Assembly: GCA_944322585.1 (NCBI GenBank)
Contig: CALUPB010000002.1
Coordinates: forward strand, 4,729 to 68,728
From: an uncultured Bacteroidales bacterium
Lineage (GTDB): Bacteria; Bacteroidota; Bacteroidia; Bacteroidales; UBA932
Direction: 5' to 3'
Length of the DNA: 64,000 nt
Shown: positions 1 to 64,000 of the stretch, piece by piece
How the letters are laid out: each line of letters opens with the position of its first letter
Position numbering within the stretch: the stretch's first letter is position 1
The notes under the pieces: model-generated
What the model saw: the letters and a program-made list of their open reading frames with translations, nothing else
Told to the model about the DNA's origin: nothing
Databases searched by the model: none
Program-made: the position numbers and the translations under genes

Positions 1-108
1 AGTTATCGGAGACAGTTCGGCATACTGCTCATCCTCAAGGGAATAGCAGGCGACCGCCATAGGAACAGCCAGCGCTGCACATAATATTTTGGAAACTGTG
101 TTTTTCAT
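1..108 (-). CDS. Partial (5' end only) lipoprotein, probably a PKD-like family lipoprotein of the SusC/D-DUF4843 locus
   Basis: ATG at 108 opens MKNTVSKILCAALAVPMAVACYSLEDEQYAELSPIT, which runs off the window edge. It has a lipoprotein signal (AVAC) and the usual position after DUF4843. Confidence 0.6.
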   Translation of the reverse strand, partial: MKNTVSKILCAALAVPMAVACYSLEDEQYAELSPIT

Positions 109-117
109 AAATAAATA

Positions 118-1017
118 TTATCTAAGCATTGATAACGGATTTGCCCAATACTCTCCTGAAGTTCCTCTGTCCGCGAAGTTTTCTTTTTTCGGATCATCAG
201 GATGTTGCTCATAATAATCTTTATAATAATTATACAAAGGTATCAGGACATATGTAGCCCACATGGCAGAATTTTCCGATTGCCAAAATCCAAGAGATAA
301 TCCTTCCTTATCAATATTTTCTCCATAGAGTTCCAATAATTGTTCATATAATGAAGGATTCTTATTTTCAATTGCACGATAGTAATCAAGCATTTTTCGG
401 AATTTATCAGGATAAAATGTCCCAACCGTTTTTTGCCACCCTAACATTACATCAGTACTTGTTTCATACCCCCACCAGTACGGACATGACGGATCGCCTG
501 CATTGACCAACAGGCTGAACTGAGGCGAAGCAATCGCCCTCAAATCTGTACTGTCAGGATCCATAGGAAGGAATTCCTCGTCCTCGACAATCCTGAATGT
601 CAGCTTTATATAATTGTCTGACATCTCGTCTGTCTTCTGCAGAGTAATATTCACATCAGTCTCCACAGCTCCGGCAGGAATAACAAGTTCTTCCTCCATA
701 CTGAAGTCAATTCCTTCCCGAGCTGTCAGTACAGGAATATTGTCTGCTCCATTATTATAAACTTCCCCGTCTTCTGCAGGTATATATTTTATATGGAAAG
801 TCCTGTCATAATCTACAGGCATACCCATCATTTTGACTGTAGTCTTATAATCTATAGTCTCATCGGTTATCAGAGCAAAAGACACAATTTCCGGAGTCGG
901 AAGGACCTCGAAATAAAGCCTGTCCTTCTGGCTCGTGTCATACATCAGCCAGGTGCCCTGGCAGGACACCAGAGCAAGGGCAGCAACAATGCATATCAAT
1001 TTTATTATGGTTTTCAT
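118..1017 (-). CDS. DUF4843-like surface lipoprotein
   Basis: Lipobox (LVSC), beta-rich N-terminal domain, and C-terminal PxWW...G.F...K motif typical of DUF4843 proteins downstream of SusD. Confidence 0.7.
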   Translation of the reverse strand: MKTIIKLICIVAALALVSCQGTWLMYDTSQKDRLYFEVLPTPEIVSFALITDETIDYKTTVKMMGMPVDYDRTFHIKYIPAEDGEVYNNGADNIPVLTAREGIDFSMEEELVIPAGAVETDVNITLQKTDEMSDNYIKLTFRIVEDEEFLPMDPDSTDLRAIASPQFSLLVNAGDPSCPYWWGYETSTDVMLGWQKTVGTFYPDKFRKMLDYYRAIENKNPSLYEQLLELYGENIDKEGLSLGFWQSENSAMWATYVLIPLYNYYKDYYEQHPDDPKKENFADRGTSGEYWANPLSMLR

Positions 1018-1035
1018 CTCATTGTCATTTAAACG

Positions 1036-2463
1036 TTATTCATCCCTGTTCTCCTCCTCGCTTGTAGGCAGAGGGAGCATATAGGTATTGACATCGGAAC
1101 CATCCAGCAATATTGTGGAAGTAGCCTGGATATCCTTGCCGAGACGTTTCATGTCAAACCAGTGGAAACCCTCGCCGTAGAACTCTTTGCGGCGTTCGGT
1201 GTACAGGTTGTCCGCGGTGACAGTATGTCCCGCTTCGGTAAAACTGTCAAGGCCGCGGGTGGTGATGACGGCATCGAAATATTTCGTGGCCTCCGCCGGG
1301 TCGGACTCCAACAGGGACTCCGCCATGATATAGTACATCTCCGGGATCCTTATCAGGCTGACGCCGAGGATAGAGCTGCCGGAATATGATGTCCCGTCGA
1401 TATATGCCCTGTTGACGAGATTGCAGTAAGTCTCACCGTTGAACCATGCCGACAGTCTGGCATCGGACCCGGTAGAGGCAGACCCGTCGTCATAAAGAGA
1501 AATCCAGTCGTCATTAAGTTTAAATGTACTACTGGTACTGGTAAGCCCGTACTGACGTCCGTTCTTCTCGTTCGACTCGGTGGAATAGAATCCGAAGATG
1601 GTCTCGTTCAGGTCGAGAGTACCGTTGTCCGCCTGCACGAATGCCTGTTGCGGGCGGAAAGAGAACTTCCCGCTGGAAATCACCTTGTTTGCATATACCG
1701 CTGCATTCTCCAGGTCACCGATATACCAGTAGACACGGGCAAGGAGAGCCTGCACGGCATAGAGATTCATATGTATAATCCTGCATGAGGTAAAGCCTCC
1801 GTTGGAAGCATTGTTCCGTACGGCAGGCATCAGCTCCTCGTCACGGGCCAGACATCTCTCGGCCTCGATCAGGTCGGCGACAATCTTCTGACATGCCTCG
1901 TCCCATGTGCTGAACGGGGTGATACTGAACGAATAGCGGGATACATAAGGGATCGCCCTCTGCTTGTAGTTGTCATCCGCCCAGGCCGGCGCCCCGAAGA
2001 AACGGAGCATGTCGAAATGGAGCATTGCCCTCAGTCCCAGGGCTTCGCCCTTATAGAGAGGAGTGTCGGGATATTCATCCTCCCCGCCTGCCTCGATATG
2101 GGAGAGGATATTGTTGATATGGTTGATGGCCGTATATGCGGCTCCCCACAGCCCGTTTCTGAGAGCCGGGGCCCCGGTGGCCGTCCAGTTGGCCTGGGAC
2201 ATGTTCTGCATGCCGGTATTGGTGGTCGTGACATTGATGCTCATGACCTCCGGAAGCCAAAGCATATAGTCGCTGTACAGATAGTCTTCTGTCCCGAGCT
2301 CCGCATAGATGCCGTACAAGGCATCCTCATAGCCTTCAGCAGAGGTGAACATGTCATTGTCGAAAACTTCCCCCTTGGGATTGACATCCAGGAAGTCCGC
2401 ACAGCCCGTCATCAGAAGCGGGAAAAGCAGTCCGCCTATAATATATTGTCTTGTCTTTTTCAT
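1036..2463 (-). CDS. susD: RagB/SusD family outer membrane lipoprotein
   Basis: Start MKKTRQY at 2463, then lipobox MTGC-DFLDVNP; motifs GEALGLRAMLHFDMLRFFG, IRIPEMYYIMAE, ERRKEFYGEGFHWFDMKR. Confidence 0.93.
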   Translation of the reverse strand: MKKTRQYIIGGLLFPLLMTGCADFLDVNPKGEVFDNDMFTSAEGYEDALYGIYAELGTEDYLYSDYMLWLPEVMSINVTTTNTGMQNMSQANWTATGAPALRNGLWGAAYTAINHINNILSHIEAGGEDEYPDTPLYKGEALGLRAMLHFDMLRFFGAPAWADDNYKQRAIPYVSRYSFSITPFSTWDEACQKIVADLIEAERCLARDEELMPAVRNNASNGGFTSCRIIHMNLYAVQALLARVYWYIGDLENAAVYANKVISSGKFSFRPQQAFVQADNGTLDLNETIFGFYSTESNEKNGRQYGLTSTSSTFKLNDDWISLYDDGSASTGSDARLSAWFNGETYCNLVNRAYIDGTSYSGSSILGVSLIRIPEMYYIMAESLLESDPAEATKYFDAVITTRGLDSFTEAGHTVTADNLYTERRKEFYGEGFHWFDMKRLGKDIQATSTILLDGSDVNTYMLPLPTSEEENRDE

Positions 2464-2475
2464 AGCTTGCACATA

Positions 2476-5400
2476 TTAGAATGTCGGACGGAAAATGAGG
2501 TTGATGGAACGGCAGTACGGATAGGATGTACCCCTCTCGAACTTCACCGTTGAAATGTAGCCGATATCGGACATGCCGACTCCCACACAGAGCCGTTTCA
2601 GCCCTATCTTGCTGAGAGCCCTGGTCTGGAAATCGTATGTAAGCTGGATGTTGGAGATGTAGAGTTCGTTCCTTCTCTCCACGAACCTCTCGGAATTTAC
2701 CATCTCCCTGTCCGTGTTGATGGCCAAGTATCTCACGAGGTCGCCGGGCTGTTTCCACCTGTCTGTGTAGGCCCTTGCGTCCACATTCACCTTAGGGTCG
2801 ATATTCTCCACCTTGCTCTGGAGAGTCGTATTGTAGAAATCGCTTCCGAAAGTATAGGAAGTGCTTATCACGAGCGACAGCCCTCTCCACCGGATGGTAT
2901 TCATCCAGGAACCGGAAAGAATAGGGTTGGAGTTGCCGACAGCCACCCTGTCATCCTCGTCATAGTTGTAGGTGTAGCTTCCGTCTTTCTTTATGAATAT
3001 CTCCTGTCCCGTTGCAGGGTCGATACCGGCCGAACGTACGGCATAGATGTCGAACTGCGATCCGCCTTCCTCGAAGAGCAGCTTCGGGGCAATCTCGTCT
3101 CCGGCACCTCCGATGGCATCGGCTTCAGTCCCGGACATGGAAGTGGAGATATGCTGTATCTTGTCTATGACATGTCCGCCTGTCAGGGTCATGCTCCAGA
3201 ACCAGTCCTTGGTGCTGATGATGTGGCCCGATACGGAGAAGTCGAAACCGGTGTTGTTGATCTGGCCGAAATTGACATTCATGCTCGTCACGCCCACTGA
3301 AGGAGGGAGATTGATAGGCATAAGAAGGTCATATGTAGTGTTGGAGTACCAGTCGAAAGAGAAATCGAAGCGGCTGTCGAACATGGAGGCCGTGATACCT
3401 ACGTTGTTGTTGAACTTCTTCTGCCATTTCAGTTCGCTGTTACCCATGCTGACAGGGACTGCTCCGATACCGGTATAATACTGATAGTCCGAATCATACT
3501 GATAGACAGTCTTGGCCTGGTAATAGTCGAACGAGACACTTCCGGTGTAACCGGTACTGTAACGCAGGGTGAGTCTGTCAAGCCATCCGGCGTTCTCCAT
3601 GAACGGTTCGTTGTGTATGTTCCAGCCTATACCGGCAGCCCAGAACGGAGCGAAACTCTGCTCGGAACCGAACCTCGACGACCCGGAAGTACGGAAGGAG
3701 GCATCCACGAAATATCTGTTGAAAAGGCTGAAGTTACCGTTGACGAAGAAACCCACTTCAGTGGCAATCCGGTCCGTCCCGGAAGGCTTGCCGCTTGTAG
3801 GATAGCCGAGCGCAAAAGAGATGTCGCTCAGTTCATCCTTAAGGAAGCCCTGACCGATGGCCGTAGCGGAACGGCTGCGGGTATACTGGATATTGGAACC
3901 GCCGCTGATACGGAACATGGAACCCCTGTCGCCGATAGGACGGCCGTAGTTGAGGACTATCTTGCCGTCATAGGTCTCGCTGTCCCGCTTGGAGAAAGTA
4001 TAGGAACCCCTCGTCGCAAGATCCGTCTTGACAATCTCGTCGGCAGAGTCCGGAGACACATAGGAATCCGACGTCCCCCAGCCGAGAGACATGCTGGCCT
4101 GGCCGGTAACATAAAAATGCTTGGTTATGTTCCATCTTGCCTGAAGGGAATTGACGAGAGACATGCTCTTGGTCTTCGAAAAGCTGGACAGGGTGGCATC
4201 GTAAAGAGGATTGATCATCCTGTCGGATGTCTCGTCATAAGGGTCGAAATAGATGTTGGCCCTCAGGTTGCCGTACTCGTCATAGGCCGGCTCGTAAGGA
4301 TTCAGACGCACATAGTCGGAGAAATCGCCGTATGGGGAATTCTTCGAATTGGTCATGGAGAAATTGGAATTGAAAGTAAGGGTCAGCCTGTCCCTGAGGT
4401 GATAGCCTACACGGAACCCGACACCGAGCTTGCGGCGGTTGTCCGCCTTCATGACTCCATATGTGTCATTGAGATTTATCGTAGCCCTGTAATCGACCTT
4501 CTCGCTGCGTGAGCTGAGGGACAGGGAATGTGAATGGCTGAACGGCACACGCAGAGGGGCATGTATCCAGTCTGTATCCACTCCCTTGCGGACATTCTGG
4601 AGCTTGTAGGCATATGCCCGGTCCATGGAACCGTCATCGGTATCGTACAGACCGGCAAGCCGTTCAAGATCGAGTTTCTGCGCGGCATTTGTCAGGTTGA
4701 ATGAAGACAGGTCAGGAATGCTGAAATTCGGCACGAAGTTGTAGCTCAACCTTACCTTGGCATCATGCACCTGCTTGCGTTCGATGACAATCACACCGTT
4801 GGCTCCTTTTTCACCATAGAGAATGGTGGCGGAAGCATCCTTCAGTACATCCACACGCTCTATGTCGAACATGTCGAGGTCATAGAGTTCCTCCATGGAT
4901 ATCTCCACTCCGTCAAGTACTATGAGAGGGTTGTTCACTCCCTCTTCGCTTTCATTGGTTATCAATGAATTGGCACCACGGATAAGCAGGGACGGGATGG
5001 CGTTAGGGTTGGAACCCTGGGCATTGTTCTCTATCATCACCATACCCGGAGTCAGGGCGACGATACCCTGGATGAGGTTGGTCGGAGACACCTGTATCAG
5101 TTCCTCTCCCTTGATGGTGGTGGCCACTCCGGTAAACGAGGCCCTGGACTGGGAATAGAAACCGTTGACGACCACCTCATCGAGGTTGGAATCCGATTTA
5201 AGGCTGACATTCACCTGACCGGAACCGGTCACTTCCCTCTCCTGGGACTGCATGCCTATGAAAGAAAATATCAGGACATTGTCCTTGTCAGGGATTCTTG
5301 CAAACTCGATGGAATAGTTTCCGTCAATGTCCGAAGCGACTCCGGCCTTGGTTCCCTGAAGCTGGACAGCTGCACCGGGAAGCGGTTCCCCGTTCTCGTC

Positions 5401-5802
5401 GGTAATCTTTCCGAAGACCGTTATCCTGTTGAGATGGGTCTCCGAACGGATGACTATGGAACCGTCCACCACATAATAGCTCAGGCGGCTTCCGGCGAGG
5501 CAGGCATCCAGAATGGAAGCTATTGTCTGGTGTCTGAATTCCTTTGTGACCTTAGGGAGTTTGGCCACCTCGGAAGCATTGAAAATCACCTTGATCCCGC
5601 TTGCCTTCCCGATACTGGCAAGGACATCGGCGACAGGAAGATCATTGGCGGTAACAGTCACCCGCTTCTGCAGAATCTCGTTACCGGCAATCTTGCTCTG
5701 GGCATAGGCTCCCGTAGACATGACTACAAGGAACAGGATGCCCGACAGCAGCACCCGGGCCCATTGCCCGGAAACTGCGACTGTGCGCAACAATTTTTCC
5801 AT
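2476..5802 (-). CDS. susC: SusC/RagA TonB-dependent transporter with N-terminal STN domain
   Basis: STN-like segment (VLASIGKASGIKVIFN), carboxypeptidase-like domain (GEPLPGAAV), plug motif DIERVDVLKDASATILYG...GANGVIVI, C-terminal Phe. Confidence 0.95.
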   Translation of the reverse strand: MEKLLRTVAVSGQWARVLLSGILFLVVMSTGAYAQSKIAGNEILQKRVTVTANDLPVADVLASIGKASGIKVIFNASEVAKLPKVTKEFRHQTIASILDACLAGSRLSYYVVDGSIVIRSETHLNRITVFGKITDENGEPLPGAAVQLQGTKAGVASDIDGNYSIEFARIPDKDNVLIFSFIGMQSQEREVTGSGQVNVSLKSDSNLDEVVVNGFYSQSRASFTGVATTIKGEELIQVSPTNLIQGIVALTPGMVMIENNAQGSNPNAIPSLLIRGANSLITNESEEGVNNPLIVLDGVEISMEELYDLDMFDIERVDVLKDASATILYGEKGANGVIVIERKQVHDAKVRLSYNFVPNFSIPDLSSFNLTNAAQKLDLERLAGLYDTDDGSMDRAYAYKLQNVRKGVDTDWIHAPLRVPFSHSHSLSLSSRSEKVDYRATINLNDTYGVMKADNRRKLGVGFRVGYHLRDRLTLTFNSNFSMTNSKNSPYGDFSDYVRLNPYEPAYDEYGNLRANIYFDPYDETSDRMINPLYDATLSSFSKTKSMSLVNSLQARWNITKHFYVTGQASMSLGWGTSDSYVSPDSADEIVKTDLATRGSYTFSKRDSETYDGKIVLNYGRPIGDRGSMFRISGGSNIQYTRSRSATAIGQGFLKDELSDISFALGYPTSGKPSGTDRIATEVGFFVNGNFSLFNRYFVDASFRTSGSSRFGSEQSFAPFWAAGIGWNIHNEPFMENAGWLDRLTLRYSTGYTGSVSFDYYQAKTVYQYDSDYQYYTGIGAVPVSMGNSELKWQKKFNNNVGITASMFDSRFDFSFDWYSNTTYDLLMPINLPPSVGVTSMNVNFGQINNTGFDFSVSGHIISTKDWFWSMTLTGGHVIDKIQHISTSMSGTEADAIGGAGDEIAPKLLFEEGGSQFDIYAVRSAGIDPATGQEIFIKKDGSYTYNYDEDDRVAVGNSNPILSGSWMNTIRWRGLSLVISTSYTFGSDFYNTTLQSKVENIDPKVNVDARAYTDRWKQPGDLVRYLAINTDREMVNSERFVERRNELYISNIQLTYDFQTRALSKIGLKRLCVGVGMSDIGYISTVKFERGTSYPYCRSINLIFRPTF

Positions 5803-5818
5803 AATGTCGGTTTGTTAC

Positions 5819-5915
5819 GGGGCTGCCGGCTTCCAAAGCCGCCAACCGGCTGATTCCGGCAGTCCCCAAGTTGTTTTATATGAGTAATAGTGTGAAACCG
5901 CCTTATCGGCAGTTT
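5819..5915 (-). other. Intergenic stem-loops between the metalloprotease and susC
   Basis: Arms GGGGCTGCCGG (5819-5829) and CCGGCAGTCCCC (5856-5867) enclose an inner AGCCG/CGGCT stem. A second 8-bp stem lies at about 5895-5915. Confidence 0.55.
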
Positions 5916-5927
5916 GGGAGAAACCGG

Positions 5928-8636
5928 CTACTTGGTGTCATCAAGAGCCTTCTGTAGATTGTAAAGAAGAGCCTCGTAATGGACACGGGTATCTCCGGAT
6001 GTCGAAGGGATGACGGACTTCAGCAACCGCGATATGCGCTGTACCTCACCGTAGAAAAGGGTCTTGGACTCATCGACTGTACGGGTGTTGACCCTGTACT
6101 GCCATCCGTAGCCCGCAGGACCGAATTCGACCGGAAGAATCCTGGAAGCCACATATCCCGTCCCGTACTCTTCATCGAGAGACCTGAACAGGTCGATATT
6201 CCCCGCAAGCATCCCGGTACGGTCAAGCCCGAATGCCACCATATGGTCTACAGACGGCATATATGCCGCATCCGGAGCCACAGAAGTGATGGAAGCCACC
6301 TTCACGAGTGTCGTCTTCTTGGTGACAGCCGTGGTAAGCATGGTGGCATAGAGATTCTGAAGAATACGGTCACCGGCATCCGGACGGCGGCCCTTGATGG
6401 CACTTTCCCAGACTCCTGCATACATGTCATCAAGCCAGTTCCTGAGAGTATATGCCTCTGCCGGGGAATCCGCCACATGGGACGAGAGCATCACATTCTT
6501 GTAGGTGTCGAAAAGCTCCAGCGCAGTATAATACTGGAAAATAGGTTCCAGGCTTACCCTGAGAGCGAATTTCTCCGTAAGATCCCTGTCCACGATCCAG
6601 TCGCAGTTCTTGAGCTGGTCGAGAGTCCATTTTACCGACTTGCGCTGGATTTCCTTAGGCACCGCCACAGCCGGATCGCCCGGAGTACCGGCCTTGACGG
6701 AAGTAAGATATATTCCGCCTATATTCAGCATCACGGCCTTGAGGTAGCGGTTGTACTGGTTGGCAAGATTCTCATACCGGCTTTCGCGCAGGGATGCATC
6801 CGGATCATACTCATCCGGCATCCACTCGTCAAAATGGGCAAGGATATACTTAAGGTTCTTCACTCCATAGTCGGCAGCCTTGACAGGATCATCGCCGAGA
6901 TCCTCCTCGATGGCACTCGGGTCATATCTGTGTACGACCTGCTGACGGCCATAACGGAATCTCGGGTCTCCCGCCCTGTCATCGACCCATTTTTCGATCA
7001 CCTTGGCCTCATCTTTCACTGTAGCGGCGTCAAGGACGGGCTCATAGGCATATTTTACAAGGAAATAGTCATAGACACCGAGCTGAGGAGGAGTCAGGGA
7101 CACGCCCTTGTCCTCCGGCTGGGCGACATAATTGAACCGGGCATAGTCCATTATGGACGGAGTAGTACCGTATTTCGCCGTAAATGAAGGGCTGCGGAGA
7201 GAATCCACTGGAAAAGCCGCAGAAGCAGCCATATTGTGCATGAAGCCGAGGCAATGGCCTACCTCATGGGCTATGACATATTCTATAGACTCGATGAGGA
7301 CATCATCCGGCATCTGCCTTGCCCTCACACGCGGGTCGAGCTGGGCGGTCTGGACAAACCGCCAGTTGTTGATGACTTTCAATATGTCATTATATACAAT
7401 GACCGACGCATTGATGATCTCACCGGTCGACGGGTCGACCCATGACGGCCCCATCGCATTGGCAATCATCGACGGAACATACCTGATGCATGAATACTTG
7501 AGATTGTCCGGGTCGAATTCCGGATCTTCATCAGGGGCAGGGAAATCCCTTACCTGCAAAGCGTTTTTGAAACCGATAGCCTCAAACGCCTTGTTCCAGC
7601 GGAGGACAGCCCTCTTTGCAGGCTCTTTCCAGAGAGCAGGGAAAGCATCATCTATATAGAATACTATGGGCTTGACCGGCTCCACCAGCTCCCCTCTCGC
7701 CCATGCGGCGGAGTCGGAAGGCTGGACATCCCAGCGGTGGATCACCGAATAGCGGTATATGCGGTCGACATCCGCATTGAGATCCGTCCTGCCCGTATTG
7801 AATATTCCCACGCGGGAATCGGACACGCGCGGACGCATTTTCTTCTCCGGAAGCAGCAGAATCGTACGGGTAACCCCGACGGAAAACGGCTGGTTGTCCT
7901 TCAGCCGTACAAGCTGCATCAGATTCGCGGAAACATTGTAGGAAAGAGTGGACTTGATTGTGACATTGTCCGAAAAGGCTTTTATCTCGCCCAACGATGT
8001 CCCGCTGCCGTTATAGGAGGCTGTTAAATTGATACCCCCCCCAGCGTTACCTGACTTTATCGGGGCAAGCTTGTCGTAACTGCCTGCAAACATCTTGGTC
8101 ACATCGAAAACCACAGCAGTGGAATCATTGTTCCAGCAAGTGAGTTTCCATGAATCGAGGACAGGATCCATTGAATTGAGTTTCACGGCCTTGGACATCT
8201 GTGCATTATCCTTGTCATAGTCAGGAAGGACATTGACCTCTGTCAGGAACACCGTGCTGTCCACCATGCTGAATTTGACATACATGGGAGCCGTCGGCTT
8301 GTAGCCGATGGAAGCGAGGTCCGCAGCACTTGTCTCCGATATGGTAGATGCAATCAGCATTTCGCGGTCAAGGGAAGATAGGGGAAGCTCTATGTACAGC
8401 TTGCCCTTGGACTTATGGAGAGTCATGAAACCTCCTTCGGCGCGTGCTGTCACACAATTTCTGTCTTTCACGAAAGTCTTGTCATATTTCGAGACTTTCT
8501 TCCTGTCGGCGGAATCTTTCTTTTCCGAAAGTTCCGTCTTCTGCTTCTTCCTGGATCTGGCATCAGCCCAACCGCTGTCGGTCACGGAAGGCACCAGTGC
8601 CAGGCACATAAGTACGATTAAAAGCCTTTTCATCAC
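5928..8636 (-). CDS. Zinc-dependent metalloprotease (DUF5117/DUF5118/DUF4953, EcxA-like metzincin)
   Basis: Signal peptide; HEVGHCLGFMH zinc motif followed by Met-turn SIMDY; DPRTGEI-like motif (VDPSTGEIINA). Confidence 0.9.
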   Translation of the reverse strand: MMKRLLIVLMCLALVPSVTDSGWADARSRKKQKTELSEKKDSADRKKVSKYDKTFVKDRNCVTARAEGGFMTLHKSKGKLYIELPLSSLDREMLIASTISETSAADLASIGYKPTAPMYVKFSMVDSTVFLTEVNVLPDYDKDNAQMSKAVKLNSMDPVLDSWKLTCWNNDSTAVVFDVTKMFAGSYDKLAPIKSGNAGGGINLTASYNGSGTSLGEIKAFSDNVTIKSTLSYNVSANLMQLVRLKDNQPFSVGVTRTILLLPEKKMRPRVSDSRVGIFNTGRTDLNADVDRIYRYSVIHRWDVQPSDSAAWARGELVEPVKPIVFYIDDAFPALWKEPAKRAVLRWNKAFEAIGFKNALQVRDFPAPDEDPEFDPDNLKYSCIRYVPSMIANAMGPSWVDPSTGEIINASVIVYNDILKVINNWRFVQTAQLDPRVRARQMPDDVLIESIEYVIAHEVGHCLGFMHNMAASAAFPVDSLRSPSFTAKYGTTPSIMDYARFNYVAQPEDKGVSLTPPQLGVYDYFLVKYAYEPVLDAATVKDEAKVIEKWVDDRAGDPRFRYGRQQVVHRYDPSAIEEDLGDDPVKAADYGVKNLKYILAHFDEWMPDEYDPDASLRESRYENLANQYNRYLKAVMLNIGGIYLTSVKAGTPGDPAVAVPKEIQRKSVKWTLDQLKNCDWIVDRDLTEKFALRVSLEPIFQYYTALELFDTYKNVMLSSHVADSPAEAYTLRNWLDDMYAGVWESAIKGRRPDAGDRILQNLYATMLTTAVTKKTTLVKVASITSVAPDAAYMPSVDHMVAFGLDRTGMLAGNIDLFRSLDEEYGTGYVASRILPVEFGPAGYGWQYRVNTRTVDESKTLFYGEVQRISRLLKSVIPSTSGDTRVHYEALLYNLQKALDDTK

Positions 8637-8689
8637 AATTTTTTAATATAAACTTTATAGCAAAACAGTGCAAGTTATAATTTTTTAAT

Positions 8690-8708
8690 TGAAAAATCAA
8701 ATCCGCTG
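8690..8708. repeat. Left copy of 19-bp direct repeat TGAAAAATCAAATCCGCTG
   Basis: Identical to 10200-10218. Confidence 0.95.
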
Positions 8709-8811
8709 TTCCTTGCCGGCGATTGTCTACTTTGGGAAAAATGTTCAACTGAAAAAATTTCCCCGTGTCTACTTTTCTGCGCTGCTATACATTGTTGCTG
8801 TATTGTTGCCA

Positions 8812-8868
8812 AAAAGTTCGGAACAAACTTGGCGAAAAGTTCGGAGTAAATTTGTCTAAAAGTTCGGA
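8812..8868 (+). repeat. Three direct repeats of AAAAGTTCGGA at 23-bp period
   Basis: Copies start at 8812, 8835 and 8858. Confidence 0.95.
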
Positions 8869-8881
8869 ATCCGTATCTTTG
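8851..8881 (+). promoter_or_regulatory. Bacteroidetes sigma-A promoter of the AAA/DUF4143 gene
   Basis: TTTG (8851-8854), 19-nt spacer, TATCTTTG (8874-8881). Confidence 0.75.
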
Positions 8882-8903
8882 CAGGAGAAATGAAACTTAC
8901 GCC

Positions 8904-10193
8904 ATGAAAAATGAACATTACAGACCTCGTATTTGTGACTCTCTTTTGCAGAGGAAATTACGGACGAGCGGAGCTGTTCTTATAACCGGCCCCAAATGGT
9001 GCGGAAAGACCTGGACGGCACTTAACGCGGCCAACAGCGTATTGTATATGCAAGATACCGACAGACGGGCTTCATATATGAAACTGGCACAGACAACCCC
9101 TTCGCTGTTGCTTCGCGGAGACCAGCCGCGACTTATAGACGAATGGCAGACGGCAACCGTATTGTGGGACACGGTAAGATATGCAGTCGATAAAGATCCG
9201 AAAAAAGGACAGTTTATTTTGACAGGAAGCGTTGTTGTGGATGATGAAGACAATGAGGATCCGTCAAAACGTATGGAACATACGGGAACAGGCCGGATAT
9301 CCCGTCTAAAAATGCGCCCGATGAGTCTGTTTGAAAGCGGTGAATCCAACGGCACCGTGTCCTTGAAGGCACTGTTTGAAGGTTCCGCAAAAGTGGAGTC
9401 GGTCAGCAGCCTTACAATTGAAGATCTCGCATACGCAATCTGCAGAGGCGGCTGGCCTGCGACCGTCGATATGGACAGGGAAGATGCGTTGGATGTCGCA
9501 TACGATTATTATACAGCCGTGGTGGAAAGGGATGCTTCCGCAGTGGACAAATCCCAGAAAGATCCAGACAGAATGCGCAGCATACTGAAGTCATTGGCCA
9601 GGAACATTTCAACGATGACTACAGACAGGACTATCATAGGAGATGTCAGGGCGAATGATGTGTCGATGACGGACAAGACCCTTGAAATTTATTTGAGGGC
9701 ACTGAGAAAGCTCTTTGTCGTAGAGGACATAAAGGCATGGCAACCGTCTCTACGTTCAAAGACAGGCATACGCACTTCAGACAAACGCCAGTTTGTTGAC
9801 CCGTCCATTGCCGTTGCCGCTCTCGGCATAAATCCGGAGGCAATCATTGAAGATTTCAATTATTTCGGATTTCTTTTCGAATCCCTGTGTACCCGTGATT
9901 TGAGAGTATATTCCGAGCCGTTGCGAGGTACCGTGAGGCATTACCATGACAACAATGGCCTCGAAGCAGACCTCATAATAAGTCTGGACAACGGCAAATG
10001 GGCAGCTGTGGAAGTGAAACTCGGAAGCAGGGAAATAGAGGAAGGGTCGGAGAATCTCAAGAAACTTGCATCCAATATAGATACGGAAAGATTTCCAGTC
10101 CCGTCGTTCCTGATGGTACTGACCGGAGGAGAATTTGCATATCGTCGCGATGACGGGGTATTCGTCGTCCCTATAGGCTGTCTGAAGGACTGA
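8904..10193 (+). CDS. AAA+ ATPase (AAA_14) with DUF4143 PD-(D/E)xK-like C-terminal domain
   Basis: Walker A GPKWCGKT, Walker B LIDEWQ, ILTGS, and C-terminal EADLII...AVEVKLG. Confidence 0.88.
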   Translation: MKNEHYRPRICDSLLQRKLRTSGAVLITGPKWCGKTWTALNAANSVLYMQDTDRRASYMKLAQTTPSLLLRGDQPRLIDEWQTATVLWDTVRYAVDKDPKKGQFILTGSVVVDDEDNEDPSKRMEHTGTGRISRLKMRPMSLFESGESNGTVSLKALFEGSAKVESVSSLTIEDLAYAICRGGWPATVDMDREDALDVAYDYYTAVVERDASAVDKSQKDPDRMRSILKSLARNISTMTTDRTIIGDVRANDVSMTDKTLEIYLRALRKLFVVEDIKAWQPSLRSKTGIRTSDKRQFVDPSIAVAALGINPEAIIEDFNYFGFLFESLCTRDLRVYSEPLRGTVRHYHDNNGLEADLIISLDNGKWAAVEVKLGSREIEEGSENLKKLASNIDTERFPVPSFLMVLTGGEFAYRRDDGVFVVPIGCLKD

Positions 10194-10199
10194 TTGCCC

Positions 10200-10218
10200 T
10201 GAAAAATCAAATCCGCTG
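10200..10218. repeat. Right copy of 19-bp direct repeat TGAAAAATCAAATCCGCTG
   Basis: Identical to 8690-8708; starts 7 bp after the AAA gene stop codon. Confidence 0.95.
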
Positions 10219-10220
10219 CA

Positions 10221-10252
10221 TTTGGCGAAAGACACAAAGATTGCTAAATTTG
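10221..10252 (+). promoter_or_regulatory. uvrA promoter
   Basis: TTTG (10221-10224), 20-nt spacer, TAAATTTG (10245-10252). Confidence 0.75.
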
Positions 10253-10347
10253 TCGGTATCTGTGCTTCCGGCATCGGGACAGACATCCGGTATCCGCCGG
10301 TCCTGTCCCTAAAGAGGAAGCGACAGAGCCGTATAATCATAAGCATC

Positions 10348-13254
10348 ATGCCGACAAAGACAGAATATATAGAAATACAGGGAGCACGGGCCCATAACCT
10401 TAAAGACGTTTCGCTGTCGATACCAAGAAACGAGTTCGTGGTCATAACGGGACTGAGCGGCAGCGGGAAATCTTCCCTGGCATTCGACACCATCTATGCA
10501 GAGGGCCAGAGACGGTATATGGATACCCTGTCGGCCTACGCCAAACAGTTCATGGGCATACTGGAAAAGCCTGAAGTGGAGAGCATCACCGGGCTGAGCC
10601 CCATCATTGCCATAGAACAGAAAACCACCGGCAACAATCCCCGTTCTACAGTGGGGACAATAACGGAAATATATGATTTTCTGAGACTTCTGTACGCCAA
10701 GGCATCCAAGGCTTATTCTCCCGCCACGGGAAAGGAAATGACAAGGTATACGGACGAACAGATAGTATCCCTCATAATGGACAGCTATGCCGGGAAGAAA
10801 TGCTATCTCCTCGCCCCTCTTGTCCGGGGACGTAAAGGTCATTACAAGGAACTTTTCGAACAGCTCAGACGGAGGGGATACACCCAGGTGCGCATAGACG
10901 GGGAACTTCACGATCTGCCGGAAGTAACCATGGTAGACAGGTACAAACCCCATTTCATCGAGCTCGTGGTGGACCGGCTGAAACCTGCCGCGAAAGACGC
11001 CAAAAGAATCAGGGAATCCGTAATGTCGGCCCTGAACCTCGGCAAAGGCTCCCTGGCCATTCTGGACCAGGACAGCGGGGAACTGCATCACTATTCCAAG
11101 CATCTCGTATGTCCGGACACGGGGCTGTCACTGCCGGAGCCGCAGCCGCATTCATTCTCATTCAACTCTCCCCAGGGCTACTGCCCCCACTGCAAGGGCC
11201 TCGGCAAGATAGTGGACATCAACATGGACGCCATCATCCCGGACAGGCATGTCTCGATAGCAGACGGAGGGATAGTGCCTCTCGGCAAGATCCGCGAAAC
11301 GAAGAAATTCGACATTATCCGCTCCATTGCACGCAAATACGGATTCGGCCTGTTCGAACCGATAGAAGACATTCCGGAAGAAGCCGTTTCCCTGATAATC
11401 TTCGGCTCCGACGAGCTTTTCCGTGTCGGGGAAGGGACAATGTCGGAAATGGTCAGTTACGGAGGGATAGTGGATGACATCCCGGACAAGATAACCTGTC
11501 CCGTATGCCATGGGACGAGGCTCAATCCGGAAGCCGGGTATTTCAGGATCGACGGGAAAACCATCTCCGAAGTTGCGGCAATGGAAATTTCCGACCTTAA
11601 AGTCTGGCTTGACAGTCTCGCGGGAAAATTCGACAGGCGCGAAAACCTGATTGCGAGGGACATCCTGAAAGAACTGAAGGAAAGGGTCGGCTTCCTGTTG
11701 GATGTAGGACTGGAATACCTTTCCCTCGACCGGGCAACCGGCTCGCTGTCAGGAGGAGAGAGCCAGAGGATAAGGCTCGCCACCCAGATAGGGTCCAAAT
11801 TGGTGAACGTCCTCTACATTTTGGACGAGCCGAGCATAGGCCTGCACCAGAGGGACAACCGCAAGCTTATCGCATCGCTCAAGAAACTGCGCGACGAGGG
11901 GAATTCCGTCATGGTGGTGGAGCATGACACCGAGACCATGCTTTCCGCCGACTGGCTTGTGGATGTCGGTCCCGGGGCAGGAGAACAGGGCGGAAAAATC
12001 TGCCTGTCAGCCCCTATGGATCTTCTCGTAAAGGAATATCCGGAAATAGCGGCATACAAGAACCGGGGAGCTTCCGGAACTGCCCGGGACAACCGGACCG
12101 GCATGGAAAACGGCAGCAAGGCAGGCACATGTACGGTCATGGACGACGGCCGGGACAGGGAGCATATGACAATCGGAGAATCCATCACGCTGGATTATCT
12201 GACAGGGAAACGCAGCATTGAAATCCCGGCAACGCGCAGGCCGGGCAACGGCTTCACGATAGGTATCCGGGGAGCCCGGGGCAACAACCTGAAAAACATA
12301 GATGTGGACTTCCCTCTCGGATGTCTTGTAGGCATAAGCGGAGTCAGCGGAAGCGGCAAGTCATCCCTTGTCAACGAAACGCTCATGCCCGTGCTCAAAA
12401 ACAAATTCTACAACGCACGTCTGCAGCCGCTCCCGCATGACAGCATAGTCGGTATCGAAAACATCGACAAGCTGATAGAAATCGACCAGAGCCCGATAGG
12501 AAGGACACCGAGAAGCAATCCGGCGACGTTCACCGGAGTATTCAACGACATCAGACAGCTGTTCGAGAACACGCCGGATGCGAAAGTAAGGGGTTTCAAG
12601 GCCGGAAGATTCTCTTTCAACGTAGCCGGAGGACGCTGCGAAGAATGCAAGGGAGCAGGGATAAAGGTCATCGAGATGAATTTCCTGCCGTCGGTCAATG
12701 TAGTCTGCCCGGAATGCCGGGGACGCAGATATAAGGAAGACACCCTTGCCGTAAAGTATAAAGGAAAGAATATCAACGATGTCCTGGAAATGTCCATTGA
12801 CGAAGCCTACGGCTTTTTCGGGAATATCCCGTCCATCGCACAGAAACTGAAGGCCCTCGTGGATGTGGGACTCGGATACATACGGCTCGGGCAGTCCGCA
12901 GTCACCCTTTCGGGAGGAGAAAGCCAAAGGATGAAACTGGCAGCCGAACTCGGGAGGAAAAGCACAGGGAACACCCTCTATATACTTGACGAACCCACAA
13001 CCGGGCTGCACAGCGAAGACATAAAGGTCCTGCTCGGAGTCCTCCAGCAACTTGTGGACAGGGGCAATACCATAATAATAATAGAACACAACATAGACGT
13101 CCTGAAAAGCGTGGACTACCTCTTCGACATGGGGCCGGAAGGCGGCAAGGGAGGCGGGCTCATAGTAGCCCGGGGGACACCGGAGCAGATTGCCCGCGAC
13201 CCTATGTCCGTGACAGGCCCGTTCCTTGCGGAAGCCCTCGGGACAAGACAATAA
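10348..13254 (+). CDS. uvrA: Excinuclease ABC subunit A
   Basis: Likely start MPTKTEYIEIQGARAHNLK at 10348; two ABC modules (GLSGSGKSSL, LSGGESQRIRLA, GVSGSGKSSL, LSGGESQRMKLA); CxxC zinc fingers. Confidence 0.98.
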   Translation: MPTKTEYIEIQGARAHNLKDVSLSIPRNEFVVITGLSGSGKSSLAFDTIYAEGQRRYMDTLSAYAKQFMGILEKPEVESITGLSPIIAIEQKTTGNNPRSTVGTITEIYDFLRLLYAKASKAYSPATGKEMTRYTDEQIVSLIMDSYAGKKCYLLAPLVRGRKGHYKELFEQLRRRGYTQVRIDGELHDLPEVTMVDRYKPHFIELVVDRLKPAAKDAKRIRESVMSALNLGKGSLAILDQDSGELHHYSKHLVCPDTGLSLPEPQPHSFSFNSPQGYCPHCKGLGKIVDINMDAIIPDRHVSIADGGIVPLGKIRETKKFDIIRSIARKYGFGLFEPIEDIPEEAVSLIIFGSDELFRVGEGTMSEMVSYGGIVDDIPDKITCPVCHGTRLNPEAGYFRIDGKTISEVAAMEISDLKVWLDSLAGKFDRRENLIARDILKELKERVGFLLDVGLEYLSLDRATGSLSGGESQRIRLATQIGSKLVNVLYILDEPSIGLHQRDNRKLIASLKKLRDEGNSVMVVEHDTETMLSADWLVDVGPGAGEQGGKICLSAPMDLLVKEYPEIAAYKNRGASGTARDNRTGMENGSKAGTCTVMDDGRDREHMTIGESITLDYLTGKRSIEIPATRRPGNGFTIGIRGARGNNLKNIDVDFPLGCLVGISGVSGSGKSSLVNETLMPVLKNKFYNARLQPLPHDSIVGIENIDKLIEIDQSPIGRTPRSNPATFTGVFNDIRQLFENTPDAKVRGFKAGRFSFNVAGGRCEECKGAGIKVIEMNFLPSVNVVCPECRGRRYKEDTLAVKYKGKNINDVLEMSIDEAYGFFGNIPSIAQKLKALVDVGLGYIRLGQSAVTLSGGESQRMKLAAELGRKSTGNTLYILDEPTTGLHSEDIKVLLGVLQQLVDRGNTIIIIEHNIDVLKSVDYLFDMGPEGGKGGGLIVARGTPEQIARDPMSVTGPFLAEALGTRQ

Positions 13255-13266
13255 AGACAATCTGAC

Positions 13267-15126
13267 ATGGAAACCATACGGATACACTGCACCAACGACG
13301 GCAGATACCATGATGTACAGCCAGGAATGACACTGGCAGAACTGTCGGCACGGATATGCACCTCCCTACCCGACACCGATGCCGGAAGAGACAACTGCTC
13401 CGCAGAACATCCGACTGTCCCGGTACTTGCGGCCCTTGTGGACAATCAGCTCAAAGAGCTCGGATTCCGGATAATGATGCCTCATGAAATCGAATTCATC
13501 GGCTACAACCATCCGGACGGACGGCGTACCTATATACGCTCCCTGTGCTTTGTCCTTCAGAAAGCGATACGCGACCTGTTTCCGGACCATACATTAGTCA
13601 TAGACTACTCGCTGCCGAGCGGGCTCTACTGCGAAATCCGGGAACGGGACAAAACATCCGGAGGGTCTGCCGAACCGCAGGCAAAAACGGAAGATGGACG
13701 TCCTGTCATACATCCGACAGAGACAGCCGACCTAATGGCAATCAGGGCAAGTATGCAGGAAATCATCAGCCGTGACATTCCTCTCACAAAGCGGAAACTG
13801 ACATCCGAAGAGGCCATAAGGATATTCGAAGAAAACGGCCAGCCGGTGAAGGCCCGATTAGTCGAATCTCTCGGCAAATACACTTTCAGCGTCTACTTTC
13901 TCGGCCACTCCGGCCGTGCGTCCGTCCCTGGCGAACCGGTTCCGGACACCGGGGACAGGCCGGAGCCCACTCTTGGGAACCGGCATGACACAGCTTTGGC
14001 CGACACATTCTACGGGCCGCTCGTTCCGTCCACAGGATATCTTACCAGCTTCGCCATATCCGGGTTCAAGGACGGTTTCTGCCTCCAGTATCCGATGGAA
14101 GGCAGCACATCGAAGATAGAACCGATGAAAAAACAGTCCAAGATAGCTGCGACCCTGAAAAAGCATTCGGACTGGTGCTCGATAATAGGGGTAAAGGGGA
14201 TCGGCACCCTCAACAGGGTAATTCAGGACGGGAAAGCAATACAGCTCATCAACCTCGCCGAGGCACGGCATGAAAGGGACTATGCGGAAATAGCCGATAA
14301 AATCTGGCAACAGCGCGAGAAGTCGCGGATAGTGTTCATCGCAGGTCCGTCGAGCAGCGGCAAGACCTCTTCTTCGCTGCGTCTTGCCATACAGTGCAAG
14401 GTTCTGGGACTCAATCCTAAGGTCATCGAATTGGACAATTATTTCGTCGACCGGGACAAGACCCCTCTTGACGAGAACGGAGAATACGATTTCGAATCCC
14501 TGAAAGCCATGGACCTCGATTACCTCAACGCCCAGCTCAATGACCTGCTCTCCGGGAAAGAGGTCGAAATCCCGAAATACAGCTTCAAGGCCGGCAGACG
14601 GGAAGAGACCGGGACGCCGTTGAAATTGGAGGAAAAGGACATCCTCATCATGGAAGGAATCCACGCGCTCAATCCCGAGATGACCCCGGCCGTAGACGAT
14701 TCCAGAATATTCAGAGTCTACGCCTCTGCACTGACCTCTCTGTCCATAGACGAGAACAACAATATATCCACTTCGGACAACCGCCTGCTCAGAAGAATGG
14801 TCAGGGACAACAGGGTCAGGGGGATAACTCCGGAAGAGACCATCCTGCGGTGGCACAGTGTCCGCCGTGGTGAAAACAGGAACATCTTCCCGTTCCAGGA
14901 AAATGCGGATGCGGAATTCAATTCAGCCCTCATTTTCGAACTGCCGATGCTGAAATACTATGCAGAACCTCTTCTGCGGCGGATTTCCCCCGCTTCTCCG
15001 GCATTTGCGGAAGCTACCAGACTGTTAAAGTTCCTGGAGTACATCGTGGCCCTCTCTCCCGACGAGATTGCGGCCATCCCTCCTACCTCCATAATGCGAG
15101 AATTCATCGGCGGCCAGACCCTCTGA
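13267..15126 (+). CDS. udk: Nucleoside/uridine kinase with N-terminal TGS/ThrRS-like domains
   Basis: P-loop IAGPSSSGKT, LDNYF, IMEGIHALN, DNRLLRRMVRD; ThrRS N-terminal-like region. Confidence 0.85.
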   Translation: METIRIHCTNDGRYHDVQPGMTLAELSARICTSLPDTDAGRDNCSAEHPTVPVLAALVDNQLKELGFRIMMPHEIEFIGYNHPDGRRTYIRSLCFVLQKAIRDLFPDHTLVIDYSLPSGLYCEIRERDKTSGGSAEPQAKTEDGRPVIHPTETADLMAIRASMQEIISRDIPLTKRKLTSEEAIRIFEENGQPVKARLVESLGKYTFSVYFLGHSGRASVPGEPVPDTGDRPEPTLGNRHDTALADTFYGPLVPSTGYLTSFAISGFKDGFCLQYPMEGSTSKIEPMKKQSKIAATLKKHSDWCSIIGVKGIGTLNRVIQDGKAIQLINLAEARHERDYAEIADKIWQQREKSRIVFIAGPSSSGKTSSSLRLAIQCKVLGLNPKVIELDNYFVDRDKTPLDENGEYDFESLKAMDLDYLNAQLNDLLSGKEVEIPKYSFKAGRREETGTPLKLEEKDILIMEGIHALNPEMTPAVDDSRIFRVYASALTSLSIDENNNISTSDNRLLRRMVRDNRVRGITPEETILRWHSVRRGENRNIFPFQENADAEFNSALIFELPMLKYYAEPLLRRISPASPAFAEATRLLKFLEYIVALSPDEIAAIPPTSIMREFIGGQTL

Positions 15127-15276
15127 CAGAGCCGGGTCCTCGGATAGCCCGTGGACCGGCCGGAAAAAATATGAATTGACCGGGCTCTTTCAGGATGTCC
15201 ACATATCTCTGTGCGGACGTCCGTGTTTCATTCATGCTTTCCATATATCCAATACTGTTTTTTATTCCTATCCGCA

Positions 15277-15338
15277 TTACAGTGTATACTTTTTGCTCAT
15301 AAAGTTGGATTTGTGTCCAACTTTTGGGGGACAGTTCA
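15277..15338 (-). mobile_element. IS3-family (IS150-like) left-end remnant
   Basis: The minus strand reads TGAACTGTCCCCCAAAAGTTGGACAC, resembling IS3/IS150 terminal repeats. It is followed by an AAAGTTGGA/TCCAACTTT palindrome and a truncated ORF, MSKKYTL-stop (15300-15277). Confidence 0.6.
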
Positions 15339-15535
15339 CCTCGTGAACGGGAGGGACCCGCGACGGAGTCGTGGGAGGGATTTACCGGACCGAACTTTTA
15401 CGGTCTGGTTATCCAAGGGGTATTCTTGCGGATAATCATTCAAACTTTTTCGCTAAAATATGGAGGCATAGAATACCTGTCAATACCCCGGGAACAGGTT
15501 TATACGAATCGTGATACGGATGAGCATCATACGCA

Positions 15536-15578
15536 GTATCCGGGAACGAACCCCGAATCGGAGTACGTTCCCGGATAC
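15536..15578. repeat. Perfect 13-bp inverted repeat downstream of the hydrolase (possible terminator)
   Basis: GTATCCGGGAACG (15536-15548) and CGTTCCCGGATAC (15566-15578); no clear U-tract. Confidence 0.7.
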
Positions 15579-15605
15579 ACGATCAGATCAAAGTATCGGA
15601 AGCCG

Positions 15606-16676
15606 TTATTTCAGATATTCCCTGTAGAAACTCTCGATCCTGTCGAAAGGGATTACGTCCGTATGGTCATAGAGGTCGGTGTGGACTGCCCCCGGTACAA
15701 TCAGCAGCTCCTTGTTGTCGCCATTGAGTTTCTTGAAAGTATCCTCGCTGAAATAACGCGAATGGGCCTTCTCGCCATGAACAAGCAGGACTGCGCTGCG
15801 TATCTCGCCGGCATAGGCCATAATCGGCATGTTTATGAGAGACAGGGCCGATGTGACGGTAAAACCTTCATTCGAGCCGAGAGAACGGGCATGGTATCCG
15901 CGCTTTGTCTTGTAGAAGTCCACATAGTCCTTGAGGAACTGCGGGGCATCTGCCGGAGCCACCTCAGGATTGCCGCCGGCATGGGCACAAGTACCGTTCC
16001 TGTAGTCTTCGGTACGCTGTGCATTGAGCCTTTTCTTCATCTCATATCTGGCATCGGCATTGTCATCGGCATCATAATAACCCTTGGCCGTCACCCGGGT
16101 CATATCATACATCGTGACAGCGACAGTCGCCTTGATACGGGTATCGATGGCTGCCGCGTTGACGGCAAATCCGCCAAAACCGCACACACCGAGAATACCG
16201 ATGCGCTCCGGGTCCACATCATCTCTTGTGGAGAGATAATCCACGGCCGCACAGAAGTCCTCGGTGTTGATATCCGGCGAAGACACGCCACGCGGCTGCC
16301 CGCCGCTTTCACCCGTAAACGACGGGTCAAAGGCTATGGTCAGGAACCCGCGCTCTGCCAGAGTCTGCGCGTAAAGGCCCGACACCTGCTCCTTCACCGC
16401 TCCGTAAGGGCCGCTCATCGCGATTGCAGGAAGTCTGCCCGAAACATTCTTCGGAATATAAAGATCTGCGGCAAGAGTCACTCCGAACCTGTTGCGGAAA
16501 GTGATTTTGCCATGCTCTACCCTGTCACTCTGCGGGAACACCTTGTCCCACTCCGTTGTCAATTCAAGTGTTTCCATATCATCATTGCTTTTAACTGCAT
16601 TACCGTTGCAGGCCACCGTCACCATGGCGGAAACCGCACACATTGTCAATAAACTGGAAATTCCGTTTCTTCTCAT
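15606..16676 (-). CDS. Alpha/beta hydrolase (YcjY/dienelactone hydrolase-like), probable lipoprotein
   Basis: GPYGAVKEQ, FDPSFTGESGG, nucleophile elbow GVCGFGG, catalytic His in HTDLYD, signal ending VTVAC. Confidence 0.88.
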   Translation of the reverse strand: MRRNGISSLLTMCAVSAMVTVACNGNAVKSNDDMETLELTTEWDKVFPQSDRVEHGKITFRNRFGVTLAADLYIPKNVSGRLPAIAMSGPYGAVKEQVSGLYAQTLAERGFLTIAFDPSFTGESGGQPRGVSSPDINTEDFCAAVDYLSTRDDVDPERIGILGVCGFGGFAVNAAAIDTRIKATVAVTMYDMTRVTAKGYYDADDNADARYEMKKRLNAQRTEDYRNGTCAHAGGNPEVAPADAPQFLKDYVDFYKTKRGYHARSLGSNEGFTVTSALSLINMPIMAYAGEIRSAVLLVHGEKAHSRYFSEDTFKKLNGDNKELLIVPGAVHTDLYDHTDVIPFDRIESFYREYLK

Positions 16677-16753
16677 ATTGATGGTGTTTGGAATTGCATG
16701 ACTTCCTTTTCAAAACCGTCTCTCTGCCATGATTTCAGACAGTTTCGACGATG

Positions 16754-16816
16754 CAAAACTACGGAAAAGCCCGTTTAAAGATGTATACGATTTACGGCTT
16801 ATAATATACGGATTAC
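16754..16816 (-). promoter_or_regulatory. Hydrolase promoter with 21-bp-period direct repeats
   Basis: TAGTTTTG -7 element (complement of 16754-16761); ATACGATTTAC (16785) and ATACGGATTAC (16806). Confidence 0.55.
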
Positions 16817-16870
16817 TGATATTGGTTTTTCCGATAAATTGCTAATTTTGTAAATGATAATCTTCGTGTT

Positions 16871-18415
16871 ATGGGAAAGCTTTATCCGGTAGGCATCCAG
16901 AATTTCGAGAAACTCCGCAGGGAAGGATACTTCTATGTGGACAAGACAGCCCTTATGTACAGGCTGGTCTCGACAGGCAGCTATTATTTCCTCAGCCGGC
17001 CGCGCCGGTTCGGCAAGAGCCTGCTCATCAGCACCCTCGAGGCATATTTTCAGGGGAAGAAGGAACTCTTCGACGGACTGGCAGCCGCCTCTCTCGAAAA
17101 GGAGTGGAAACGGTATCCTATCCTGCACCTCGACCTCAATATCGGGAAATATGACAGTCCGGACAGTCTCGACGGAATGCTGAACAGAAGTCTCGAAGAA
17201 TGGGAAAACATCTACGGAAAAGACAAGGCGGAAGTGTCGCTTGCACTGAGGTTCGCCGGGGTAGTCAAGAGGGCTGCCACTGCAACCGGGGAAAGGGTCG
17301 TCATCCTCGTGGACGAATATGACAAGCCACTCCTCCAGGCTATCGGCAACGAGGATCTCCAGCAGGCATTCAGAAGCACCCTCAAGCCTTTCTACGGAGT
17401 CCTCAAGTCAATGGACGGATACATCCGTTTCGCCCTGCTCACAGGAGTCACGAAGTTCGGCAAGATCAGCGTATTCAGCGACCTCAACAATCTAGAAGAC
17501 ATTTCTATGAGGGAGGAGTATGCCGACATCTGCGGCATGAGCGAAGCCGAGCTCCTCCGGGACTTCGATGAGGACATCCGTGCCCTCGCCTTGAACAACG
17601 AGCAGACATACGAACAGGCATGCGCCCAGCTAAAGGAGGACTATGACGGATACCATTTCTGCCCGGACTCTCCGGGGATATACAACCCTTTCAGCCTCCT
17701 GAACACCTTCAAGTCCAGAAGATACGGAAGCTACTGGTTCGAGACAGGGACTCCGACATATCTCGTCGAACTCCTCAAGAAAAGCGACTACGACCTTGAG
17801 CAGATGTCCCGGGAGGAGACCGACACCGAGACTCTTGACTCCATTTTCACAGGTGACAACCCTATCCCGGTCATTTATCAGAGCGGTTATCTCACCATCA
17901 AGAAATACGACAGGGAATTCGGACTCTACACCCTCGGATTCCCCAACAGGGAGGTCGAGGAGGGATTCCTGAGATTCCTCCTGCCGTATTACGCCAAAAG
18001 CGACAAGACAAAGTCCGGGTTCCAAATCAAACGTTTCGTGGATGATGTCCGCAAAGGTGACATCAACGGGTTCATGGAGAGACTCCAGAGTTTCCTTGCG
18101 GACTGCCCGTACGAAATCGCAAAGGATGTCGAACTCCACTACCAGAACGTGCTCTTCATCGTATTCCGACTCGCAGGACTGTACACCAAGGTGGAGTACC
18201 GTACCTCGCGCGGCAGGATAGACATGGTAGTACAGACTGCAGACTATGTGTATGTAATGGAGTTCAAACTCGACGGTTCGGCCGAGCAGGCTCTGCAGCA
18301 GATCGAGGAGAAGCAGTATGCCCTCCCGTTCGCCACGGACAGCCGCAAGGTATTCCGCATCGGGGTCAACTTCAGTTCGGAAACCCGTAACATCGACCGC
18401 TGGATAGTGAATTAA
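16871..18415 (+). CDS. AAA-ATPase-like protein with C-terminal PD-(D/E)xK (PDDEXK_9-type) nuclease
   Basis: SRPRRFGKSL Walker A, ILVDEYDKP Walker B, YWFETGTP, and GRIDM...VMEFK nuclease motif; TAATTTTG at 16843-16850. Confidence 0.92.
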   Translation: MGKLYPVGIQNFEKLRREGYFYVDKTALMYRLVSTGSYYFLSRPRRFGKSLLISTLEAYFQGKKELFDGLAAASLEKEWKRYPILHLDLNIGKYDSPDSLDGMLNRSLEEWENIYGKDKAEVSLALRFAGVVKRAATATGERVVILVDEYDKPLLQAIGNEDLQQAFRSTLKPFYGVLKSMDGYIRFALLTGVTKFGKISVFSDLNNLEDISMREEYADICGMSEAELLRDFDEDIRALALNNEQTYEQACAQLKEDYDGYHFCPDSPGIYNPFSLLNTFKSRRYGSYWFETGTPTYLVELLKKSDYDLEQMSREETDTETLDSIFTGDNPIPVIYQSGYLTIKKYDREFGLYTLGFPNREVEEGFLRFLLPYYAKSDKTKSGFQIKRFVDDVRKGDINGFMERLQSFLADCPYEIAKDVELHYQNVLFIVFRLAGLYTKVEYRTSRGRIDMVVQTADYVYVMEFKLDGSAEQALQQIEEKQYALPFATDSRKVFRIGVNFSSETRNIDRWIVN

Positions 18416-18466
18416 AAACGGCGACTGCAGAACGGCAGCAAAACACCGGCCCGGCAGGCGAAAACA

Positions 18467-18549
18467 ACTACTAAATAAGATCTGGCACGAACCCGGAACA
18501 CCATTGATTACAAATACATTACAAATAAAATTCCTTTTATTGCAACTAC
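18467..18549 (+). promoter_or_regulatory. Candidate regulator-binding region upstream of the SusE-like gene
   Basis: ACTACTAAATA (18467), CCATTGATTA (18501) and ACTAC (18545); the same motifs occur at 22107-22178. Confidence 0.55.
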
Positions 18550-18625
18550 TAATTCCATTGACAGGCTTTGACAGTTCTATATAATAGGTCAATTTTGTAG
18601 TCCGATAACATTAAAACTATCAGCT

Positions 18626-20404
18626 ATGAAATTGTACAGACAACTGATTATCCTCGGAGCTGCAGCCGGTCTGATGATACCGGGCTGTACGCCGGAAGAA
18701 GAAACACTCATAGACACCGGTGACGAGCTGACTATCACGGCATCCGCAAAAGACATAACACTACTGGAAAGCGAAGGAGAGCAAGAGGCCCTGAAACTGA
18801 CCTGGACGCCGGCATCGAACTACGGCCTTGATGAAGAAGCCGAATATACCCTTGAAATAGCGAAAGCCGATTCAGACTATGAAGACGGCTACAGCAGGAT
18901 GATGGGGAAATCCACATTCAGCATCACATGGACAGTGGAGGAACTCAACACTTTCCTGACTGAGCAATTCAATGCCGAAAGCGGGACGAAAACCGCTTAC
19001 AAGGCCCGCATAACAGCTACGATATACGGGAGAGACGATCTCACACAGACTGCAGAAGCCGAATTCTCGGCAACCACATATTCAGCGACATCCTACACCT
19101 TATATATTGACGGCTCCGCCCTTACGAACCCGGATGCCGGGCAAATGACACGCGGAGAGGCCGGCCAGTTCACCTGGACAGGAGTCCTTGAGGAAGGAGG
19201 CATTGTCTTCACTGTTTCCGAGGACTCCGAATGGCCATGCTACGGAGCAGGCGAAGGGGACGGGGAACTGAAATATTTCAACGAGGATCCCGGCTCCGAT
19301 ATAACGATAAAAGTGGCGACCGTCGGAGAATATTCCGTGACTGCCGACCTCATGAGCCTGACATATACTTTAGAACCTGCAGAAGTCCCTGTCCCAGAGC
19401 TTCTGTATATCTCCGGGGAAGCCGTGAATGTCACGGACTATACGGATGCGATACTGATGGAAAGAGCGGAAGCCGGCATATTCAGATGGAACGGCTGGCT
19501 CGAACCGGATAAAGGATTCCGGTTCATAACCGGGAAACTCTCCTGGTGGCCGGCATTCGTCAGAGACGGAAACAGCGGAAACGGGATCAGATATTTCAGC
19601 ACCGACCCTGGCGATGAATATGATCTTGACTTTTCCTATTCCGGAGAAGCAGGCTGGAAGTTGATTACCGTGAATATCAATACAATGTCAATCACTGTCG
19701 AAGACGGGAAGGACACAGGGGAGCCTATGCCTGAAATGCTTGTAATCGGAGGAACCGCTTTCGGCTCGGATTCAGCCTGGGACTTCGACAGCGGAAGCAG
19801 GACGATGACCAGAACGGAAACCGGATTCGAATGGACCGGAGACATGGAAAGAGGCACATTCCGGTTCGCAGCCCAGAATGACTTCTGGCCAGGATATGTC
19901 AGGGATTGGGAATCGGACGACTACTGGACATTATCGGCTCTGACGGACAGTCCATATTATGATCTCGGCTTCACCGTGCTGAAGAACGGGAAATACACTG
20001 TCACGGTCGATTTCACTACACGGAAAGTGGAACTTACCTGTCTTGAGGAATACGGGACAGCATATGAAGAGAACCTGTACATACTTTTTGCAAGCGAATG
20101 GAACAATGATCCGATACGCACGCCGATGACAAAAGAAGGAGACGGCATTTTCAGCTGGGAAGGAGAAGTCACCGTGGGAGACCACGAAAAAATCGCGAAC
20201 GGAGAATTCCAGATTTTCACTATACCGGATGCAGGTAACTGGTGGCCCCGCTACACTCTCACTTACACCAATGATCCGGACTGCATGAACAGGATCGACA
20301 TGTACAGTTATGATCCGACCGAATCGATAGATATCACGGAGTCCGGAACCTACAGGATAGAAATAAATCTGAGAGACATGACATACACCATCACGGAAAT
20401 ATAG
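18626..20404 (+). CDS. SusE/SusF-like surface glycan-binding lipoprotein with about four beta-sandwich modules
   Basis: Lipobox (IPGC); SusE N-domain (ALKLTWTPA...YTLEI); repeated LYIxG...M...GxFxWxG...F...W modules. Confidence 0.8.
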   Translation: MKLYRQLIILGAAAGLMIPGCTPEEETLIDTGDELTITASAKDITLLESEGEQEALKLTWTPASNYGLDEEAEYTLEIAKADSDYEDGYSRMMGKSTFSITWTVEELNTFLTEQFNAESGTKTAYKARITATIYGRDDLTQTAEAEFSATTYSATSYTLYIDGSALTNPDAGQMTRGEAGQFTWTGVLEEGGIVFTVSEDSEWPCYGAGEGDGELKYFNEDPGSDITIKVATVGEYSVTADLMSLTYTLEPAEVPVPELLYISGEAVNVTDYTDAILMERAEAGIFRWNGWLEPDKGFRFITGKLSWWPAFVRDGNSGNGIRYFSTDPGDEYDLDFSYSGEAGWKLITVNINTMSITVEDGKDTGEPMPEMLVIGGTAFGSDSAWDFDSGSRTMTRTETGFEWTGDMERGTFRFAAQNDFWPGYVRDWESDDYWTLSALTDSPYYDLGFTVLKNGKYTVTVDFTTRKVELTCLEEYGTAYEENLYILFASEWNNDPIRTPMTKEGDGIFSWEGEVTVGDHEKIANGEFQIFTIPDAGNWWPRYTLTYTNDPDCMNRIDMYSYDPTESIDITESGTYRIEINLRDMTYTITEI

Positions 20405-20427
20405 CGGTTTTTCCATAATTTTGCCGG

Positions 20428-22086
20428 ATGACCGGATACAGAACGACAATTTTGATAATGATAATGGCTCTGGCAATTTCAGGTTGCCGGAGCCGTAGTG
20501 TACATGATGCCGGGATCAGGAATATCCTTGAACAGCTTGACAGGACAGTAGCGGATCGCGACATACATACACAGAAGAAAGAAGCCAGGATAGCAGGAAT
20601 GAAATCCCTGCTGGACGAAAACATGGCAGACGAAGAAAGGTACAAGATATACGACAGGATATATGATGAATATTATCAGTACAACCTGGATTCCGCAATA
20701 GTCTATGCCAAAAAGAAGTCCGCCCTTGCCACGCATATTACCCCCCCCGGCTATCGAATCGACGCTGCGATTGACCTTGCGGAAAGGTATATCCTGTCGG
20801 GCGTCCATGTGGATGCGATACGGCTTCTCGACAGCATAGACACGGCATCTTTGGATACCGCTTTTCTGGCCAGATATTTCCATACACGGCAATCACTGTA
20901 TGAAGATATGGCAGGGACGGCAGATGACCCAGAACTGAAGCTGGAATACGACGGAATGAGGAAGCGATACCGGGAACTTCGGCTGCAACAGCTTGACAGC
21001 TCCGACATCGAATATCTGTATGTACGTTCCGAAATCATGCGTGAACAGGGCCGTGGAGAGGAAATACTCTCCCGCCTGCTTCAGAAATGCGAATCCCCCG
21101 ACACTGACCTGCACCAGAAAGCCATACTCAACTATATCACGGCAAATATCTACAGGCAGGCCGGAGACAGTCTGAAAGTCATATATTACTATGCGGTAAG
21201 CGCAATCAACGACCTCAGCACACCTGTCAACGACTATCTTTCCCTTAGAGAACTCGCTACAATGCTGTACAGGGCCGGAGACATCGAAAGGGCATATTCA
21301 TACATAACCAGATCCGTACAGGACATCATGACAGCCCATTCGAGACTCAACATCCAGTCGACTGTAGACATACTGCCAATCATCACCAGCGCATACGAGT
21401 CACAGCTGAAAGACAGGCACAGACAACTCACGTTCATGCTTGTATGGCTGAGCCTTCTTCTGGCAATGCTTGTATGTGCAATGCTGATAATTGCAAGAGA
21501 ACGAGGAAAGACCCGGAAGAAAAACGATCTGCTCAGACAGGCAAATGCAAAACTGAAAAACTTCAACCGCATGCTCCTGGAAGCCAATGATATCAAGGAA
21601 GCATACCTGTTAAAATACATGGATCTGTGCTCCACCTATATAGATAACATCGAGAACTACAGATCACAACTCCGGAAGACGGCCAAAACAGGAGGCTTCG
21701 AGAAAATAATGGAAAACCTGCGTTCCGCGAACTACACCGATGCCGTACTGCATGATTTCTATGCAGAGTTCGACGCCACATTCCTAAAGCTGTTCCCGGA
21801 TTTCGTAAGTCAATTGAACGCTATGCTGCAGCCTGACAAGAGACTGAAAGACACTTCAGCCGACGGAATACTTACGACAGAACTTAGAGTGATGGCCCTG
21901 ATACGTCTCGGGATCAATGACTCTACCAAAATCGCCCATTTCCTCAGAAGATCGCTTTCTACAATCTACAATTACAGGGTCAAGATAAGAAATGCGGCGA
22001 CGGAAGACAGGGACAATTTCGAATCCAGAGTAATGCACATTTCATTCTCTCCTGCAAGAAATTCAAGAGGGAAAGGTGTCCAGTAA
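20428..22086 (+). CDS. DUF6377 / SusR-like membrane-spanning transcriptional regulator
   Basis: TPR-like periplasmic region, TM helix (FMLVWLSLLLAMLVCAMLII), coiled coil, and C-terminal FDxxFLxLFPDFV...LTTELRVMALIRLGINDSTKIAHFL...TIYNYR. Confidence 0.9.
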   Translation: MTGYRTTILIMIMALAISGCRSRSVHDAGIRNILEQLDRTVADRDIHTQKKEARIAGMKSLLDENMADEERYKIYDRIYDEYYQYNLDSAIVYAKKKSALATHITPPGYRIDAAIDLAERYILSGVHVDAIRLLDSIDTASLDTAFLARYFHTRQSLYEDMAGTADDPELKLEYDGMRKRYRELRLQQLDSSDIEYLYVRSEIMREQGRGEEILSRLLQKCESPDTDLHQKAILNYITANIYRQAGDSLKVIYYYAVSAINDLSTPVNDYLSLRELATMLYRAGDIERAYSYITRSVQDIMTAHSRLNIQSTVDILPIITSAYESQLKDRHRQLTFMLVWLSLLLAMLVCAMLIIARERGKTRKKNDLLRQANAKLKNFNRMLLEANDIKEAYLLKYMDLCSTYIDNIENYRSQLRKTAKTGGFEKIMENLRSANYTDAVLHDFYAEFDATFLKLFPDFVSQLNAMLQPDKRLKDTSADGILTTELRVMALIRLGINDSTKIAHFLRRSLSTIYNYRVKIRNAATEDRDNFESRVMHISFSPARNSRGKGVQ

Positions 22087-22106
22087 CATTCAGGCAGTCT
22101 GAACCC

Positions 22107-22178
22107 ACTACTAAATACAGCTCGTGCGTCCAAGACAAACCATTGATTATCGCTATGTTAATATTAATAAAGCACTAC
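22107..22178 (+). promoter_or_regulatory. Candidate regulator-binding region upstream of the susC operon
   Basis: ACTACTAAATA (22107), CCATTGATTA (22140) and ACTAC (22174), matching 18467-18549. Confidence 0.55.
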
Positions 22179-22309
22179 CATTTCCGCACGATATCTTTGC
22201 GGACAGTCCGAAACTGCCCATCTTTGTCCCCGGACATATACGGAATATAGTTGAAATCAATGTCATACTCATAATTAACGACAGACACTAATCAAATAGC
22301 TTTAGATAT

Positions 22310-23323
22310 ATGAAATATAAATCTTTTCTGACACTTGTTCTGGGCTGTATCATGATTGCCGGATCGTGCGAAGAGGAGCGTAAGACATGGTATGTACCGG
22401 ATTCCTCCAGCGATGATCAGGACGGGAATGAAAACCTCGAAGATTGGGCTCCCAAGGTCCCTGTCATGTATTACGGGTCTTTCTACGGAGAGAACGCCGA
22501 CGGCAGGCCGGTATATCCGTGGTGGGGGGAACACGTCGTCCTGCTCACTTACGAATCCGATTACGACCCTCAAGCCATGAAAAAATGGACAGATGCCGCT
22601 GACCGGATGTATGAATTCTATATAGAATGTACGAGAGAAGCACCACCGGTAATGGTAAACTGTTTCATGAACGGAAGAATAACCATTGCCCAGTCCGAGA
22701 ACTGGCCTGCCGCTGCTGTCGGTTGGATCTGGAATACCGGAATTGCAATTGCGGACGGCACCTTCGACGGACTGTACAACAGCTATCTCAACGGGAACGG
22801 GGACACTCTTACCCCATACGAAATGGGAAGGAATTTCTGGAAATTCGGGGGCAAGATCACCTACAACGGAGACGAACCGGAATGTACCGGCTATTCAGTA
22901 TTCATGCGGAGAATACTGACAGTGGAGCTGCTCGGACAGAATCTTGATCCGGACGCAGATACCCCGACGGTGAATCTCGACAAGATACTCGGCATCTATC
23001 TCGCATCGGGAAAGACTTATGAGAATACCATAGCTGTCAACCAGGGAGTGGACAATCCTTACGACTCAAGCAGCCAGGCCCTGTTCGCAAGCTTCCTTTT
23101 CGAACTCCAGAAAAAATACGGAGGGACAGACTGGGTAATCAGATTCTGGAACTATGTAGACGAAAGACCCGATGCAGCCAGCGAACAGACTGCTGTCGAT
23201 AACATAATAGTCGCTGCATCACAGGCTTCAGGAAAGAACCTGTGCTCCCTGTTCGAAGAATGGAAATGGCCGGTATCGCAGAATGCCAGAGCCACTCTGC
23301 AGAACCTCGGACTTATTGAATAA
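22310..23323 (+). CDS. Lipoprotein with M60-like/gluzincin-like fold lacking the zinc histidines (YEMGR)
   Basis: Lipobox (AGSC); YEMGRNFW at the HExxH position; C-terminal AASQASGKNLCSLFEEWKWP resembles the M60-like helical tail. Confidence 0.55.
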   Translation: MKYKSFLTLVLGCIMIAGSCEEERKTWYVPDSSSDDQDGNENLEDWAPKVPVMYYGSFYGENADGRPVYPWWGEHVVLLTYESDYDPQAMKKWTDAADRMYEFYIECTREAPPVMVNCFMNGRITIAQSENWPAAAVGWIWNTGIAIADGTFDGLYNSYLNGNGDTLTPYEMGRNFWKFGGKITYNGDEPECTGYSVFMRRILTVELLGQNLDPDADTPTVNLDKILGIYLASGKTYENTIAVNQGVDNPYDSSSQALFASFLFELQKKYGGTDWVIRFWNYVDERPDAASEQTAVDNIIVAASQASGKNLCSLFEEWKWPVSQNARATLQNLGLIE

Positions 23324-23354
23324 CAAAGATTTTATATACTAATCTAACCGGATT

Positions 23355-26300
23355 ATGAGGATACGTTACTTACTTTCAATCATCCTTGTCCTGTATGCCG
23401 CCACCTGTATACAGCAGGCAATGCTTGCGGCATCAGCAGAGGATTCTGCCGATGCCGTCCAGACTTATGAAGTGACAGGACACGTCACCGATGCGCAGAC
23501 AAGGGAACCTCTTGCAGGAGCATTTGTCGTCGAAGCAGGAACCGACAACGGAGTCATGACTCTTGAAGACGGCAGTTACTCCATCAGAATTGCCGACATC
23601 AGATCCGCCCAACTTGAAGTTTCCTTCATGGGATACAAGACAATGACCGTAGAAATCGGAACGCGAGGCATAGTCGATGTAGCGATGATGTCCGACAATG
23701 AACTTGATGCCGTCGTAGTCGTCGGCGGAGGTACCCAGAAGAAAATCTCTGTAGTAGGAGCCGTCTCCTCCATCAGCGGAGAAGCCCTGCGCACCACATC
23801 TTCATCTCTAACCTCTGCACTGGCAGGAAAACTCGCCGGAGTGATATCAATGACAGGATCCGGAGAACCGGGTACCACATCACAGTTCTATATCCGGGGA
23901 ATAAGCACTTTCGGAGGAAGGGCGGAACCGCTCATCCTGCTGGATGATGTGGAAATATCGGCCGGAGACCTCAACAGGATTCCCGCAGAGAACATAGCGA
24001 ACTTCACCATTCTCAAGGATGCATCAGCAACCGCAATCTACGGAGTACGCGGAGCGAACGGAGTGATGATCATCACAACCAAGAAAGGCGTGGAAAACCA
24101 GAGAGCGCTGGTAAACGTGACTGTCGAGAATTCGTATGTAAGGCCGATGAATATGCCTGAATTCGTGGACGGCGCCACATGGATGGCAATGTATAATGAG
24201 GCCATGACAGGCAGGAATCCCGGTTCAATAGGCAGGTATTCGGATGAAGTCATAGAAAGGACTTTCAGCCATCAGTATCCTTATGTCTACCCCGATGTGG
24301 ACTGGCAGGAACTTCTGTTCAGGAAATGGAACATGAACCAGCGTGCACACATCAGCGTACAGGGAGGAGGGAACAAGGTGACATATTTTATGAGCCTGCA
24401 GGTAAACCACAATACCGGTATGCTCAACGGCAATCCCCAGGGAGCGCAGTTCAACACCAATATAAGGCAGATGGGATACACTTTCCAGAACAATATCTCA
24501 TACAAGGTGACAAATACCACCACCCTCGACCTGCACCTGAACGCCCAGATCAACCAGAACAAAGGACCGAGAGAAAGCACCCAGGATATTTTCGGCTACG
24601 TTTATGCCGCCAACCCTGTCGACTTCCCGGCCTATTATCCGGCCCAGGAGGGAGACACTCACATCCGTTTCGGCAACATACTGATGCAGAACGGGAACAG
24701 GAAAAGCAACCCGTATGCCGGACTGCTCGACGACTATGCGGAGAGCAACTCCAATACGCTCAACGCCTCCCTGAAACTTGACCAAAGACTGGATTTCATC
24801 ACCGAAGGGCTGGCTCTCAACGCACTCGTAAACTGGAAGAACTACTCCATCTCCACATACTATAAAAGTATGACTCCCTACTTCTACCAGATAAAGGACG
24901 GGAGCTGGAGCATCGACAATCCCGATGTCTACGAACTGGAATATGTCGGGGACATGGGACAGGACTTCGTATCTACAGAAGGTCCGGACAAGACCCAGGA
25001 CCAGACATTCTATTTCGATGCCAGGCTTACATACGACAGGACCTTCGGCAAACACAATGTCGGGGGACTTCTGATGTACATGATGCGAGAATACCGGTCT
25101 TCCGTTCTTCCCGAGCGCAACCAGGGCCTGTCAGGACGCGCGACATACGGATATGACGACAGATATTTCCTCGAATTCAACTTCGGATACAACGGGACAG
25201 AGCGTTTCCAGAAAGGAAGAAGATTCGAATTCTTCCCTGCCGCATCACTCGGCTGGGTGCCAAGCAACGAAAGATTCTGGGGCAGGGCATCCGACATAGT
25301 CAGCTATCTTAAACTCAGAGGTTCATACGGACTTATCGGAAGTGACGGCTTCGGAGGGGAGCATTTTGTCTACTATGACAGCATAGACCTGAATGGAAGC
25401 TCATCATATACATCCGGCCCGTCATACAACGGAACGTACCCGCTCGTGACTTCACAGGGTATAGGAGTAAACGGGTATGCGGTCGCTGACCCGCATTGGG
25501 AAAGAGCGAAAAAACTGGATATCGGCATCGATGCCACCCTGTTCAGGGAAGTGGACATCACTTTCGACTATTTCTTCGAATGGAGAGACAGAATAATGAT
25601 GCAAAGAGGGTCCTGGCCTCAGATAATGGGATACTGGAACGCTACTCCATGGGCAAACGTAGGCAAAGTGAACAACTGGGGATATGAGTTCAGTTTCAAC
25701 TGGTCACACAATTTCGGCAAGGACTGGTACCTCAACCTCAGGGGAAATTTCACTTATACCCAGAACAAATACGTGTTCAAGGACGAGCCCAATTATCCGT
25801 ATACCTGGCAGAAAGACCAGAATATGCCTTTAGACAACTGTAGAGGATACATAGCAGAAGGTCTGTTCACATCACAGGAGGAAATAGACAACTGGCCTGT
25901 ACAGTCTCTGGGGGGTACTCCTATGGTGGGAGACATAAAATACCGCGACATCAACGGTGATGGAATAATCAACGAGAACGACCAGACACTCATTTCCCCA
26001 TATGGCTATAATCCGCGTATCCAGTATGGCTTCGGACTCAGTCTCCGCTGGAAAAAATGGGATCTCGGTGTCTTCTTCAACGGTTCGGCCCTGCGCAGCA
26101 TCATGATCAACGGCATTACGCCATTCGGAACAAACGACAGCAACATGATGGCCTGGATATACGATGCCCACTGGTCAGAAGCAAATCCCGACCCCAATGC
26201 AGAATATCCACGACTCGGAGTGACGGATGCCCAGAATGCCAACAACAGCCCGAGCAGTACATACTGGCTGAGGGATGCCGGATTCCTCAGATTCAAGACA

Positions 26301-26456
26301 CTCGAATTGGGATACAGCTTCAGGCTCGGGAGGGTGTACCTCAACTGCGACAATCTCGCCGTATGGAGTCCGTTCAAACTCTGGGATCCGGAACTCAGCT
26401 GGAACTCCTATCCGTTCTCACGCACATTCAGTCTAGGGATCCAGTTCAACTTCTAA
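23355..26456 (+). CDS. susC: SusC/RagA TonB-dependent transporter
   Basis: Plug motif ILKDASATAIYGVRGANGVMIITTK; barrel motifs; ends GIQFNF. Confidence 0.96.
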   Translation: MRIRYLLSIILVLYAATCIQQAMLAASAEDSADAVQTYEVTGHVTDAQTREPLAGAFVVEAGTDNGVMTLEDGSYSIRIADIRSAQLEVSFMGYKTMTVEIGTRGIVDVAMMSDNELDAVVVVGGGTQKKISVVGAVSSISGEALRTTSSSLTSALAGKLAGVISMTGSGEPGTTSQFYIRGISTFGGRAEPLILLDDVEISAGDLNRIPAENIANFTILKDASATAIYGVRGANGVMIITTKKGVENQRALVNVTVENSYVRPMNMPEFVDGATWMAMYNEAMTGRNPGSIGRYSDEVIERTFSHQYPYVYPDVDWQELLFRKWNMNQRAHISVQGGGNKVTYFMSLQVNHNTGMLNGNPQGAQFNTNIRQMGYTFQNNISYKVTNTTTLDLHLNAQINQNKGPRESTQDIFGYVYAANPVDFPAYYPAQEGDTHIRFGNILMQNGNRKSNPYAGLLDDYAESNSNTLNASLKLDQRLDFITEGLALNALVNWKNYSISTYYKSMTPYFYQIKDGSWSIDNPDVYELEYVGDMGQDFVSTEGPDKTQDQTFYFDARLTYDRTFGKHNVGGLLMYMMREYRSSVLPERNQGLSGRATYGYDDRYFLEFNFGYNGTERFQKGRRFEFFPAASLGWVPSNERFWGRASDIVSYLKLRGSYGLIGSDGFGGEHFVYYDSIDLNGSSSYTSGPSYNGTYPLVTSQGIGVNGYAVADPHWERAKKLDIGIDATLFREVDITFDYFFEWRDRIMMQRGSWPQIMGYWNATPWANVGKVNNWGYEFSFNWSHNFGKDWYLNLRGNFTYTQNKYVFKDEPNYPYTWQKDQNMPLDNCRGYIAEGLFTSQEEIDNWPVQSLGGTPMVGDIKYRDINGDGIINENDQTLISPYGYNPRIQYGFGLSLRWKKWDLGVFFNGSALRSIMINGITPFGTNDSNMMAWIYDAHWSEANPDPNAEYPRLGVTDAQNANNSPSSTYWLRDAGFLRFKTLELGYSFRLGRVYLNCDNLAVWSPFKLWDPELSWNSYPFSRTFSLGIQFNF

Positions 26457-26471
26457 AACATTTTAACAGAC

Positions 26472-28493
26472 ATGAAAGACATACATTTCAACATAAAAGC
26501 CATATCCGGTATCGCTTCTGCATTCTGCCTTGCTTCCTGCAACTGGCTGGACGTATCACCGGAAAAGGTGGCGTCCTTCGACGATGCGATGAAAAACAAG
26601 CAGACCACTGAAAACTGGATTTACAGCTGTTACGGACCGATAGCCGAAACCTCCCCGATAACCTACCGCACAGGTTCTGCGGACGGAGGTATCGAATACT
26701 CTACCGATGAGTTCGTTCTGCCACAGACATACGGAGTAGGAGCCCAGACCCTGTCATACGATCAGGTCACTTCAAGTTCCGAAGTCAGTAACTTCTACTG
26801 GACCCGTATCTATGGAGCCATAGGACATATCAATCTATTCCTCAGGGAACTGGACAGACATTCTCCGTTAGGGGTGACGGATGACGACAGGGCGCTCTAC
26901 AAGGCACATACGAATTTTCTCAAAGCCTACTATTACTCCCTCGGGCTGAAACTCTTCGGTCCTGTACCTATCGTAAACGAATATATCGACGCCAATACTC
27001 CTGCCGAAGAATTCCCCGGCAGGTACCATTACGACTACGTAGTGAATGAAATTATCCGCCTGCTGGATGAGGCTGAAACTGTCCTTCCTCCCGGATACGC
27101 CCTCGATGAAACCTGGGGCAGGGCAAACGACACAGTCTGCGAAGCTCTAAAGGCAAGAGTCCTGCTTTACGCCGCATCTGACCTTTGGAACGGCTCATTC
27201 CCTTATCCTACCTGGAGCAACACAGGCTTCGAGACTCCCGGTTACGGGAAGGAGCTTGTAAGCCACGAGTTCGACATAACCAAATGGGAACGGGCGTACG
27301 ATGCCAACAGGAAAGCTCTTGAAACTGCCATCGCTAACGGACGAAGGCTCCTTACCATAGAAGATGCCAGGAAGTTTATGGAAGACCAGCAGATTTCCGC
27401 AGAAGACATATTCATTCCGGGCGTAGACCCCACGACTCCGGAAGGAAAGGAATTCATCGAGCGTACGATGCTGATGAGATATGTAGTATGTTCCGACGAG
27501 ACAATGGGCAACTACGAATACGTCTGGGGAAGTACCAGTGCAGGATATGCAGCGGAATACGCAGCGATGTGCGGACTGCCGCGCAACCTTGTCATGCTCA
27601 ATTCCGGTACAGAATATTCAGGTTGGAGTGCACTGTCCCCTACCCTGAACATCGTGGAATCATTCTACACCAGAAACGGAAGACTGCCTGCCGACGACCC
27701 TGATTTCATCGGCGAATCAGCATGGCTGGAAAGGGCCGGAATAGAGGGCCACGAGAACATCATAAACCTGAACACAGGCAGGGAACCGAGATTTTATGCA
27801 TGGATTACATTCGACGACTGCGAACTCGGCCCGTTTATGAGAGACGGCGAGCCTCTGAATGTCAATTTTCTCAGCAAAGACGCACAGGGATACAGCAGCG
27901 CCGTACCGAGAGACAACTGCCAGACAGGATATCTTTCAAACAAATATACTGCTCCTGCAGTGCGTATGACGCCCAACACTCCAAGCTCACTCGAAGATTC
28001 CGGACATCCTCTTGCCGTCAACCGCTATCCCGAGCCGTTCATAAGACTGGCCGAACTTTACCTCAACATAGCTGAATGCTGTGCTGAACTCTACCTTCAC
28101 AAGGGAGATGCGGCCATGCTTACAGAAGCCATCGAGAACCTTAATGTCATCCGGAAGCGGGCAGGCATACCTGAACTTGACGAGTCAGACTGCACGGCAG
28201 AAATGACCATCCTCGACTGGGTCAGGGCCGAAAGGACAGTAGAACTGTTCGGAGAAGGGCACCGTTTCTATGACTTGCGCCGTTGGATGATTGCTCCGGA
28301 AAAACTCGCGACAGGAGTCCGGAAAGGTCTTGACAGTTTCGAAAGCAAGATAGAAAACCCTACTTTCGAGCAGTTCAACAGAGAAGTGACAGTCAACCAG
28401 CCATTCTCCTGGAGTAACAGGATGTATATGCTTCCCATCAGCATGCACGAAGTATATTCCGATCCCCAGCTCGTACAGGCTCCTGGATACTGA
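26472..28493 (+). CDS. susD: RagB/SusD family lipoprotein
   Basis: Lipobox (LASC-NWLDVSP); ALKARVLLYAAS, IRLAELYLNIAE, ERTVELFGEGHRFYDLRRW, QAPGY. Confidence 0.95.
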   Translation: MKDIHFNIKAISGIASAFCLASCNWLDVSPEKVASFDDAMKNKQTTENWIYSCYGPIAETSPITYRTGSADGGIEYSTDEFVLPQTYGVGAQTLSYDQVTSSSEVSNFYWTRIYGAIGHINLFLRELDRHSPLGVTDDDRALYKAHTNFLKAYYYSLGLKLFGPVPIVNEYIDANTPAEEFPGRYHYDYVVNEIIRLLDEAETVLPPGYALDETWGRANDTVCEALKARVLLYAASDLWNGSFPYPTWSNTGFETPGYGKELVSHEFDITKWERAYDANRKALETAIANGRRLLTIEDARKFMEDQQISAEDIFIPGVDPTTPEGKEFIERTMLMRYVVCSDETMGNYEYVWGSTSAGYAAEYAAMCGLPRNLVMLNSGTEYSGWSALSPTLNIVESFYTRNGRLPADDPDFIGESAWLERAGIEGHENIINLNTGREPRFYAWITFDDCELGPFMRDGEPLNVNFLSKDAQGYSSAVPRDNCQTGYLSNKYTAPAVRMTPNTPSSLEDSGHPLAVNRYPEPFIRLAELYLNIAECCAELYLHKGDAAMLTEAIENLNVIRKRAGIPELDESDCTAEMTILDWVRAERTVELFGEGHRFYDLRRWMIAPEKLATGVRKGLDSFESKIENPTFEQFNREVTVNQPFSWSNRMYMLPISMHEVYSDPQLVQAPGY

Positions 28494-28529
28494 CAAGAAT
28501 CCGCTGATATCTCAAAATAGGAATACGAC

Positions 28530-29918
28530 ATGAAACATAATATGAAAATACCTGTAATTGCAGCCGCCGTTATGGAGCTGCTTACGGTCACGGGATGCGA
28601 CAACAGCCAGTACAGACTGGAAAACCTGTACCCTGAAGAGTACCATAAGATAATTTCTTTTCAGGATGATGCGGTCAGCACGGACATAATGAAAATCTAT
28701 GACATAAACATAGATATCACCGAGACCGTCACACTGCTCAGAGGAGGAAGCGACCCTTCCTTGAAAGCCGTTGCCAGACTGCGGCCGATGACTGCCGAAG
28801 AAGCGGAAACCTATCTGACAAGCGGGACAGCACTCGACCCGCAATACTATTCAATCCGGACTCCGGAAATAGTCCTTGAACCTGAGGAAAGGTACAAGAG
28901 CGTGGAGATCGTATTCAGTGCTGAAAACATAGCCGGCATCAGGGACGCGATGTCGTCGGCTTCCGGAACACCGTTCTGTCTCGCCCTCATGCTCGACGGT
29001 CTGGACGGTACTTCCGTCAATGCGGACAAAAGCTATTTCGTGAGGGAAATCGAACTCGGGAAACCTGAAATAACCGTTACCGGAAGCTCTCTGACAGACA
29101 ATCCTGACTCATGGAGCACGGACCTCTCCGCAATGATGGACGGAGACAATATCTGGGATTTCAGCTGCAGGCTGCTCCGGGATGACTCATATATCGAAAA
29201 TTACAACTACAGTACCGGAGGGAACTACAATGCCCTGCCTGAAGGGACAAAAGTAAACTTCTCCGGCAACGGACAGCTCGATTTCATCAGCGGGAACCAC
29301 TTTTCACAGAACAGCGTAACTCTGACAGTATCCAAAGAAGGATTCGACTTCGACAATGCACCGTATGTCCTTCCGGTCGTCCTGAATATGGGAGAACTGG
29401 ATTTCGAAATGGCGAACCCGTATTACATGGTTATTGAAGGCGTAATTACCCTTACCGAAGACATGCTTTCCTGCCCTTTCGACCTGAGCGGCTATGACGG
29501 ACAGGGTCTGGCAGGCCTGATTGACGGGAATCTCTATGACACATACTGGCACACTCCTTACAATGACGATGCAGGAGGATACTATTTCAATGAAGACTAT
29601 GGACATTATTTCGACATCGATCTCGGGAAAGAAGTATCGAAAATAAAATGCAGGTACTACAACAGACCGGGACAGGAATCAAACTGGCCGAAAGACATAG
29701 AACTATATATCGGCAATGACGGAGAGAACTGGACACTGCTCGGCTCCCGGACAGACATCCCGGTCGAAGACCAGACAGTGGAACTCGGTCCTTTCGATTC
29801 TGAAGAGCCGTTCAGTTATCTGCGTATAAGCATAAAGAAAAACCAGCAGGATCTCAGACCGGGAGTGGACGACGGCGCATGCTCGCACATGTGTGAATTC
29901 CAGCTTTTCGGGATCTGA
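28530..29918 (+). CDS. DUF1735 lipoprotein with C-terminal F5/8 type C (discoidin/CBM32-like) domain
   Basis: Lipobox (VTGC); DUF1735-like Ig domains; C-terminal LIDGNLYDTYWH...FDIDLG...YYNR...MCEFQLFG. Confidence 0.8.
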   Translation: MKHNMKIPVIAAAVMELLTVTGCDNSQYRLENLYPEEYHKIISFQDDAVSTDIMKIYDINIDITETVTLLRGGSDPSLKAVARLRPMTAEEAETYLTSGTALDPQYYSIRTPEIVLEPEERYKSVEIVFSAENIAGIRDAMSSASGTPFCLALMLDGLDGTSVNADKSYFVREIELGKPEITVTGSSLTDNPDSWSTDLSAMMDGDNIWDFSCRLLRDDSYIENYNYSTGGNYNALPEGTKVNFSGNGQLDFISGNHFSQNSVTLTVSKEGFDFDNAPYVLPVVLNMGELDFEMANPYYMVIEGVITLTEDMLSCPFDLSGYDGQGLAGLIDGNLYDTYWHTPYNDDAGGYYFNEDYGHYFDIDLGKEVSKIKCRYYNRPGQESNWPKDIELYIGNDGENWTLLGSRTDIPVEDQTVELGPFDSEEPFSYLRISIKKNQQDLRPGVDDGACSHMCEFQLFGI

Positions 29919-29946
29919 CCGGACCCTTTTGTCAAACACCGATACA

Positions 29947-32058
29947 ATGAAAAATACAATTCTCTTCCTGACAGTTCTCTCTGCTGTCGTCTCCGGGTTG
30001 GAAGTTTCAGCCAGGAATGCCGACGGATCCAGATGGCATATAATAGATGGAGGCTACTCCATCCGATGGGATATACGGGACGACATTCCGCACTACGACC
30101 ACATCGAAATGAGCGGCGAGCAGGTGTCCGTAGTCTATTATTACGGAGTCAATGAGGACGGCTCATTCTCCATGGAGCGGTCGGTGATATGGCCCATGCT
30201 GCGCACCGTTCCCAATGACACACATGCAAGCCTCACTGTCCGGTTCGGGAGGGATTTCCTGTCGGGAATGACAGTGGACGGGAAACCGCTTGAAGACGAA
30301 AAAGTCGAATCCATCACTTTCGACGGGCTGCTGCACGCGGAATGCACATACGGCAATGCCGACGTAAAGGTAACGTCATGCTACTTCCCGTCCACGACAA
30401 GGGCTGCCGTCTGTGAGGAATATACGGTAACGAACACCGGAGACAAGACAGTGACCGTCTTTGTCCCTGCCGTCAGAAATGTCACTTCGACCGATCCCGA
30501 TGCAGGGACTGAAGGGAGCTATACACTGATAGAGGCTACCGGACACTTAAAGGACAGGACATACAGCATCGCTCCAGGGAAGAGCATTGTTTTCGGCGCC
30601 AGCATCAAGGGACTGAAAACACCGCAGGTGGAGATCCCGACAGACTCCGGGAAAGAAAAAGCGGAAAGGGAGAAGTTTGTGGAAATGATATGCAATGGCC
30701 TCGTACTCGACAGTCCGGATCCCGTACTGAACACGATGTTCGGATTCGCGAAGATCCGCGGGGCGGAAAGCATTTTCCGAACAAGAGGAGGACTTATGCA
30801 GTGTCCCGGAGGAGAGGCATACTATGCGGCAATCTGGTGCAATGACCAGGCAGAGTACATCAACCCGTTTTTCCCTTTTCTCGGATACGACAGGGGAAAC
30901 GAGTCCGCAATCACCAGTTTCATGCATTTCGCCAGATACATGAATCCCGAATTCAACTATGTGCCGTGGTCAGTGATTGCCGAGGGCTATGATGCATTCG
31001 GCCAGTTCGACAGGGGCGATGCCGCCATGCTCGCCTACGGGGCTTCAAGGTATGCCCTCGCCTTGGGCGACATGGAGACTGCCGAAGCACTGATGCCGCT
31101 CATTGACTGGAGTCTGGAATACTGCCGCCGCAAAATCAACGGAGACGGGGTAGTGGCTTCCACTGCCGATGAACTGGAGCTGCGTTTCCCGGCCGGAGAC
31201 GCCAATCTGTGCACTTCATCGCTCTACTATGACGCCCTGAGATCCACGGCATGGCTTATAGAGACTATGGCAGAAGAATATGCTTCCGGCGGCGGGGCCC
31301 CGGATAACGGCACGGCCGCCGGCAATCCGGACAACGGAGGCATTGCAGGGCCAGGCGGAACAGAAGAGGCCGCAGCCAGGGCGGTCGACCTCAGGGCGCA
31401 GGCCGACACCCTCAGGAAAAACATCGAGAAGCACTTCGGTGCCGAGATGAACGGGTTCCATACCTACAGATATTTCGAAGGCAATGACGTACTGCGCTCC
31501 TGGATATGCATCCCTCTCGTCATGGACATATTCGACAGGAAAGAAGGCACGGTCCAGGCCCTGCTCTCCCCTGTCCTCTGGTCGGAAAACGGAGTCTATA
31601 CCGAGGCTGGTACGGATGTATTCTGGGACAGGGCCACACTCTACGCATTACGGGGCATCTATGCTGCCGGTTATCCGGATAAAGCGACAGAACATCTGGC
31701 TGCCTATTCACGTCACCGCCTGCTCGGCGACCATGTCCCTTATCCGGTAGAGGCATGGCCCGAGGGAAACCAGCGGCATCTTTCCACCGAAAACGCCCTC
31801 TATTGCAGGATATTCACCGAAGGCATCCTCGGCTTCCGTCCGACAGGTTTCAGGACATTCACCCTCCGTCCGCAGCTTCCTGACGGTTGGGATCACTTTA
31901 CCCTGCGCAACATACACGCCTGCTCCGACCGTCCGTACGACATCATTGTAAAGCGTTCAGGGAAACGGCTTTCCATAACCGTCCGGCAGGACGGCAGGAA
32001 CATCCTCCGCTACAATGTCACCGAAGGCAAGGCCATCGAAGTCTCCATGCCCGGATGA
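29947..32058 (+). CDS. Secreted six-hairpin (alpha/alpha)6 glycosidase-like protein, family not assigned
   Basis: Start MKNTILFL at 29947 with signal peptide; YYAAIWCNDQAEY, DRGDAAM, DELELRFPAG, SSLYYDAL, YPVEAWPEG; beta-sandwich ends. Confidence 0.7.
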   Translation: MKNTILFLTVLSAVVSGLEVSARNADGSRWHIIDGGYSIRWDIRDDIPHYDHIEMSGEQVSVVYYYGVNEDGSFSMERSVIWPMLRTVPNDTHASLTVRFGRDFLSGMTVDGKPLEDEKVESITFDGLLHAECTYGNADVKVTSCYFPSTTRAAVCEEYTVTNTGDKTVTVFVPAVRNVTSTDPDAGTEGSYTLIEATGHLKDRTYSIAPGKSIVFGASIKGLKTPQVEIPTDSGKEKAEREKFVEMICNGLVLDSPDPVLNTMFGFAKIRGAESIFRTRGGLMQCPGGEAYYAAIWCNDQAEYINPFFPFLGYDRGNESAITSFMHFARYMNPEFNYVPWSVIAEGYDAFGQFDRGDAAMLAYGASRYALALGDMETAEALMPLIDWSLEYCRRKINGDGVVASTADELELRFPAGDANLCTSSLYYDALRSTAWLIETMAEEYASGGGAPDNGTAAGNPDNGGIAGPGGTEEAAARAVDLRAQADTLRKNIEKHFGAEMNGFHTYRYFEGNDVLRSWICIPLVMDIFDRKEGTVQALLSPVLWSENGVYTEAGTDVFWDRATLYALRGIYAAGYPDKATEHLAAYSRHRLLGDHVPYPVEAWPEGNQRHLSTENALYCRIFTEGILGFRPTGFRTFTLRPQLPDGWDHFTLRNIHACSDRPYDIIVKRSGKRLSITVRQDGRNILRYNVTEGKAIEVSMPG

Positions 32059-32117
32059 AGACACATTCTTTTGCGGATTTCATCAGATCCCGGTAACGGA
32101 ACAGGCGATGCCGCCAA

Positions 32118-32160
32118 ACGAAGCGGGCCCGCAACCATAAGGTGCACGGGCCCGCTTCGT
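32118..32160. terminator. Probable bidirectional terminator between the convergent PULs
   Basis: Perfect 14-bp arms ACGAAGCGGGCCCG (32118-32131) and CGGGCCCGCTTCGT (32147-32160). Confidence 0.75.
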
Positions 32161-32180
32161 AAAGAGCATAAACGGAATGT

Positions 32181-34484
32181 TTATTTCACGGTAAGTACAG
32201 CGTAATCGGATACGGTACTGCTTCCGCCGATGAATATCCTGAATTCGCCTGGTTCGACGACCTTTTCAAGATCATGGTTGTAGAAGCCCAGCAGGTCTGC
32301 ATCCACAGGGAACTCCACCGTACAGCTTTCCCCAGCGTCAAGCTCCACTTTCCTGAATCCCTTGAGTTCCCGGACAGGCCTGGTGCTGGAAGCCACCATA
32401 TCCCGGATATACATCTGGACAATCTCCTTTCCCTTCCTGCTGCCGGTATTCCGGACCTCCACACTCGCAGTCACCTGCCCGTCCGAGCTCATTTCTGCAG
32501 AACTGAGAACAACGTCCCCGTACTCGAACGAAGTGTAGCTCAGTCCGTACCCGAAAGGATAAAGCGGGTCATTGTCCACATCCAGATAGTTGGAACGGAA
32601 TTTCTGGAACCATTTGCCTTTGTCGAGCGGCCGTCCTGTATTCTTGTGGGCATAGTACACCGGTATCTGCCCCACATTCTTCGGGAATGACATGGTAAGT
32701 TTCCCGCAAGGATTCACATCTCCGAACAGGACGTCCGCAACGGCATGCCCGGTCTCCGAACCGCCGAACCAGACATCGAGTATCGCCGGAACATTCTCAT
32801 CTTCCCAGCACAGTGTAAGCGGCCTGCCGTTGAAAAGGACAAGCACTACAGGCTTTCCCGTAGCGACCAGCGCCTTGAGCAATTTCCGCTGTACATCAGG
32901 AAGGCCTATGTCGGAACGGCTCGAGCACTCGCCGGACATCTCCGACGCTTCACCGAGAACAGCTACCACCACATCCGCCCTGGCTGCCGTCGCCAACGCC
33001 TCAGAAAGCAGCTGCGCGTCACTCCTGCCGTCGCGCGGAATCGTCCTGCCGAACATCGTGGCCCGTTCCTCGTATTCCCTGTCTCCTATAAGATTGCTTC
33101 CTTTTGCATACAGAAGCCTGACCTTGTCCCCGACACATTCCTTCAGCCCGTCCATTACCGACACACAGCTGTCAAGACGGGCTGCCACGCTCCATGTCCC
33201 GGCCATGTTGGACCGAGTATCGGCAAGAGGCCCTATCACGGCGACTGTCCCTCCTTTCCTGAGAGGGAGTACGGAATTCTCGTTTTTAAGGAGGACAAAG
33301 GATTCGGCCGCTATACGTCTCGCAGCAGCGCGATGGCTGTCGCAGAACACAAGATTTTCCACGTCTTCCGGCCGGCAGAACCTGTACGGGTCATCGAACA
33401 GACCCAACCGGTATTTGGCTTCAAGTATACGGCGGCACGCATTGTCGAGGACATCCATGGATATCTTCCCTTCCTCTATGCCCTTCCCCACATATTTGAA
33501 CAGCCCCTCGCTCACCATATCCATATCGAGTCCCGCCTCTATAGCCCGCAGGCTGACTGTCTCCATGTCACCGATCCCGTGGGCCACCATCTCCATGACC
33601 CCGGTATAGTCGGAAACCACAAATCCGTCAAAGCCCCATCTGTCTCTCAGGACATCCTGCATGAGCCATTTGTTGGCAGTGGCCGGAATGCCCTCCACTT
33701 CGTTGAAGGACATCATCACGCTGCCGGCTCCTGCATCCACAGCTGCCTTGTACGGTTCGAAATACTCGTTGAACATACGCTGACGGCTCATGTCGACGGT
33801 GTTGTAGTCCCTTCCGGCCTCAGAAGCCCCGTACAGGGCAAAATGCTTGACACAGGCCATCATCTGCCCGGGCTCCGTCAGTTGTGACTCTCTGTCGCTT
33901 CCCTGATAGCCGCGCACCATGGCCGCAGCTATGGCACTGCCAAGGAACGGATCTTCACCGCTTCCTTCCGCAATCCTGCCCCATCTCGGGTCCCTCGATA
34001 TGTCCACCATCGGACTGTATGTCCAGCATATCCCGTCCGCACTCGCCTCCGCCGCGGCTATCCTGGCGGATTCCTCGACGGCATCCATATCCCAGCTGCA
34101 TGAAAGTCCGAGAGGTATGGGGAATACCGTCTCATAACCGTGCACGACATCCATTCCGAAAAGCAACGGAATGCCCAGGCGGGATTCTTCGACCGCTATC
34201 CTCTGTATCTCACGTATCTTTTCATAACCCTTGATATTGAACAGCCCTCCGATCTCTCCCCTCCTTATCCTGTCGGCATCGGTGCTGCTTCGGGCCTCGC
34301 CTGTCGTTATCTCCCCGGCTGTCGGAAGATTGAGCTGTCCTATCTTCTCTTCGACAGTCATCCGGTCCATCAGTCCTGAAATGAATCTGTCCATCTCCCT
34401 GTCTGCATTCCCGCCGGGAACGGAAGTGCATGCCGCCGTAAAGGCCACGGCGGCACAAGCGAAAATAAATTTTCTGAAATCCAT
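32181..34484 (-). CDS. bglX: GH3 beta-glucosidase (BglX-like)
   Basis: Likely start MDFRKFIF at 34484; SRLGIPLLFGMDVVHG, RDPRWGR, CVKHF, nucleophile SDY, acid/base region MSGE, FN3 tail. Confidence 0.95.
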   Translation of the reverse strand: MDFRKFIFACAAVAFTAACTSVPGGNADREMDRFISGLMDRMTVEEKIGQLNLPTAGEITTGEARSSTDADRIRRGEIGGLFNIKGYEKIREIQRIAVEESRLGIPLLFGMDVVHGYETVFPIPLGLSCSWDMDAVEESARIAAAEASADGICWTYSPMVDISRDPRWGRIAEGSGEDPFLGSAIAAAMVRGYQGSDRESQLTEPGQMMACVKHFALYGASEAGRDYNTVDMSRQRMFNEYFEPYKAAVDAGAGSVMMSFNEVEGIPATANKWLMQDVLRDRWGFDGFVVSDYTGVMEMVAHGIGDMETVSLRAIEAGLDMDMVSEGLFKYVGKGIEEGKISMDVLDNACRRILEAKYRLGLFDDPYRFCRPEDVENLVFCDSHRAAARRIAAESFVLLKNENSVLPLRKGGTVAVIGPLADTRSNMAGTWSVAARLDSCVSVMDGLKECVGDKVRLLYAKGSNLIGDREYEERATMFGRTIPRDGRSDAQLLSEALATAARADVVVAVLGEASEMSGECSSRSDIGLPDVQRKLLKALVATGKPVVLVLFNGRPLTLCWEDENVPAILDVWFGGSETGHAVADVLFGDVNPCGKLTMSFPKNVGQIPVYYAHKNTGRPLDKGKWFQKFRSNYLDVDNDPLYPFGYGLSYTSFEYGDVVLSSAEMSSDGQVTASVEVRNTGSRKGKEIVQMYIRDMVASSTRPVRELKGFRKVELDAGESCTVEFPVDADLLGFYNHDLEKVVEPGEFRIFIGGSSTVSDYAVLTVK

Positions 34485-34561
34485 AAAACAATTATGGCTC
34501 ATCGTCCACATATCATTAAAGGGGCCGGACAGCATCACGGACACTGCCCGGCCCGGAAAAG

Positions 34562-35380
34562 CTATTCTTTAGGGACATAAATGGCAAATGCCGCCTTTAT
34601 CAGCTCATGCTGCCAGTCCTCCAGCTTCGGAGCATCCTTTACGGCAAGGTTGAATCCCCTGTAATTGAACTCTCCCCACCATGCATCATCCACGACCACA
34701 AGGTTCTGGGTGACATTGTCCGGACGCTTCACATCATCGGCTTCATTGAGGTTCACCCATCCGTCAGGCCTGTACTGGAAACCGCTCTTCACCACTATAA
34801 GGGACCCGTTAGGGATATCCTCCTTATCGAAGATAGGGGTCGCATCATAATTCTTCATCGTGAAATTCAGGTCTGAATTGCCTGCATCGGAATTATAATG
34901 CGCACCTTCGGTTATCACAAATTCAAGGCGGGTATAGTCTGCCGGATCATAGCCTGCATTCACTATAATCTCCTCGACTCCCGGCTTAGGGACGAAGATA
35001 CCGAATGAATATGACATGTCATCGTCTTCGGTAAGAGGCACCTTAGGATTCTTCGACAGGTTGAATCCCCTGAAGTTGAATTCTCCCCACCATGCCTCAT
35101 CGACTTCCACAACCTGTATCTGGACCTCTGCCGGACGGTTGCTGTTCGGCTGGTCGACAGCGACCCAGGCATCCGGTCTGTACTGGTATCCGGCCTTCTG
35201 CACTATGACGGAACCTACAGGTATATCGGATTTTTCGAAAACCTGTGTCGCGGCATAGATAGCCTGGTCGGTAAGTACGGTCGTATTACCGTTGCCGGAA
35301 TTGTAATAGCCAGGCTGCGTCAGCTTGAGGGTAAGCTGGGTATAGTCATCAGGATTATATCCTGCCGCCTCCAGAATACT
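34562..35380 (-). repeat. Intragenic tandem duplication (offset 411 bp)
   Basis: TTGAATCCCCTG...CTCCCCACCATGC at 34650 and 35061; protein motifs YRPDxW and WWGEFNxRGFNL each occur twice. Confidence 0.9.
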
Positions 35381-37114
35381 CGTCAGGTTTGAATTGACAT
35401 CCTCGTCATCCTCGGTAATGGTTGACTGAGTCACCTCGTACGGCTTCTCATAGGCATTGTTCACAGCCTCCTTTATCGCATCGACCTTGGCCTTGGTATA
35501 AATGTAGCCTTCCGGCTTCCAGCTGATCGCGTCGATGTCGCATCCGGTAATCTGCTTTGCCCACATCAGGGCTGCCGCATAGCGGCCTGCGGAATATTCG
35601 AGATGATAGCCGTCACGGGTCAGGTTGTCGCCGTAGAGACTTGTCCTGAGGTTCTGGATGGCGGTACCGCAAGGGATGACAATCTCGAATTCCGGATGTG
35701 CGTTGACTTTTGTCTGCACTGCATTCAGGATGGCATTGTACATCGTCATCTGGTCCTTGTTGTAGTTGGCGAACTCGGAATGCGTCGAATTGCCCTGATA
35801 AGCCCATGTCATATGCCACATCAGCTCCGCTCCCGGACAGTATTCGGTCACTTTCCGCACAAGTGTCGTGAGATAAGGCTCATATCTGTCGGCCATTCCG
35901 GACGAACCGCTGGCCTGCTGCATGGAGATATAGTCCCATTCGTCGCTCTTTATGGCGTCCACCGAACTGAAATTGTCGATGTTCTGCCATGTACCCGCCG
36001 TATTGATACGGTAAGTATATGCTCCGGCCCCGCTTTCTATATTGCCGGCATGCGTTTCAAGGGTACATCCCGGGATATACAGGTTTCCGAGCTTGATTGA
36101 TGTGTAGCCGGCGTCCTGAAGCACCTGCCAGAGATATTCCATGGCATCGTCGGAGAAACTGTTGCCTATTGCAAGAATTCTCAGCGACTCTTCGGTCTTC
36201 ATTCCGGACTGCCTTATCGTCACGGTCTTGGTGATTCCTCCATATTTGCTGGTGAAGGTAACGGTAGCCGTCCTCTCGTCAGGAGTAGTGTTGGCAGAGA
36301 CATTGAATACATAGGTGTTGGTACTGCTGGATTTGGTCGTGGATTCGGTTATCCACTGTTCTTCAGGCATCTTCACGACAACCGGAACATTGCTTGTGAC
36401 TTCCACCTTGACTTCGCCTCCTGCCGCAGGAAGGGCATAGGCCGATTTGGTCAGGACTATTTCCTGCTCGACACCTTCCTGATAAACGGTAAACTCTTCC
36501 GTCACCTCACCGTTGCTGAGGATTATCGTACCTTCCCTGACAGTGAAGGCTGTATTTTCGTCTACTGTAAACCTGATTTCAGTCTCGACTGCCTTGGAAG
36601 CCGGCTCGATGGTGATCCAGGACTTGTCCTTGTCGGCAACCGTTGCCGTGCAGGCATTCTTCGAACGGACGACAATCGCCTGCAGGCCTCCTGTGGCCGG
36701 CACTTCTATCCTGTTGGAAGTCATGGATATGCTGTTGGCCGGTTTCTGGGTCACGGTGATTGTCTTCCTCGCCACTCCGGACTTGATAAGGAACGATGCG
36801 TTTCGCTCGTCCACTTCCGTATTTTCCGCGAACTCGATGGAGATTGTGTTTTCCCCTATCGCTCCGCTCGTAGGACTGATTGTAAACCATTCATCCGCCC
36901 TGTCATTGACCATGGAGGCAGTCCAGCCGCCTTTGGTCGTGAACGCAATGGTCCTTACGCCTTCATTCTCGTCCACACAGATATTCGCGTCCGCCTCGTC
37001 CGCGAGAACGATGGACGAATTTTTCGGTTCCGGCGGGAATTTGTCTATCTCGCTCTCGCAGCTCCATAACAGGGAGCAGGCGACCGCCGCCATCAGATAT
37101 AATGTTGTTTTCAT
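34562..37114 (-). CDS. Lipoprotein with 3 BACON domains, a DUF4886 SGNH hydrolase and two C-terminal repeats
   Basis: Lipobox (LWSC); three ..N...ER.A.... BACON-type units; GNSF, WDYISMQQAS, WHMTWAY, RDGYH; duplicated ~137-aa tail. Confidence 0.85.
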   Translation of the reverse strand: MKTTLYLMAAVACSLLWSCESEIDKFPPEPKNSSIVLADEADANICVDENEGVRTIAFTTKGGWTASMVNDRADEWFTISPTSGAIGENTISIEFAENTEVDERNASFLIKSGVARKTITVTQKPANSISMTSNRIEVPATGGLQAIVVRSKNACTATVADKDKSWITIEPASKAVETEIRFTVDENTAFTVREGTIILSNGEVTEEFTVYQEGVEQEIVLTKSAYALPAAGGEVKVEVTSNVPVVVKMPEEQWITESTTKSSSTNTYVFNVSANTTPDERTATVTFTSKYGGITKTVTIRQSGMKTEESLRILAIGNSFSDDAMEYLWQVLQDAGYTSIKLGNLYIPGCTLETHAGNIESGAGAYTYRINTAGTWQNIDNFSSVDAIKSDEWDYISMQQASGSSGMADRYEPYLTTLVRKVTEYCPGAELMWHMTWAYQGNSTHSEFANYNKDQMTMYNAILNAVQTKVNAHPEFEIVIPCGTAIQNLRTSLYGDNLTRDGYHLEYSAGRYAAALMWAKQITGCDIDAISWKPEGYIYTKAKVDAIKEAVNNAYEKPYEVTQSTITEDDEDVNSNLTSILEAAGYNPDDYTQLTLKLTQPGYYNSGNGNTTVLTDQAIYAATQVFEKSDIPVGSVIVQKAGYQYRPDAWVAVDQPNSNRPAEVQIQVVEVDEAWWGEFNFRGFNLSKNPKVPLTEDDDMSYSFGIFVPKPGVEEIIVNAGYDPADYTRLEFVITEGAHYNSDAGNSDLNFTMKNYDATPIFDKEDIPNGSLIVVKSGFQYRPDGWVNLNEADDVKRPDNVTQNLVVVDDAWWGEFNYRGFNLAVKDAPKLEDWQHELIKAAFAIYVPKE

Positions 37115-37188
37115 ATTTTAAACTTTGTTTATAATAACGCTGCTTCCGGCATTCGCGCCCGGTGTGCAGTCTGAATAATCCTTCACTC

Positions 37189-37210
37189 GGCTTCCGCATT
37201 TGCGGAAGCC
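37189..37210. other. Intergenic hairpin between GH144 and the BACON-esterase gene
   Basis: GGCTTCCGCA-TT-TGCGGAAGCC. Confidence 0.6.
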
Positions 37211-37259
37211 ATGATTCCCTATTATAACGTCAATGAGGAAAAGCCGGACGGTCCTGCCG

Positions 37260-38882
37260 TCAATGCAGGATAACCGGCAACTGGTGTATCCTGCCACCCG
37301 GAGCGGTAAGCCTTATGAAATACTTCTCTCCCCGGGTTACCCTGTCCGCCCCGAAGGCAAGACTGTTCAGGCCGGAGACCGCTTCAGGAGAAGCACTGTA
37401 TACGCATTCTCCCGTGGATTCCCGGACTACCTCTACCTTTGCCGTCCCTCCGTCACCCAGATAATAGTCCAGCTCGTACTTTTCCCTGTCCGGATGCTGC
37501 ATCATGTCCATATATCCGGAACCGGTCTCGATATTGGCGAACGGGAACCCGTCCTCGAACGACGGCATCCCTATGTCGGCCTTTTCGAGAGCAGCCTTGA
37601 CATGGTCATTGGACATCAGCAGATTCCAGATAAGGCCGCTGCGGTAGTTCTCGATCATCACTACGATAGGCCCCTGGTCTATTGCAAGATGATCCCGGTT
37701 GGCAGCCTTTTCGGAAGGCTTGTATGCATCCGCAAGCCCGAACTCTCCCTGACACTCGGATATTCTGTCCATATTAAGCAGCACCTGCGTCGAATAGAAA
37801 GGAGTGTACGGATATGCGGACAGTGCAGCCGTAGGAGCAATCACCCCGTCGTCATTCTGCGGATTGCGGGCTGAGTAATTCGGGCTCGAACCGGCTCCGT
37901 AGCAGGCTGTAAGACCCCACATGTCCACGCCGTAATCATAGGTTTCCGGAGCGGAATGGATGCAGTAATGTCTGTTGACCATGGTGTGGGAAAGGTTCTG
38001 CCGCCAGTACCATGCCTTGTCATCCTGCATGAAACGGGGATCAAACCCGAGGAAAGTATAATGGCTGAAGAACAGCGGTCCGCCGAGCTCGTTCCCGAGC
38101 GGAAGTTCATAGCCGTATGTCTTCCTCTGCGGGAATGACTGGAGGTTCCAGCCTCTTCTGTAGGTTTCGGCATCTATGCAATGCCCCTCGGGAGCGGCAA
38201 GAGCCATGAGATAAGTCACCAATGCCTCGTTCCAACCGGAAATCTTCAGGGAATAGGTATCGGTCTCCGAATACCAGAGCCAGTACAGGCCGTCCCCGTT
38301 CTCTCCTGTATATCCCGACCAGTCTACAGTCCTGTACAGATTGTCTATGTCTTCCCGCAGGCCTGTCTCCACATCATCGGTACCGTCGAAATATTCGTAT
38401 GCAGCCAGCAGACCGGCCATCATGAAGGAAGATTCCACAAGGTCTCCGGTCGCTTTCTGGTCCCCGAAAGCCACATAGGACCCGTCAGGACTGTACCAGT
38501 GCGACCATGCCCCCTTGTACCTGTCAGCTTCCGTAAGGAAATCCACGATTTTACGGAGCTGTCCTGTCCCTTCCTCCCTGGTAATCCATCCTCTCTCCAC
38601 ACCGACAATCAGGGCCATCACACCGAATCCGCTGCCACCGGTAGTAACCGTATTGCCGCGGTTATTGCCTTCATAGGCCATACCGCTCTGCGGATCCGCC
38701 CCGTTGTAGAAGAATTCGAATGCGGCCTTCTGCTGACGGTCGAGGACACGCCTCACGGCCGACGGCGCATAAGTCTGGTCCCCGGGAGAGAACCGGTCTC
38801 CCCCGGTATCGGCTCCGCTGCCGGAACTGCACGAGCAGGCGGACAGAGCCAGGACTACAGACAATGCAAATATCTTGTTCAT
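37260..38882 (-). CDS. GH144 (glucoamylase-family/DUF3131) beta-1,2-glucanase-like lipoprotein
   Basis: Likely start MNKIFALS at 38882 with lipobox (LSAC); TTGGSGFG, GDLVES, GWNEAL, GPLFFSHY, WGLTA, IAPTAAL, AIDQGPIVVMIENYRSGLIW. Confidence 0.88.
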   Translation of the reverse strand: MNKIFALSVVLALSACSCSSGSGADTGGDRFSPGDQTYAPSAVRRVLDRQQKAAFEFFYNGADPQSGMAYEGNNRGNTVTTGGSGFGVMALIVGVERGWITREEGTGQLRKIVDFLTEADRYKGAWSHWYSPDGSYVAFGDQKATGDLVESSFMMAGLLAAYEYFDGTDDVETGLREDIDNLYRTVDWSGYTGENGDGLYWLWYSETDTYSLKISGWNEALVTYLMALAAPEGHCIDAETYRRGWNLQSFPQRKTYGYELPLGNELGGPLFFSHYTFLGFDPRFMQDDKAWYWRQNLSHTMVNRHYCIHSAPETYDYGVDMWGLTACYGAGSSPNYSARNPQNDDGVIAPTAALSAYPYTPFYSTQVLLNMDRISECQGEFGLADAYKPSEKAANRDHLAIDQGPIVVMIENYRSGLIWNLLMSNDHVKAALEKADIGMPSFEDGFPFANIETGSGYMDMMQHPDREKYELDYYLGDGGTAKVEVVRESTGECVYSASPEAVSGLNSLAFGADRVTRGEKYFIRLTAPGGRIHQLPVILH

Positions 38883-38901
38883 AAGGTTTGTACGTATCAT
38901 A

Positions 38902-40401
38902 TCAATATCCAGGATTCTGGGTAAGTATTCCGTTCGAAGCATCTATTTCCTGCTGAGGGATAGGATAAAGCTCCTGCTTGTTCGGGACGAAATATTCGAT
39001 TTTTTCCTCTGCTTCTCCCCAGCGGATAAGGTCGAAATAACGCTCGAACTCGAGGGCAAGCTCAAACCGGCGCTCCTCATGGATAAGATCCCTGAGCTTG
39101 GTCTGGTCACGCTCCGTAATCTCAGGAAGGGCATCGGCGTCGTTCCCCCTTGCGCGTGCCCTCACCATTTCGAGTTTTGCAAGAGCCTCGTCGGTCTCCC
39201 CGAGCTCGTTGGCGGCCTCGGCATACATAAGGACTATGTCGGAATATCTTATCATTCTGATATTTAGCCATGTAGCATTAGGATTGTTCCTGTTGTACAT
39301 CTGCTGCTCATAAAGCGGGGCATATACCTTGGCATTGTAGTGAGGATTCGGCACTTCCGCAGACTGGAAGACCACTCCGTCTCTGACATCGCCGTCACTG
39401 AGGACTGTGGCATGATAGCGGGGATCATCTTTCATATCATCCCTAAGCTGTTTGCTCGGGCCGTTCATGCCCCATCCGCAGTTAGGCTGTCCGCGGAATC
39501 CCTGGATGCTCGCCCACTGTTTGTTACCACCTGTCGAGATGGAAAGTGACGGCTTATCGTCCACGTCGAACTCATATATTGACTCCGGTCCGAACTCATA
39601 TTTCTCCGTCCATATCTCGTCGAACGGGGTGGAAAGGTCATTGTCTCCGGACTCGATGATCTGTCTGCAGTAACTCATGGAAGTGGCCCAGTCTTTCTGG
39701 TACATGTAGATCTTGGCCAGCACCGCCCTTGCGGAATTCTGCGAAACCCTTCCGAGATTCCCTGCCTCCACGAGAGCCTTGCGGGTTTCGAGATACGGGA
39801 CGGACCAGTTGAGATCCTCTATGATATTTGCATATACCTGGGTATACGGAGTACGCGGAGGGGTCTTTTCGTCCTGTTCGAGCTCCTGCTCCACGAACGG
39901 CACGTCCCCGAAAGCCTGCACAAGTCTGAAATATGCGTGTGCACGGATCGTAAGGGCCTGGGCCTTGTAGTTGTTCACTTTCTCCGCAGTGAGACTTTCA
40001 TCGAACTGGCCTGCCGCATCGCAGTATTCGATGGCTCTGTTACAGTATGTGATGACGCTGTACCACGCATTGTAGTACTGTCGTACCACACCTGCGCTTG
40101 CATCCCATGTATGGGCGTCTATCACCATCGCCCAGGACATGTCGGAAGCCGTACTTCCCTTGTCGGCATCATCCGTCGCTATGGAATGGAGACACGGGGC
40201 TCCGGCATTGAAATCATAGCTGTGCTGTGCGTTATACGCCTGGGCGAGTTCTCCTTCGATAAGGATATTATAGGGGATTTCTTCAGCCTCGAAATTTTCC
40301 GAGTGCCACTGGCCGTACGGATATCTTTCCAGAAAATCCTCTCCGCAGCCTGCAAGGACGAATCCCGCAACGGCCAGACTTATTATGGATATGTTTTTCA
40401 T
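38902..40401 (-). CDS. susD: RagB/SusD family lipoprotein
   Basis: Lipobox (LAGC); RAHAYFRLVQAFGDVP, IRYSDIVLMYAEA, ERRFELALE, QNPGY. Confidence 0.95.
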   Translation of the reverse strand: MKNISIISLAVAGFVLAGCGEDFLERYPYGQWHSENFEAEEIPYNILIEGELAQAYNAQHSYDFNAGAPCLHSIATDDADKGSTASDMSWAMVIDAHTWDASAGVVRQYYNAWYSVITYCNRAIEYCDAAGQFDESLTAEKVNNYKAQALTIRAHAYFRLVQAFGDVPFVEQELEQDEKTPPRTPYTQVYANIIEDLNWSVPYLETRKALVEAGNLGRVSQNSARAVLAKIYMYQKDWATSMSYCRQIIESGDNDLSTPFDEIWTEKYEFGPESIYEFDVDDKPSLSISTGGNKQWASIQGFRGQPNCGWGMNGPSKQLRDDMKDDPRYHATVLSDGDVRDGVVFQSAEVPNPHYNAKVYAPLYEQQMYNRNNPNATWLNIRMIRYSDIVLMYAEAANELGETDEALAKLEMVRARARGNDADALPEITERDQTKLRDLIHEERRFELALEFERYFDLIRWGEAEEKIEYFVPNKQELYPIPQQEIDASNGILTQNPGY

Positions 40402-40410
40402 GACTTGAGA

Positions 40411-43400
40411 TTAGAAAGTAAGGTTGATACCGAAAGTATAGGATGAAGGGATCGGATATGTACCGCCGTCATCTATGTTGGCATTGAGGATACCTCCGCC
40501 GATTTCAGGTGTATAGCCTGTCGTATTCTTGAATGTAAGAGGATTCTGGGCCTGGATATACACGTACACGTTGCTGAACTTGATGGCATCCAGGGCCTTC
40601 TTCGGGATTGTGTATCCGAGCTGGATATTGCGGATCCTGAAATACGAACCGTCCTCTATCGCCACGGTAGAGCAGAGGGAGTTCTGCGGTCTGGTGGAGT
40701 CGAGTATAGGGAGCTTGTCGGAAGTCCCCGGGCCGTGCCACCTTCCGAGCTGTTCCTTATAGTAATTGTACTGGGCATAGGACTGCCAGTATTTCGTGTT
40801 CATGATATCCACACCTGTCACGCCGTTCATGTCGACGCTAAGGTTGAAATTCTTGTAACCCAATCTGATGTTGATACCGTACATGAACGAAGGAATGGTC
40901 TTCCCTATGAAATCGCGGTCCTGGTCGTTGAACTTTCCGTCATTGTTGAGATCGGCATATTTGATGTCTCCCGCCTTGAACACATACGAAGAAGTGTGGT
41001 TGGCATTGAATTCATCGGCCTCCTCCTGGGTCTGGAACACGCCCTCTGCGACATAGCCGTAGAAAGAACCTACAGGCTGTCCCACTGCCGTACGGTGATA
41101 GTTGCCGGAAGTGATGTAGCTGTCATCATTGCCGAGTGCAAGGACCTTGTTCTTGATTGTGGAACCGTTGAAACTTACATTATAGTTGAAGTCCCCGATA
41201 CGGTCTTCCCATGACACCACGAATTCCACGCCCTGGTTGCTGAGCGAACCGGCATTCGTGATGGCATAACCGCTGCCGACCGATACCGTAGGCTGCACAT
41301 GGGCAAGCAGATCGGATGTCTTCTTGTAATAGTACCCGAGTTCGACTGCAAGACGGCTGTTGAACATCCTCATGTCGGTACCTATATCGAATGTGGAAAC
41401 GGTCTCCCAATGGATGTTCTGGTCCACCTGATATGAAGTCACAGGAATATAATATGTCTCGCCGTCGGATGTGATGGTCGTCCCACGAGGGTTTATGGTA
41501 GGGTAGGCCAGATAATCGCCTATCTTGTCATTACCCGCGACTCCGTAGCTTGTCCTCAGCTTCCAGAAGTTCAGCCAGTCGGCCTTCTGCATGAATTTCT
41601 CGTCGGAAATCACCCAACCGAGGCCGACAGAAGGGAAGAGTCCCCAGCGGTGGTCACGTCCGAACTTGGACGAACCGTCGTAACGGAGGGTCGCAGTGAG
41701 AAGATAACGGTCGAGAACGGTAAGGTTGACCCTGCCGAGCCAGGAAATGAAGGCATTGGAAGAACGCCAGTCCGAATTCTTCCTGGACTTGTCATCACCG
41801 AGATTCAACATCCGCATGCTCTCGGGAATGTTCCAGTACGAGCCGTTGATAAGGGTATCGACGCTGGCACTGAAGCCTACTCCGTCATATTCCTTGGCGG
41901 TGAATCCGACCACGGCATTGACCCTTACCTTGTCTGTCACCTTGGCATAGCTCAGGGTAATGTCCGCCTGGCTTTTCTTGTATTCCCCGACAGACCTGCT
42001 GAAAGAGGTATATCTGCTGTACTGGGAAGACGCCGAACCTCCGTTGGTCACATAATATTTAGGATTGTATGAGCTGGAGAACTGGGCGGTATAGTCGAAA
42101 TATCCAGCTGCCTTGAATGTGAAATCCTTGAGGAAATTGATCTCGACAAAGCCGTTGAACAGTCCCTGGTATGCATAGCTCTCGCTGTTACCGCGTGAGA
42201 TGAGCATGGCTGCCACCGGGTTTCCGACATCCTTCTGGATATTGTCGGCCGGCGTGAAATACGAGCCAAGGTTGTTCTCGTCCCAATAGTCTTCGGAATC
42301 ATAAGGTCCGTAGGTAGGAATGACCCTCGCAGTAGAAGAAAGGCTGACATTGGACGGGTCTGTCGTACGGTAACGCAGATTGGCCTGGATTCCGGCCTTC
42401 AGCCAGTTGCCGACCTTGAACTCGTTGTTATGCCTTATGTTGATGTTGTCATAGGCATTGTATTTCACGACTCCCTCATTGTGGAGATAGCTCAGGGAAG
42501 TGATTGAGGAGCCCTTTTCCCCTCCCCTCGACAGGGTCACGGTATGATTGGTGAAGAAAGCCGGACGGAGAACGAGATCTATCCAGTCCGTTCCTTCTCC
42601 GGTGAGCTGCGGAACCCACGGGGTAGCTTCGGGATCCATGTTCGTAAGGAGCTCGTTGTAGAGCATCGTGAATTCGTCGGCATTGCAGAGCTTCAGCCTG
42701 TCCCTGTTGTGGACTACTGATACTCCGGCCGTACCGCTGTAGCTTACGTTCACTCCGTCGTCCTCGGCCTTTCTGGTAGTGATGATGATTACGCCGTTGG
42801 CTCCCTGCACACCGAACATCGCAGTGGAAGAAGCGTCCTTGAGGACTTCGATGGAAGCGATGTCGTTGAGGTTAAGCCAGGAAATGTCATCCGTCAGCAT
42901 ATTGTCCACTACATACAGCGGCGTCGTGCTTGCCCTTACGGTCGAAACACCTCTCAAAGTCACTGTAGGAGTACCTTCGGCTGCTCCGGAATTGATGATG
43001 TACAGTCCCGGCACCTTGCCCTGGAGGGCCTCCAGAGGGCTGTTGGTGGCGGCCATCTTGATGTCATCGCCCCTTACCGTCGTGATGGAACCGGTAAGGT
43101 CCCTTTTCCTCTGTGTTCCGTAGCCGACTACGACCGTCTCTTCGAGTTCGAGGATTTCATCCTCCATGACCACATCGAATTTACCCCCCCCGGCGATATT
43201 CACCTTCAGGGTTTTCATTCCAGTCATGGAAAAGGTCAGCTCCGCCCCGGAAGGGACCTCGATGCTATAGTTGCCATCATTGTCCGTGATAGTATAGATG
43301 TCTCCATACGTCACGGCAACACCGGGTAATGGCTCTCCGAATGTCTTGCCCTTGACGGACCCGGTAACCTTGACATTTGTCTGCGCTGCCGCAGTCATGA

Positions 43401-43443
43401 CGGCAAGCAGAACTGCAAGTAAAACTGTCAGTGTTTTTTTCAT
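40411..43443 (-). CDS. susC: SusC/RagA TonB-dependent transporter
   Basis: Likely start MKKTLTV at 43443; VLKDASSTAMFGVQGANGVIIITT; ends GINLTF. Confidence 0.96.
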   Translation of the reverse strand: MKKTLTVLLAVLLAVMTAAAQTNVKVTGSVKGKTFGEPLPGVAVTYGDIYTITDNDGNYSIEVPSGAELTFSMTGMKTLKVNIAGGGKFDVVMEDEILELEETVVVGYGTQRKRDLTGSITTVRGDDIKMAATNSPLEALQGKVPGLYIINSGAAEGTPTVTLRGVSTVRASTTPLYVVDNMLTDDISWLNLNDIASIEVLKDASSTAMFGVQGANGVIIITTRKAEDDGVNVSYSGTAGVSVVHNRDRLKLCNADEFTMLYNELLTNMDPEATPWVPQLTGEGTDWIDLVLRPAFFTNHTVTLSRGGEKGSSITSLSYLHNEGVVKYNAYDNINIRHNNEFKVGNWLKAGIQANLRYRTTDPSNVSLSSTARVIPTYGPYDSEDYWDENNLGSYFTPADNIQKDVGNPVAAMLISRGNSESYAYQGLFNGFVEINFLKDFTFKAAGYFDYTAQFSSSYNPKYYVTNGGSASSQYSRYTSFSRSVGEYKKSQADITLSYAKVTDKVRVNAVVGFTAKEYDGVGFSASVDTLINGSYWNIPESMRMLNLGDDKSRKNSDWRSSNAFISWLGRVNLTVLDRYLLTATLRYDGSSKFGRDHRWGLFPSVGLGWVISDEKFMQKADWLNFWKLRTSYGVAGNDKIGDYLAYPTINPRGTTITSDGETYYIPVTSYQVDQNIHWETVSTFDIGTDMRMFNSRLAVELGYYYKKTSDLLAHVQPTVSVGSGYAITNAGSLSNQGVEFVVSWEDRIGDFNYNVSFNGSTIKNKVLALGNDDSYITSGNYHRTAVGQPVGSFYGYVAEGVFQTQEEADEFNANHTSSYVFKAGDIKYADLNNDGKFNDQDRDFIGKTIPSFMYGINIRLGYKNFNLSVDMNGVTGVDIMNTKYWQSYAQYNYYKEQLGRWHGPGTSDKLPILDSTRPQNSLCSTVAIEDGSYFRIRNIQLGYTIPKKALDAIKFSNVYVYIQAQNPLTFKNTTGYTPEIGGGILNANIDDGGTYPIPSSYTFGINLTF

Positions 43444-43467
43444 AATGTTATGTGGTTTGTGGTGCTG

Positions 43468-43598
43468 CAAAAATATAATCCCCCAGACAAAAACGGCAAA
43501 AAGGACGTACTCGAAAAACACTACATACAGAAGGCAGCCGTGACAGGCTGCCCTACAAAAGCACTACATACATGCTTAAATATCTGTTTATCAGATAT
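43468..43598 (-). promoter_or_regulatory. susC promoter and candidate LuxR-type operator
   Basis: TATTTTTG (complement of 43468-43475) with TTTG 21 nt upstream; CACTACATAC at 43519 and 43562; CTACA at 43553 and 43564; ATATCTG/CAGATAT palindrome at 43580-43598. Confidence 0.6.
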
Positions 43599-43610
43599 GA
43601 TTCTATGACA

Positions 43611-46466
43611 TTACTTTTTCGCTGACGACAATGACATCAAGTATACATTGAGCGGCATGGAAGAATCCACCTGAAGTTTCTTCCTCAACCTGTATTTGGC
43701 CACTTCCGCCCCCTTGACCGTAATACCCATGATGTTGGCTATCTCTTTCGTGGACATGTTGAGACGAAGATAGGCGCAAAGCCTGAGGTCATTCGGAGTA
43801 AGGTCTCCGTGCATCGCCTTGAGCGATCTGAAGAACGACTTGTGGATAAGGTCGAAATTAGTGAAAAAATGATTCCAGTTGTCTTCCGTGAATTCCCCGT
43901 CCCTTATTATCTCCATAAGCCTGTCATAATCCTTTTTATGGATACCCGGACGGTCGCTGTAATAAATCCTTGACAGTTCCTCCGAAAGATGCTTGAGGAC
44001 ATTGTTCCTTCTGGCCTCGATCAGCGAATATGTCGCAAGCTCCTTGCTCTTGAGCAGGACGGATTCCTCCAGCTGCTCGTTCCTTATCGACATCAGATCC
44101 CTCTCATGCTTCAGCATTTCCTGCTCCATCGCTTCCGCATTCTTTTTGGCAAGGGCAGTGCGCTGGCGCTCCAGCAGTTTCCTGACAAATATTACCGCCA
44201 TGGCGCACAGCCCCGCAAATGACAGGACATAAAGCATCAGAAATACAGGCGAAGCGAACAGGGAAGGTCTGACCGTGACAGAGATTTCCTTTCTTGCGAC
44301 CTCGTGCCCTATTGCATCGGATGCCCTCAATTCCAGCCTGTAGGTCCCGGCCGGCAGTCTCTGCCAGGACGCTGTCATGTCGTCCCCGAGCATCTGCCAT
44401 GACCAGTCGTATCCGGACAGCATGGATTCTACCTTTATGCGGTTGGGGAACCGTTCTCCTGTCAGGGCGGCATACACCGAAAGTCCGGACTTGTTCGGCA
44501 CCGTGATTCTGTCGTCGGATATCTTGTAAGTCTGCCTGCTGTCCGCCTTTTGCGAACATATCCCCCTGAAGAGGATTTTCACTGCAAGGGAATCCGGAGA
44601 TTGCCCCGAGACATAGTGATGGACAAGAAATCCCTGTTCCGTACCCACAAGATACCTGTCATCGTTCCATGATGCGACCGCACTCGGCTCGGACATGCTC
44701 ATGTCATATTTGGAGCAGTCTACAAAATCGATTATATCGGCCCTGCCGTCAGAGGAAACACCTGCAAGAACCGCCCTGTCGTCCCTTATCAGCCAATAAC
44801 GGCCATGTCTGGCATCCGTTACCATGTCGCAGGTCCTGAACTCCCCGAGGCTCTCGTTGAAAACCTCATACGGCATCATCCTGCGGGTCATGTCATCATA
44901 ATAGCTGAAGCCGTCGGCATCGTGGAAAAGGACGCGGCCTTCCACCTTACAGATGTGCCTGTCCGAACCGCCCCAGTATTCCACGTCCACTACATCCTTG
45001 AGATCTCCGGAAAGACGTAACCTGTACAGACCCGTATACATATGTTCAAGCCAGAGATTGCCGAGATGGTCGACCTCGATCCTGTTGACCGGACGGAGAA
45101 ATCCGTTGACGGTATTCCGGAACCGCCATTTCCCGTCCCCGTCCTGCTCATAGACATACAGAGATGTGAACGAGCCCTGGATCATATACATCCTGCCGTC
45201 ATCTCCCGGAACAAGCCGAGGTTCCGTACCGCCGGGAGCATCGGACAACACAGTGTATCCCCCTCCGTTGTCAAGCCGGTACGTATTCTTCTCGTCCCCG
45301 ACTATGATCTGTCCCATGACTTCCGAAATGCTCCACACCTGATTCGCAGGCCTGATTTTACGGGAAAGCCTCTCCGCATGCTGTCCGGATGACAAATCCA
45401 CGACAGAAAGGCCCTGCTTCGTACCGGCATACAGCCTGTCCCCGCAAACATATGCTGCCGTAATCTCCACAGTATTCGACATGGACGGAGGTATCATATA
45501 GTCCCCGTCCTTGAAAATGACGACAAGGCCCTTTGCAAGGGCAGCCCATACATTACCGCAAGAGTCCTCAATCAGACAATGTACCGTACTGTTTATAAGA
45601 CCGTTGTCAGAATCGAGATGCCACAGCGTATGCCCCGTTTCGGAGAATGCATATATTCCCGAGCCGCGGAATCCGACAATGACAGTCCCGTCAGAACACC
45701 GGATTGCCCTGTTGGCGATCCCCCAATCCTTTCCAAGGCCGTCCACCCTCCTGTAGCCGTCCCGACCTGAAACATACATGCCATCCTTCTCGCATATTGC
45801 GATTCTGCCGCCGGAAGAGGAATGGAATATCTTCATGGCAGGCCCAGGAAGAGCGTCCGGCGGAATAATGTCATAACCTTCGGAAACTCCGTCGTATTTC
45901 CTGATTTCTCCGGAACGCTGCACCAAATACAGACTGCCTTCAAGGACATAATGCCATGATGTAAGGGCATAATGCTGGGACACTTCCTCCGTATCCGTGT
46001 CATATACATAGTAAGTCGAAAAGAATATGAAGAAAATCCTGTTCCCCACTCTCTCTATATACCAGATCTGGTCATTACCGAGCTGTTCACTGTCAAAGCG
46101 TTCTGCGAGAGACACATAAGTCAGGGAACCGTCCTGAGCCGGCACAAGATAGCCGAATTCCCTCAAACCGCCGATATAGACCCTGTCGCTGTCCCGGTCG
46201 GCATACAGGGAACGCAGAAAAACATTCCTGCCTTCCCCGAAAGGATACAGTTTCTCCCATGATTTCCCGTTGAAACGCAACAGGCAGTCATCGTTACAGG
46301 CATATATATAGCCGTTGACATCCTGCGCCATAGACCAGTTCTGGTTGGCAGCTCCGTAGTCCTTCGGTTTATAATTGGTAAAGAACGGAGGGAATGCACC
46401 GGCCGACATGCCGGCAAGGCATATCAGGGAAAAGGTCAGGAGCAGTTTCAGGACAGTCTCTTTCAT
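43611..46466 (-). CDS. Periplasmic beta-propeller/Y_Y_Y sensor fused to a LuxR-type HTH regulator
   Basis: Likely start MKETVLK at 46466; propeller repeats, LPAGTYRLELRA, TM helix, and LTPNDLRLCAYLRLNMSTKEIANIMGITVKGAEVAKYRLRKKL. Confidence 0.9.
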   Translation of the reverse strand: MKETVLKLLLTFSLICLAGMSAGAFPPFFTNYKPKDYGAANQNWSMAQDVNGYIYACNDDCLLRFNGKSWEKLYPFGEGRNVFLRSLYADRDSDRVYIGGLREFGYLVPAQDGSLTYVSLAERFDSEQLGNDQIWYIERVGNRIFFIFFSTYYVYDTDTEEVSQHYALTSWHYVLEGSLYLVQRSGEIRKYDGVSEGYDIIPPDALPGPAMKIFHSSSGGRIAICEKDGMYVSGRDGYRRVDGLGKDWGIANRAIRCSDGTVIVGFRGSGIYAFSETGHTLWHLDSDNGLINSTVHCLIEDSCGNVWAALAKGLVVIFKDGDYMIPPSMSNTVEITAAYVCGDRLYAGTKQGLSVVDLSSGQHAERLSRKIRPANQVWSISEVMGQIIVGDEKNTYRLDNGGGYTVLSDAPGGTEPRLVPGDDGRMYMIQGSFTSLYVYEQDGDGKWRFRNTVNGFLRPVNRIEVDHLGNLWLEHMYTGLYRLRLSGDLKDVVDVEYWGGSDRHICKVEGRVLFHDADGFSYYDDMTRRMMPYEVFNESLGEFRTCDMVTDARHGRYWLIRDDRAVLAGVSSDGRADIIDFVDCSKYDMSMSEPSAVASWNDDRYLVGTEQGFLVHHYVSGQSPDSLAVKILFRGICSQKADSRQTYKISDDRITVPNKSGLSVYAALTGERFPNRIKVESMLSGYDWSWQMLGDDMTASWQRLPAGTYRLELRASDAIGHEVARKEISVTVRPSLFASPVFLMLYVLSFAGLCAMAVIFVRKLLERQRTALAKKNAEAMEQEMLKHERDLMSIRNEQLEESVLLKSKELATYSLIEARRNNVLKHLSEELSRIYYSDRPGIHKKDYDRLMEIIRDGEFTEDNWNHFFTNFDLIHKSFFRSLKAMHGDLTPNDLRLCAYLRLNMSTKEIANIMGITVKGAEVAKYRLRKKLQVDSSMPLNVYLMSLSSAKK

Positions 46467-46494
46467 CTCGGACAGGCTCAAGTCTTTAATACTG

Positions 46495-46502
46495 CAAATT
46501 TA
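46495..46502 (-). promoter_or_regulatory. -7 element of the regulator promoter
   Basis: TAAATTTG on the minus strand, about 30 nt upstream of the ATG. Confidence 0.55.
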
Positions 46503-46535
46503 TGAGTTTTCCCGTATACAAGGGCCATAATATGC

Positions 46536-46572
46536 AAAAAATGAAGACGGTCCGGATCCGGCCGTCTTCATT
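46536..46572 (-). terminator. Intrinsic terminator of the ribosomal protein operon
   Basis: AATGAAGACGG/CCGTCTTCATT stem followed by a T-run on the minus strand, just after rplQ. Confidence 0.8.
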
Positions 46573-46593
46573 CATCGTTATCGGTAAGGCTGA

Positions 46594-47229
46594 TTACTCC
46601 GCCTTGTCCTCTTTTCCTGTTTCTTCAGCTGCAGGAGCTTCCTCTGCGGCTGCCGGAGCTTCCGCCGTTTCAGCAGCCCCGTCCTTCGGAGCCTCCTCTA
46701 CAGCCGGAGTGGCTTCTTCCTTCACTGTTTCAGTTGTCCCTGCAACAGGAGCAGCTTCAGCCGCTACAACCGGAGTAGCGTCAGTCTTTGCTTCTGCGGA
46801 CTTCTTTGAACGGCTGCGGCGTGTACCGCCTTTCTTCTCTTCCTTCTTAGGAGTTGAAGCAAGAGCTGCCTCATTGAAGTCCACCAGCTCGATGAGAGCC
46901 ATATCAGCACCGTCTCCCTGACGGAAACCGATCTTGAGCACGCGGGTATATCCGCCCGGACGGTCGGTGATCTTCGGAGCTATTACACGGAAAAGCTCTG
47001 TGACGGCATATTTGTTCTTCAGATAGCTGAAGACTACACGGCGTGAATGAGTGGTGTCCTCCTTGGATTTGGTAATCAGAGGTTCCACATATGACTTCAA
47101 AGCCTTCGCCTTGGCAACCGTAGTCTTGATCCTCTTGTGGAGGATAAGAGAGGTGGCCATATTGGCGAGGAGAGCTTTGCGATGACCACTCTTGCGTCCG
47201 AGGTGGTTGATTGCTTTATTGTGCCTCAT
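46594..47229 (-). CDS. rplQ: 50S ribosomal protein L17 with long Ala/Glu-rich tail
   Basis: [21 protein letters not shown]...RPGGYTRV. Confidence 0.98.
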
Positions 47230-47231
47230 AC

Positions 47232-48239
47232 TTATACAGTCTTTTTCTTGGGTTCAATATTATATTTTGTAACATCCATTCCGAATGAAAGCTTCATCTT
47301 CTCGACAAGCTGGTCGATTTCATTGAGGGACTTCCGCCCGAAATTCCTGAACTTCATGAGTTCCGACCTTGAATACGATACAAGGTCTGCGAAAGTATCG
47401 ATGTCGGCAGCCTTCAGACAGTTGTATGCCCTGACAGACAGCCCCATGTCCGAGAGCTTGGTCAGAAGCAGATGCCTCATTCTGAGCGACTCCTCGTCAA
47501 GTTCCTTGGAATCCGACTCGACAGCACTCTCAAGAGAAAGTTTCCTGTCGTCAGTAAACAGCTTGAAATGATAGATAAGGATATTCGCAGCCTCCTGAAG
47601 CGCTACATTAGGAGTAATGGAACCGTCCGTAACTATCTCAAGGTTCAGTTTTTCATAATCGGTCTTCTGCTCGACACGCCAGTTCTCCATCGACCAGTTG
47701 ACATTGACTATAGGAGTATAGATCGCATCAACCGGAATTGTCCCTATAGGAGTATTCTCGTCCCTGTTCTCATCTGCAGGTACAAAACCGCGGCCCTTGC
47801 TGATGTTCAGGGAGATTTCCAGCTTCACAGCCGTCTCCAGTGAACAGATATGGAGTTCCGGATTCAACACCTTGAAAGAGGACAATCCTTTTGAGATATC
47901 TTCCGCTGTAAACTCCTGCTTACCGCTGATGACTATGTTTGCCACCTCCGAGTCCACAGTCTCCACCATCCTCTTGAACCTGACCTGTTTGAGGTTAAGG
48001 ATGATATCCTGCATACCCTCGATCACTCCGGGGATGGTAGCGAACTCCTGGTCCACTCCCGAAATCCTGACCGAATTGATAGCAAAACCTTCCAGAGAAG
48101 ACAATAATATCCTGCGAAGGGCGTTACCTATGGTCTGTGCATAGCCAGGCTCAAGCGGCCTGAACTCAAAACGGCCGACGGTATCCGTCCCTTCGAGCAT
48201 TATCACCTTGTCCGGCTTCTGAAATGCTAAGATTGCCAT
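47232..48239 (-). CDS. rpoA: RNA polymerase alpha subunit
   Basis: [22 protein letters not shown]; [10 protein letters not shown]; NFGRKSL. Confidence 0.99.
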
Positions 48240-48265
48240 ATTGTTCTTTATTAAGGTGTTAATTA

Positions 48266-48868
48266 TTATTTAGAGTAAAGCTCGACGATCAGCTGCTCGT
48301 TGATGTTCTCAGGGATTTCCTCCCTTACCGGCACATTGAGGTATTTGCCTGTCAATGCCTTGGTGTCGAACTCGATCCATGAGTACTTTGGAGCGGCGGC
48401 GACACTTGCGGTTATGACTTCAAGGCTCTTCGACCTCTCCCTGACAGCCACTACATCGCCCGGCTTCACAAGAGCGGACGGGATGTTGCACACCTCTCCG
48501 TTCCTGGTGATGTGGCAGTGTGTCACAAGCTGACGGGCAGCAGCCCTCGTAGGGGCTATACCCATACGGTAAACGATGTTGTCCAGACGGGACTCAAGCA
48601 GGAAGATAAGGTTCTCGCCTTTCTGTCCCTTCATGCGGGAAGCCTTCTCGTAAAGGTTACGGAACTGCCTTTCAAGCAGGCCGTAAGTATATTTGACTTT
48701 CTGCTTCTCCTTCAGCTGTGTACCGTACTCGGAAGATTTCTTGCGCTTGCGGGCGAGACCGTGCTGTCCCGGAGGATAATTTCTCTTCTCGAAATCCTTG
48801 TCTGCCCCGAAGATAGGCTCGCCGAATTTACGTGCAATCTTAGTTGTTGGTCCAATATATCTTGCCAT
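48266..48868 (-). CDS. rpsD: 30S ribosomal protein S4
   Basis: MARYIGP; [13 protein letters not shown]; IVELYSK. Confidence 0.99.
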
Positions 48869-48901
48869 AGTAATATATCCTTTAATGCATTGTTACAAAA
48901 A

Positions 48902-49294
48902 TTAAACTTTACGACGGCCTTTTGGTCTGCAACCATTGTGTGGCATTGGAGTGACGTCGATGATCTCTGTAACCTCGATACCTGCACCGTGGATTGTCCT
49001 GATTGCGGACTCACGCCCTGCACCAGGTCCCTTGACATAGACCTTGACTTTCTTCAGTCCGAGGTCGAAAGCTGTCTTTGCAGCCTCTGCTGCAGCTACC
49101 TGAGCAGCATACGGTGTGTTCTTCTTCGAACCCCTGAAACCGCATTTTCCTGCAGAGGACCAGCTGATAACCTGTCCCACATTGTTGGTAAGGGAGATTA
49201 TCACATTGTTGAAGGTCGATGAAATATGGGCCTCGCCATAAGCGTCAACCTTTACAACTCTTTTCTTGCTTGTTGTTCCTGTTTTCTTTGCCAT
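48902..49294 (-). CDS. rpsK: 30S ribosomal protein S11
   Basis: [10 protein letters not shown]; [10 protein letters not shown]; PHNGCRP. Confidence 0.99.
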
Positions 49295-49307
49295 AATTCA
49301 TCATCCG

Positions 49308-49685
49308 TTATTTGGTTGCCTTCTTCTTGTTGGCAACGGTTTTCTTCTTACCCTTCCTTGTACGGGCATTGTTCTTGGTGCTCTGCCCGCGCACAGGGAG
49401 TCCGAGACGATGACGGATACCCCTGTAGCATCCGATATCCATCAGACGCTTGATGTTCATCTGAATTGCAGACCTGAGCTCTCCCTCGATCTTGTACTGC
49501 TCGGCAATCACACTACGGATACCCGCGATCTGCTCGTCGTTCCATTCTCCGACCTTCGTGTCGAAGTCGATGCCCAGACCTGAAAGGATCTTCCTGGCTG
49601 AGCTGCGGCCTATGCCGAAGATATAGGTAAGACCTATCTCTCCTCTCTTGTTGTTAGGTAAATCAACACCGGCTATTCTTGCCAT
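49308..49685 (-). CDS. rpsM: 30S ribosomal protein S13
   Basis: [10 protein letters not shown]; [18 protein letters not shown]. Confidence 0.99.
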
Positions 49686-49716
49686 AATTATATCAGCTTT
49701 ATTTGTTAACGACTAA

Positions 49717-49833
49717 TTATCCCTGGCGCATCTTGAACTTCGGGTTCTTCTTGCAAATCACATAAAGACGGCCTTTGCGCTTTACGATCTTGCAGTCTTC
49801 GCTGCGCTTCTTGATGGATGCTTTTACTTTCAT
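49717..49833 (-). CDS. rpmJ: 50S ribosomal protein L36 (type B)
   Basis: True start at 49833: [38 protein letters not shown]. Confidence 0.97.
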
Positions 49834-49858
49834 TATCGTAAAAATTTTAAACTTGCGT

Positions 49859-50077
49859 TTATTTGTATCTGAAAGAAATTCTTCCTTTTGATAAATCATA
49901 AGGTGACATTTCCACCTTCACCCTGTCCCCGGGAAGTATCTTGATGTAGTTCATCCTCATCTTCCCGGAAATATGGGCTATGATGACATGCCCGTTTTCC
50001 AATTCGACCTTGAACATTGCGTTAGGTAGAGTCTCGATGATTACCCCCTCCTGTTCGATTGCTGATTGCTTTGGCAT
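49859..50077 (-). CDS. infA: Translation initiation factor IF-1
   Basis: [14 protein letters not shown]; [16 protein letters not shown]. Confidence 0.99.
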
Positions 50078-50086
50078 AATATCACT

Positions 50087-50860
50087 TTAAAATTTAACAT
50101 CCTTTTCAATGAAATCAAAGGTTGACAGTACTTCAGGAGTCCCTTTACGGACAACAACCGTAAGTTCGTAATGAGCCGATTTCCTGTGGTCCGCGGTATG
50201 TACTGCCCAACCATTCCTAGCCAAGTACACACCTCTCGTCCCGGCATTGACCATCGGTTCAATACAGATAGTCATCCCGTCGGTCAGCTTTGCACCCCGA
50301 CCCGGACGCCCGTAGTTGGGCACTCCCGGATTCTCATGCATCTTCTGTCCGATTCCGTGTCCTTCCAGTTCGCGGACAACGGAGAACCCGAATGACTCTA
50401 CATACGACTGTACCGCGTATCCGATATCACCGACCCTGTTCCCGTCGACAGCGGCTGCGATGCCTTTGTAAAGCGATGCCTTCGTCACGTCAAGAAGCCT
50501 GCGGGTCTCTTCGTCGACCTCCCCTACCGGGAAAGTGTAGGCAGAGTCCCCGTTATAGCCCTTGTACAAGGTGCCGCAGTCAACCGACACGACATCGCCT
50601 TCCTTCAGGACATAATCCGAAGGGAAGCCATGCACTACGACATCGTTCACCGACATGCAGAGCGCTGCAGGAAAACCGTCATACCCGAGGAAGCTCGGAA
50701 TAGCTCCGTGGTCACGGATAAAGGTCTCAGCCACCCTATTCAACTCGAGAGTTGTCACACCAGGGGCGACTCTCTTACCGACCTCCGCCAATGTCTTGGA
50801 TACGAGAATGGCATTCTCGCGCATCAGCTCTATCTCTTCCTCTGTCTTAGGTCTTACCAT
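50087..50860 (-). CDS. map: Methionine aminopeptidase type I
   Basis: SVNDVVVHGFP, VDCG, GDSAYT, GHGIG, IEPM, HYE. Confidence 0.98.
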   Translation of the reverse strand: MVRPKTEEEIELMRENAILVSKTLAEVGKRVAPGVTTLELNRVAETFIRDHGAIPSFLGYDGFPAALCMSVNDVVVHGFPSDYVLKEGDVVSVDCGTLYKGYNGDSAYTFPVGEVDEETRRLLDVTKASLYKGIAAAVDGNRVGDIGYAVQSYVESFGFSVVRELEGHGIGQKMHENPGVPNYGRPGRGAKLTDGMTICIEPMVNAGTRGVYLARNGWAVHTADHRKSAHYELTVVVRKGTPEVLSTFDFIEKDVKF

Positions 50861-50882
50861 CTTCCAAAGAACTTCATCGAAA

Positions 50883-52220
50883 CTACATTCCGGAACGTCC
50901 TTTCAGACGACCGGTCTTCATCAGTCCGTCATAATGACGCATCAAAAGATGACTTTCTATCTGCTTGAGCGTGTCGAGGACAACACCGACAAGGATCAGG
51001 AGGGAAGTTCCTCCATAGAAACTTGCAAACTGGTTGTTGATCCCCAGCAGCATTGCAAATGCCGGAAGTATTGCGATAAGGGCAAGGAAAATAGAACCTG
51101 GGAGAGTCACTCTCGACATTATGGAATCAAGATACTCCACTGTCTTCTTGCCAGGCTTTACTCCCGGGATAAACCCGCCGTTCTTCTTCATGTCCTCGGC
51201 CATCATTGTCGGGTTGACCGTAACGGCCGTGTAGAAATATGTGAAAAGTACGACGAGGATACCGAATATAAGGTTATACCAGAAACCGGTATAATCGCTC
51301 AGCGTTGCCGCCAGTCCGCGCGTTGCGTCGAACTGGGAGAAAATCAGAGGGAAAAGCATCAGCGCCTGGGCAAAGATGATAGGCATCACGCCGGCAGCGT
51401 TGACTTTCATCGGGATGTACTGGCGCACACCGCCGTACTGTTTGTTCCCCACGATTCTCTTTGCATACTGTACAGGCACCTTCCTGACTCCCTGCACGAG
51501 AGCGATGGCAGCCACGAAGACGAAGAACAGTATGAGAAACTCGACAATCAGAAGGAGGAGTCCTCCCGTAGTCGAACTGAGCTTGGAACCGATTTCGGCC
51601 GTAAGGGCATACGGGAGACGGGCTATGATACCGACCATGATGATAAGGGATATACCGTTACCTATACCGCGGTCGGTAATGCGCTCTCCGAGCCACATGA
51701 CGAACATTGTCCCGCCTATGAGGATAATTGTCGAAACGAGATTGAACCAGAAAGAAGACCATCCGAGCCTGTTGATTGCCAGGAAGGCGGCTTCAGGTAT
51801 CTGGTTGTGAAGGGCAGCCATGTATGCAGGGCCCTGGATACAGAGGATAAGGATGGTCAGATATCTTGTCATCTGCGTCATCTTCCTCCTGCCGCTTTCC
51901 CCCTCCATCTGGAGTTTCCTGAAATAAGGGACGAAAACGCCGAGAAGCTGGATGACGATGGATGCCGAAATATAAGGCATCACTCCCAGCGCAAAGATAG
52001 AGGCATTGCCGAATGCTCCTCCGGAGAACATGTTCAGAAGACCGACAAGACCAGTCGAAGCCGTGTCCTGGAGATTTGCAAGCATCGTGGAGTCAATGCC
52101 CGGAAGCACTACAAAGCATCCGAGACGATAGACAAGAAGCAGGAGGACAGTGTACCCTATCCTCTTGCGCAATTCCTCGATCTTGAAGATGTTCTTGATT
52201 GTCTGGATAAACTTCTTCAT
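50883..52220 (-). CDS. secY: Preprotein translocase SecY
   Basis: SIFALGVMPYISASI; GIGNGISLII; GGTSLLILVGV. Confidence 0.99.
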   Translation of the reverse strand: MKKFIQTIKNIFKIEELRKRIGYTVLLLLVYRLGCFVVLPGIDSTMLANLQDTASTGLVGLLNMFSGGAFGNASIFALGVMPYISASIVIQLLGVFVPYFRKLQMEGESGRRKMTQMTRYLTILILCIQGPAYMAALHNQIPEAAFLAINRLGWSSFWFNLVSTIILIGGTMFVMWLGERITDRGIGNGISLIIMVGIIARLPYALTAEIGSKLSSTTGGLLLLIVEFLILFFVFVAAIALVQGVRKVPVQYAKRIVGNKQYGGVRQYIPMKVNAAGVMPIIFAQALMLFPLIFSQFDATRGLAATLSDYTGFWYNLIFGILVVLFTYFYTAVTVNPTMMAEDMKKNGGFIPGVKPGKKTVEYLDSIMSRVTLPGSIFLALIAILPAFAMLLGINNQFASFYGGTSLLILVGVVLDTLKQIESHLLMRHYDGLMKTGRLKGRSGM

Positions 52221-52222
52221 CT

Positions 52223-52678
52223 TTATCTCTGTTCAATTATGGTTGTCTTCCCGCCGGCAGCCTCAATCTTCTCTACAGCCGATTTGGAGAATGCATGGGC
52301 AGAGACCTCCACCTTGGCCTTGAGTTCCCCGTTGCCGAGGATCTTCACAAGCTCGTTCTTCGAGATGTAGCCTGCCTGCCTGAGAATATCGAGATTGATT
52401 TCCGAAACCCCGGCCTTTTCAGCAAGTTCCTGGAGAACGGCCACATTGATGCCCTTGTACTCCACACGGTTCGGATTCTTGAATCCGAATTTCGGAACCC
52501 TTCTCTGAAGAGGCATCTGGCCTCCCTCGAAACCTATCTTGTGAGAGTAACCCGAACGGGCCTGGGCTCCCTTGTGACCGCGGGTAGATGTTCCGCCGTG
52601 TCCCGAACCTTCGCCGCGTCCGATCCTCTTCTCTCTTCCTTTAGAACCTGGTGCTGGTTTCAAATTATGTAATTTCAT
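52223..52678 (-). CDS. rplO: 50S ribosomal protein L15
   Basis: GRGEGSGHGGTSTRGHKG; FEGGQMPL. Confidence 0.99.
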   Translation of the reverse strand: MKLHNLKPAPGSKGREKRIGRGEGSGHGGTSTRGHKGAQARSGYSHKIGFEGGQMPLQRRVPKFGFKNPNRVEYKGINVAVLQELAEKAGVSEINLDILRQAGYISKNELVKILGNGELKAKVEVSAHAFSKSAVEKIEAAGGKTTIIEQR

Positions 52679-52691
52679 CTGTCAGTCCTCC

Positions 52692-52874
52692 CTATTTTGT
52701 TTCCTCTACAGTTACCAGGTGACGAACCTTGTCCAGCATGCCTTTTGACACCGGAGTGAGTTCCACCTCTACAGTCTGGTGCATCCTGTGAATCCCGAGA
52801 GACTGAAGATTTGCTATCTGCCTCTTGGTCGCACCGTTTCTGCTCTTTATCTGGGTAATCTTGATCTTAGCCAT
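52692..52874 (-). CDS. rpmD: 50S ribosomal protein L30
   Basis: KIKITQIKS...LGI...GML.KV.HLV. Confidence 0.97.
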   Translation of the reverse strand: MAKIKITQIKSRNGATKRQIANLQSLGIHRMHQTVEVELTPVSKGMLDKVRHLVTVEETK

Positions 52875-52888
52875 TTGTGTGTCCTCCT

Positions 52889-53407
52889 TTAACCGTTAAA
52901 CACTCTGCTCATAGGAATACCGCGGAGCCCTGCAACCGTATAGGCATCCCTCATCTCCGACAGGGCCGCAATAGTAGCCTTGACAAGGTTGTGAGGGTTG
53001 GATGAACCCTTGGATTTCGCAAGCACGTTCTGTATGCCGACAGACTCGAACACTGCACGCATCGCACCTCCTGCCTTCACTCCCGTACCGGGAGCTGCAG
53101 GCTTCATGAATACCCTTGCGCCGCCGAACTTGGCCTCCTGCTCGTGCGGGATGGTCTTGTTGAGGACAGGTACCTTCACGAGATTTTTCTTCGCATCCTC
53201 GATCCCCTTGGAAATTGCAGTCGTAACTTCATTGGCTTTTCCAAGACCATAGCCTACGACTCCGTTCTCGTCACCAACCACAACAATGGCTGCAAAGCTG
53301 AAGTGCCGTCCGCCCTTCGTAACCTTGGTCACCCTGCGGATAGCCACCAATCTGTCTTTCAATTCAAGATCAGATGTCTTTACTCTTTTAACATTCGTAT
53401 TTGCCAT
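52889..53407 (-). CDS. rpsE: 30S ribosomal protein S5
   Basis: [22 protein letters not shown]; PAAPGTGV. Confidence 0.99.
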
Positions 53408-53416
53408 AGTCTCTGA

Positions 53417-53779
53417 TTAGAATATGAGGCCACCCTCGCGGGCAGCTTCTGCCAAACTTTTAACTCTACCATGATAAAGGTAACCTCCACGGTCGAAAGA
53501 AATCGTGGTGATACCCTTGGCAAGCGCACGCTCCGCGATAGCCTTTCCTACCAGAGCAGCTGCCTCGATTCCGGTCTTGCCCTTGCAAGCTGCGGCAAGC
53601 TCCGTGTCGTTTGAAGCGGCAGCCACCAGAGTGTTGCCCTTCGTGTCATCAATAACCTGTACGTAAATCTGCTTGTTGCTTCTGAACACAACCATTCTCG
53701 GCCTTTCAGCGGTACCGTTGACAACTTTACGGATACGGTAATGAATCCTTTTCCTTCTTTCTATCTTATTCAATGCCAT
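53417..53779 (-). CDS. rplR: 50S ribosomal protein L18
   Basis: [14 protein letters not shown]; [12 protein letters not shown]. Confidence 0.99.
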
Positions 53780-53795
53780 AACTCATCCTCCTGAT

Positions 53796-54356
53796 TTATT
53801 TAGCACCTGCTGACTTGCCGGCCTTGCGGCGGAGCTGTTCGCCTACGAACTTGATACCCTTACCCTTGTATGGTTCAGGTTTGCGCAGAGAACGTATCTT
53901 TGCTGCGACCTGGCCTATGAGCTGCTTGTCATGGCTCCTGAGGATAAGCACAGGATTCTGGCCTTTCTTGACTTCGGCAGCTTCCGCCTTGACTTCTGCA
54001 GGAAGCATCATATGGATATCATGCGAGAATCCCAGAGCGAACTCAAGGATCTGTCCCTTGACATCTACACGGTAACCCACTCCGACAAGTTCCTGACGGA
54101 TCTCATATCCTTCTGAAACACCCACAACCATGTTGTGTACCAGAGCACGGTAAAGTCCGTGCATAGAACGGTGCCTCGGAAGATCGGTCGGACGGGTAAA
54201 CTTGATTTCATCTCCCTCTATGGCGACAGTGATAGCAGAATCGACCTTCTGGCTCAGTTCGCCTTTCGGGCCTTTAACCTTGACCACGTTGCCCGGAAGA
54301 AGCTCTGCTTTCACTCCGGCTGGCAGGTGTACAGGCAATTTACCAATTCTTGACAT
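53796..54356 (-). CDS. rplF: 50S ribosomal protein L6
   Basis: MSRIGKLP; PEPYKGKGIK. Confidence 0.99.
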   Translation of the reverse strand: MSRIGKLPVHLPAGVKAELLPGNVVKVKGPKGELSQKVDSAITVAIEGDEIKFTRPTDLPRHRSMHGLYRALVHNMVVGVSEGYEIRQELVGVGYRVDVKGQILEFALGFSHDIHMMLPAEVKAEAAEVKKGQNPVLILRSHDKQLIGQVAAKIRSLRKPEPYKGKGIKFVGEQLRRKAGKSAGAK

Positions 54357-54374
54357 TATTCTATTCTTTTAGGA

Positions 54375-54770
54375 TTAGTATACATAACACAATACCTCTC
54401 CGCCGACATGGAGTTCCTTGGCCTCCTTGTCCGAGAGAATGCCTCTTGAAGTGGAAAGGATTGCTATCCCGAGTCCGTTCAGGACGCGAGGCATGTTCTC
54501 CACATCAGTATATTTCCTGAGGCCCGGCTTCGATACGCGCACAATCTTCTTGACTGCGGCAGCCTTGGTCTGAGGATGATACTTGAGAGCGATCTTGATG
54601 GTGTTGTAAGGAGTACCCTCTTCTACCTTGTAGGTAAGGATGTACCCTTTCTCGAAAAGGATCTTCGTGATAGCCAGCTTCATCTTGGATGAAGGGACTT
54701 CAACGATCTTCTTCCCTGCCATATAGGCATTGCGGATCCTTGTGAGATAATCTGCAATTGGATCAGTCAT
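54375..54770 (-). CDS. rpsH: 30S ribosomal protein S8
   Basis: True start MTDPIADYLTRIRNA at 54770; SKPGLRKY; GGEVLCYV. Confidence 0.99.
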   Translation of the reverse strand: MTDPIADYLTRIRNAYMAGKKIVEVPSSKMKLAITKILFEKGYILTYKVEEGTPYNTIKIALKYHPQTKAAAVKKIVRVSKPGLRKYTDVENMPRVLNGLGIAILSTSRGILSDKEAKELHVGGEVLCYVY

Positions 54771-54855
54771 TGTTCTTCTTTTTAGCGGAACCGGCATCCG
54801 ATGATGCCCGATATCCAACGGTTAATAAATAATATTGATAATTCTGTATTTCATC

Positions 54856-55125
54856 TTACCAGCTTGCCTTCTTCACTCCCGGAATAAGACCGTTGCTTGC
54901 CATCTCGCGGAACTGGATACGGCTGATGCCGAACATCCTCATGTATCCCTTTGGTCTTCCGGTGAGAGAACAGCGGTTATGCATACGGCAAGGGCTTGAA
55001 TTCTTCGGGAGCCTGTCAAGTGCCGCCCAGTCTCCGGCTTCCTTGAGAGCCTTTCTCTTGGCAGCATACTTGGCAACCAGTCTTGCGCGCTTTACTTCGC
55101 GGGCCTTCATTGATTCTTTTGCCAT
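54856..55125 (-). CDS. rpsN: 30S ribosomal protein S14 (long form)
   Basis: [10 protein letters not shown]; NRCSLTGRP; [11 protein letters not shown]. Confidence 0.99.
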
Positions 55126-55137
55126 CTTCGTTCTCCT

Positions 55138-55737
55138 TTAGTTATTATGTTTCTTGAAAGGAAGGCCGAACTCGCGGAGAAGGGCATATGCCTCCTCGTC
55201 GGTCTTTGCTGTAGTCACGAAAGTGATCTCCATACCGAAGATCTTGGTAATCTTGTCGATATCTATCTCCGGGAATATGATCTGCTCCTTGATGCCGAGA
55301 GTATAGTTCCCTCTTCCGTCAAGTTTCTCGGAAATTCCGTTGAAATCCCTGATACGCGGAAGAGCCACCCTGATGAGTCTCTCGAGGAACTCGTACATCT
55401 TGACATTGCGGAGTGTAACCTTCACGCCTATCGGCATACCCTTACGGAGCTTGAAGTTGGATATATCTTTCCTTGAAGCCGTTGCCACCGCCTTCTGCCC
55501 GGTGATGGCGGAAAGCTCCTGCTGTGCGACATCCACGAGCTTCCTGTCTCCCGTAGCATCGCCGATACCCTGGTTGATGGTAATCTTCACAAGTCTCGGA
55601 ACCTGCATGACGGTAGTATACGAGAATTCCTTCATAAGTTTCGGAACTATCTCTTCCTTATAGGTCTTCTTGAGATCCGGAACATATCCCGATGCAACCG
55701 GAGCCTGTGCCTTAGCTGTCTTAGTAGTCTTTGCCAT
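55138..55737 (-). CDS. rplE: 50S ribosomal protein L5
   Basis: [12 protein letters not shown]; [10 protein letters not shown]; LPRIRDFNG; start overlaps the rplX stop (TAATG). Confidence 0.99.
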
Positions 55738-56054
55738 TATTTGATCTCCTCTCCTGATTTTTTGGCATAACGGATCTTCCTGTCTCCCTCGAACCTGTAC
55801 CCTACTCTCGTAGGACCGCCCTTGGCCGGGTCTACAAGCTGAAGATTGGAGATGTGAACCGATCCCTCCTGTTTAATGATACCACCCTGCGGATGCTTTG
55901 CATTCGGTTTGGTATGCTTGCTTATCATATTGATTCCCTCTACGATGGCCCTGTCCTTTGAAGGGATCATCTCAAGGACCTTTCCGGTCTTTCCCTTATC
56001 GTTACCGGCATTTACATAGACGGTGTCGCCTTTCTTGATACGAAACTTTTTCAT
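55737..56054 (-). CDS. rplX: 50S ribosomal protein L24
   Basis: IKKGDTV...GNDKGKTG; IHISN. Confidence 0.99.
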
Positions 56055-56066
56055 AATGCTTTCTTG

Positions 56067-56432
56067 TTAGAGGACCTCCGGTGCCAGTGAAACGATTTTC
56101 ATATAATTCTCACGAAGTTCCCTTGCGACAGGCCCGAAGATACGGGTACCGCGCACCTCTCCCTGGTTGTTGAGGAGGACGCAAGCGTTGTCGTCGAAAC
56201 GGATATATGAGCCGTCCGCCCTGCGGATCTCTTTCTTTGTACGTACTACCACAGCCTTTGACACTGAACCTTTCTTAGCATCTCCACCCGGGATAGCGCT
56301 CTTCACTGCAACGACGATCTTGTCGCCGACCCTTGCATAACGGCGACGGGTACCACCAAGCACACGGATGCAAAGAACCTCCTTCGCACCGCTGTTGTCC
56401 GCCACCTGTAAACGTGTTTCCTGCTGTATCAT
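56067..56432 (-). CDS. rplN: 50S ribosomal protein L14
   Basis: ADNSGAK; FDDNACV; [12 protein letters not shown]. Confidence 0.99.
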
Positions 56433-56434
56433 TG

Positions 56435-56689
56435 TTATTTGACTTTTTCAACGATTTCTACTAATCTCCACCTTTTGGTCTTGCTCAAAGGACGGGTCTC
56501 CATGATAAGGACCCTGTCGCCCTCGCTGCACTCGTTCTTTTCGTCATGAGCGACGAACTTGGTGGTCTTCTTGACAAACTTCCCGTAGATCGGGTGTTTC
56601 TCCTGAGTCTGGACTGCCACAACTATGGATTTATCCATCTTGTTGCTGACAACAACCCCAATTCTTTCTTTACGAAGATTCCTTTCCAT
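56435..56689 (-). CDS. rpsQ: 30S ribosomal protein S17
   Basis: [12 protein letters not shown]; [11 protein letters not shown]. Confidence 0.99.
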
Positions 56690-56702
56690 CAGAATACAAG
56701 TT

Positions 56703-56897
56703 TTAGTTCTGTTTTTCCTTTTCTGCCAGAATTGTCATCATACGTGCGATGTCCCTCCTGGCCTTCCTTATCTTAGACGTATCCTCTAATGGAGAGATAG
56801 TATGGTTTATCTTCATCGTATCCAGGGCTGACTTCTCCACCTCGATACGTTCACGCAGATCTGCGATTGACATTTCGCGTACTTCAGATGCTTTCAT
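56703..56897 (-). CDS. rpmC: 50S ribosomal protein L29
   Basis: MKASEVRE...RRDIARMMT. Confidence 0.97.
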
Positions 56898-56914
56898 TTT
56901 CTGACTCCATTAAA

Positions 56915-57334
56915 CTATTCAACATAATCCCTGCGGACAACGAACTTGGTGGTTACAGGGAGCTTCTGCGCACCGAGACGGAGAGCCTCCTTCGCAATCT
57001 CCATCGGAACACCCTCTGCCTCGATGAGGATACGGCCCGGGGTTACAGGACATACAAAGCCTTCCGGATTACCCTTACCTTTACCCATTCGCACCTCGGC
57101 AGGCTTCTTGGTGTATGGCTTGTCAGGGAATATCCTGATCCAGATCTTGCCCTCACGTTTCATATAACGTACAACTGCCTGACGGGCAGCCTCGATCTGA
57201 CGACCTGTAAGCCAACAATTTTCCAAGGTCTTGATACCGAAAGAGCCGAACGCAAGCTGGTTGCCTCTCTGGGCCATACCTTTCATGCGGCCTTTCTGCT
57301 GCCTCCTAAATTTTGTTTTCTTTGGTTGTAACAT
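56915..57334 (-). CDS. rplP: 50S ribosomal protein L16
   Basis: [10 protein letters not shown]; QIEAAR; RMGKGKG. Confidence 0.99.
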
Positions 57335-57422
57335 TGTTCTATCACTTAATGATTATTCTTCTCAACCCCTAAATAATTGAGCATCAGCTGGTTGGGCGGA
57401 CTTTCTCCCAATTATGGGACTG

Positions 57423-57452
57423 CAAAGATAGTAAAAATTCCTTAAATGCAAA
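57423..57452 (-). promoter_or_regulatory. Dedicated promoter upstream of rplP
   Basis: Minus strand TTTG (complement of 57449-57452), 18-nt spacer, TATCTTTG (complement of 57423-57430). Confidence 0.75.
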
Positions 57453-57653
57453 CTTTTTTATCAAAAAATCCGAACATTTTCGACCGGAAAAGCTGAAAGT
57501 TAAAATACGGGAAATCATCATATTATGACATGTGTTAAAAAATATATCGCTGCATTTTCGACCGCTCCGGGAAAAGCATGTACACCGTTCCTGACGGAAG
57601 GAAGCGGGAGGGACAATTTATCCGCATCACGATACAGGTATCGGATATTTTTC

Positions 57654-57661
57654 TAATTTTG
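57654..57661 (+). promoter_or_regulatory. -7 element for the DUF4294 gene
   Basis: TAATTTTG 16 nt before the ATG. Confidence 0.55.
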
Positions 57662-57677
57662 CCGTTCGGACAAGGCC

Positions 57678-58376
57678 ATGCTACGGAAAGCTCTCATATT
57701 GGTTTCTGCGGTATCCGCATCATTCTGCTGCGGATACACGGCCCATGCCCAGGACACACGGAAGGAAAGGCTTACGCCGGAGCAGCATCAGGAAAACCTG
57801 ATGAAATATACCGTGGAAGGACAGGATACATTATATATAGGGGAAGAACTCCCAGCAGCGAGGGTATACAGCCGTCTCCCGAGACAGAAAGGCAGGGACT
57901 GGAGGAAATACTACAGGTTGGTATACAACTTCAGCAAGGTCTATCCGTACGCCAAGGTGGCAAGACATCTCGTGGACGAGGCTGACAGCACGATAGCAGC
58001 CGACAACCTGAAACGGGGGAAGAGGGAGCGGTACATCGACTCTGTCCAGAAAGAACTGTTCGAGGCATTCGAGGAGCCGATGCGCGGACTGACCGTCAGC
58101 CAGGGAGCTCTGCTGATGAAACTTATCGACCGGGAAGTAGGGAAATCGTCATACCTTATCATAAAGGATTACAAGAACAGGATGGCTGCCGGGTTCTGGC
58201 AGGGAATAGCCAGACTGTTCGGGACGGATCTCAAGGCTCCCTACGACCCTGACGGGGAAGACAGACAGACCGAGGAGCTGGTACAGATATGGGAAAGGGG
58301 TGAATTCGAAGGCCTGTATTACTCACTGTTCTGGCAATATCCCACTCTGCCGGAAATCCCGTCGAAATATATGTAG
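57678..58376 (+). CDS. DUF4294 family exported protein
   Basis: Signal peptide; YYRLVYNFSKVYPYAK; LTVSQGALLMKLIDRE; FWQGIARLFG...YDP. Confidence 0.85.
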   Translation: MLRKALILVSAVSASFCCGYTAHAQDTRKERLTPEQHQENLMKYTVEGQDTLYIGEELPAARVYSRLPRQKGRDWRKYYRLVYNFSKVYPYAKVARHLVDEADSTIAADNLKRGKRERYIDSVQKELFEAFEEPMRGLTVSQGALLMKLIDREVGKSSYLIIKDYKNRMAAGFWQGIARLFGTDLKAPYDPDGEDRQTEELVQIWERGEFEGLYYSLFWQYPTLPEIPSKYM

Positions 58377-59068
58377 CCGGATCCGTCTATCCAGTCTTCG
58401 AGCACAAACAGACGGGCCCCTCCGGGGAGTTCCATGTCCACATGTGCATGATAGTGCCCGAATATGAAATAGTCTACGTGTCTTGTGCGGGAAAACTCTT
58501 CCGCAAACCTGTAAAGAGGCTCGCCGGTTCCCTTGAACACATATTTTTCGCGGCGTGCGAGACGGTTGTTCCGCGACCATGCATTGCCGATACGGAACGC
58601 TATCCACGGATGCAGCATGCTGAAAAGGATCTGCAGCAGCCGGCAATGGAATATTCTACGCAGGAAACGGTATCCGGCAGGGACAGGGCCGAGCCCGTCC
58701 CCGTGTCCGAGACAGAACGTACGGCCGCCGATCTCCACCACTGCCGGCTGCACAAGACGCTTCATGCCGAGCTCCTCGAAATAGGAGTATGTCCAGACAT
58801 CATGGTTACCCTGAAAAAAGAACACCTGAACACCTGCGTCTATCATGTCCTGGATAGCGGCAAACACCTTCGCATACCCTTTGGGAACGACATCCCGGTA
58901 TTCATACCAGAAATCGAATATGTCGCCGAGAAGGTACAGGGCAGAAGCGGAAGACACGTCTATGGAACGGAGAAAGCTGACGAAACGCTCCTCCCGTCCC
59001 TTCGGATCCTGCACGTCAAGTCCGAGATGGACGTCAGCGACAAAATATGTATACCTTCTTTCCGTCAT
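58319..59068 (-). CDS. lpxH: UDP-2,3-diacylglucosamine diphosphatase
   Basis: Metallophosphoesterase motifs DVHLG, GDIFDFW, GNHD, HGDG, GHYH. Confidence 0.9.
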   Translation of the reverse strand: MTERRYTYFVADVHLGLDVQDPKGREERFVSFLRSIDVSSASALYLLGDIFDFWYEYRDVVPKGYAKVFAAIQDMIDAGVQVFFFQGNHDVWTYSYFEELGMKRLVQPAVVEIGGRTFCLGHGDGLGPVPAGYRFLRRIFHCRLLQILFSMLHPWIAFRIGNAWSRNNRLARREKYVFKGTGEPLYRFAEEFSRTRHVDYFIFGHYHAHVDMELPGGARLFVLEDWIDGSGYIYFDGISGRVGYCQNSE

Positions 59069-59106
59069 ATGGACACCGCACTCCGTTCAGAGTTTCAGGA
59101 AATACC

Positions 59107-60000
59107 TCAGTTGAATATAAAGATAAGGGCAGCTACGACAGCGCAGTACACCGCAAACCAGGTCAGCCTTGCCCTCTTCACGAGCGCTATCATCACCTTG
59201 CAGGCGAAGAGACCCGAAACGAAGGCGGAAACGAAACCGAGCACAAGAGGAAGCACTCCGATGGAGGAACCGGTCATTTCCCCTCCGACTACCTGAAGGA
59301 ATGATTCTCCGAGAATCGGTATCATTACCATAAGGAAAGAGAACTGTGCCATTACATCCCTCCTCACCCCGCACAGGAGACCTGTGGAAATGGTGGTCCC
59401 TGAACGGGAAAGTCCCGGAACGACTGCCAGTGCCTGTCCGAGCCCGACCACGAAAGCCTGCCAGTAGGAAATGCCGTTACGGTAACCCTTCCTTTCCGAA
59501 AGCGAAACCTTCCGCGCCGCGGCACCGCCTCCGGATGTACGGATTCCATTCTCCGGAGCCGTACCTGCATCACCCGGCCTGCCCTGTTTCCGGAAAAGGC
59601 TGCCTGACGCCATGTCGGAAAGGAACAGAAGAACGGCCGTACACATCAGGGCGACTCCCACGACAATGATGGACTGGAAAAGTCCTTCCACGAAATCCTT
59701 GAAGAACATTCCCACGATAAAGACAGGTATCATGGATACGCATATCTTCAGGACATAGTCGGTCTCGTCATTGTACCTGAACCTGAAAAATCCCCTTACA
59801 AGCTCCCAAAGCTGTTTCCTGAACACCACAATAGTGCTGAGGACCGTAGCCGCATGCACCAGGACCTCGAACACGAGGTCATCCGCAGCCTCCACTCCGA
59901 GAAGTTCCTTGCCGATTATAAGATGCCCGCTGCTGCTGACAGGAAGAAATTCCGTGAGACCCTGCACGAGCCCCAGGATAATTGCCTCATACCATTCCAT
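59107..60000 (-). CDS. uppP: Undecaprenyl-diphosphate phosphatase (BacA)
   Basis: GLVQGLTEFLPVSSSGH; PGLSRSGTTI; contains a ~35-aa hydrophilic insertion. Confidence 0.97.
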   Translation of the reverse strand: MEWYEAIILGLVQGLTEFLPVSSSGHLIIGKELLGVEAADDLVFEVLVHAATVLSTIVVFRKQLWELVRGFFRFRYNDETDYVLKICVSMIPVFIVGMFFKDFVEGLFQSIIVVGVALMCTAVLLFLSDMASGSLFRKQGRPGDAGTAPENGIRTSGGGAAARKVSLSERKGYRNGISYWQAFVVGLGQALAVVPGLSRSGTTISTGLLCGVRRDVMAQFSFLMVMIPILGESFLQVVGGEMTGSSIGVLPLVLGFVSAFVSGLFACKVMIALVKRARLTWFAVYCAVVAALIFIFN

Positions 60001-60006
60001 TGTCTG

Positions 60007-60231
60007 TCATTTAGTCCTGAATATTCCCATAATCGCCACTATCTCGATTACGATACCCGAAATGATCACCAGCGGAGCAGCCACGAGCCTCCTGAAGTCG
60101 AACATCGCATAGTTGAAGACTTCCGGATCATCGCTCCCTCCTCCGGTCATGAGAATATAGCCCGAAACCATCACTATCAGGCCGGCGAGGAGGATCCTGA
60201 GTCCCTTGGGTGTAATAGCCATCTTATCCAT
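60007..60231 (-). CDS. DUF3098 small membrane protein
   Basis: Two TM segments around GGGSDDPEVFN...F..RR; conserved position between ftsX and uppP. Confidence 0.85.
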   Translation of the reverse strand: MDKMAITPKGLRILLAGLIVMVSGYILMTGGGSDDPEVFNYAMFDFRRLVAAPLVIISGIVIEIVAIMGIFRTK

Positions 60232-60235
60232 AATC

Positions 60236-61114
60236 CTAAAAATACAGTTCGTCCTTTTTCAAGGATACAAGTTTATTCACTACAAAGTACGTACTCGTCA
60301 CACATATCACAAGCCCGGCAGCTATCACTATGCCCATCACTGTCAGAAGAAGATCGAGCCTGAATATCCCGAAAAGCTGTGCGAACTCGTTGCGTATGAA
60401 GAAAAGTATTGCAAGCAGCATTATTATGGCCACAAATGCCGCGAACAGTCCCTGGAAAACAGCCTGGACCATGAACGGCCCCCTTATGAAAGACCGGGTC
60501 GCTCCGACCAGCCTCATGGTATGGATCGTAAAACGCCTGGCATACACGTTCAGCCTTACGGTATTGTTGATAAGGACGAACGATATGAACAGCAGCAGGC
60601 CGATGAATATTCCTATGACGAGGGATATCCTGCTGAGATTGGCGTTCAGGGCATCCACAAGGGAACGCTGGTACACCACCTCATCCACCAGCGGGAATCC
60701 TTCTATCCTTTTCTTCACGACTTCAAGGCTGTCAGTGGATACATAGTCCGCCATAAGGGTGACATCTATGGAAGCCGGAATGGGAGACGTCTCGAACACA
60801 TCGAGGAAATCATCACCGAGCAGAGAGCGCATTTCATCCGCGCCCTGTTCCTTGGAGACATAGGCGCTGTTACGTATGAACGGCATGGACTCCAGTTCCT
60901 TCCTGAATTCAAGCGCCTCCGGTTCGGACACATCCGTATCCAGAAGGACAGAGACCTGCATGTTTTCCTTGAAATAGTCCGACACGCTTCCGGCATTGAC
61001 AAGGAGCAGGCTCGCCACTCCGACAAGGAGCAGCACAAGGCTGATGCTGATTACTGACGACAGATACGCATTGGCGATGCGTCTGCCTATTATCCTGTTT
61101 TCCCCGTTATGCAT
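60236..61114 (-). CDS. ftsX: Cell division permease FtsX
   Basis: Likely start MHNGENR at 61114; SSVISISLVLLL; INNTVRL...RRFTIHTMRLVGAT..FIRGPF. Confidence 0.92.
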   Translation of the reverse strand: MHNGENRIIGRRIANAYLSSVISISLVLLLVGVASLLLVNAGSVSDYFKENMQVSVLLDTDVSEPEALEFRKELESMPFIRNSAYVSKEQGADEMRSLLGDDFLDVFETSPIPASIDVTLMADYVSTDSLEVVKKRIEGFPLVDEVVYQRSLVDALNANLSRISLVIGIFIGLLLFISFVLINNTVRLNVYARRFTIHTMRLVGATRSFIRGPFMVQAVFQGLFAAFVAIIMLLAILFFIRNEFAQLFGIFRLDLLLTVMGIVIAAGLVICVTSTYFVVNKLVSLKKDELYF

Positions 61115-61171
61115 ACATCCCAAGTTCGGCAAGCTCACTAAAGTCAAACATACATAAAACGTATTAGGGGT

Positions 61172-61209
61172 CAAAGATAGTGAAATATCAAAAACATTTC
61201 GTATCTTTG
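61172..61209. promoter_or_regulatory. Divergent -7 elements for ftsX and the GT5-like gene
   Basis: TATCTTTG on the minus strand (61172-61179) and on the plus strand (61202-61209). Confidence 0.6.
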
Positions 61210-61238
61210 TTGAGATATTTGTCTTAATATTTAACAAT

Positions 61239-62006
61239 ATGGGAGATTCTGTCAAAAGAGTTCTGTTCGTCAATTCGGAGATATTCCCATATCTGCCGGA
61301 ATCCGGAATTTCCTTAATTGGAAGATACCTTCCGCAAGGTATCCAGGAAAGGAAAAAAGAAATACGGTCATTCATGCCGAGGTTCGGCTGCATCAACGAA
61401 AGGAAGAACCAGCTGCATGAAGTGATCCGTCTGTCCGGAATGAATATAATCATCAACGACGTGGACAGGCCTCTTGTGATCAAGGTAGCTTCCATTTCCG
61501 CTGCCCGCATGCAGGTATACTTCATTGACAATGAAGATTATTTCCACCGCAAGCAGGTGTATCGGGACGATGAGGGGAAATTCTTCAGCGACAACGGGGA
61601 ACGGGCGGTATTCTTTGCGAGGGGCGTCCTCGAGACAGTCAAGAAACTGAGATGGGCCCCGGACATTATCCATTGTCAGGGATGGATATCCCACCTCCTT
61701 CCGATGTATCTGAAGGAATCCTACATGGACGATCCCATATTCTCGGGAAGCAAGGTGGTCCTTTCCCTGTATGACGACATTCCTCGGGAAAGTTTTACGG
61801 ACAGCCTGAAAGACACTGCCGCGGACGGCACAGAACTTGCGAAGCTCGCAATCCGCTATTCCGACGGGATAATCATGGGCTCGGAAAACATCCCCGAAGA
61901 GGCAGTCAGGGCCTGCAGCGGCCTGCCCGTACTGGAATACGATGCAAAATCCATCCAGGACGGATCGTATATTGATGAATATGATAAATTTTACAGTCAG
62001 ATTTAA
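61239..62006 (+). CDS. Glycogen/starch synthase N-terminal-domain protein (GT5-like)
   Basis: EIRSFMPRFGCINER, YFIDNEDYF, RAVFFARGVLETVKKLRWAPDIIHCQGW; only one Rossmann domain. Confidence 0.85.
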   Translation: MGDSVKRVLFVNSEIFPYLPESGISLIGRYLPQGIQERKKEIRSFMPRFGCINERKNQLHEVIRLSGMNIIINDVDRPLVIKVASISAARMQVYFIDNEDYFHRKQVYRDDEGKFFSDNGERAVFFARGVLETVKKLRWAPDIIHCQGWISHLLPMYLKESYMDDPIFSGSKVVLSLYDDIPRESFTDSLKDTAADGTELAKLAIRYSDGIIMGSENIPEEAVRACSGLPVLEYDAKSIQDGSYIDEYDKFYSQI

Positions 62007-62007
62007 G

Positions 62008-63771
62008 ATGACTCTCACAGGACTCAGGACAGCTATAGTTTCGGGAGCGGCCATTGTATGTGCCGCTTCGTGTGTGTATGTAGACGACAATCTCGGGCAG
62101 AATTTCATCCCTGCCAACCAGATATACGAAGTGAAGCTCGCCACCATGCCTCTCGATGACGTGAAGATGGGCTATTCGGACAGCCTTTCCGCATACAGTT
62201 CCTCACGGATTACCGTAGGGGCCCTCCGGGACGCGACATTCGGACTGACGACAAGAAGCAGCGCATTCACCGTCGTGCCCGTGATGGACACAATAGATGT
62301 AGGCGACAACCCTAAGGTGATCCAGTTCCATTTCACTGCCGCCAAGGACACGACTTCATATGCCGACGAAAGCCAGAGGAACATAATCCAGAACATCAAT
62401 GTGTTCAAGTTGAAATCCAAGCTGGACTCCACTTTCATGTACAGCATAGACAGCCCTGTATATGACGGGGCCGAACGGATTACGAAGGGCGTGCCGACAT
62501 ACTCCGGAGGGGATTCCCTCTCGTTCGACTTCTCGGATGACTTTGCGGATGAAATCATCGGCATTTTCAAGAAAGACGAGGATATCCAGCTGGATCTCAA
62601 TGCCTACCTGAAAGAAATGCCGGGCATATATATCAGCACCGATGACCCTGTCGGAGAAGGAGGACGCATCAACATGTTCGACTGTCCTATTTCCATCTCC
62701 AATTCATATTACGTGACCGGCAATTACGCCGAACTGAAGATAAGGACTGACTACGGCGCACGGAAGGACGTGGATACCTCTTTCCTGTTCTATTTCGGGC
62801 CGGCCGAAAGGACGACTGAAACTTCGCAGTACGCATTCAACATATGCAGGACTTCGTCAGAAAGCAACAACATAGTACAGAAGGCGGCTCAGTATCCGTA
62901 CAACGCCAAAATCCTGCGATATGTGTCCAATGACAATGAAGCGAGCATCTATGCCGAAGGAGGCAGCGGACTGAAGCCGGTCATCAGCGCAATGGGGATA
63001 AGGGAGCAGTTGGATGAAATGCTTGCCGCCGAAGGGCTTTCTCCTGACGATGTGATAATCAACAAGGCCTCCCTCAATTTCAACATCAACAGGGACAAGG
63101 ACTACGGAAGGAACTATCTGCTTGCAGACATATTAAGTCCTACATGCAAATTTTCCTACAGGACAGACATGAACCATTCTGAATCCGAAGGCAACAACCC
63201 TCTTCCGGAGTCAGGCGGGGATGACATGATCCGATACGTCTCCTATGCAGGCCTGACGGATGCAAGCGTAGAATCCGAGAACCAGGGAGATGTGAACTTC
63301 TCGCTCTCCACATACAATCCGGACATCAGCCACCATGCGCAGGAAATACTCAAGGCCCCCATGGATTCGCTGAAGACAGGCAGATACGACATCTGGCTTC
63401 TGATAATGGAGACCGTGGTTGTCACTACCACGGATGAGAACCAGCAGGAACTGAGCGAATACTATCAGAACCTCGCCTATGCATCCTACTACAACAACCT
63501 CTATGGAGGCTATGGATACGGATACGGGTATGGTTACGGCGGATACGGGTACGGAAGCTATTACAACAACTATTACAATTACATGCTGGCTGCCCAGTAT
63601 GCTTCCGCATCCGCGACGCAACAGGAATCGCAGACCCAGCTCGACAAGGACAAATACTATCACACCGTCCTCTACGGACCTGGAGCCGCAGATGAAAGTC
63701 TGAGACCTACTCTGTCGTTGGTGTATTCATATATACCGCGCGACAGCGACGCTTCCGGCTCCGGAGAATAG
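62008..63771 (+). CDS. DUF4270-like lipoprotein with a Tyr/Gly-rich insert
   Basis: Likely start MTLTGL at 62008, lipobox (AASC); GALRDATFG; IYAEGGSG; conserved position after the GT5-like gene. Confidence 0.72.
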   Translation: MTLTGLRTAIVSGAAIVCAASCVYVDDNLGQNFIPANQIYEVKLATMPLDDVKMGYSDSLSAYSSSRITVGALRDATFGLTTRSSAFTVVPVMDTIDVGDNPKVIQFHFTAAKDTTSYADESQRNIIQNINVFKLKSKLDSTFMYSIDSPVYDGAERITKGVPTYSGGDSLSFDFSDDFADEIIGIFKKDEDIQLDLNAYLKEMPGIYISTDDPVGEGGRINMFDCPISISNSYYVTGNYAELKIRTDYGARKDVDTSFLFYFGPAERTTETSQYAFNICRTSSESNNIVQKAAQYPYNAKILRYVSNDNEASIYAEGGSGLKPVISAMGIREQLDEMLAAEGLSPDDVIINKASLNFNINRDKDYGRNYLLADILSPTCKFSYRTDMNHSESEGNNPLPESGGDDMIRYVSYAGLTDASVESENQGDVNFSLSTYNPDISHHAQEILKAPMDSLKTGRYDIWLLIMETVVVTTTDENQQELSEYYQNLAYASYYNNLYGGYGYGYGYGYGGYGYGSYYNNYYNYMLAAQYASASATQQESQTQLDKDKYYHTVLYGPGAADESLRPTLSLVYSYIPRDSDASGSGE

Positions 63772-63863
63772 CCGGGTATGTCATCCTGCGTCAAATGCAG
63801 GCATCCCATTCCGACACCGGCAAAGAATCCTTCTTTCGTTGGCCGGTCCGGGAACCGGCAACG

Positions 63864-63896
63864 AAAAAGGGCACCGCCTTTACACGGTACCCTTTA
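63864..63896. terminator. Probable terminator between DUF4270 and acpP
   Basis: AAAGGGCACCG...CGGTACCCTTT imperfect stem with A/T runs on both sides. Confidence 0.6.
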
Positions 63897-63919
63897 TATT
63901 TGTCTTGTATGCAACGCAA

Positions 63920-64000
63920 TTACTGGAGCTTTGACTCGATGTATTTGATAGCGTCACCGACAGTAGCAATCTTCTCGCCTGCATCCTCATCAGGGATGGT
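63920..64000 (-). CDS. acpP: Acyl carrier protein, 3' end (partial)
   Basis: The minus strand reads TIPDEDAGEKIATVGDAIKYIESKLQ-stop, the canonical ACP C-terminus. Confidence 0.92.
   Translation of the reverse strand, partial: TIPDEDAGEKIATVGDAIKYIESKLQ

What the first reader, a model, noticed from the sequence alone, without database searches (positions are those of the whole stretch)
8690..10218. ATPase-nuclease gene in a 1510-bp cassette bounded by a perfect 19-bp direct repeat
Seen: TGAAAAATCAAATCCGCTG occurs at 8690-8708 and at 10200-10218. The segment holds only a promoter, an operator-like repeat array and the AAA_14/DUF4143 gene, whose stop lies 6 bp before the right copy. Removing one copy plus the interval leaves a compact divergent promoter region between the protease operon and uvrA, with the uvrA TTTG/TAAATTTG promoter intact. 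No integrase or transposase is present. Inference: a self-contained single-gene cassette inserted by site-specific or microhomology recombination, possibly an excisable defence or selfish unit. These genes are common and scattered in Bacteroidales, and I know no described mechanism for their spread.
Basis: partly seen in the sequence, partly recalled or inferred. Interest (0 to 1): 0.72.

Follow-up and report, generated by a model that had tools for sequence, protein, structure and literature searches.

The report
One-gene ATPase-nuclease cassette, 19-bp target duplication
A 1.5-kb piece of foreign DNA carrying one self-regulated ATPase-nuclease gene (an untested candidate anti-phage gene) was inserted between a protease operon and the repair gene uvrA, copying 19 bases of the target to both sides with no recombinase in sight; a sister lineage still shows the empty site.

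Summary
TGAAAAATCAAATCCGCTG occurs at 8690-8708 and 10200-10218 and nowhere else in the 2.87-Mb genome. The two copies bracket only a promoter and repeat module and one AAA_14/DUF4143 gene (PADLOC candidate PDC-S01).

The predicted empty site exists. In a sister-lineage contig (zincin 84% identical, UvrA 90%), zincin and uvrA are directly adjacent. One copy of the repeat core sits between the same two flanks, so the 19-mer is target sequence duplicated at insertion.

The same genome holds a second case. A related ATPase_2 plus PD-(D/E)xK gene has a 25-bp target duplication, and at least 15 genus relatives carry its empty site. These are the only two isolated repeat-bounded single genes among 1287 long ORFs.

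Flanking repeats are enriched in both gene families: 11 of 76 loci against 3 of 2000 controls, and 8 of 28 against 2 of 200.

No integrase lies on either contig, and cassette A has no terminal inverted repeats. No excision junction appears in 12 public runs.

The closest known parallel is the unexplained "insertion with long target duplication" of restriction-modification genes. The enzyme responsible remains unknown. A short-homology (att-like) route is not excluded, because a related upstream module elsewhere carries 13 of 14 bases of the repeat.

The parts
8690..8708 (.). Left copy of the 19-bp direct repeat (duplicated target sequence)
   Evidence: This is an exact match to 10200-10218. 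Homology to the sister empty site runs from the zincin side into this copy and stops at about 8705.
8709..8807 (+). 5' part of the insert. It holds two TGTCTACTTT units (8724-8733, 8766-8775) and a 30-nt box (8748-8777).
   Evidence: This segment is absent from the sister empty site. The box is 29/30 identical upstream of a divergent ATPase paralogue at G000:C1:136283-136312. Positions 8719-8777 are about 88% identical to the upstream region of another ATPase gene in G059.
8806..8874 (+). Three tandem 23-bp units (core AAAAGTTCGGA), an operator-like array
   Evidence: Found by the repeat finder as family D1. The array is conserved upstream of homologues 84-86% identical at other loci (L023, L024, L026).
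8850..8881 (+). Cassette promoter: TTTG (8850-8853), 20 nt, then TATCTTTG (8874-8881). This matches the Bacteroidota TTTG/TAnnTTTG type.
   Evidence: Read directly from the sequence. The consensus is recalled from general knowledge of Bacteroides promoters. It was not tested experimentally.
8904..10193 (+). AAA_14/DUF4143 gene (429 aa): an AAA+ ATPase, a helical/winged-helix middle part and a C-terminal PD-(D/E)xK nuclease
   Evidence: Pfam gives 1.2e-11 and 4.7e-30. PADLOC PDC-S01 gives 2.7e-62. Walker A G29-T36, Walker B D79/E80 and nuclease residues E354, D356, E370 and K372 are invariant in 30 homologues. The AlphaFold model has pLDDT 91.9. Its best PDB matches are the archaeal AAA+ ATPases 2qen and 2fna, Orc/Cdc6, RFC and Card1/Cdn1.
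10194..10199 (+). 6-bp tail (TTGCCC) between the stop codon and the right repeat, the 3' end of the insert
   Evidence: Read from the sequence. DNA homology to cassette relatives ends at 10183-10205.
10200..10218 (.). Right copy of the 19-bp direct repeat (target sequence in its native place before the uvrA promoter)
   Evidence: Homology to the sister empty site starts at about 10203 and continues through the uvrA promoter. A 15/19 look-alike lies before the uvrA -7 box in the genus relative G020.
10221..10252 (+). uvrA promoter: TTTG (10221-10224), 20 nt, then TAAATTTG (10245-10252). It was left intact by the insertion.
   Evidence: Read from the sequence. AAAGATTGCTAAATTTG is identical in the sister contig.
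5928..8636 (-). Left neighbour: a Met-zincin lipoprotein (DUF5118/DUF5117/DUF4953), first gene of a SusC/SusD operon, divergent from the cassette
   Evidence: Pfam assignment and the gene table of contigs carrying the identical protein.
10348..13254 (+). Right neighbour: uvrA
   Evidence: Pfam UvrA_inter, UvrA_DNA-bind and ABC_tran.

Best explanation
Window 8709-10199 (1491 bp) is a horizontally acquired one-gene cassette. It consists of an upstream module with an operator-like repeat array, its own promoter, and an ORF that ends 6 bp before the insert boundary. The cassette was inserted into the short divergent promoter region between the zincin/SusCD operon and uvrA. The insertion duplicated 19 bp of the target, so both neighbours kept their promoter-proximal sequence.

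The footprint has three features: a target-derived direct repeat, no terminal inverted repeats, and no recombinase gene. In relatives the repeat length varies from locus to locus. This is the footprint of 'insertion with (long) target duplication'.

The most likely route is inferred, not shown. The target was opened by nicks on opposite strands 19 nt apart. The incoming DNA was joined to the protruding ends, and the single-stranded gaps were filled in, which produced the duplication. The enzyme is unknown. Candidates are the cassette's own AAA+/PD-(D/E)xK protein or host repair functions.

Once inserted, the gene is probably autoregulated through its repeat array. It probably acts as an NTP-dependent nuclease of the defence or selfish type (PDC-S01). 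Both of these points are inferred.

What is shown: the insertion, the target origin of the repeat, the recurrence in a second cassette in this genome and across two gene families, and the conservation of the catalytic residues.

The stated confidence of 0.6 is for the staggered-cut, fill-in type of target duplication. That the segment is an inserted foreign cassette with a target-derived repeat I hold at about 0.9.
For: 1. Empty site. Logan contig L145 comes from a sister lineage (zincin 84% aa, UvrA 90% aa). There zincin and uvrA are divergent neighbours with a 117-bp spacer and no DUF4143 gene. That spacer aligns at 76.6% (164/214) with own left flank plus one 19-mer plus right flank. Its single AAAATCAAATCC aligns to both repeat copies, and homology breaks at the inner edges of the repeats.

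2. Second case in the same genome. G000:C5:12357-13903 carries a 477-aa ATPase_2 protein with a D...ExK end. It lies between the divergent sigma-54 response regulator and cmk and is flanked by a perfect 25-bp repeat. In at least 15 genus relatives the two genes are adjacent (54-140 bp apart). Their conserved spacer is colinear with own left flank plus one repeat plus right flank.

3. Genome background. Only these two isolated cases occur among 1287 ORFs.

4. Family enrichment. For cassette A's family, 11 of 76 homologue loci from many phyla have exact flanking repeats of at least 17 nt, against 3 of 2000 shuffled pairs. For cassette B's family, the figures are 8 of 28 against 2 of 200.

5. Different contexts. 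Homologues 84-86% identical sit between unrelated genes in other genomes. DNA homology to them covers only the array plus the ORF, 8808-10205.

6. Foreign character. GC content is 47.7% against 52-54% in the flanks. The closest homologues are not in the genus.

7. No mobility machinery. No integrase lies on contig C2 or C5. No terminal inverted repeats were found. No mobility gene lies within 5 kb.

8. Precedent. The same footprint, with mechanism unknown, was described for restriction-modification and mcrA genes (PMC2853133).
Against: 1. The duplications here (19 and 25 bp) are shorter than the 30-bp threshold used to define 'long target duplication'. They fall in the range of att cores and of IS1630 duplications (PMC2853133).

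2. A related upstream module in G059 carries TGTAAAATCAAATC, 13/14 identical to the start of the repeat. It lies 27 nt before the homologous GCGATTGTCTAC, against 29 nt here. A metagenome contig of another organism has the same arrangement. The 11-mer core occurs only 6 times in this genome. This points to joining at a short stretch of homology rather than at a random staggered cut.

3. For cassette A only one empty-site relative exists, so loss in the sister lineage by recombination between the repeats cannot be formally excluded.

4. No event has been observed. All sampled strains carry the cassette, and no junction reads were found.

5. Some flanking repeats in relatives are not target duplications. 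They are tandem gene copies or copies of the gene's own operator (L024, L041, L049, L172-L174).
Confidence: 0.6

Rival explanations
1. Campbell-type integration of a circular cassette at a short stretch of shared sequence, like attP x attB or a minimal homology. Host recombination or a recombinase encoded elsewhere would carry it out. The 19-mer would be the shared core, and the cassette would be excisable through the same repeats.
For: The repeat core is present in the empty target (L145). It is also present, at 13/14, at the equivalent position of a related upstream module in G059 and in an X5 metagenome contig. The repeats of 19 and 25 bp are of att-core size (PMC2853133). Some relatives are flanked by two copies of their own array (L024, 66 bp at 98%). 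'Solo' arrays without a gene exist in G015 and G017, as expected if flanking repeats recombine. Eight tyrosine-recombinase genes exist elsewhere in the genome.
Against: The two cassettes in this genome have unrelated repeats, and each repeat is the native sequence of its own target. Close homologues of the gene sit at unrelated sites. No look-alike of the 25-mer occurs in relatives of cassette B. The 19-mer is identical in both copies even at positions where the sister target and the G059 motif differ. That would require 19 bp of pre-existing identity. No integrase lies on either contig. No excision or circle junction was seen in 12 runs.
Confidence: 0.22
2. The cassette is an autonomous one-gene mobile element. 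Its own AAA+/winged-helix/PD-(D/E)xK protein would bind the repeat array and make the cuts in donor and target that give variable target duplications.
For: Two different but structurally related ATPase-nuclease families show the same footprint. The insert ends within 0-6 bp of the stop codon in both cassettes here and in several relatives. That is typical of elements whose single ORF fills them. Each paralogue has its own repeat array at its 5' end. The Walker and nuclease residues are invariant.
Against: There is no experimental or sequence evidence that the protein acts on its own ends. No repeat unit sits at the 3' end of this cassette. The same footprint exists for unrelated restriction-modification genes (PMC2853133), which argues for a general host-side or break-repair route. 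Most family members (about 85%) have no flanking repeat.
Confidence: 0.13
3. The gene is ancestral at this locus, and the sister lineage lost it by recombination between the two 19-mers. The 'empty site' would then be a scar, not the naive target.
For: Only one empty-site relative is available. Zincin-uvrA adjacency is not found in the other 60 genus representatives, so the polarity rests on two taxa.
Against: The repeat itself would still need an insertion to explain it. G020, which has a different upstream neighbour and no cassette, has a 15/19 look-alike before the uvrA promoter. The cassette has lower GC than its flanks, and its closest relatives lie outside the genus. For the parallel cassette B, the polarity is clear from at least 15 empty relatives.
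Confidence: 0.05
4. The repeat is a chance match, or a functional motif present twice, unrelated to the gene's history.
For: The sequence is A/T-rich and lies in promoter regions where similar words recur.
Against: Only 0.01 matches are expected in the window, and there are none elsewhere in the genome. Homology to the empty site breaks exactly at the inner edges of the repeats. A second identical anatomy exists in the same genome.
Confidence: 0.01

Closest known systems
Insertion with long target duplication of restriction-modification and Type IV restriction genes (Nobusato et al. 2000 Gene 259:99; Furuta, Abe and Kobayashi 2010, PMC2853133)
   Same: In both, a small gene unit is inserted with a direct duplication of target sequence that is single-copy at the empty site. 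The duplication has a different sequence and length at each locus. There is no transposase, integrase or inverted repeat. Insertions often sit at gene boundaries, so the neighbours stay intact. The cargo is a nuclease-type conflict gene, and the mechanism is unknown.
   Different: The cargo here is a single AAA+/PD-(D/E)xK gene, not an R-M pair. The duplications here are 19 and 25 bp, below the 30-bp cut-off those authors used. The host is a Bacteroidales gut anaerobe rather than the mostly naturally competent Proteobacteria. One junction lies in a stretch that relatives of the incoming DNA also carry.
PADLOC phage-defence candidate PDC-S01 (Pfam AAA_14 + DUF4143, COG1373)
   Same: There is a full-length HMM match (2.7e-62), the same two-domain architecture, and the same single-gene system.
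   Different: PDC-S01 is defined by sequence and genomic neighbourhood only. No defence activity, regulation or mode of spread is described for it. Only 4 papers in the library mention DUF4143, and none concerns mobility.
IS1630 of Mycoplasma fermentans (IS30 family), target duplications of 19-26 bp (cited in PMC2853133)
   Same: The target duplications are of the same unusual length range and are variable.
   Different: IS1630 encodes a DDE transposase and has terminal inverted repeats. Neither is present here.
Integrase-mobilised small elements with att direct repeats (NBU-type or CIME-like elements, integron cassettes)
   Same: A short direct repeat flanks a small cargo, and excision through the repeats is conceivable.
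   Different: No integrase lies in cis or on the contig. No attC-like structure was found. The repeat sequence differs between the two cassettes and is the native sequence of each target.

Membership tests
Insertion with long target duplication (Nobusato 2000 / Furuta 2010) | The inserted segment is flanked by direct repeats. | tested here: met
   A 19/19 repeat lies at 8690 and 10200. A 25/25 repeat flanks cassette B.
Insertion with long target duplication (Nobusato 2000 / Furuta 2010) | The repeat sequence is present once at the corresponding empty site of a related genome. | tested here: met
   Sister contig L145 provides the empty site for cassette A. At least 15 genus relatives provide it for cassette B.
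Insertion with long target duplication (Nobusato 2000 / Furuta 2010) | The duplication is longer than 30 bp (the criterion used to exclude site-specific recombination) and varies between events. | tested here: not met
   The duplications here are 19 bp and 25 bp. Variable length is met across relatives: 17-103 bp in family A and up to 310 bp in family B.
Insertion with long target duplication (Nobusato 2000 / Furuta 2010) | No transposase, integrase or terminal inverted repeats lie in or next to the insert. | tested here: met
   No PF00589 match exists on contigs C2 or C5. The neighbours are SusC/D, zincin, UvrA and PRK. No terminal inverted repeat was found. Transposase families were not scanned one by one.
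Insertion with long target duplication (Nobusato 2000 / Furuta 2010) | The cargo is a restriction-modification or restriction gene. | tested here: not met
   The cargo is an AAA_14/DUF4143 ATPase-nuclease with no methyltransferase.
PADLOC PDC-S01 / Pfam AAA_14 + DUF4143 | Full-length match to the family models above the curated cut-offs. | tested here: met
   PDLC04790 matches at 2.7e-62 over residues 5-427. PF13173 scores 45.1 bits against a cut-off of 27, and PF13635 scores 104.9 bits against 28.1.
PADLOC PDC-S01 / Pfam AAA_14 + DUF4143 | Intact Walker A/B and PD-(D/E)xK catalytic residues. | tested here: met
   G29, K31, G34, K35, T36, D79, E80, E354, D356, E370 and K372 are invariant in 30 homologues. 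The fold model is confident.
PADLOC PDC-S01 / Pfam AAA_14 + DUF4143 | Protects against phage. | not testable with these tools
No paper in the library reports one.
Classical insertion sequence / transposon | A transposase gene and terminal inverted repeats. | tested here: not met
   The only ORF is AAA_14/DUF4143. No inverted repeat joins the two ends.
Integrase-dependent integrative element (att core repeats) | A tyrosine or serine recombinase in cis, and the same att core at independent insertions. | tested here: not met
   No integrase lies on the contig. Cassettes A and B have unrelated repeats. Homologues lie at unrelated sites. Action of a recombinase in trans cannot be tested here.

The most novel reading that the evidence does not exclude
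AAA+/PD-(D/E)xK single-gene 'defence candidates' (PDC-S01 and the related ATPase_2 family) may be autonomous, recombinase-free mobile elements. On this reading the one protein binds its own 5' repeat array. It cuts donor and target at positions tens of bases apart and so inserts its gene, which ends at its stop codon, into promoter regions or gene boundaries. This would create target duplications of variable length. It would be a new class of minimal selfish element and would change how these very common 'defence genes' are read.
Probability: 0.13. Interest if true: 0.9.

Novelty: new variant of a known kind. Interest (0 to 1): 0.62.

Why it matters
DUF4143/COG1373 ATPases are among the most numerous unexplained genes of Bacteroidales and of many other bacteria and archaea. 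This 2.9-Mb genome has about 13 of them. They are listed as candidate phage-defence genes, yet nothing is published on how they spread.

This locus gives a clean occupied/empty pair, and the same genome gives a second, independent pair for a related gene family. Together they show that such genes arrive as one-gene cassettes with their own promoter. They land between divergent promoters without disrupting either neighbour, and they duplicate about two helical turns of target without any recognisable recombinase.

This extends an unexplained mode of gene mobility, described in 2000-2010 for restriction-modification systems, to a different and far more abundant class of nuclease genes. It also provides concrete substrates for an experimental test of the mechanism: a 1.5-kb unit with defined ends and a known empty target.

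Tried and rejected
1. Empty site among 40 close relatives and 60 genus representatives. uvrA is found everywhere, but neither zincin nor DUF4143 lies within 1.5 kb upstream of it. The closest zincin orthologue is only 59% identical. These genomes are too distant, so I switched to protein look-ups in metagenome assemblies, which found L145.

2. Empty allele or excision within the species. None was found in 19 contigs carrying the identical zincin protein or in contigs of 12 runs. The runs came from at least 8 studies and include 2 metatranscriptomes. Contigs drop rare variants, so rare excision is not excluded. An exact-protein look-up of UvrA with the ATG start found nothing, because the gene callers use a TTG start.

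3. Rfam scan of 8400-10500. No match was found.

4. Direct repeats around the other 12 AAA_14/DUF4143 paralogues. None was found, exact or inexact.

5. The 30-nt box as a genus-wide cassette signature. This was rejected. It occurs only twice in this genome and once in G059 among 61 genomes.

6. Assembly artefact. This was rejected. Independent Logan assemblies from several studies reproduce both junctions.

7. Sequence search of the PDB. It found no match, whereas the fold search was informative.

Full report
**1. The observation**

The 19-mer TGAAAAATCAAATCCGCTG lies at 8690-8708 and 10200-10218. No third copy exists in the window, even with 3 mismatches (0.01 expected). None exists in the whole 2.87-Mb assembly with 2 mismatches. 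The window is G000:C2:4729-68728.

Between the copies there is one real gene, 8904-10193. It encodes a 429-aa AAA_14 + DUF4143 protein. Its stop codon lies 6 bp before the right copy. Upstream of the gene lie two TGTCTACTTT units, a 30-nt box (8748-8777), and three tandem 23-bp units with the core AAAAGTTCGGA (8806-8874). The tandem units overlap a TTTG-N20-TATCTTTG promoter-like pair.

The left neighbour is a divergent Met-zincin gene that heads a SusC/SusD operon. The right neighbour is uvrA, with its own TTTG-N20-TAAATTTG pair immediately after the right copy. Rfam finds nothing in the region.

**2. The empty site exists**

Species representatives of the genus are too distant to help. uvrA is about 72% identical at protein level, the best zincin orthologue is 59% identical, and zincin is never next to uvrA.

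A search for closer zincin proteins in metagenome assemblies found one at 84% identity. Its contig L145 (Logan, 17.7 kb) carries the same zincin-SusC-SusD-DUF4843 operon. Divergently, 117 bp away, it carries the start of uvrA (90% identical over 202 residues). It has no DUF4143 gene.

I joined the two flanks of the window with a single 19-mer and aligned the result to this spacer. Identity is 164/214 (76.6%). It includes GCAAGTTA-AAT-TTTTAATT on the left and AAAGATTGCTAAATTTG on the right.

The sister's single AAAATCAAATCC aligns to both repeat copies. In the occupied locus, homology stops at about 8705 on the left and resumes at about 10203 on the right. The 19-mer is therefore target sequence that became duplicated when 8709-10199 was inserted.

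A 15/19 look-alike (TAAAAAATAAAAACCGCTG) lies just before the uvrA -7 box in G020. That relative has the closest uvrA and a different upstream neighbour. This agrees with the right copy being native uvrA upstream sequence.

**3. A second, independent case in the same genome**

I screened all local direct repeats and all ATPase paralogues. This turned up G000:C5:12357-13903, a 477-aa protein with an ATPase_2 domain and a C-terminal IDLVID...CEMK motif. It lies on the minus strand between the divergent sigma-54 response regulator and cmk.

It is flanked by a perfect 25-bp repeat, AAATTTCCGTCTTTACACAAATTTT. Two bases of its TAA stop codon lie inside the repeat.

In at least 15 genus relatives the response regulator and cmk are adjacent, 54-140 bp apart. 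Their conserved spacer reads ACAAATATCG(G)AC - ATTTTTGGGAGTTTACACAATATTT - TATAATTTTG. It is colinear with own left flank plus one repeat plus right flank. Here the polarity is unambiguous: this is an insertion with a 25-bp target duplication.

Among 1287 ORFs of at least 300 aa in this genome, only four have an exact flanking repeat of 15 nt or more. Two belong to a tandem paralogue array. The other two are these cassettes. None of the other 12 AAA_14/DUF4143 paralogues has a flanking repeat.

**4. The footprint recurs in both gene families**

The gene has thousands of homologues. Three homologues at 84-86% identity lie between unrelated genes: an OEP efflux gene and a hemerythrin/GerE gene, ftsZ and a tricorn protease gene, and after a 2-hydroxyacid dehydrogenase gene. 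DNA homology to the window covers only the array, the promoter and the ORF (8808-10205).

Of 76 homologue loci from species-representative genomes of many phyla, 11 have exact flanking repeats of 17-41 nt. Shuffled upstream/downstream pairs give 3 of 2000. The set includes 57-58% identical copies in a spirochaete and in the archaeon Methanocorpusculum.

With mismatches allowed, the repeats extend to 25-103 bp. Not all are target duplications. L041 and L049 are tandem gene copies. In L024 the whole AAAAGTTCGGA array (66 bp, 98%) is repeated 3 bp after the stop.

For the family of cassette B, 8 of 28 order-level loci have flanking repeats, against 2 of 200 controls. Some of these are long target duplications (124 and 310 bp). 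Others are the gene's own palindromic operator repeated right after the stop.

**5. What the gene is**

It matches the PADLOC candidate PDC-S01 over its full length (2.7e-62). No NCBIfam model matches, and no PDB sequence relative exists.

In 30 homologues (42-86% identical), the Walker A residues (G29-T36), the Walker B residues (D79, E80) and the nuclease residues E354, D356, E370 and K372 are invariant.

The AlphaFold model is confident (pLDDT 91.9). It is closest to the archaeal AAA+ ATPases PAB2304 and SSO1545, then to Orc/Cdc6 and RFC subunits. Its C-terminal part resembles the Card1/Cdn1 nucleases. Structurally, therefore, the proteins of cassettes A and B belong to one broad class: an Orc-like AAA+ ATPase with a PD-(D/E)xK end.

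DUF4143 is classified as PD-(D/E)XK with unknown function (PMC3424549). COG1373 genes are among those shared between genera in chicken and pig gut isolates (PMC10782964). Only four papers in the library mention DUF4143, and none treats mobility.

**6. Population data**

Contigs from at least 9 DNA or RNA runs of at least 8 studies (chicken gut, faeces, air) reproduce both junctions. None of the 12 runs laid shows a deletion or circle joint. All 19 contigs carrying the identical zincin protein have the same neighbours wherever the flank is long enough. The cassette is fixed in the sampled species.

It carries at most 1 SNP per 1.5 kb, even in strains whose zincin 5' end (8487-8604) differs at about 20 positions. 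One strain type has T8690C, which reduces the repeat to 18/19.

Metatranscriptome contigs cover parts of the gene at depths similar to the neighbours. This is weak evidence of expression, because DNA carry-over cannot be excluded.

GC content is 47.7% for the cassette and 46.9% for cassette B, against 52-54% for the flanking genes and 50.8% for the genome.

**7. Mechanism**

The following points are shown: the insertion, the target origin of the repeat, the absence of integrase on both contigs, and, for cassette A, the absence of terminal inverted repeats and of neighbouring mobility genes.

This is the footprint that Kobayashi's group named 'insertion with long target duplication' for restriction-modification and mcrA genes. 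They left it mechanistically unexplained (PMC2853133). The difference is that 19 and 25 bp fall below their 30-bp cut-off. These lengths lie in the range of att cores and of IS1630 duplications.

I favour a staggered opening of the target followed by fill-in (confidence about 0.6). This model makes the two copies identical by construction, it needs no pre-existing identity, and it accounts for the different sequence and length at each locus.

One observation argues for a role of short homology at the left junction. The upstream module 8719-8886 is homologous to the upstream region of a different ATPase paralogue in G059. In G059, TGTAAAATCAAATC (13/14 identical to the start of the repeat) lies 27 nt before the homologous GCGATTGTCTAC, against 29 nt here. 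A contig of another organism in run X5 shows the same arrangement. The 11-mer core occurs only six times in this genome.

'Solo' AAAAGTTCGGA arrays without a gene in G015 and G017, and array-flanked genes such as L024, suggest that recombination between flanking repeats does occur in this family.

Whether the cassette's own nuclease makes the cuts is pure inference. It is the most novel reading that remains (probability about 0.13).

**8. Earlier notes of this scan**

The notes report the same footprint around DUF4143 genes in many other genomes, with duplications of 26-262 bp. They pointed me to the Nobusato and Furuta papers, and I then read the Furuta paper.

My family enrichment test and both empty-site demonstrations are independent of those notes. 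The notes do not cover this locus, cassette B or its family.

**9. Verdict**

It is a new variant of a known but unexplained kind of gene mobility. This locus has unusually clean evidence: two occupied/empty pairs in one genome, for two related gene families.

Noticed in passing
G000:C5:12332-13928 (locus L123 3333-4929), outside the window: This is a second one-gene cassette. It encodes a 477-aa ATPase_2 protein with a D...ExK C-terminus and lies between the divergent sigma-54 response regulator and cmk. It is flanked by a perfect 25-bp repeat that is single-copy in the conserved spacer of at least 15 genus relatives. Two bases of the TAA stop codon lie inside the repeat.
   Followed up: yes
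window 8719-8886; G000:C1:136150-136450; L183 1433-1620 (G059:C12): The upstream module of the cassette holds TGTCTACTTT units, a 30-nt box, three AAAAGT-type units and a GTATCTTTGC promoter. It is shared with the upstream regions of quite different AAA ATPase paralogues whose proteins are not detectable by tblastn. The box is 29/30 identical in C1. This suggests a common regulator or modular exchange of promoter modules.
   Followed up: partly
upstream 330 bp of each AAA_14/DUF4143 paralogue of G000 (for example C5:166300-166620, C11:35200-35380, C8:32240-32400, C20:44700-44910): Every paralogue has its own specific 2-4-fold repeat or palindrome array overlapping a TAnnTTTG promoter. Examples are TCATTGAGGGA x3, GCACTAATTTTAGTGC x2 and GAAAAGTGTA x4. 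This looks like one private operator per gene.
   Followed up: no
L181 about 1961-1994 (G015:C27) and L182 2025-2058 (G017:C31): These are 'solo' AAAAGTTCGGA arrays (two units plus a promoter-like TTATTTTTG), 92-95% identical to the window's array, with no DUF4143 gene behind them. They may be scars of cassette loss or orphan promoters.
   Followed up: partly
L024 3894-3959 and 5290-5355; L025 (1420-bp Logan contig): In a homologue 85% identical, the whole 66-bp operator array is repeated 3 bp after the stop codon (98% identical). The gene is therefore bracketed by its own array rather than by target sequence.
   Followed up: partly
window 8487-8604: The 5' end of the zincin gene (signal-peptide/lipoprotein region) differs at about 20 of 118 positions between strain types (runs X13, X17, X25, X30). 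The adjacent cassette is virtually invariant. This is a local recombination import or diversifying region.
   Followed up: no
L037, L038: Homologues 57-58% identical to this Bacteroidales protein occur in a Rectinemataceae spirochaete and in the archaeon Methanocorpusculum petauri. This is far closer than the host phylogeny allows and implies inter-domain transfer.
   Followed up: no
window 8300-8736 and 8717-9118: In two metatranscriptome runs, a contig continuous with zincin runs up to 8736, which is inside the insert. Another contig starts at 8717, about 150 nt upstream of the predicted cassette promoter. Transcription may start or read through within the 5' module. The contigs have no strand information, and DNA carry-over is possible.
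   Followed up: no
G000:C12:25167-25573: This is a truncated fragment (about 130 aa in two frames, 49-50% identical) of a gene of the same subfamily. It is a decayed second copy.
   Followed up: no

Follow-up and report, generated by a model that had tools for sequence, protein, structure and literature searches.

A Conserved Tandem Domain of DUF4886 Esterases: A Candidate Substrate-Targeting Module in Herbivore Gut and Rumen Bacteria

Classical carbohydrate-binding modules (CBMs) are fused to many enzyme classes. In the CE2 esterases, a non-catalytic N-terminal jelly-roll of ~110-140 residues (CE2_N, PF17996) is fused directly to the SGNH esterase domain of exported glycan-degrading proteins. 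The domain described here, for which we use the working label X (~138 aa, a module of ~140 residues), shares these features, and the CE2-type CBM/jelly-roll on its SGNH esterase is likely its closest functional analogue, which by analogy would suggest a substrate-engaging role. X is nevertheless unlike CE2_N: the sequence match is at E 0.14 on one repeat and in one of 65 family members, and X is predicted to be mixed alpha/beta with two helices. Accessory domains of phage tail-associated enzymes likewise lie beside esterase or phosphoesterase domains, although X compares to them with borderline scores, to predicted targets only, and with no sequence similarity to phage records or PHROGs.

BACON domains, also modules of Bacteroidota surface proteins, are thought to be mostly spacers. 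Once assumed to bind glycans, BACON (PF13004) is present in the same 850-aa protein as X; the two are unrelated sequence families, BACON being N-terminal and its models missing X. The enzymatic partner of X is DUF4886 (PF16227), a family with no characterised member and no known activity (PMC9487903), represented in the PDB by 4i8i (BACUNI_01406, Bacteroides uniformis). DUF4886 looks like an obligate partner of X, yet 4i8i lacks X, and X is a separate domain outside the DUF4886 Pfam model.

An earlier note on this DNA had proposed that X is a new CBM, plausibly for beta-1,2-glucan, a ligand for which its author knew of no established CBM family. The latter statement is roughly right, with one qualification. 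CBM92 of Chitinophaga pinensis, a 12-strand beta-trefoil with three Trp-Glu sites that prefers beta-1,6-glucan, also binds sophorose and sophoropentaose (PMC11039641), and it is the only CBM family with measured binding of these two ligands that our literature search found. X and CBM92 are unrelated, and no sequence or structure search tied X to any solved CBM.

The Host Lipoprotein and Its Two Repeats

The window, by which we mean the whole stretch of 64,000 nucleotides that was analysed, encodes an 850-aa esterase-like lipoprotein (ORF 34562..37114, minus strand, with its stop codon at 34562-34564) whose C-terminal 277 residues are two copies of X. Its features are as follows.

34562..37114, minus strand: whole gene, with signal/lipobox, three BACON domains, DUF4886 (SGNH), X repeat 1 and X repeat 2
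37058..37114, minus strand: signal peptide with lipobox Cys19 (LLWSC), then acidic ESEID; read from the sequence
36215..36970, minus strand: three BACON domain stretches, aa ~49-300, approximate bounds; Pfam
35453..36181, minus strand: DUF4886/SGNH hydrolase domain, aa 312-554; Pfam PF16227 at E 4.5e-80, 4i8i at TMt 0.93
35396..35452, minus strand: short acidic/polar linker, aa 555-573; modelled at pLDDT ~90
34982..35395, minus strand: X repeat 1 (R1), aa 574-711; self-alignment and profile
34565..34981, minus strand: X repeat 2 (R2), aa 712-850; self-alignment and profile, AlphaFold2 pLDDT 96.7 and pTM 0.90
34647..34701, no strand assigned: 55-nt block, 87% identical to 35058-35112 at a spacing of 411; best and longest direct DNA repeat

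The lipobox followed by ESEID is as in surface-exported Bacteroidota lipoproteins, and the protein is presumably exported to the surface. Among the N-terminal domains, the best BACON match covers aa 157-213 and a BACON_2 match covers aa 49-124. The GNSFS block with the Ser and the D..H block of the DUF4886 domain are conserved in the family alignment, and the sole PDB sequence match of the 850-aa protein is 4i8i, confined to the DUF4886 part. Beyond aa 565, Pfam has no match, and NCBIfam has none.

R1 and R2 share 61 of 137 positions (45% identity, BLASTP E 2e-40, two small gaps), and the top self-offsets of the protein are 136 and 137 aa. The claim of the earlier note that an unrecognised domain of ~137 aa is tandemly repeated at the C-terminus of the esterase is thereby confirmed, with no significant match in any library searched, and all the motifs that it listed are found in both repeats. 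Its span of 34562-35380 does hold the repeats, but R1 starts at ~35395, ~15 nt further out, and 34562-34564 is the stop codon. The similarity that it saw at the DNA level, at an offset of 411 bp, is also real: direct repeats within the X region are spaced 408 and 411 bp apart, and the best of them, the 55-nt block at 87%, encodes the VxVDxAWWGEFNxRGFN motif in both R1 and R2. A recent duplication was nevertheless rejected, as same-position repeats of orthologues are more alike: R1 and R2 are each nearer to these than to each other, and R1 of the window is 79% identical to R1 of the orthologue P0004 versus 45% to its own R2. The DNA similarity of the two repeats therefore reflects conservation of the motif rather than a recent event. 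Across the family there is no clean split into R1 and R2 clades, the best split classifying 143 of 240 repeats. Together, these observations point to an old duplication in the lineage of the window, with repeats gained or reshuffled elsewhere.

Tested against Pfam, NCBIfam, PHROG and PDB families, many known CBMs included, X has no significant similarity. In a Pfam scan of 65 X members at E <= 1, 23 families appeared, each matching a single member only; DUF6252 (E 0.0012) and CE2_N (E 0.14), found on R1 when single repeats were scanned at E <= 10, were not reproduced by other members and were set aside. No match to X was found among PHROGs, in a profile search of the PDB, or by tblastn against 50,697 phage records, and a literature search found no characterised member.

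A Conserved Alpha/Beta Family That Accompanies DUF4886

Residues 575-850, used in a word-seeded protein search, matched 191 proteins; DUF4886 is the sole annotation in nearly all of them, and BACON accompanies it in some. From 65 diverse single repeats (alignment A1) a profile was built and run with HMMER against 1.84 billion representative proteins, yielding 586 clusters at E <= 1e-3, of which 362 also pass E <= 1e-30; nearly every cluster contains at least two matched stretches. With few exceptions the hosts are exported proteins, and they come from Bacteroidales and Clostridia of the herbivore gut and rumen. Counts of domain content rest on 252 collected X proteins, in which copies were scored with a local HMM: copy number ranges from one to eight, with two copies in 188 proteins and three in 46. 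Among the 247 that start with Met, a simple heuristic assigns a signal-like N-terminus to 212 and a lipobox-like Cys to 113.

The AlphaFold2 model of R2, computed with alignment A1, is highly confident (mean pLDDT 96.7, pTM 0.90) and shows a mixed alpha/beta fold with an N-terminal helix, ~8 strands, a short helix bearing a WW pair, a C-terminal helix and a final strand. Together, the profile clusters, the confident fold and the null library searches establish X as a real, discrete and strongly conserved domain family, undescribed in the libraries searched. A Foldseek comparison, which the earlier note had proposed as a check, gave no match at E <= 0.001 among 350,542 PDB chains; the best matches (E 0.12, TM <= 0.41) are a scatter of cupins, jelly-rolls, CBM6, CBM29 and CBM86. 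For the CBMs in particular, CBM6, CBM29, CBM86 and a Xyn10C chain are matched only at E 0.1-0.7 with TM 0.2-0.3. Against the predicted viral structures of BFVD the matches are borderline (E ~1e-3 to 2e-2, TMq 0.5-0.6), to domains of phage proteins annotated as GDSL lipase, GDPD, metallophosphatase, LP65 Orf92 and a 936-group (lactococcal) tail protein extension. These phage-protein domains are the only structural resemblance of X above noise, at a borderline level at which we do not claim family membership. A phage origin of X was rejected, given the null tblastn search of the 50,697 phage records and the borderline nature of the BFVD matches.

DUF4886 is the partner of X in 209 of 252 proteins, in the same polypeptide, and in 74 of 80 species loci, and X is thus a DUF4886-associated accessory module. 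X lies C-terminal of DUF4886 in 180 of these proteins and N-terminal in 29, and most family members have 0-25 aa between the two domains. The reverse link is loose: among 81 related genomes, DUF4886 occurs in 29 (~55 copies) and X in only four. Indeed, the genome of the window holds three DUF4886 genes, with X on one only (ORF 34562..37114); the two that lack X lie outside the window, at G000:C15:192-920 and G000:C4:165056-165820, in frames of 1047 and 647 aa.

The remaining 43 of the 252 proteins are without DUF4886. In these, X is preceded by BACON, by Listeria-Bacteroides repeats, by GLUG or by lipoprotein N-terminal domains of ~280 residues that carry no annotation. Several Bacteroidales lipoproteins (P0174, P0117, P0085, P0062 and relatives) consist of such a ~280-aa N-terminal domain and two X copies, with no enzyme. 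These enzyme-less lipoproteins look like surface glycan-binding proteins. Among four DUF4886-less proteins tested, one, P0174 (853 aa), has a Mfa_like_1 fimbrillin-like N-terminal domain (E 2e-11), whereas those of the other three match no Pfam family significantly. The P0117 gene directly follows one for BACON-DUF4886, in an order that recalls surface glycan-binding proteins. At the other extreme, giant proteins combine DUF4886 and X with LamG, LRR_5, F5/8-type C and, once, GDPD; the last is P0165 (2050 aa), which carries DUF4886, two X copies and a GDPD glycerophosphodiester phosphodiesterase domain. No fusion of X to a glycoside hydrolase was seen among the X proteins collected. With regard to how CAZy defines a CBM, X has a discrete fold (pLDDT 96.7, modular occurrence), and its host DUF4886 has no demonstrated carbohydrate activity.

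A model of DUF4886 with R1 and R2 (AlphaFold2, pLDDT 95, pTM 0.81) has a linker at pLDDT ~90 and no spacer between R1 and R2, which suggests that the three domains form a fairly rigid head; Foldseek with this model returned SGNH enzymes only, the DUF4886 part superposing on 4i8i with TMt 0.93. Such a model raises the question of whether X is simply an integral structural extension of DUF4886 enzymes, shaping the cleft, the stability or the geometry as a CE2 jelly-roll packed on its SGNH domain does. The pTM and the confident linker are as this explanation predicts, as are the short or missing linkers, from DUF4886 to X and from one X copy to the next, and the near-confinement of X to DUF4886 proteins, none being seen on glycoside hydrolases; confinement to one esterase family and the high pTM fit an integral enzyme part equally as well as a targeting module. 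However, the 43 of 252 proteins without DUF4886, the 29 in which X precedes the enzyme, the copy number of one to eight and the absence of X from most DUF4886 proteins, the crystallised 4i8i among them, speak against an integral part, as does the finding that X keeps its conserved residues in proteins without DUF4886. We regard this explanation as unlikely, though worth weighing.

The residues in question are, in R2 numbering, Y70, R71, P72, W75, R86, W101, W102, R108, F110 and N111, which are near-invariant. They lie within the signature YRPxxW ... RP ... WWG ... RxFN, each residue of which is conserved at 0.89 or above in 568 X domains, and which both repeats of the window carry. Three near-invariant Arg stand against a sole, moderately conserved acidic residue, D98. 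Since these residues are equally conserved in the 89 X domains without DUF4886 and in the 479 with it, they serve the module's own fold or ligand and not its docking to the esterase. Among them, the Trp, Tyr and Arg may be purely structural.

X could also attach to the cell envelope or to another protein and so retain secreted enzymes at the surface of their own producer, in a role like that of SLH or CWB2 in Clostridia. C-terminal X arrays do occur in secreted Clostridia proteins with no other anchor, and the fold weakly resembles domains of phage tail proteins that contact host envelopes. Yet about half of the family are Bacteroidales lipoproteins, already lipid-anchored; X can be N-terminal or internal; and some proteins that carry it also have dockerin, BACON or other domains for attachment or spacing. 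Furthermore, X has no sequence match to known anchors: in a search of 65 members for Firmicute anchors (SLH, CWB2, ChW, LysM and others), only ChW appeared, in one member at E 0.05, which is noise. We therefore consider an envelope anchor very improbable.

The GH144 Locus and Other Genomic Contexts

In the window, the X gene lies in a co-oriented locus of regulator, SusC, SusD, GH144, X gene and GH3, whose other members are:

43611..46481, minus strand: regulator with Reg_prop / Y_Y_Y (hybrid two-component type); Pfam
38902..43521, minus strand: SusC-like (40411-43521) and SusD-like (38902-40401) pair; same locus
37260..38942, minus strand: GH144-type protein (PF10091, E 6e-55), upstream neighbour; Pfam
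32181..34544, minus strand: GH3 beta-glucosidase-type protein, downstream neighbour; Pfam

The longest ORFs of the SusD-like gene (ending at 38902, minus strand) and of the GH144 gene (starting at 38942) overlap by 41 nt, and the true start of the latter is probably a downstream ATG, past an unusual N-terminal stretch MLRTEYLPRILDIDMIRTNL. Directly downstream of a second set of SusC, SusD and DUF1735-discoidin genes, a 721-aa ORF (window 29893-32058, plus strand) has no Pfam match at E <= 1e-5.

This arrangement is what would be expected if X were a CBM specific for the beta-1,2-glucan backbone, limited to the clade of the window. The gene stands between GH144 and GH3 in a SusC/SusD locus, the closest orthologues (P0031, P0005; loci L020, L022, L024, L041 and L048) keep the position in the GH144 locus, and no CBM family dedicated to this ligand is known, CBM92 binding sophoro-oligosaccharides as a secondary ligand only. 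In L001 (6886-7689) and L002 (6335-7138), an extra alpha/beta-hydrolase esterase (weak Esterase/Abhydrolase_2) lies between GH144 and GH3 of the orthologous GH144 locus; two types of esterase in one locus fit a decorated substrate.

The SusC/SusD-GH144-GH3 locus is, however, common to the closest orthologues only. A locus scan with a 10-sequence X alignment, one genome per species, gave 80 loci, nearly all from herbivore rumen or gut metagenome-assembled genomes (Bacteroidales, Cryptobacteroides, Alistipes, Muribaculaceae, Clostridia, Oscillospiraceae, Eubacterium and one Sphaerochaetaceae). DUF4886 is present in 74 of them, against GH144 within 10 kb in five, GH3 in 10 and SusC in 12, and when all ORFs of the 80 loci were clustered, no neighbour family occurred in more than 12. 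Genome content agrees: among the 81 related genomes X occurs in four, GH144 in 17 and both in two, so that 15 of the 17 GH144 genomes lack X and two of the four X genomes lack GH144. Across the order, X was present in one of 201 sampled genomes, that of the window itself. Co-occurrence with GH144, which the earlier note had put forward as a test, thus fails for the family as a whole, at 5/80 loci versus 74/80 for DUF4886 and both genes in only 2/81 genomes.

The other contexts are varied. BACON-DUF4886-X paralogues whose DUF4886 parts are 63-66% identical are found away from GH144 loci, beside alpha/beta-hydrolase esterases and a NagB/PIG-L gene, and X genes of the same genus adjoin metallophosphoesterase/BACON/LamG/GLUG genes, a MatE gene, or NagB/PIG-L. 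One cluster without GH144 recurs, with BACON-DUF4886-X, one or two alpha/beta-hydrolase esterases (Abhydrolase_3/BD-FAE, Esterase_PHB) and a fused NagB/PIG-L (deaminase/de-N-acetylase) gene, at L021 8252-14868, L019 (= L032) 4649-10436 and L033 8267-14050; Pfam was run on L021 and two L019 genes, and the remainder is assigned from matching ORF sizes. In another same-genus locus, L017 (G222:C41, 4590-14362), the gene for DUF4886 with two X copies is flanked by a gene for a GLUG-motif protein and by two for calcineurin-like metallophosphoesterases, one of which also carries BACON and Laminin_G_3; this cluster may be a gene set for stripping surface decorations. Among the Firmicute members, one stands beside GH38, while the rest are orphan genes in housekeeping surroundings. 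Sequence resembling GDPD is found close to X in four of the 80 loci (L045, L046, L062 and L096), about the frequency of GH144.

These contexts weigh against specificity for the beta-1,2-glucan backbone, as do the 5/80 loci and the genomes in which X and GH144 occur apart: close BACON-DUF4886-X paralogues are found in esterase or housekeeping contexts, and Firmicute members beside GH38 or as orphans. Furthermore, the near-invariant residues are the same in GH144 and non-GH144 contexts, which argues against a site specific for beta-1,2-glucan and for a structural role or a ligand common to DUF4886 substrates. A backbone-specific CBM is therefore decidedly improbable.

A Putative Targeting Role

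X travels almost only with DUF4886 and not with beta-1,2-glucanases, and is thus probably a new targeting module that is not specific for beta-1,2-glucan. A non-catalytic binding role is the most plausible one because X is modular, varies in copy number, occurs in exported hosts and in some proteins takes the place of the enzyme on a lipoprotein stalk. That X is a new non-catalytic substrate-targeting module of DUF4886 esterases is the reading we favour, with a confidence that is evenly balanced. With respect to the proposal of a new CBM, plausibly for beta-1,2-glucan, the discrete and conserved family stands, and so does a putative non-catalytic binding role; the link to GH144 does not hold at the family level.

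In such a scheme, X would be an undescribed, independently folding alpha/beta module and an optional accessory of extracytoplasmic DUF4886 SGNH esterases. It would hold the esterase on a polymeric substrate or present the substrate to the active site, as a CBM does. If the packing predicted by AlphaFold2 is correct, the two X copies and the esterase domain would act as one fairly rigid unit, which the BACON domains would keep away from the outer membrane. Judging from the locus, the substrate in the window would be bacterial beta-1,2-glucan, or decorated or acylated forms of it, that the locus imports; X itself is probably not specific for this glucan, since most family members lie in unrelated contexts.

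A more specific and quite unlikely version is that X, as a binding-module family with a fold absent from the PDB, reads anionic or acyl/phosphodiester decorations of bacterial envelope glycopolymers and guides decoration-stripping enzymes in gut and rumen bacteria. Speculatively, the ligands could be succinyl- or phosphoglycerol-substituted beta-1,2-glucans/OPGs or teichoic-acid-like polymers, and the guided enzymes DUF4886 esterases, GDPD and metallophosphoesterases. We keep this version in view because of the GDPD fusion, the GDPD and metallophosphoesterase neighbours, the three invariant Arg, and the fold matches to phage GDSL, GDPD and metallophosphatase proteins.

If X were merely a structural appendage, its description would be a routine addition to domain databases. 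If it binds glycan, X would be the founder of a new CBM family whose fold is, by Foldseek, unmatched in the PDB. DUF4886 is an SGNH family with a solved structure that is widespread among Bacteroidales and Clostridia of the herbivore gut and rumen, and the ligand of X would probably reveal the substrate of these esterases, providing an experimental way in. For the beta-1,2-glucan locus, X could show whether gut bacteria must recognise or strip substituents before GH144 and GH3 act.

Follow-up and report, generated by a model that had tools for sequence, protein, structure and literature searches.

DUF4886 (PF16227) is a protein family for which no activity is known (PMC9487903), and a literature search on DUF4886, PF16227, 4I8I, GH144 with esterase, and SGNH with BACON and PUL found no later characterisation, in agreement with an initial annotation that had called these proteins largely uncharacterised. 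The only solved member, BACUNI_01406 of Bacteroides uniformis (PDB 4I8I), consists of one 271-aa domain and has neither a known function nor a published context. It has been grouped among the SGNH proteins without a block III element, and an acetate ion is recorded as bound to it (PMC10792757). Three SGNH acetyl esterases, Geobacillus Axe2, Clostridium thermocellum CE3 and a Phocaeicola sialate O-acetylesterase, share the alpha/beta/alpha SGNH fold and the Ser...Asp-x-x-His order with the protein described here.

OPGs and cyclic beta-1,2-glucans are commonly O-succinylated and sometimes O-acetylated. PUL61 of B. thetaiotaomicron consists of a GH144 enzyme (BT3566), a GH3 enzyme (BT3567), SusD (BT3568) and SusC (BT3569); growth on laminaribiose is the one phenotype reported for it (PMC8121099). 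In Caulobacter crescentus, the OPG-metabolism esterase EstG acts on a cyclic periplasmic glucan and is reported to cooperate with a BglX-type GH3 (bioRxiv 10.1101/2022.04.12.488081).

Architecture of P0001 and its catalytic domain

The window, a 64,000-nucleotide stretch from an uncultured gut or rumen Bacteroidales bacterium, encodes the DUF4886 protein P0001, a member of the same Pfam family as 4I8I that adds to the single domain a lipid anchor, three BACON domains, two C-terminal repeats and a PUL setting (Table 1). The gene had initially been placed at 35430-37114. It is intact, but those coordinates cover residues 1-561 only, and about 290 further residues with the two paralogous repeats lie beyond them. 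The ORF is uninterrupted over all 850 aa according to the ORF list and translation, and full-length homologues recovered in a homologue search spanned 100% of the protein. Direct reading of the N-terminus revealed LWSC19 followed by ESEID, that is, a lipobox Cys and then an acidic stretch. The ESEID stretch resembles a surface-export signal and, by analogy with published Bacteroidota lipoprotein export signals, P0001 is probably exposed on the cell surface, where it would be lipid-anchored and held off the membrane by its three BACON domains. This stalk had been recognised in the initial annotation and was recovered with Pfam, PF13004 matching three stretches (E = 1.5e-29) and BACON_2 (PF19190) two. 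NCBIfam gave no match for P0001 or for its GH144 neighbour P0003.

Table 1. Positions in the window of P0001, its domains and motifs, and the neighbouring genes.
Feature	Position	Strand	Description	Basis
P0001, whole gene	34562..37114	(-)	850 aa; lipoprotein signal, 3 BACON, DUF4886, 2 C-terminal repeats	ORF list and translation
Signal peptide with lipobox	37058..37114	(-)	Cys19 then acidic ESEID; MKTTLYLMAAVACSLLWSC followed by ESEIDK	read from sequence
Three BACON domains	36200..37012	(-)	approximately residues 35-305, boundaries approximate	PF13004 x3, PF19190 x2
DUF4886 / SGNH-fold catalytic domain	35453..36181	(-)	residues 312-554	Pfam, 4i8i match, AF2, Foldseek
Predicted nucleophile Ser319, codon	36158..36160	(-)	in GNSFS, residues 317-321	
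Asp501...His504, codons	35603..35614	(-)	predicted block V acid and base; Asp501 35612-35614; His504 35603-35605; RDGYH motif	
Two paralogous ~135-aa beta-sandwich repeats	34565..35389	(-)	residues 576-705 and 712-850	self-alignment, AF2, Foldseek
GH144-family enzyme P0003	37260..38942	(-)	predicted endo-beta-1,2-glucanase	PF10091 E 6.3e-55; 5gzh/5gzk match
GH3 beta-glucosidase P0002 (predicted)	32181..34544	(-)	BglX/BT_3567-like, three-domain	Pfam, NCBIfam
SusD-like protein P0004	38902..40401	(-)		Pfam
SusC-like TonB-dependent transporter P0005	40411..43521	(-)		Pfam
Probable BguR-type regulator P0006	43611..46481	(-)	membrane-spanning, one-component	Reg_prop, Y_Y_Y, one hydrophobic span, C-terminal HTH

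The PF16227 profile was matched along its whole length (positions 1-242 of 242; E = 4.5e-80; 268.6 bits against a gathering cut-off of 26.7). With phmmer, 4i8i aligned to residues 308-565 of P0001 (E = 1.9e-54, ~40% identity). The AF2 model of the catalytic domain had a pLDDT of 96.1 and superposed on 4i8i in Foldseek with a TM-score of 0.94 (E = 2.1e-29, rmsd 1.3 Å). The next matches were SGNH acetyl esterases (Axe2, CE3, sialate O-acetylesterase and PAF-AH) with TM-scores of about 0.5, and lipases were also among the matches. To Axe2, CE3 and the sialate O-acetylesterase, P0001 was only 12-16% identical (12-15% and TM 0.44-0.52 for Axe2, CE3 and CE2), which is beyond the reach of profile search. 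A search of the PDB with the DUF4886 profile returned only 4i8i and the uncharacterised 4s1p but no characterised enzyme, and no significant sequence similarity to the characterised SGNH-type CAZy CE families (CE2, CE3, CE12, CE17 and others). As far as the sequence and structure searches reach, P0001 stands outside the current CAZy CE families.

The catalytic blocks were assigned by alignment to the blocks of 4I8I given in PMC10792757; the two proteins share blocks I, II, III and V (GNSFS, I-G/P-GC, QQAS and D-x-Y-H). Block I of P0001 (GNSFS, residues 317-321) contains the Gly-x-Ser nucleophile motif of the SGNH superfamily (clan CL0264), block II (IPGCTL, 347-352) aligns to IGGCSL of 4I8I with the oxyanion-hole Gly, and block V (D501-G-Y-H504) carries Asp-x-x-His. 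The motifs first noted as the GNSF serine and the RDGYH Asp/His thus belong to a complete Ser-His-Asp set on an SGNH fold. Ser319, Asp501, His504 and the QQ motif showed no or almost no variation across 19 diverse DUF4886 sequences and 182 family members, and Gly349 was kept in at least 90% of the 19. Block III (QQASGS, 399-404) lacks the Gly-x-Asn-Asp motif: where SGNH acetyl esterases have the oxyanion-hole Asn, P0001 has Gln-Gln. Because SASA-like and DltD-like SGNH families are likewise without this Asn, its absence is best read, by analogy, as variation inside the superfamily rather than a ground for exclusion. In the predicted mechanism, Ser319 would be the nucleophile, with His504 and Asp501 as base and acid, and Ser319 and Gly349 would supply the oxyanion hole through their backbone NH groups, the Gln-Gln pair replacing the block III Asn.

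The C-terminal repeat pair was detected by self-alignment, and the number of copies among homologues ranged from one to four. The AF2 model of this region was all-beta (pLDDT 90.9). Its top Foldseek match was a CBM22 tandem (4xup, E = 5.7e-4), with otherwise weak jelly-roll and CBM matches, and no Pfam family was found at E values up to 10 other than sub-threshold hits (DUF6252, 0.0014; CE2_N, 0.13). From the models, the repeats look like carbohydrate-binding modules and would most likely bind glycans. Proteins with BACON domains and the same repeats, without DUF4886, also occur.

The GH144 locus and its distribution

Between 32181 and 46481, the minus strand carries the genes for the regulator, SusC, SusD, GH144, P0001 and GH3, which constitute a PUL. 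P0001 is co-oriented with its neighbours, at distances of 145 and 17 bp, and lies between GH144 and GH3, as first described, with the GH144 gene upstream and the GH3 gene downstream. The GH144 enzyme matched the Chitinophaga (Cpin) endo-beta-1,2-glucanase structures 5gzh (E = 5e-102) and 5gzk (E about 1e-102); its C-terminal extension of ~100 aa had no Pfam match. The GH3 enzyme matched 5xxl (BT_3567) and 5xxn with about 1158 bits. The regulator combines Reg_prop, Y_Y_Y (residues 679-737), a hydrophobic span (PVFLMLYVLSFAGLCAMAVIFV) and an HTH (908-936), and no HisKA, HATPase or REC (kinase/receiver) match was found with Pfam. Its assignment to the BguR type is probable and not certain, since the HTH match is weak (E = 0.0019). 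PULs for beta-glucan, those with GH144 among them, are the only setting in which the BguR architecture has been reported (bioRxiv 10.64898/2026.01.10.698779). The domain, motif and neighbour assignments are beyond chance matching and, in keeping with the initial annotation, the gene set is that expected of a beta-1,2-glucan PUL, with a predicted endo-beta-1,2-glucanase (GH144) and a GH3 predicted to be active on sophorose.

PUL61 has the same core set and a very similar GH3, but contains neither DUF4886, which was absent from the control genomes searched, B. thetaiotaomicron included, nor any other esterase. EstG, reportedly paired with a BglX-type GH3, has a beta-lactamase/transpeptidase-like fold without sequence relation to P0001. 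EstG serves a housekeeping role in the periplasm of an OPG producer, whereas P0001 is predicted to work at the surface of a consumer.

Among 77 DUF4886 domains placed in a tree, those linked to GH144 grouped in one clade (support 99/93). All nine non-identical members of this clade (52-84% identity) were located in a Reg-SusC-SusD-GH144-DUF4886 locus, and eight of these PULs also had GH3. An alpha/beta-hydrolase esterase adjoined the DUF4886 gene in four of the nine, which points to an ester-bearing substrate, possibly with two kinds of ester. GH125, an alpha-1,6-mannosidase family, was present in five; it is not explained by a pure beta-1,2-glucan and hints at a more complex substrate.

Outside the clade, the association with GH144 disappeared. 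None of the 66 other DUF4886 family loci had GH144 within 10 kb. A sample of 301 genomes of the order included 79 with GH144 and 15 with a strong DUF4886 match, and the two genes were adjacent in one of the 79, the window's own genome. Co-occurrence at the genome level was not significant (7/15 vs 72/286, Fisher p = 0.07). The co-occurrence of DUF4886 with GH144, proposed initially as a check of function, therefore held within the orthologous clade and failed family-wide. Since the GH144-linked copies are confined to one clade, the link is a single recruitment event and not a property of the family. A genome of the same genus (G269) had GH144 in a non-orthologous arrangement (37-40% identity) without DUF4886. 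Genome G001 has a related PUL that likewise lacks DUF4886, its slot being filled by a CBM30-like T9SS protein.

When 125 neighbours of non-clade members were tallied by Pfam family, no partner dominated, so guilt by association is uninformative outside the clade. One large group of ~705-aa paralogues shared a conserved block with genes for a PGM/PMM-family mutase, a LysM-bearing M23 peptidase and an aldose epimerase. Other members neighboured further esterases with NagB and PIG-L, a GDSL_3 esterase with GH3, or GH5, and some carried a dockerin or CBM6. In the genome that encodes P0001, a paralogue of 1046 aa has DUF4886 naturally fused to GH3, which ties the DUF4886 domain functionally to exo-beta-glucosidases.

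Candidate substrates of P0001

The gene context suggests that P0001 strips acyl groups from bacterial beta-1,2-glucan. We tentatively propose, with slightly less than even confidence, that it is a lipid-anchored carbohydrate O-acyl esterase at the surface that removes acetyl or succinyl groups from OPG-type glucans. As a member of a BguR-regulated SusC/SusD-GH144-GH3 locus, it would take ester substituents (acetyl and/or succinyl) off OPGs or cyclic beta-1,2-glucans that other bacteria release, and degradation could then be completed by the glucanase (GH144) and the beta-glucosidase (GH3). The initial annotation had arrived at such an OPG de-acylase. The Ser-His-Asp apparatus, the structural match to 4I8I and acetyl esterases, the identity of the PUL, the conserved clade loci, the second esterase in some of them and the DUF4886-GH3 fusion speak for that interpretation; the single recruitment event behind the GH144 link, the PUL61 and G001 systems without DUF4886, the close similarity to paralogues beside unrelated genes, the absence of succinyl-specific residues, the presence of GH125 and the missing block III Asn speak against it.

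The acyl group was considered at the level of residues. Only five positions of the catalytic domain were clade-specific when compared with 182 family members (R312, S339, K341, D386 and D391), none of them in a catalytic block. The comparison had looked for residues that could signal a new acyl pocket, such as an Arg or Lys acquired close to the active site, and on its outcome a visibly re-tooled succinyl esterase was dropped as a candidate. The catalytic domain of P0001 was 64-71% identical to paralogues in unrelated, non-glucan contexts, with unchanged active-site blocks, and for this reason nothing favours succinyl over acetyl, or an enzyme tailored to OPGs.

The same similarity fits a broad-specificity sugar acetyl esterase that was co-opted as a surface module and whose substrates are not OPG-type glucans but, for example, acylated plant beta-glucosides, sophorosides or acetylated oligosaccharides in general. 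Acetyl esterases are the nearest structural relatives of known function, and the varied neighbours of the family (esterases, NagB, PIG-L, GH3 and GH5), the relatives with dockerin or CBM6 and the GH3 fusion also fit such an enzyme. However, the gene is kept in every orthologous GH144 PUL at 52-84% identity, and this retention suggests that P0001 acts on what the PUL imports. GH144 enzymes characterised so far require beta-1,2-gluco-oligosaccharides rather than simple glycosides, which also counts against a broad esterase. We regard this explanation as rather unlikely.

P0001 might instead serve mainly as an SGBP, its BACON domains and repeats capturing glucan for SusCD and its esterase domain being an accessory or barely active part. 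Its slot after SusD and GH144 is the usual SGBP position in PULs, the CBM30-like T9SS protein takes that slot in the related PUL of G001, and BACON-and-repeat proteins lacking DUF4886 exist. The catalytic residues are nevertheless conserved throughout the clade and across the family at large, which is unexpected for a decayed or purely structural domain and makes a mainly binding role very improbable. Action on a non-glucan ester (O-acetyl of peptidoglycan or another envelope polymer, or a lipid ester), with a misleading PUL setting, is similarly very unlikely: the SGNH class does include peptidoglycan O-acetyl esterases and lipases, lipases and PAF-AH were among the Foldseek matches, and the ~705-aa paralogues adjoin an M23 peptidase, a mutase and an epimerase, but P0001 is co-oriented and tightly spaced within its PUL, BACON and CBM-like modules are typical of glycan-active surface proteins, and elsewhere in the family the gene neighbourhoods are varied, with none predominating.

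Implications for DUF4886 and beta-1,2-glucan use

Few SGNH families have, like DUF4886, a solved structure and yet no known activity, and the locus gives DUF4886 an unusually specific substrate hypothesis. Were P0001 a generic acetyl esterase, the outcome would be a routine gain in annotation. On the proposed reading as an O-acyl esterase of decorated beta-1,2-glucans, DUF4886 would be the founder of a new carbohydrate esterase family whose members take O-acyl groups off glucose residues, and the GH144-PUL clade would provide the first known enzyme for the de-acylation (de-succinylation and/or de-acetylation) of OPGs or cyclic beta-1,2-glucans. This would add a missing de-decoration step to the beta-1,2-glucan degradation pathway of GH144, GH3 and related enzymes, and the ~135-aa repeat would probably define a new binding module, a targeting CBM family. 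All of these elements together are an unlikely combination. If they hold, gut and rumen Bacteroidales would scavenge the decorated periplasmic glucans of Proteobacteria, harvesting substituted glucans from neighbouring Gram-negative bacteria.

Architecture and catalytic domain of P0001

P0001, the 850-residue protein under study, was encoded by an uninterrupted reading frame (ORF list and translation; see the table). The initial annotation had placed a surface SGNH esterase on a BACON stalk at 35430–37114; the gene is real, but the lower bound of 35430 cuts it just past the catalytic domain. The remaining ~290 residues consisted of two paralogous repeats (self-alignment; phmmer domains at residues 576–705 and 712–838). 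Pfam confirmed the stalk, with three BACON stretches (E 1.5e-29), and detected a full-length DUF4886 domain (residues 312–554, E 4.5e-80, profile positions 1–242 of 242). The N-terminus, read from the sequence, was MKTTLYLMAAVACSLLWSC followed by ESEID, which puts an acidic stretch after the lipobox cysteine. Surface-exported lipoproteins of Bacteroidota are reported to have this pattern, and P0001 is probably located at the cell surface.

The SGNH catalytic motifs were likewise intact: GNSFS (residues 317–321) contained Ser319, and RDGYH held Asp501 and His504. When 19 diverse DUF4886 domains (Bacteroidota, Bacillota, Mycoplasmatota and Spirochaetota) were aligned, the invariant positions were G317, N318, S319, F320, S321, D323, H355, W393, D394, Q399, Q400, S402, S405, G406, the MWHMTWAY stretch, D501, G502 and H504; the same core was at least 97% conserved across 182 family members. 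The catalytic domain aligned with 4I8I, the only solved DUF4886 structure (B. uniformis BACUNI_01406), with an E-value of 1.9e-54. The same 19 sequences served as the alignment for an AlphaFold model of it (pLDDT 96.1), which superposed on 4I8I with a TM score of 0.94. A structural survey gives the blocks of 4I8I as GNSFS, IGGCSL, QQASPL and D-x-YH, reports bound acetate, and groups the family with SGNH proteins without the block III asparagine (PMC10792757). By sequence and fold, P0001 belongs to DUF4886 and the SGNH superfamily, and shares the known absence of this asparagine.

The next structural matches (TM ~0.5, 12–16% identity) were the uncharacterised 4s1p and BT3161, the acetyl-xylo-oligosaccharide esterase Axe2, CE3 esterases, PAF acetylhydrolase and a Phocaeicola sialate O-acetylesterase. 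A DUF4886 sequence profile reached no characterised protein in the PDB, and the sequence and structure comparisons made would place P0001 in no characterised CE family. The initial description of DUF4886 as largely uncharacterised agrees with a 2022 review, which states explicitly that no activity has been measured (PMC9487903); nothing in the later literature searched alters this status. The motifs, their conservation and the 4I8I fold therefore identify the domain as an intact SGNH-fold serine hydrolase of a family without measured activity.

The C-terminal repeats matched no Pfam family and folded confidently as beta-sandwiches (AlphaFold2, pLDDT 90.9). They weakly resembled a CBM22 tandem (best PDB fold match, E 5.7e-4) and sugar-binding domains of GH2 enzymes. 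Relatives had one to four copies. DUF4886 almost always accompanied them; in some proteins BACON was the sole partner, and a dockerin or CBM6 was an occasional one. Conserved Tyr, Trp, Arg and Asn residues would fit a glycan-binding role, which makes the repeats a candidate new binding module. At one locus (L008), tandem ~620-aa lipoproteins with two repeat copies each, and without DUF4886 or any Pfam domain, adjoined a BACON-DUF4886 gene and an aldose epimerase.

Coordinates of P0001, its neighbours in the window and features of related loci
Feature	Location	Strand	Description
P0001	window 34562..37114	-	850 aa
Two ~135-aa beta-sandwich repeats	window 34565-35389	-	P0001 C-terminus
GH144 C-terminal extension	window 37260-37562	-	~100 aa, residues 461-560; no Pfam match
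Regulator	window 43611-46481	-	Reg_prop + Y_Y_Y sensor, one hydrophobic/TM span, C-terminal HTH
Convergent neighbour PUL	window 22310-32058	+	DUF6377 regulator, SusC, SusD, BT_3987-like/F5_F8_type_C protein
Second esterase	L001 9234-9995; L005 9186-9974; L082 6886-7689; L083 9261-10004		alpha/beta-hydrolase fold
GH125	L001 12566-13984; L002 12598-13980; likewise L003, L005, L083		between DUF4886 and GH3
DUF4886-GH3 fusion paralogue	own genome C15:114-3254	+	1046 aa; DUF4886 residues 27-269 + complete three-domain GH3
Third DUF4886 paralogue	own genome C4:164354-166291	-	645 aa; Big_2, DUF4886, unassigned ~200-aa C-terminal part
Tandem repeat lipoproteins	L008 5468-7327 and 7836-9698		~620 aa each
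Phosphoesterase genes flanking DUF4886	L014 6349-9036 and 11686-13077		calcineurin-like

The locus and its sister PULs

Six genes were co-oriented from 46481 down to 32181: regulator, SusC, SusD, GH144, P0001 and GH3, with gaps of 145 and 17 bp flanking P0001. Pfam identified its neighbours as GH144 (PF10091) and a three-domain GH3, as first annotated. The GH144 protein matched Chitinophaga endo-β-1,2-glucanase structures (5gzh, 5gzk; E ~1e-102), and the GH3 protein matched BT_3567 (5xxl/5xxn; ~1158 bits). The regulator, in which Pfam detected no kinase or receiver domains, had the architecture of BguR. A 2026 preprint reports BguR from beta-glucan PULs alone and assigns a separate clade of it to PULs with GH144 (bioRxiv 10.64898/2026.01.10.698779). 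Because of the GH144 and GH3 matches and the BguR-type regulator, the initial reading of the locus as a β-1,2-glucan PUL is well founded by homology, with predicted activities. The hosts covered by the preprint are marine Bacteroidota (bioRxiv 10.64898/2026.01.10.698779), whereas the architecture occurred here in a GH144 PUL of gut or rumen Bacteroidales.

The C-terminal extension of the GH144 protein was also present in the closest GH144 outside the clade of orthologous PULs (51% identity). One flank of the locus was formed by rplQ and rpoA. At its opposite end lay an unrelated PUL in convergent orientation, in which a 337-aa and a 721-aa protein had no Pfam match.

A 247–267-aa alpha/beta-hydrolase esterase (matches to Abhydrolase_2, Esterase or Esterase_PHB), which the window's PUL lacked, directly followed GH144 in L001, L005, L082 and L083, four of the nine orthologous PULs. 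A second esterase of another fold in the same locus is the strongest argument from context for ester substituents, perhaps of two types, on the glycan taken up. GH125 (E ~1e-171), a family known for exo-α-1,6-mannosidases, was encoded in five of the nine; it was missing from the window's PUL and present elsewhere in the window's genome. A pure β-1,2-glucan substrate does not explain GH125 in the sister PULs.

Extent of the DUF4886-GH144 association

A search for P0001 relatives in a one-genome-per-species collection yielded 70 loci. GH144 lay within the 10 kb neighbourhood in four of them (L001, L002, L003, L005), and contig look-ups added L075 (P0025), L081 (P0008, 84% identical), L082 (P0013) and L083 (P0022), all with the same PUL. 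A maximum-likelihood tree of 77 DUF4886 domains grouped the GH144-linked copies into one clade (support 99/93), and the linkage label needed just one change on it. The regulator, SusC, SusD, GH144 and DUF4886 were present in 9/9 non-identical orthologous clade members and GH3 in 8/9. Outside this clade, GH144 was near DUF4886 in 0/66 loci.

The order-level sample of 301 genomes contained GH144 in 79, strong DUF4886 (at least 125 bits) in 15 and both in 7, an enrichment that was not significant (odds ratio 2.6, p = 0.07). The window's own genome was the sole one with the two side by side; in G086 they lay 13.5 kb apart. Only 9/121 genomes of the window's own family carried DUF4886, and the 850-aa form was in none of the others among these nine. 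A genome of the same genus (G269) had GH144 in a different, non-orthologous arrangement. In G001, the source of the nearest GH144 outside the clade, the slot after GH144 in a similar PUL held a CBM30-like T9SS protein. Among the control genomes, B. thetaiotaomicron contained GH144, and DUF4886 was not found in it; only a laminaribiose phenotype is reported for its PUL61 (BT3566-69; PMC8121099).

The co-occurrence by which the initial annotation proposed to judge its reading thus held in the orthologous clade and was not found at the other family loci. Because of this difference, the order-level sample and the G001 and B. thetaiotaomicron PULs, we conclude that the association is real and stably inherited, yet is one recruitment into one PUL lineage and no family-wide rule.

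Paralogues and proposed role

The catalytic domain was 64–71% identical to those of two paralogue groups. Next to the ~717-aa paralogues were NagB-like and PIG-L genes and a pair of alpha/beta-hydrolase esterases; the ~705-aa paralogues shared a gene block with a PGM/PMM-family mutase, an M23-LysM peptidase and an aldose epimerase. A Pfam tally of 125 neighbours gave no dominant partner outside the clade. One family member adjoined a second DUF4886, a GDSL_3 esterase and GH3, and some members carried a dockerin or CBM6. Two proteins (P0091, P0113) were 1430–1470-aa fusions of BACON, Laminin_G_3, calcineurin-like phosphoesterase and DUF4886, pairing an ester-cleaving with a phosphoester-cleaving module; at L014, two such phosphoesterase genes flanked a DUF4886 gene.

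The window's own genome had three DUF4886 genes and one GH144. The fusion paralogue independently couples a DUF4886 domain to exo-beta-glucosidase action; downstream of its gene lay GH88-like and additional GH3 genes. The third paralogue belonged to a separate SusC/D-type locus, which also encoded large proteins without an assignment.

Among the 182 family members, only five positions were specific to the GH144 clade (R312, S339, K341, D386, D391), and all fell outside blocks I, II, III and V. A re-tooled acyl pocket in this clade was therefore rejected for want of any hint in the sequence. Acetyl is at least as likely as succinyl as the target group.

We propose that P0001 is lipid-anchored at the cell surface, where its repeats would hold substituted β-1,2-gluco-oligosaccharides, e.g. 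osmoregulated periplasmic glucans or cyclic glucans shed by Proteobacteria, and Ser319, His504 and Asp501 would hydrolyse their O-acyl esters. GH144 would cut the backbone, SusCD would take up the products and GH3 would free glucose. That P0001 is an active carbohydrate esterase is quite probable. The full proposal, including the substituted β-1,2-glucan substrate, is tentative, with slightly less than even chances; it draws on gene context in a single clade, and nothing in the sequence points to special chemistry. A generic acetyl esterase acting on other substrates, which would suit the varied neighbours of the paralogues and leave aside the conserved GH144 linkage of the clade, is rather unlikely. 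Improbable are both a mainly binding protein, given the repeats but also the conserved triad, and an esterase of non-glucan envelope components or lipids, to which the distant PAF acetylhydrolase match could point but not the PUL context.

Esterases are commonplace in PULs for xylan, mannan, pectin and xyloglucan. To our knowledge, none has been described in a PUL for β-1,2-glucan, and no assay of a DUF4886 member has been reported. Functionally, the proposed deacylation has its closest parallel in Caulobacter EstG, an esterase acting on periplasmic glucans; it differs from P0001 in its unrelated fold and in serving the glucan producer, not the consumer (bioRxiv 10.1101/2022.04.12.488081). If true, this specific proposal would put a name to the orphan family DUF4886.
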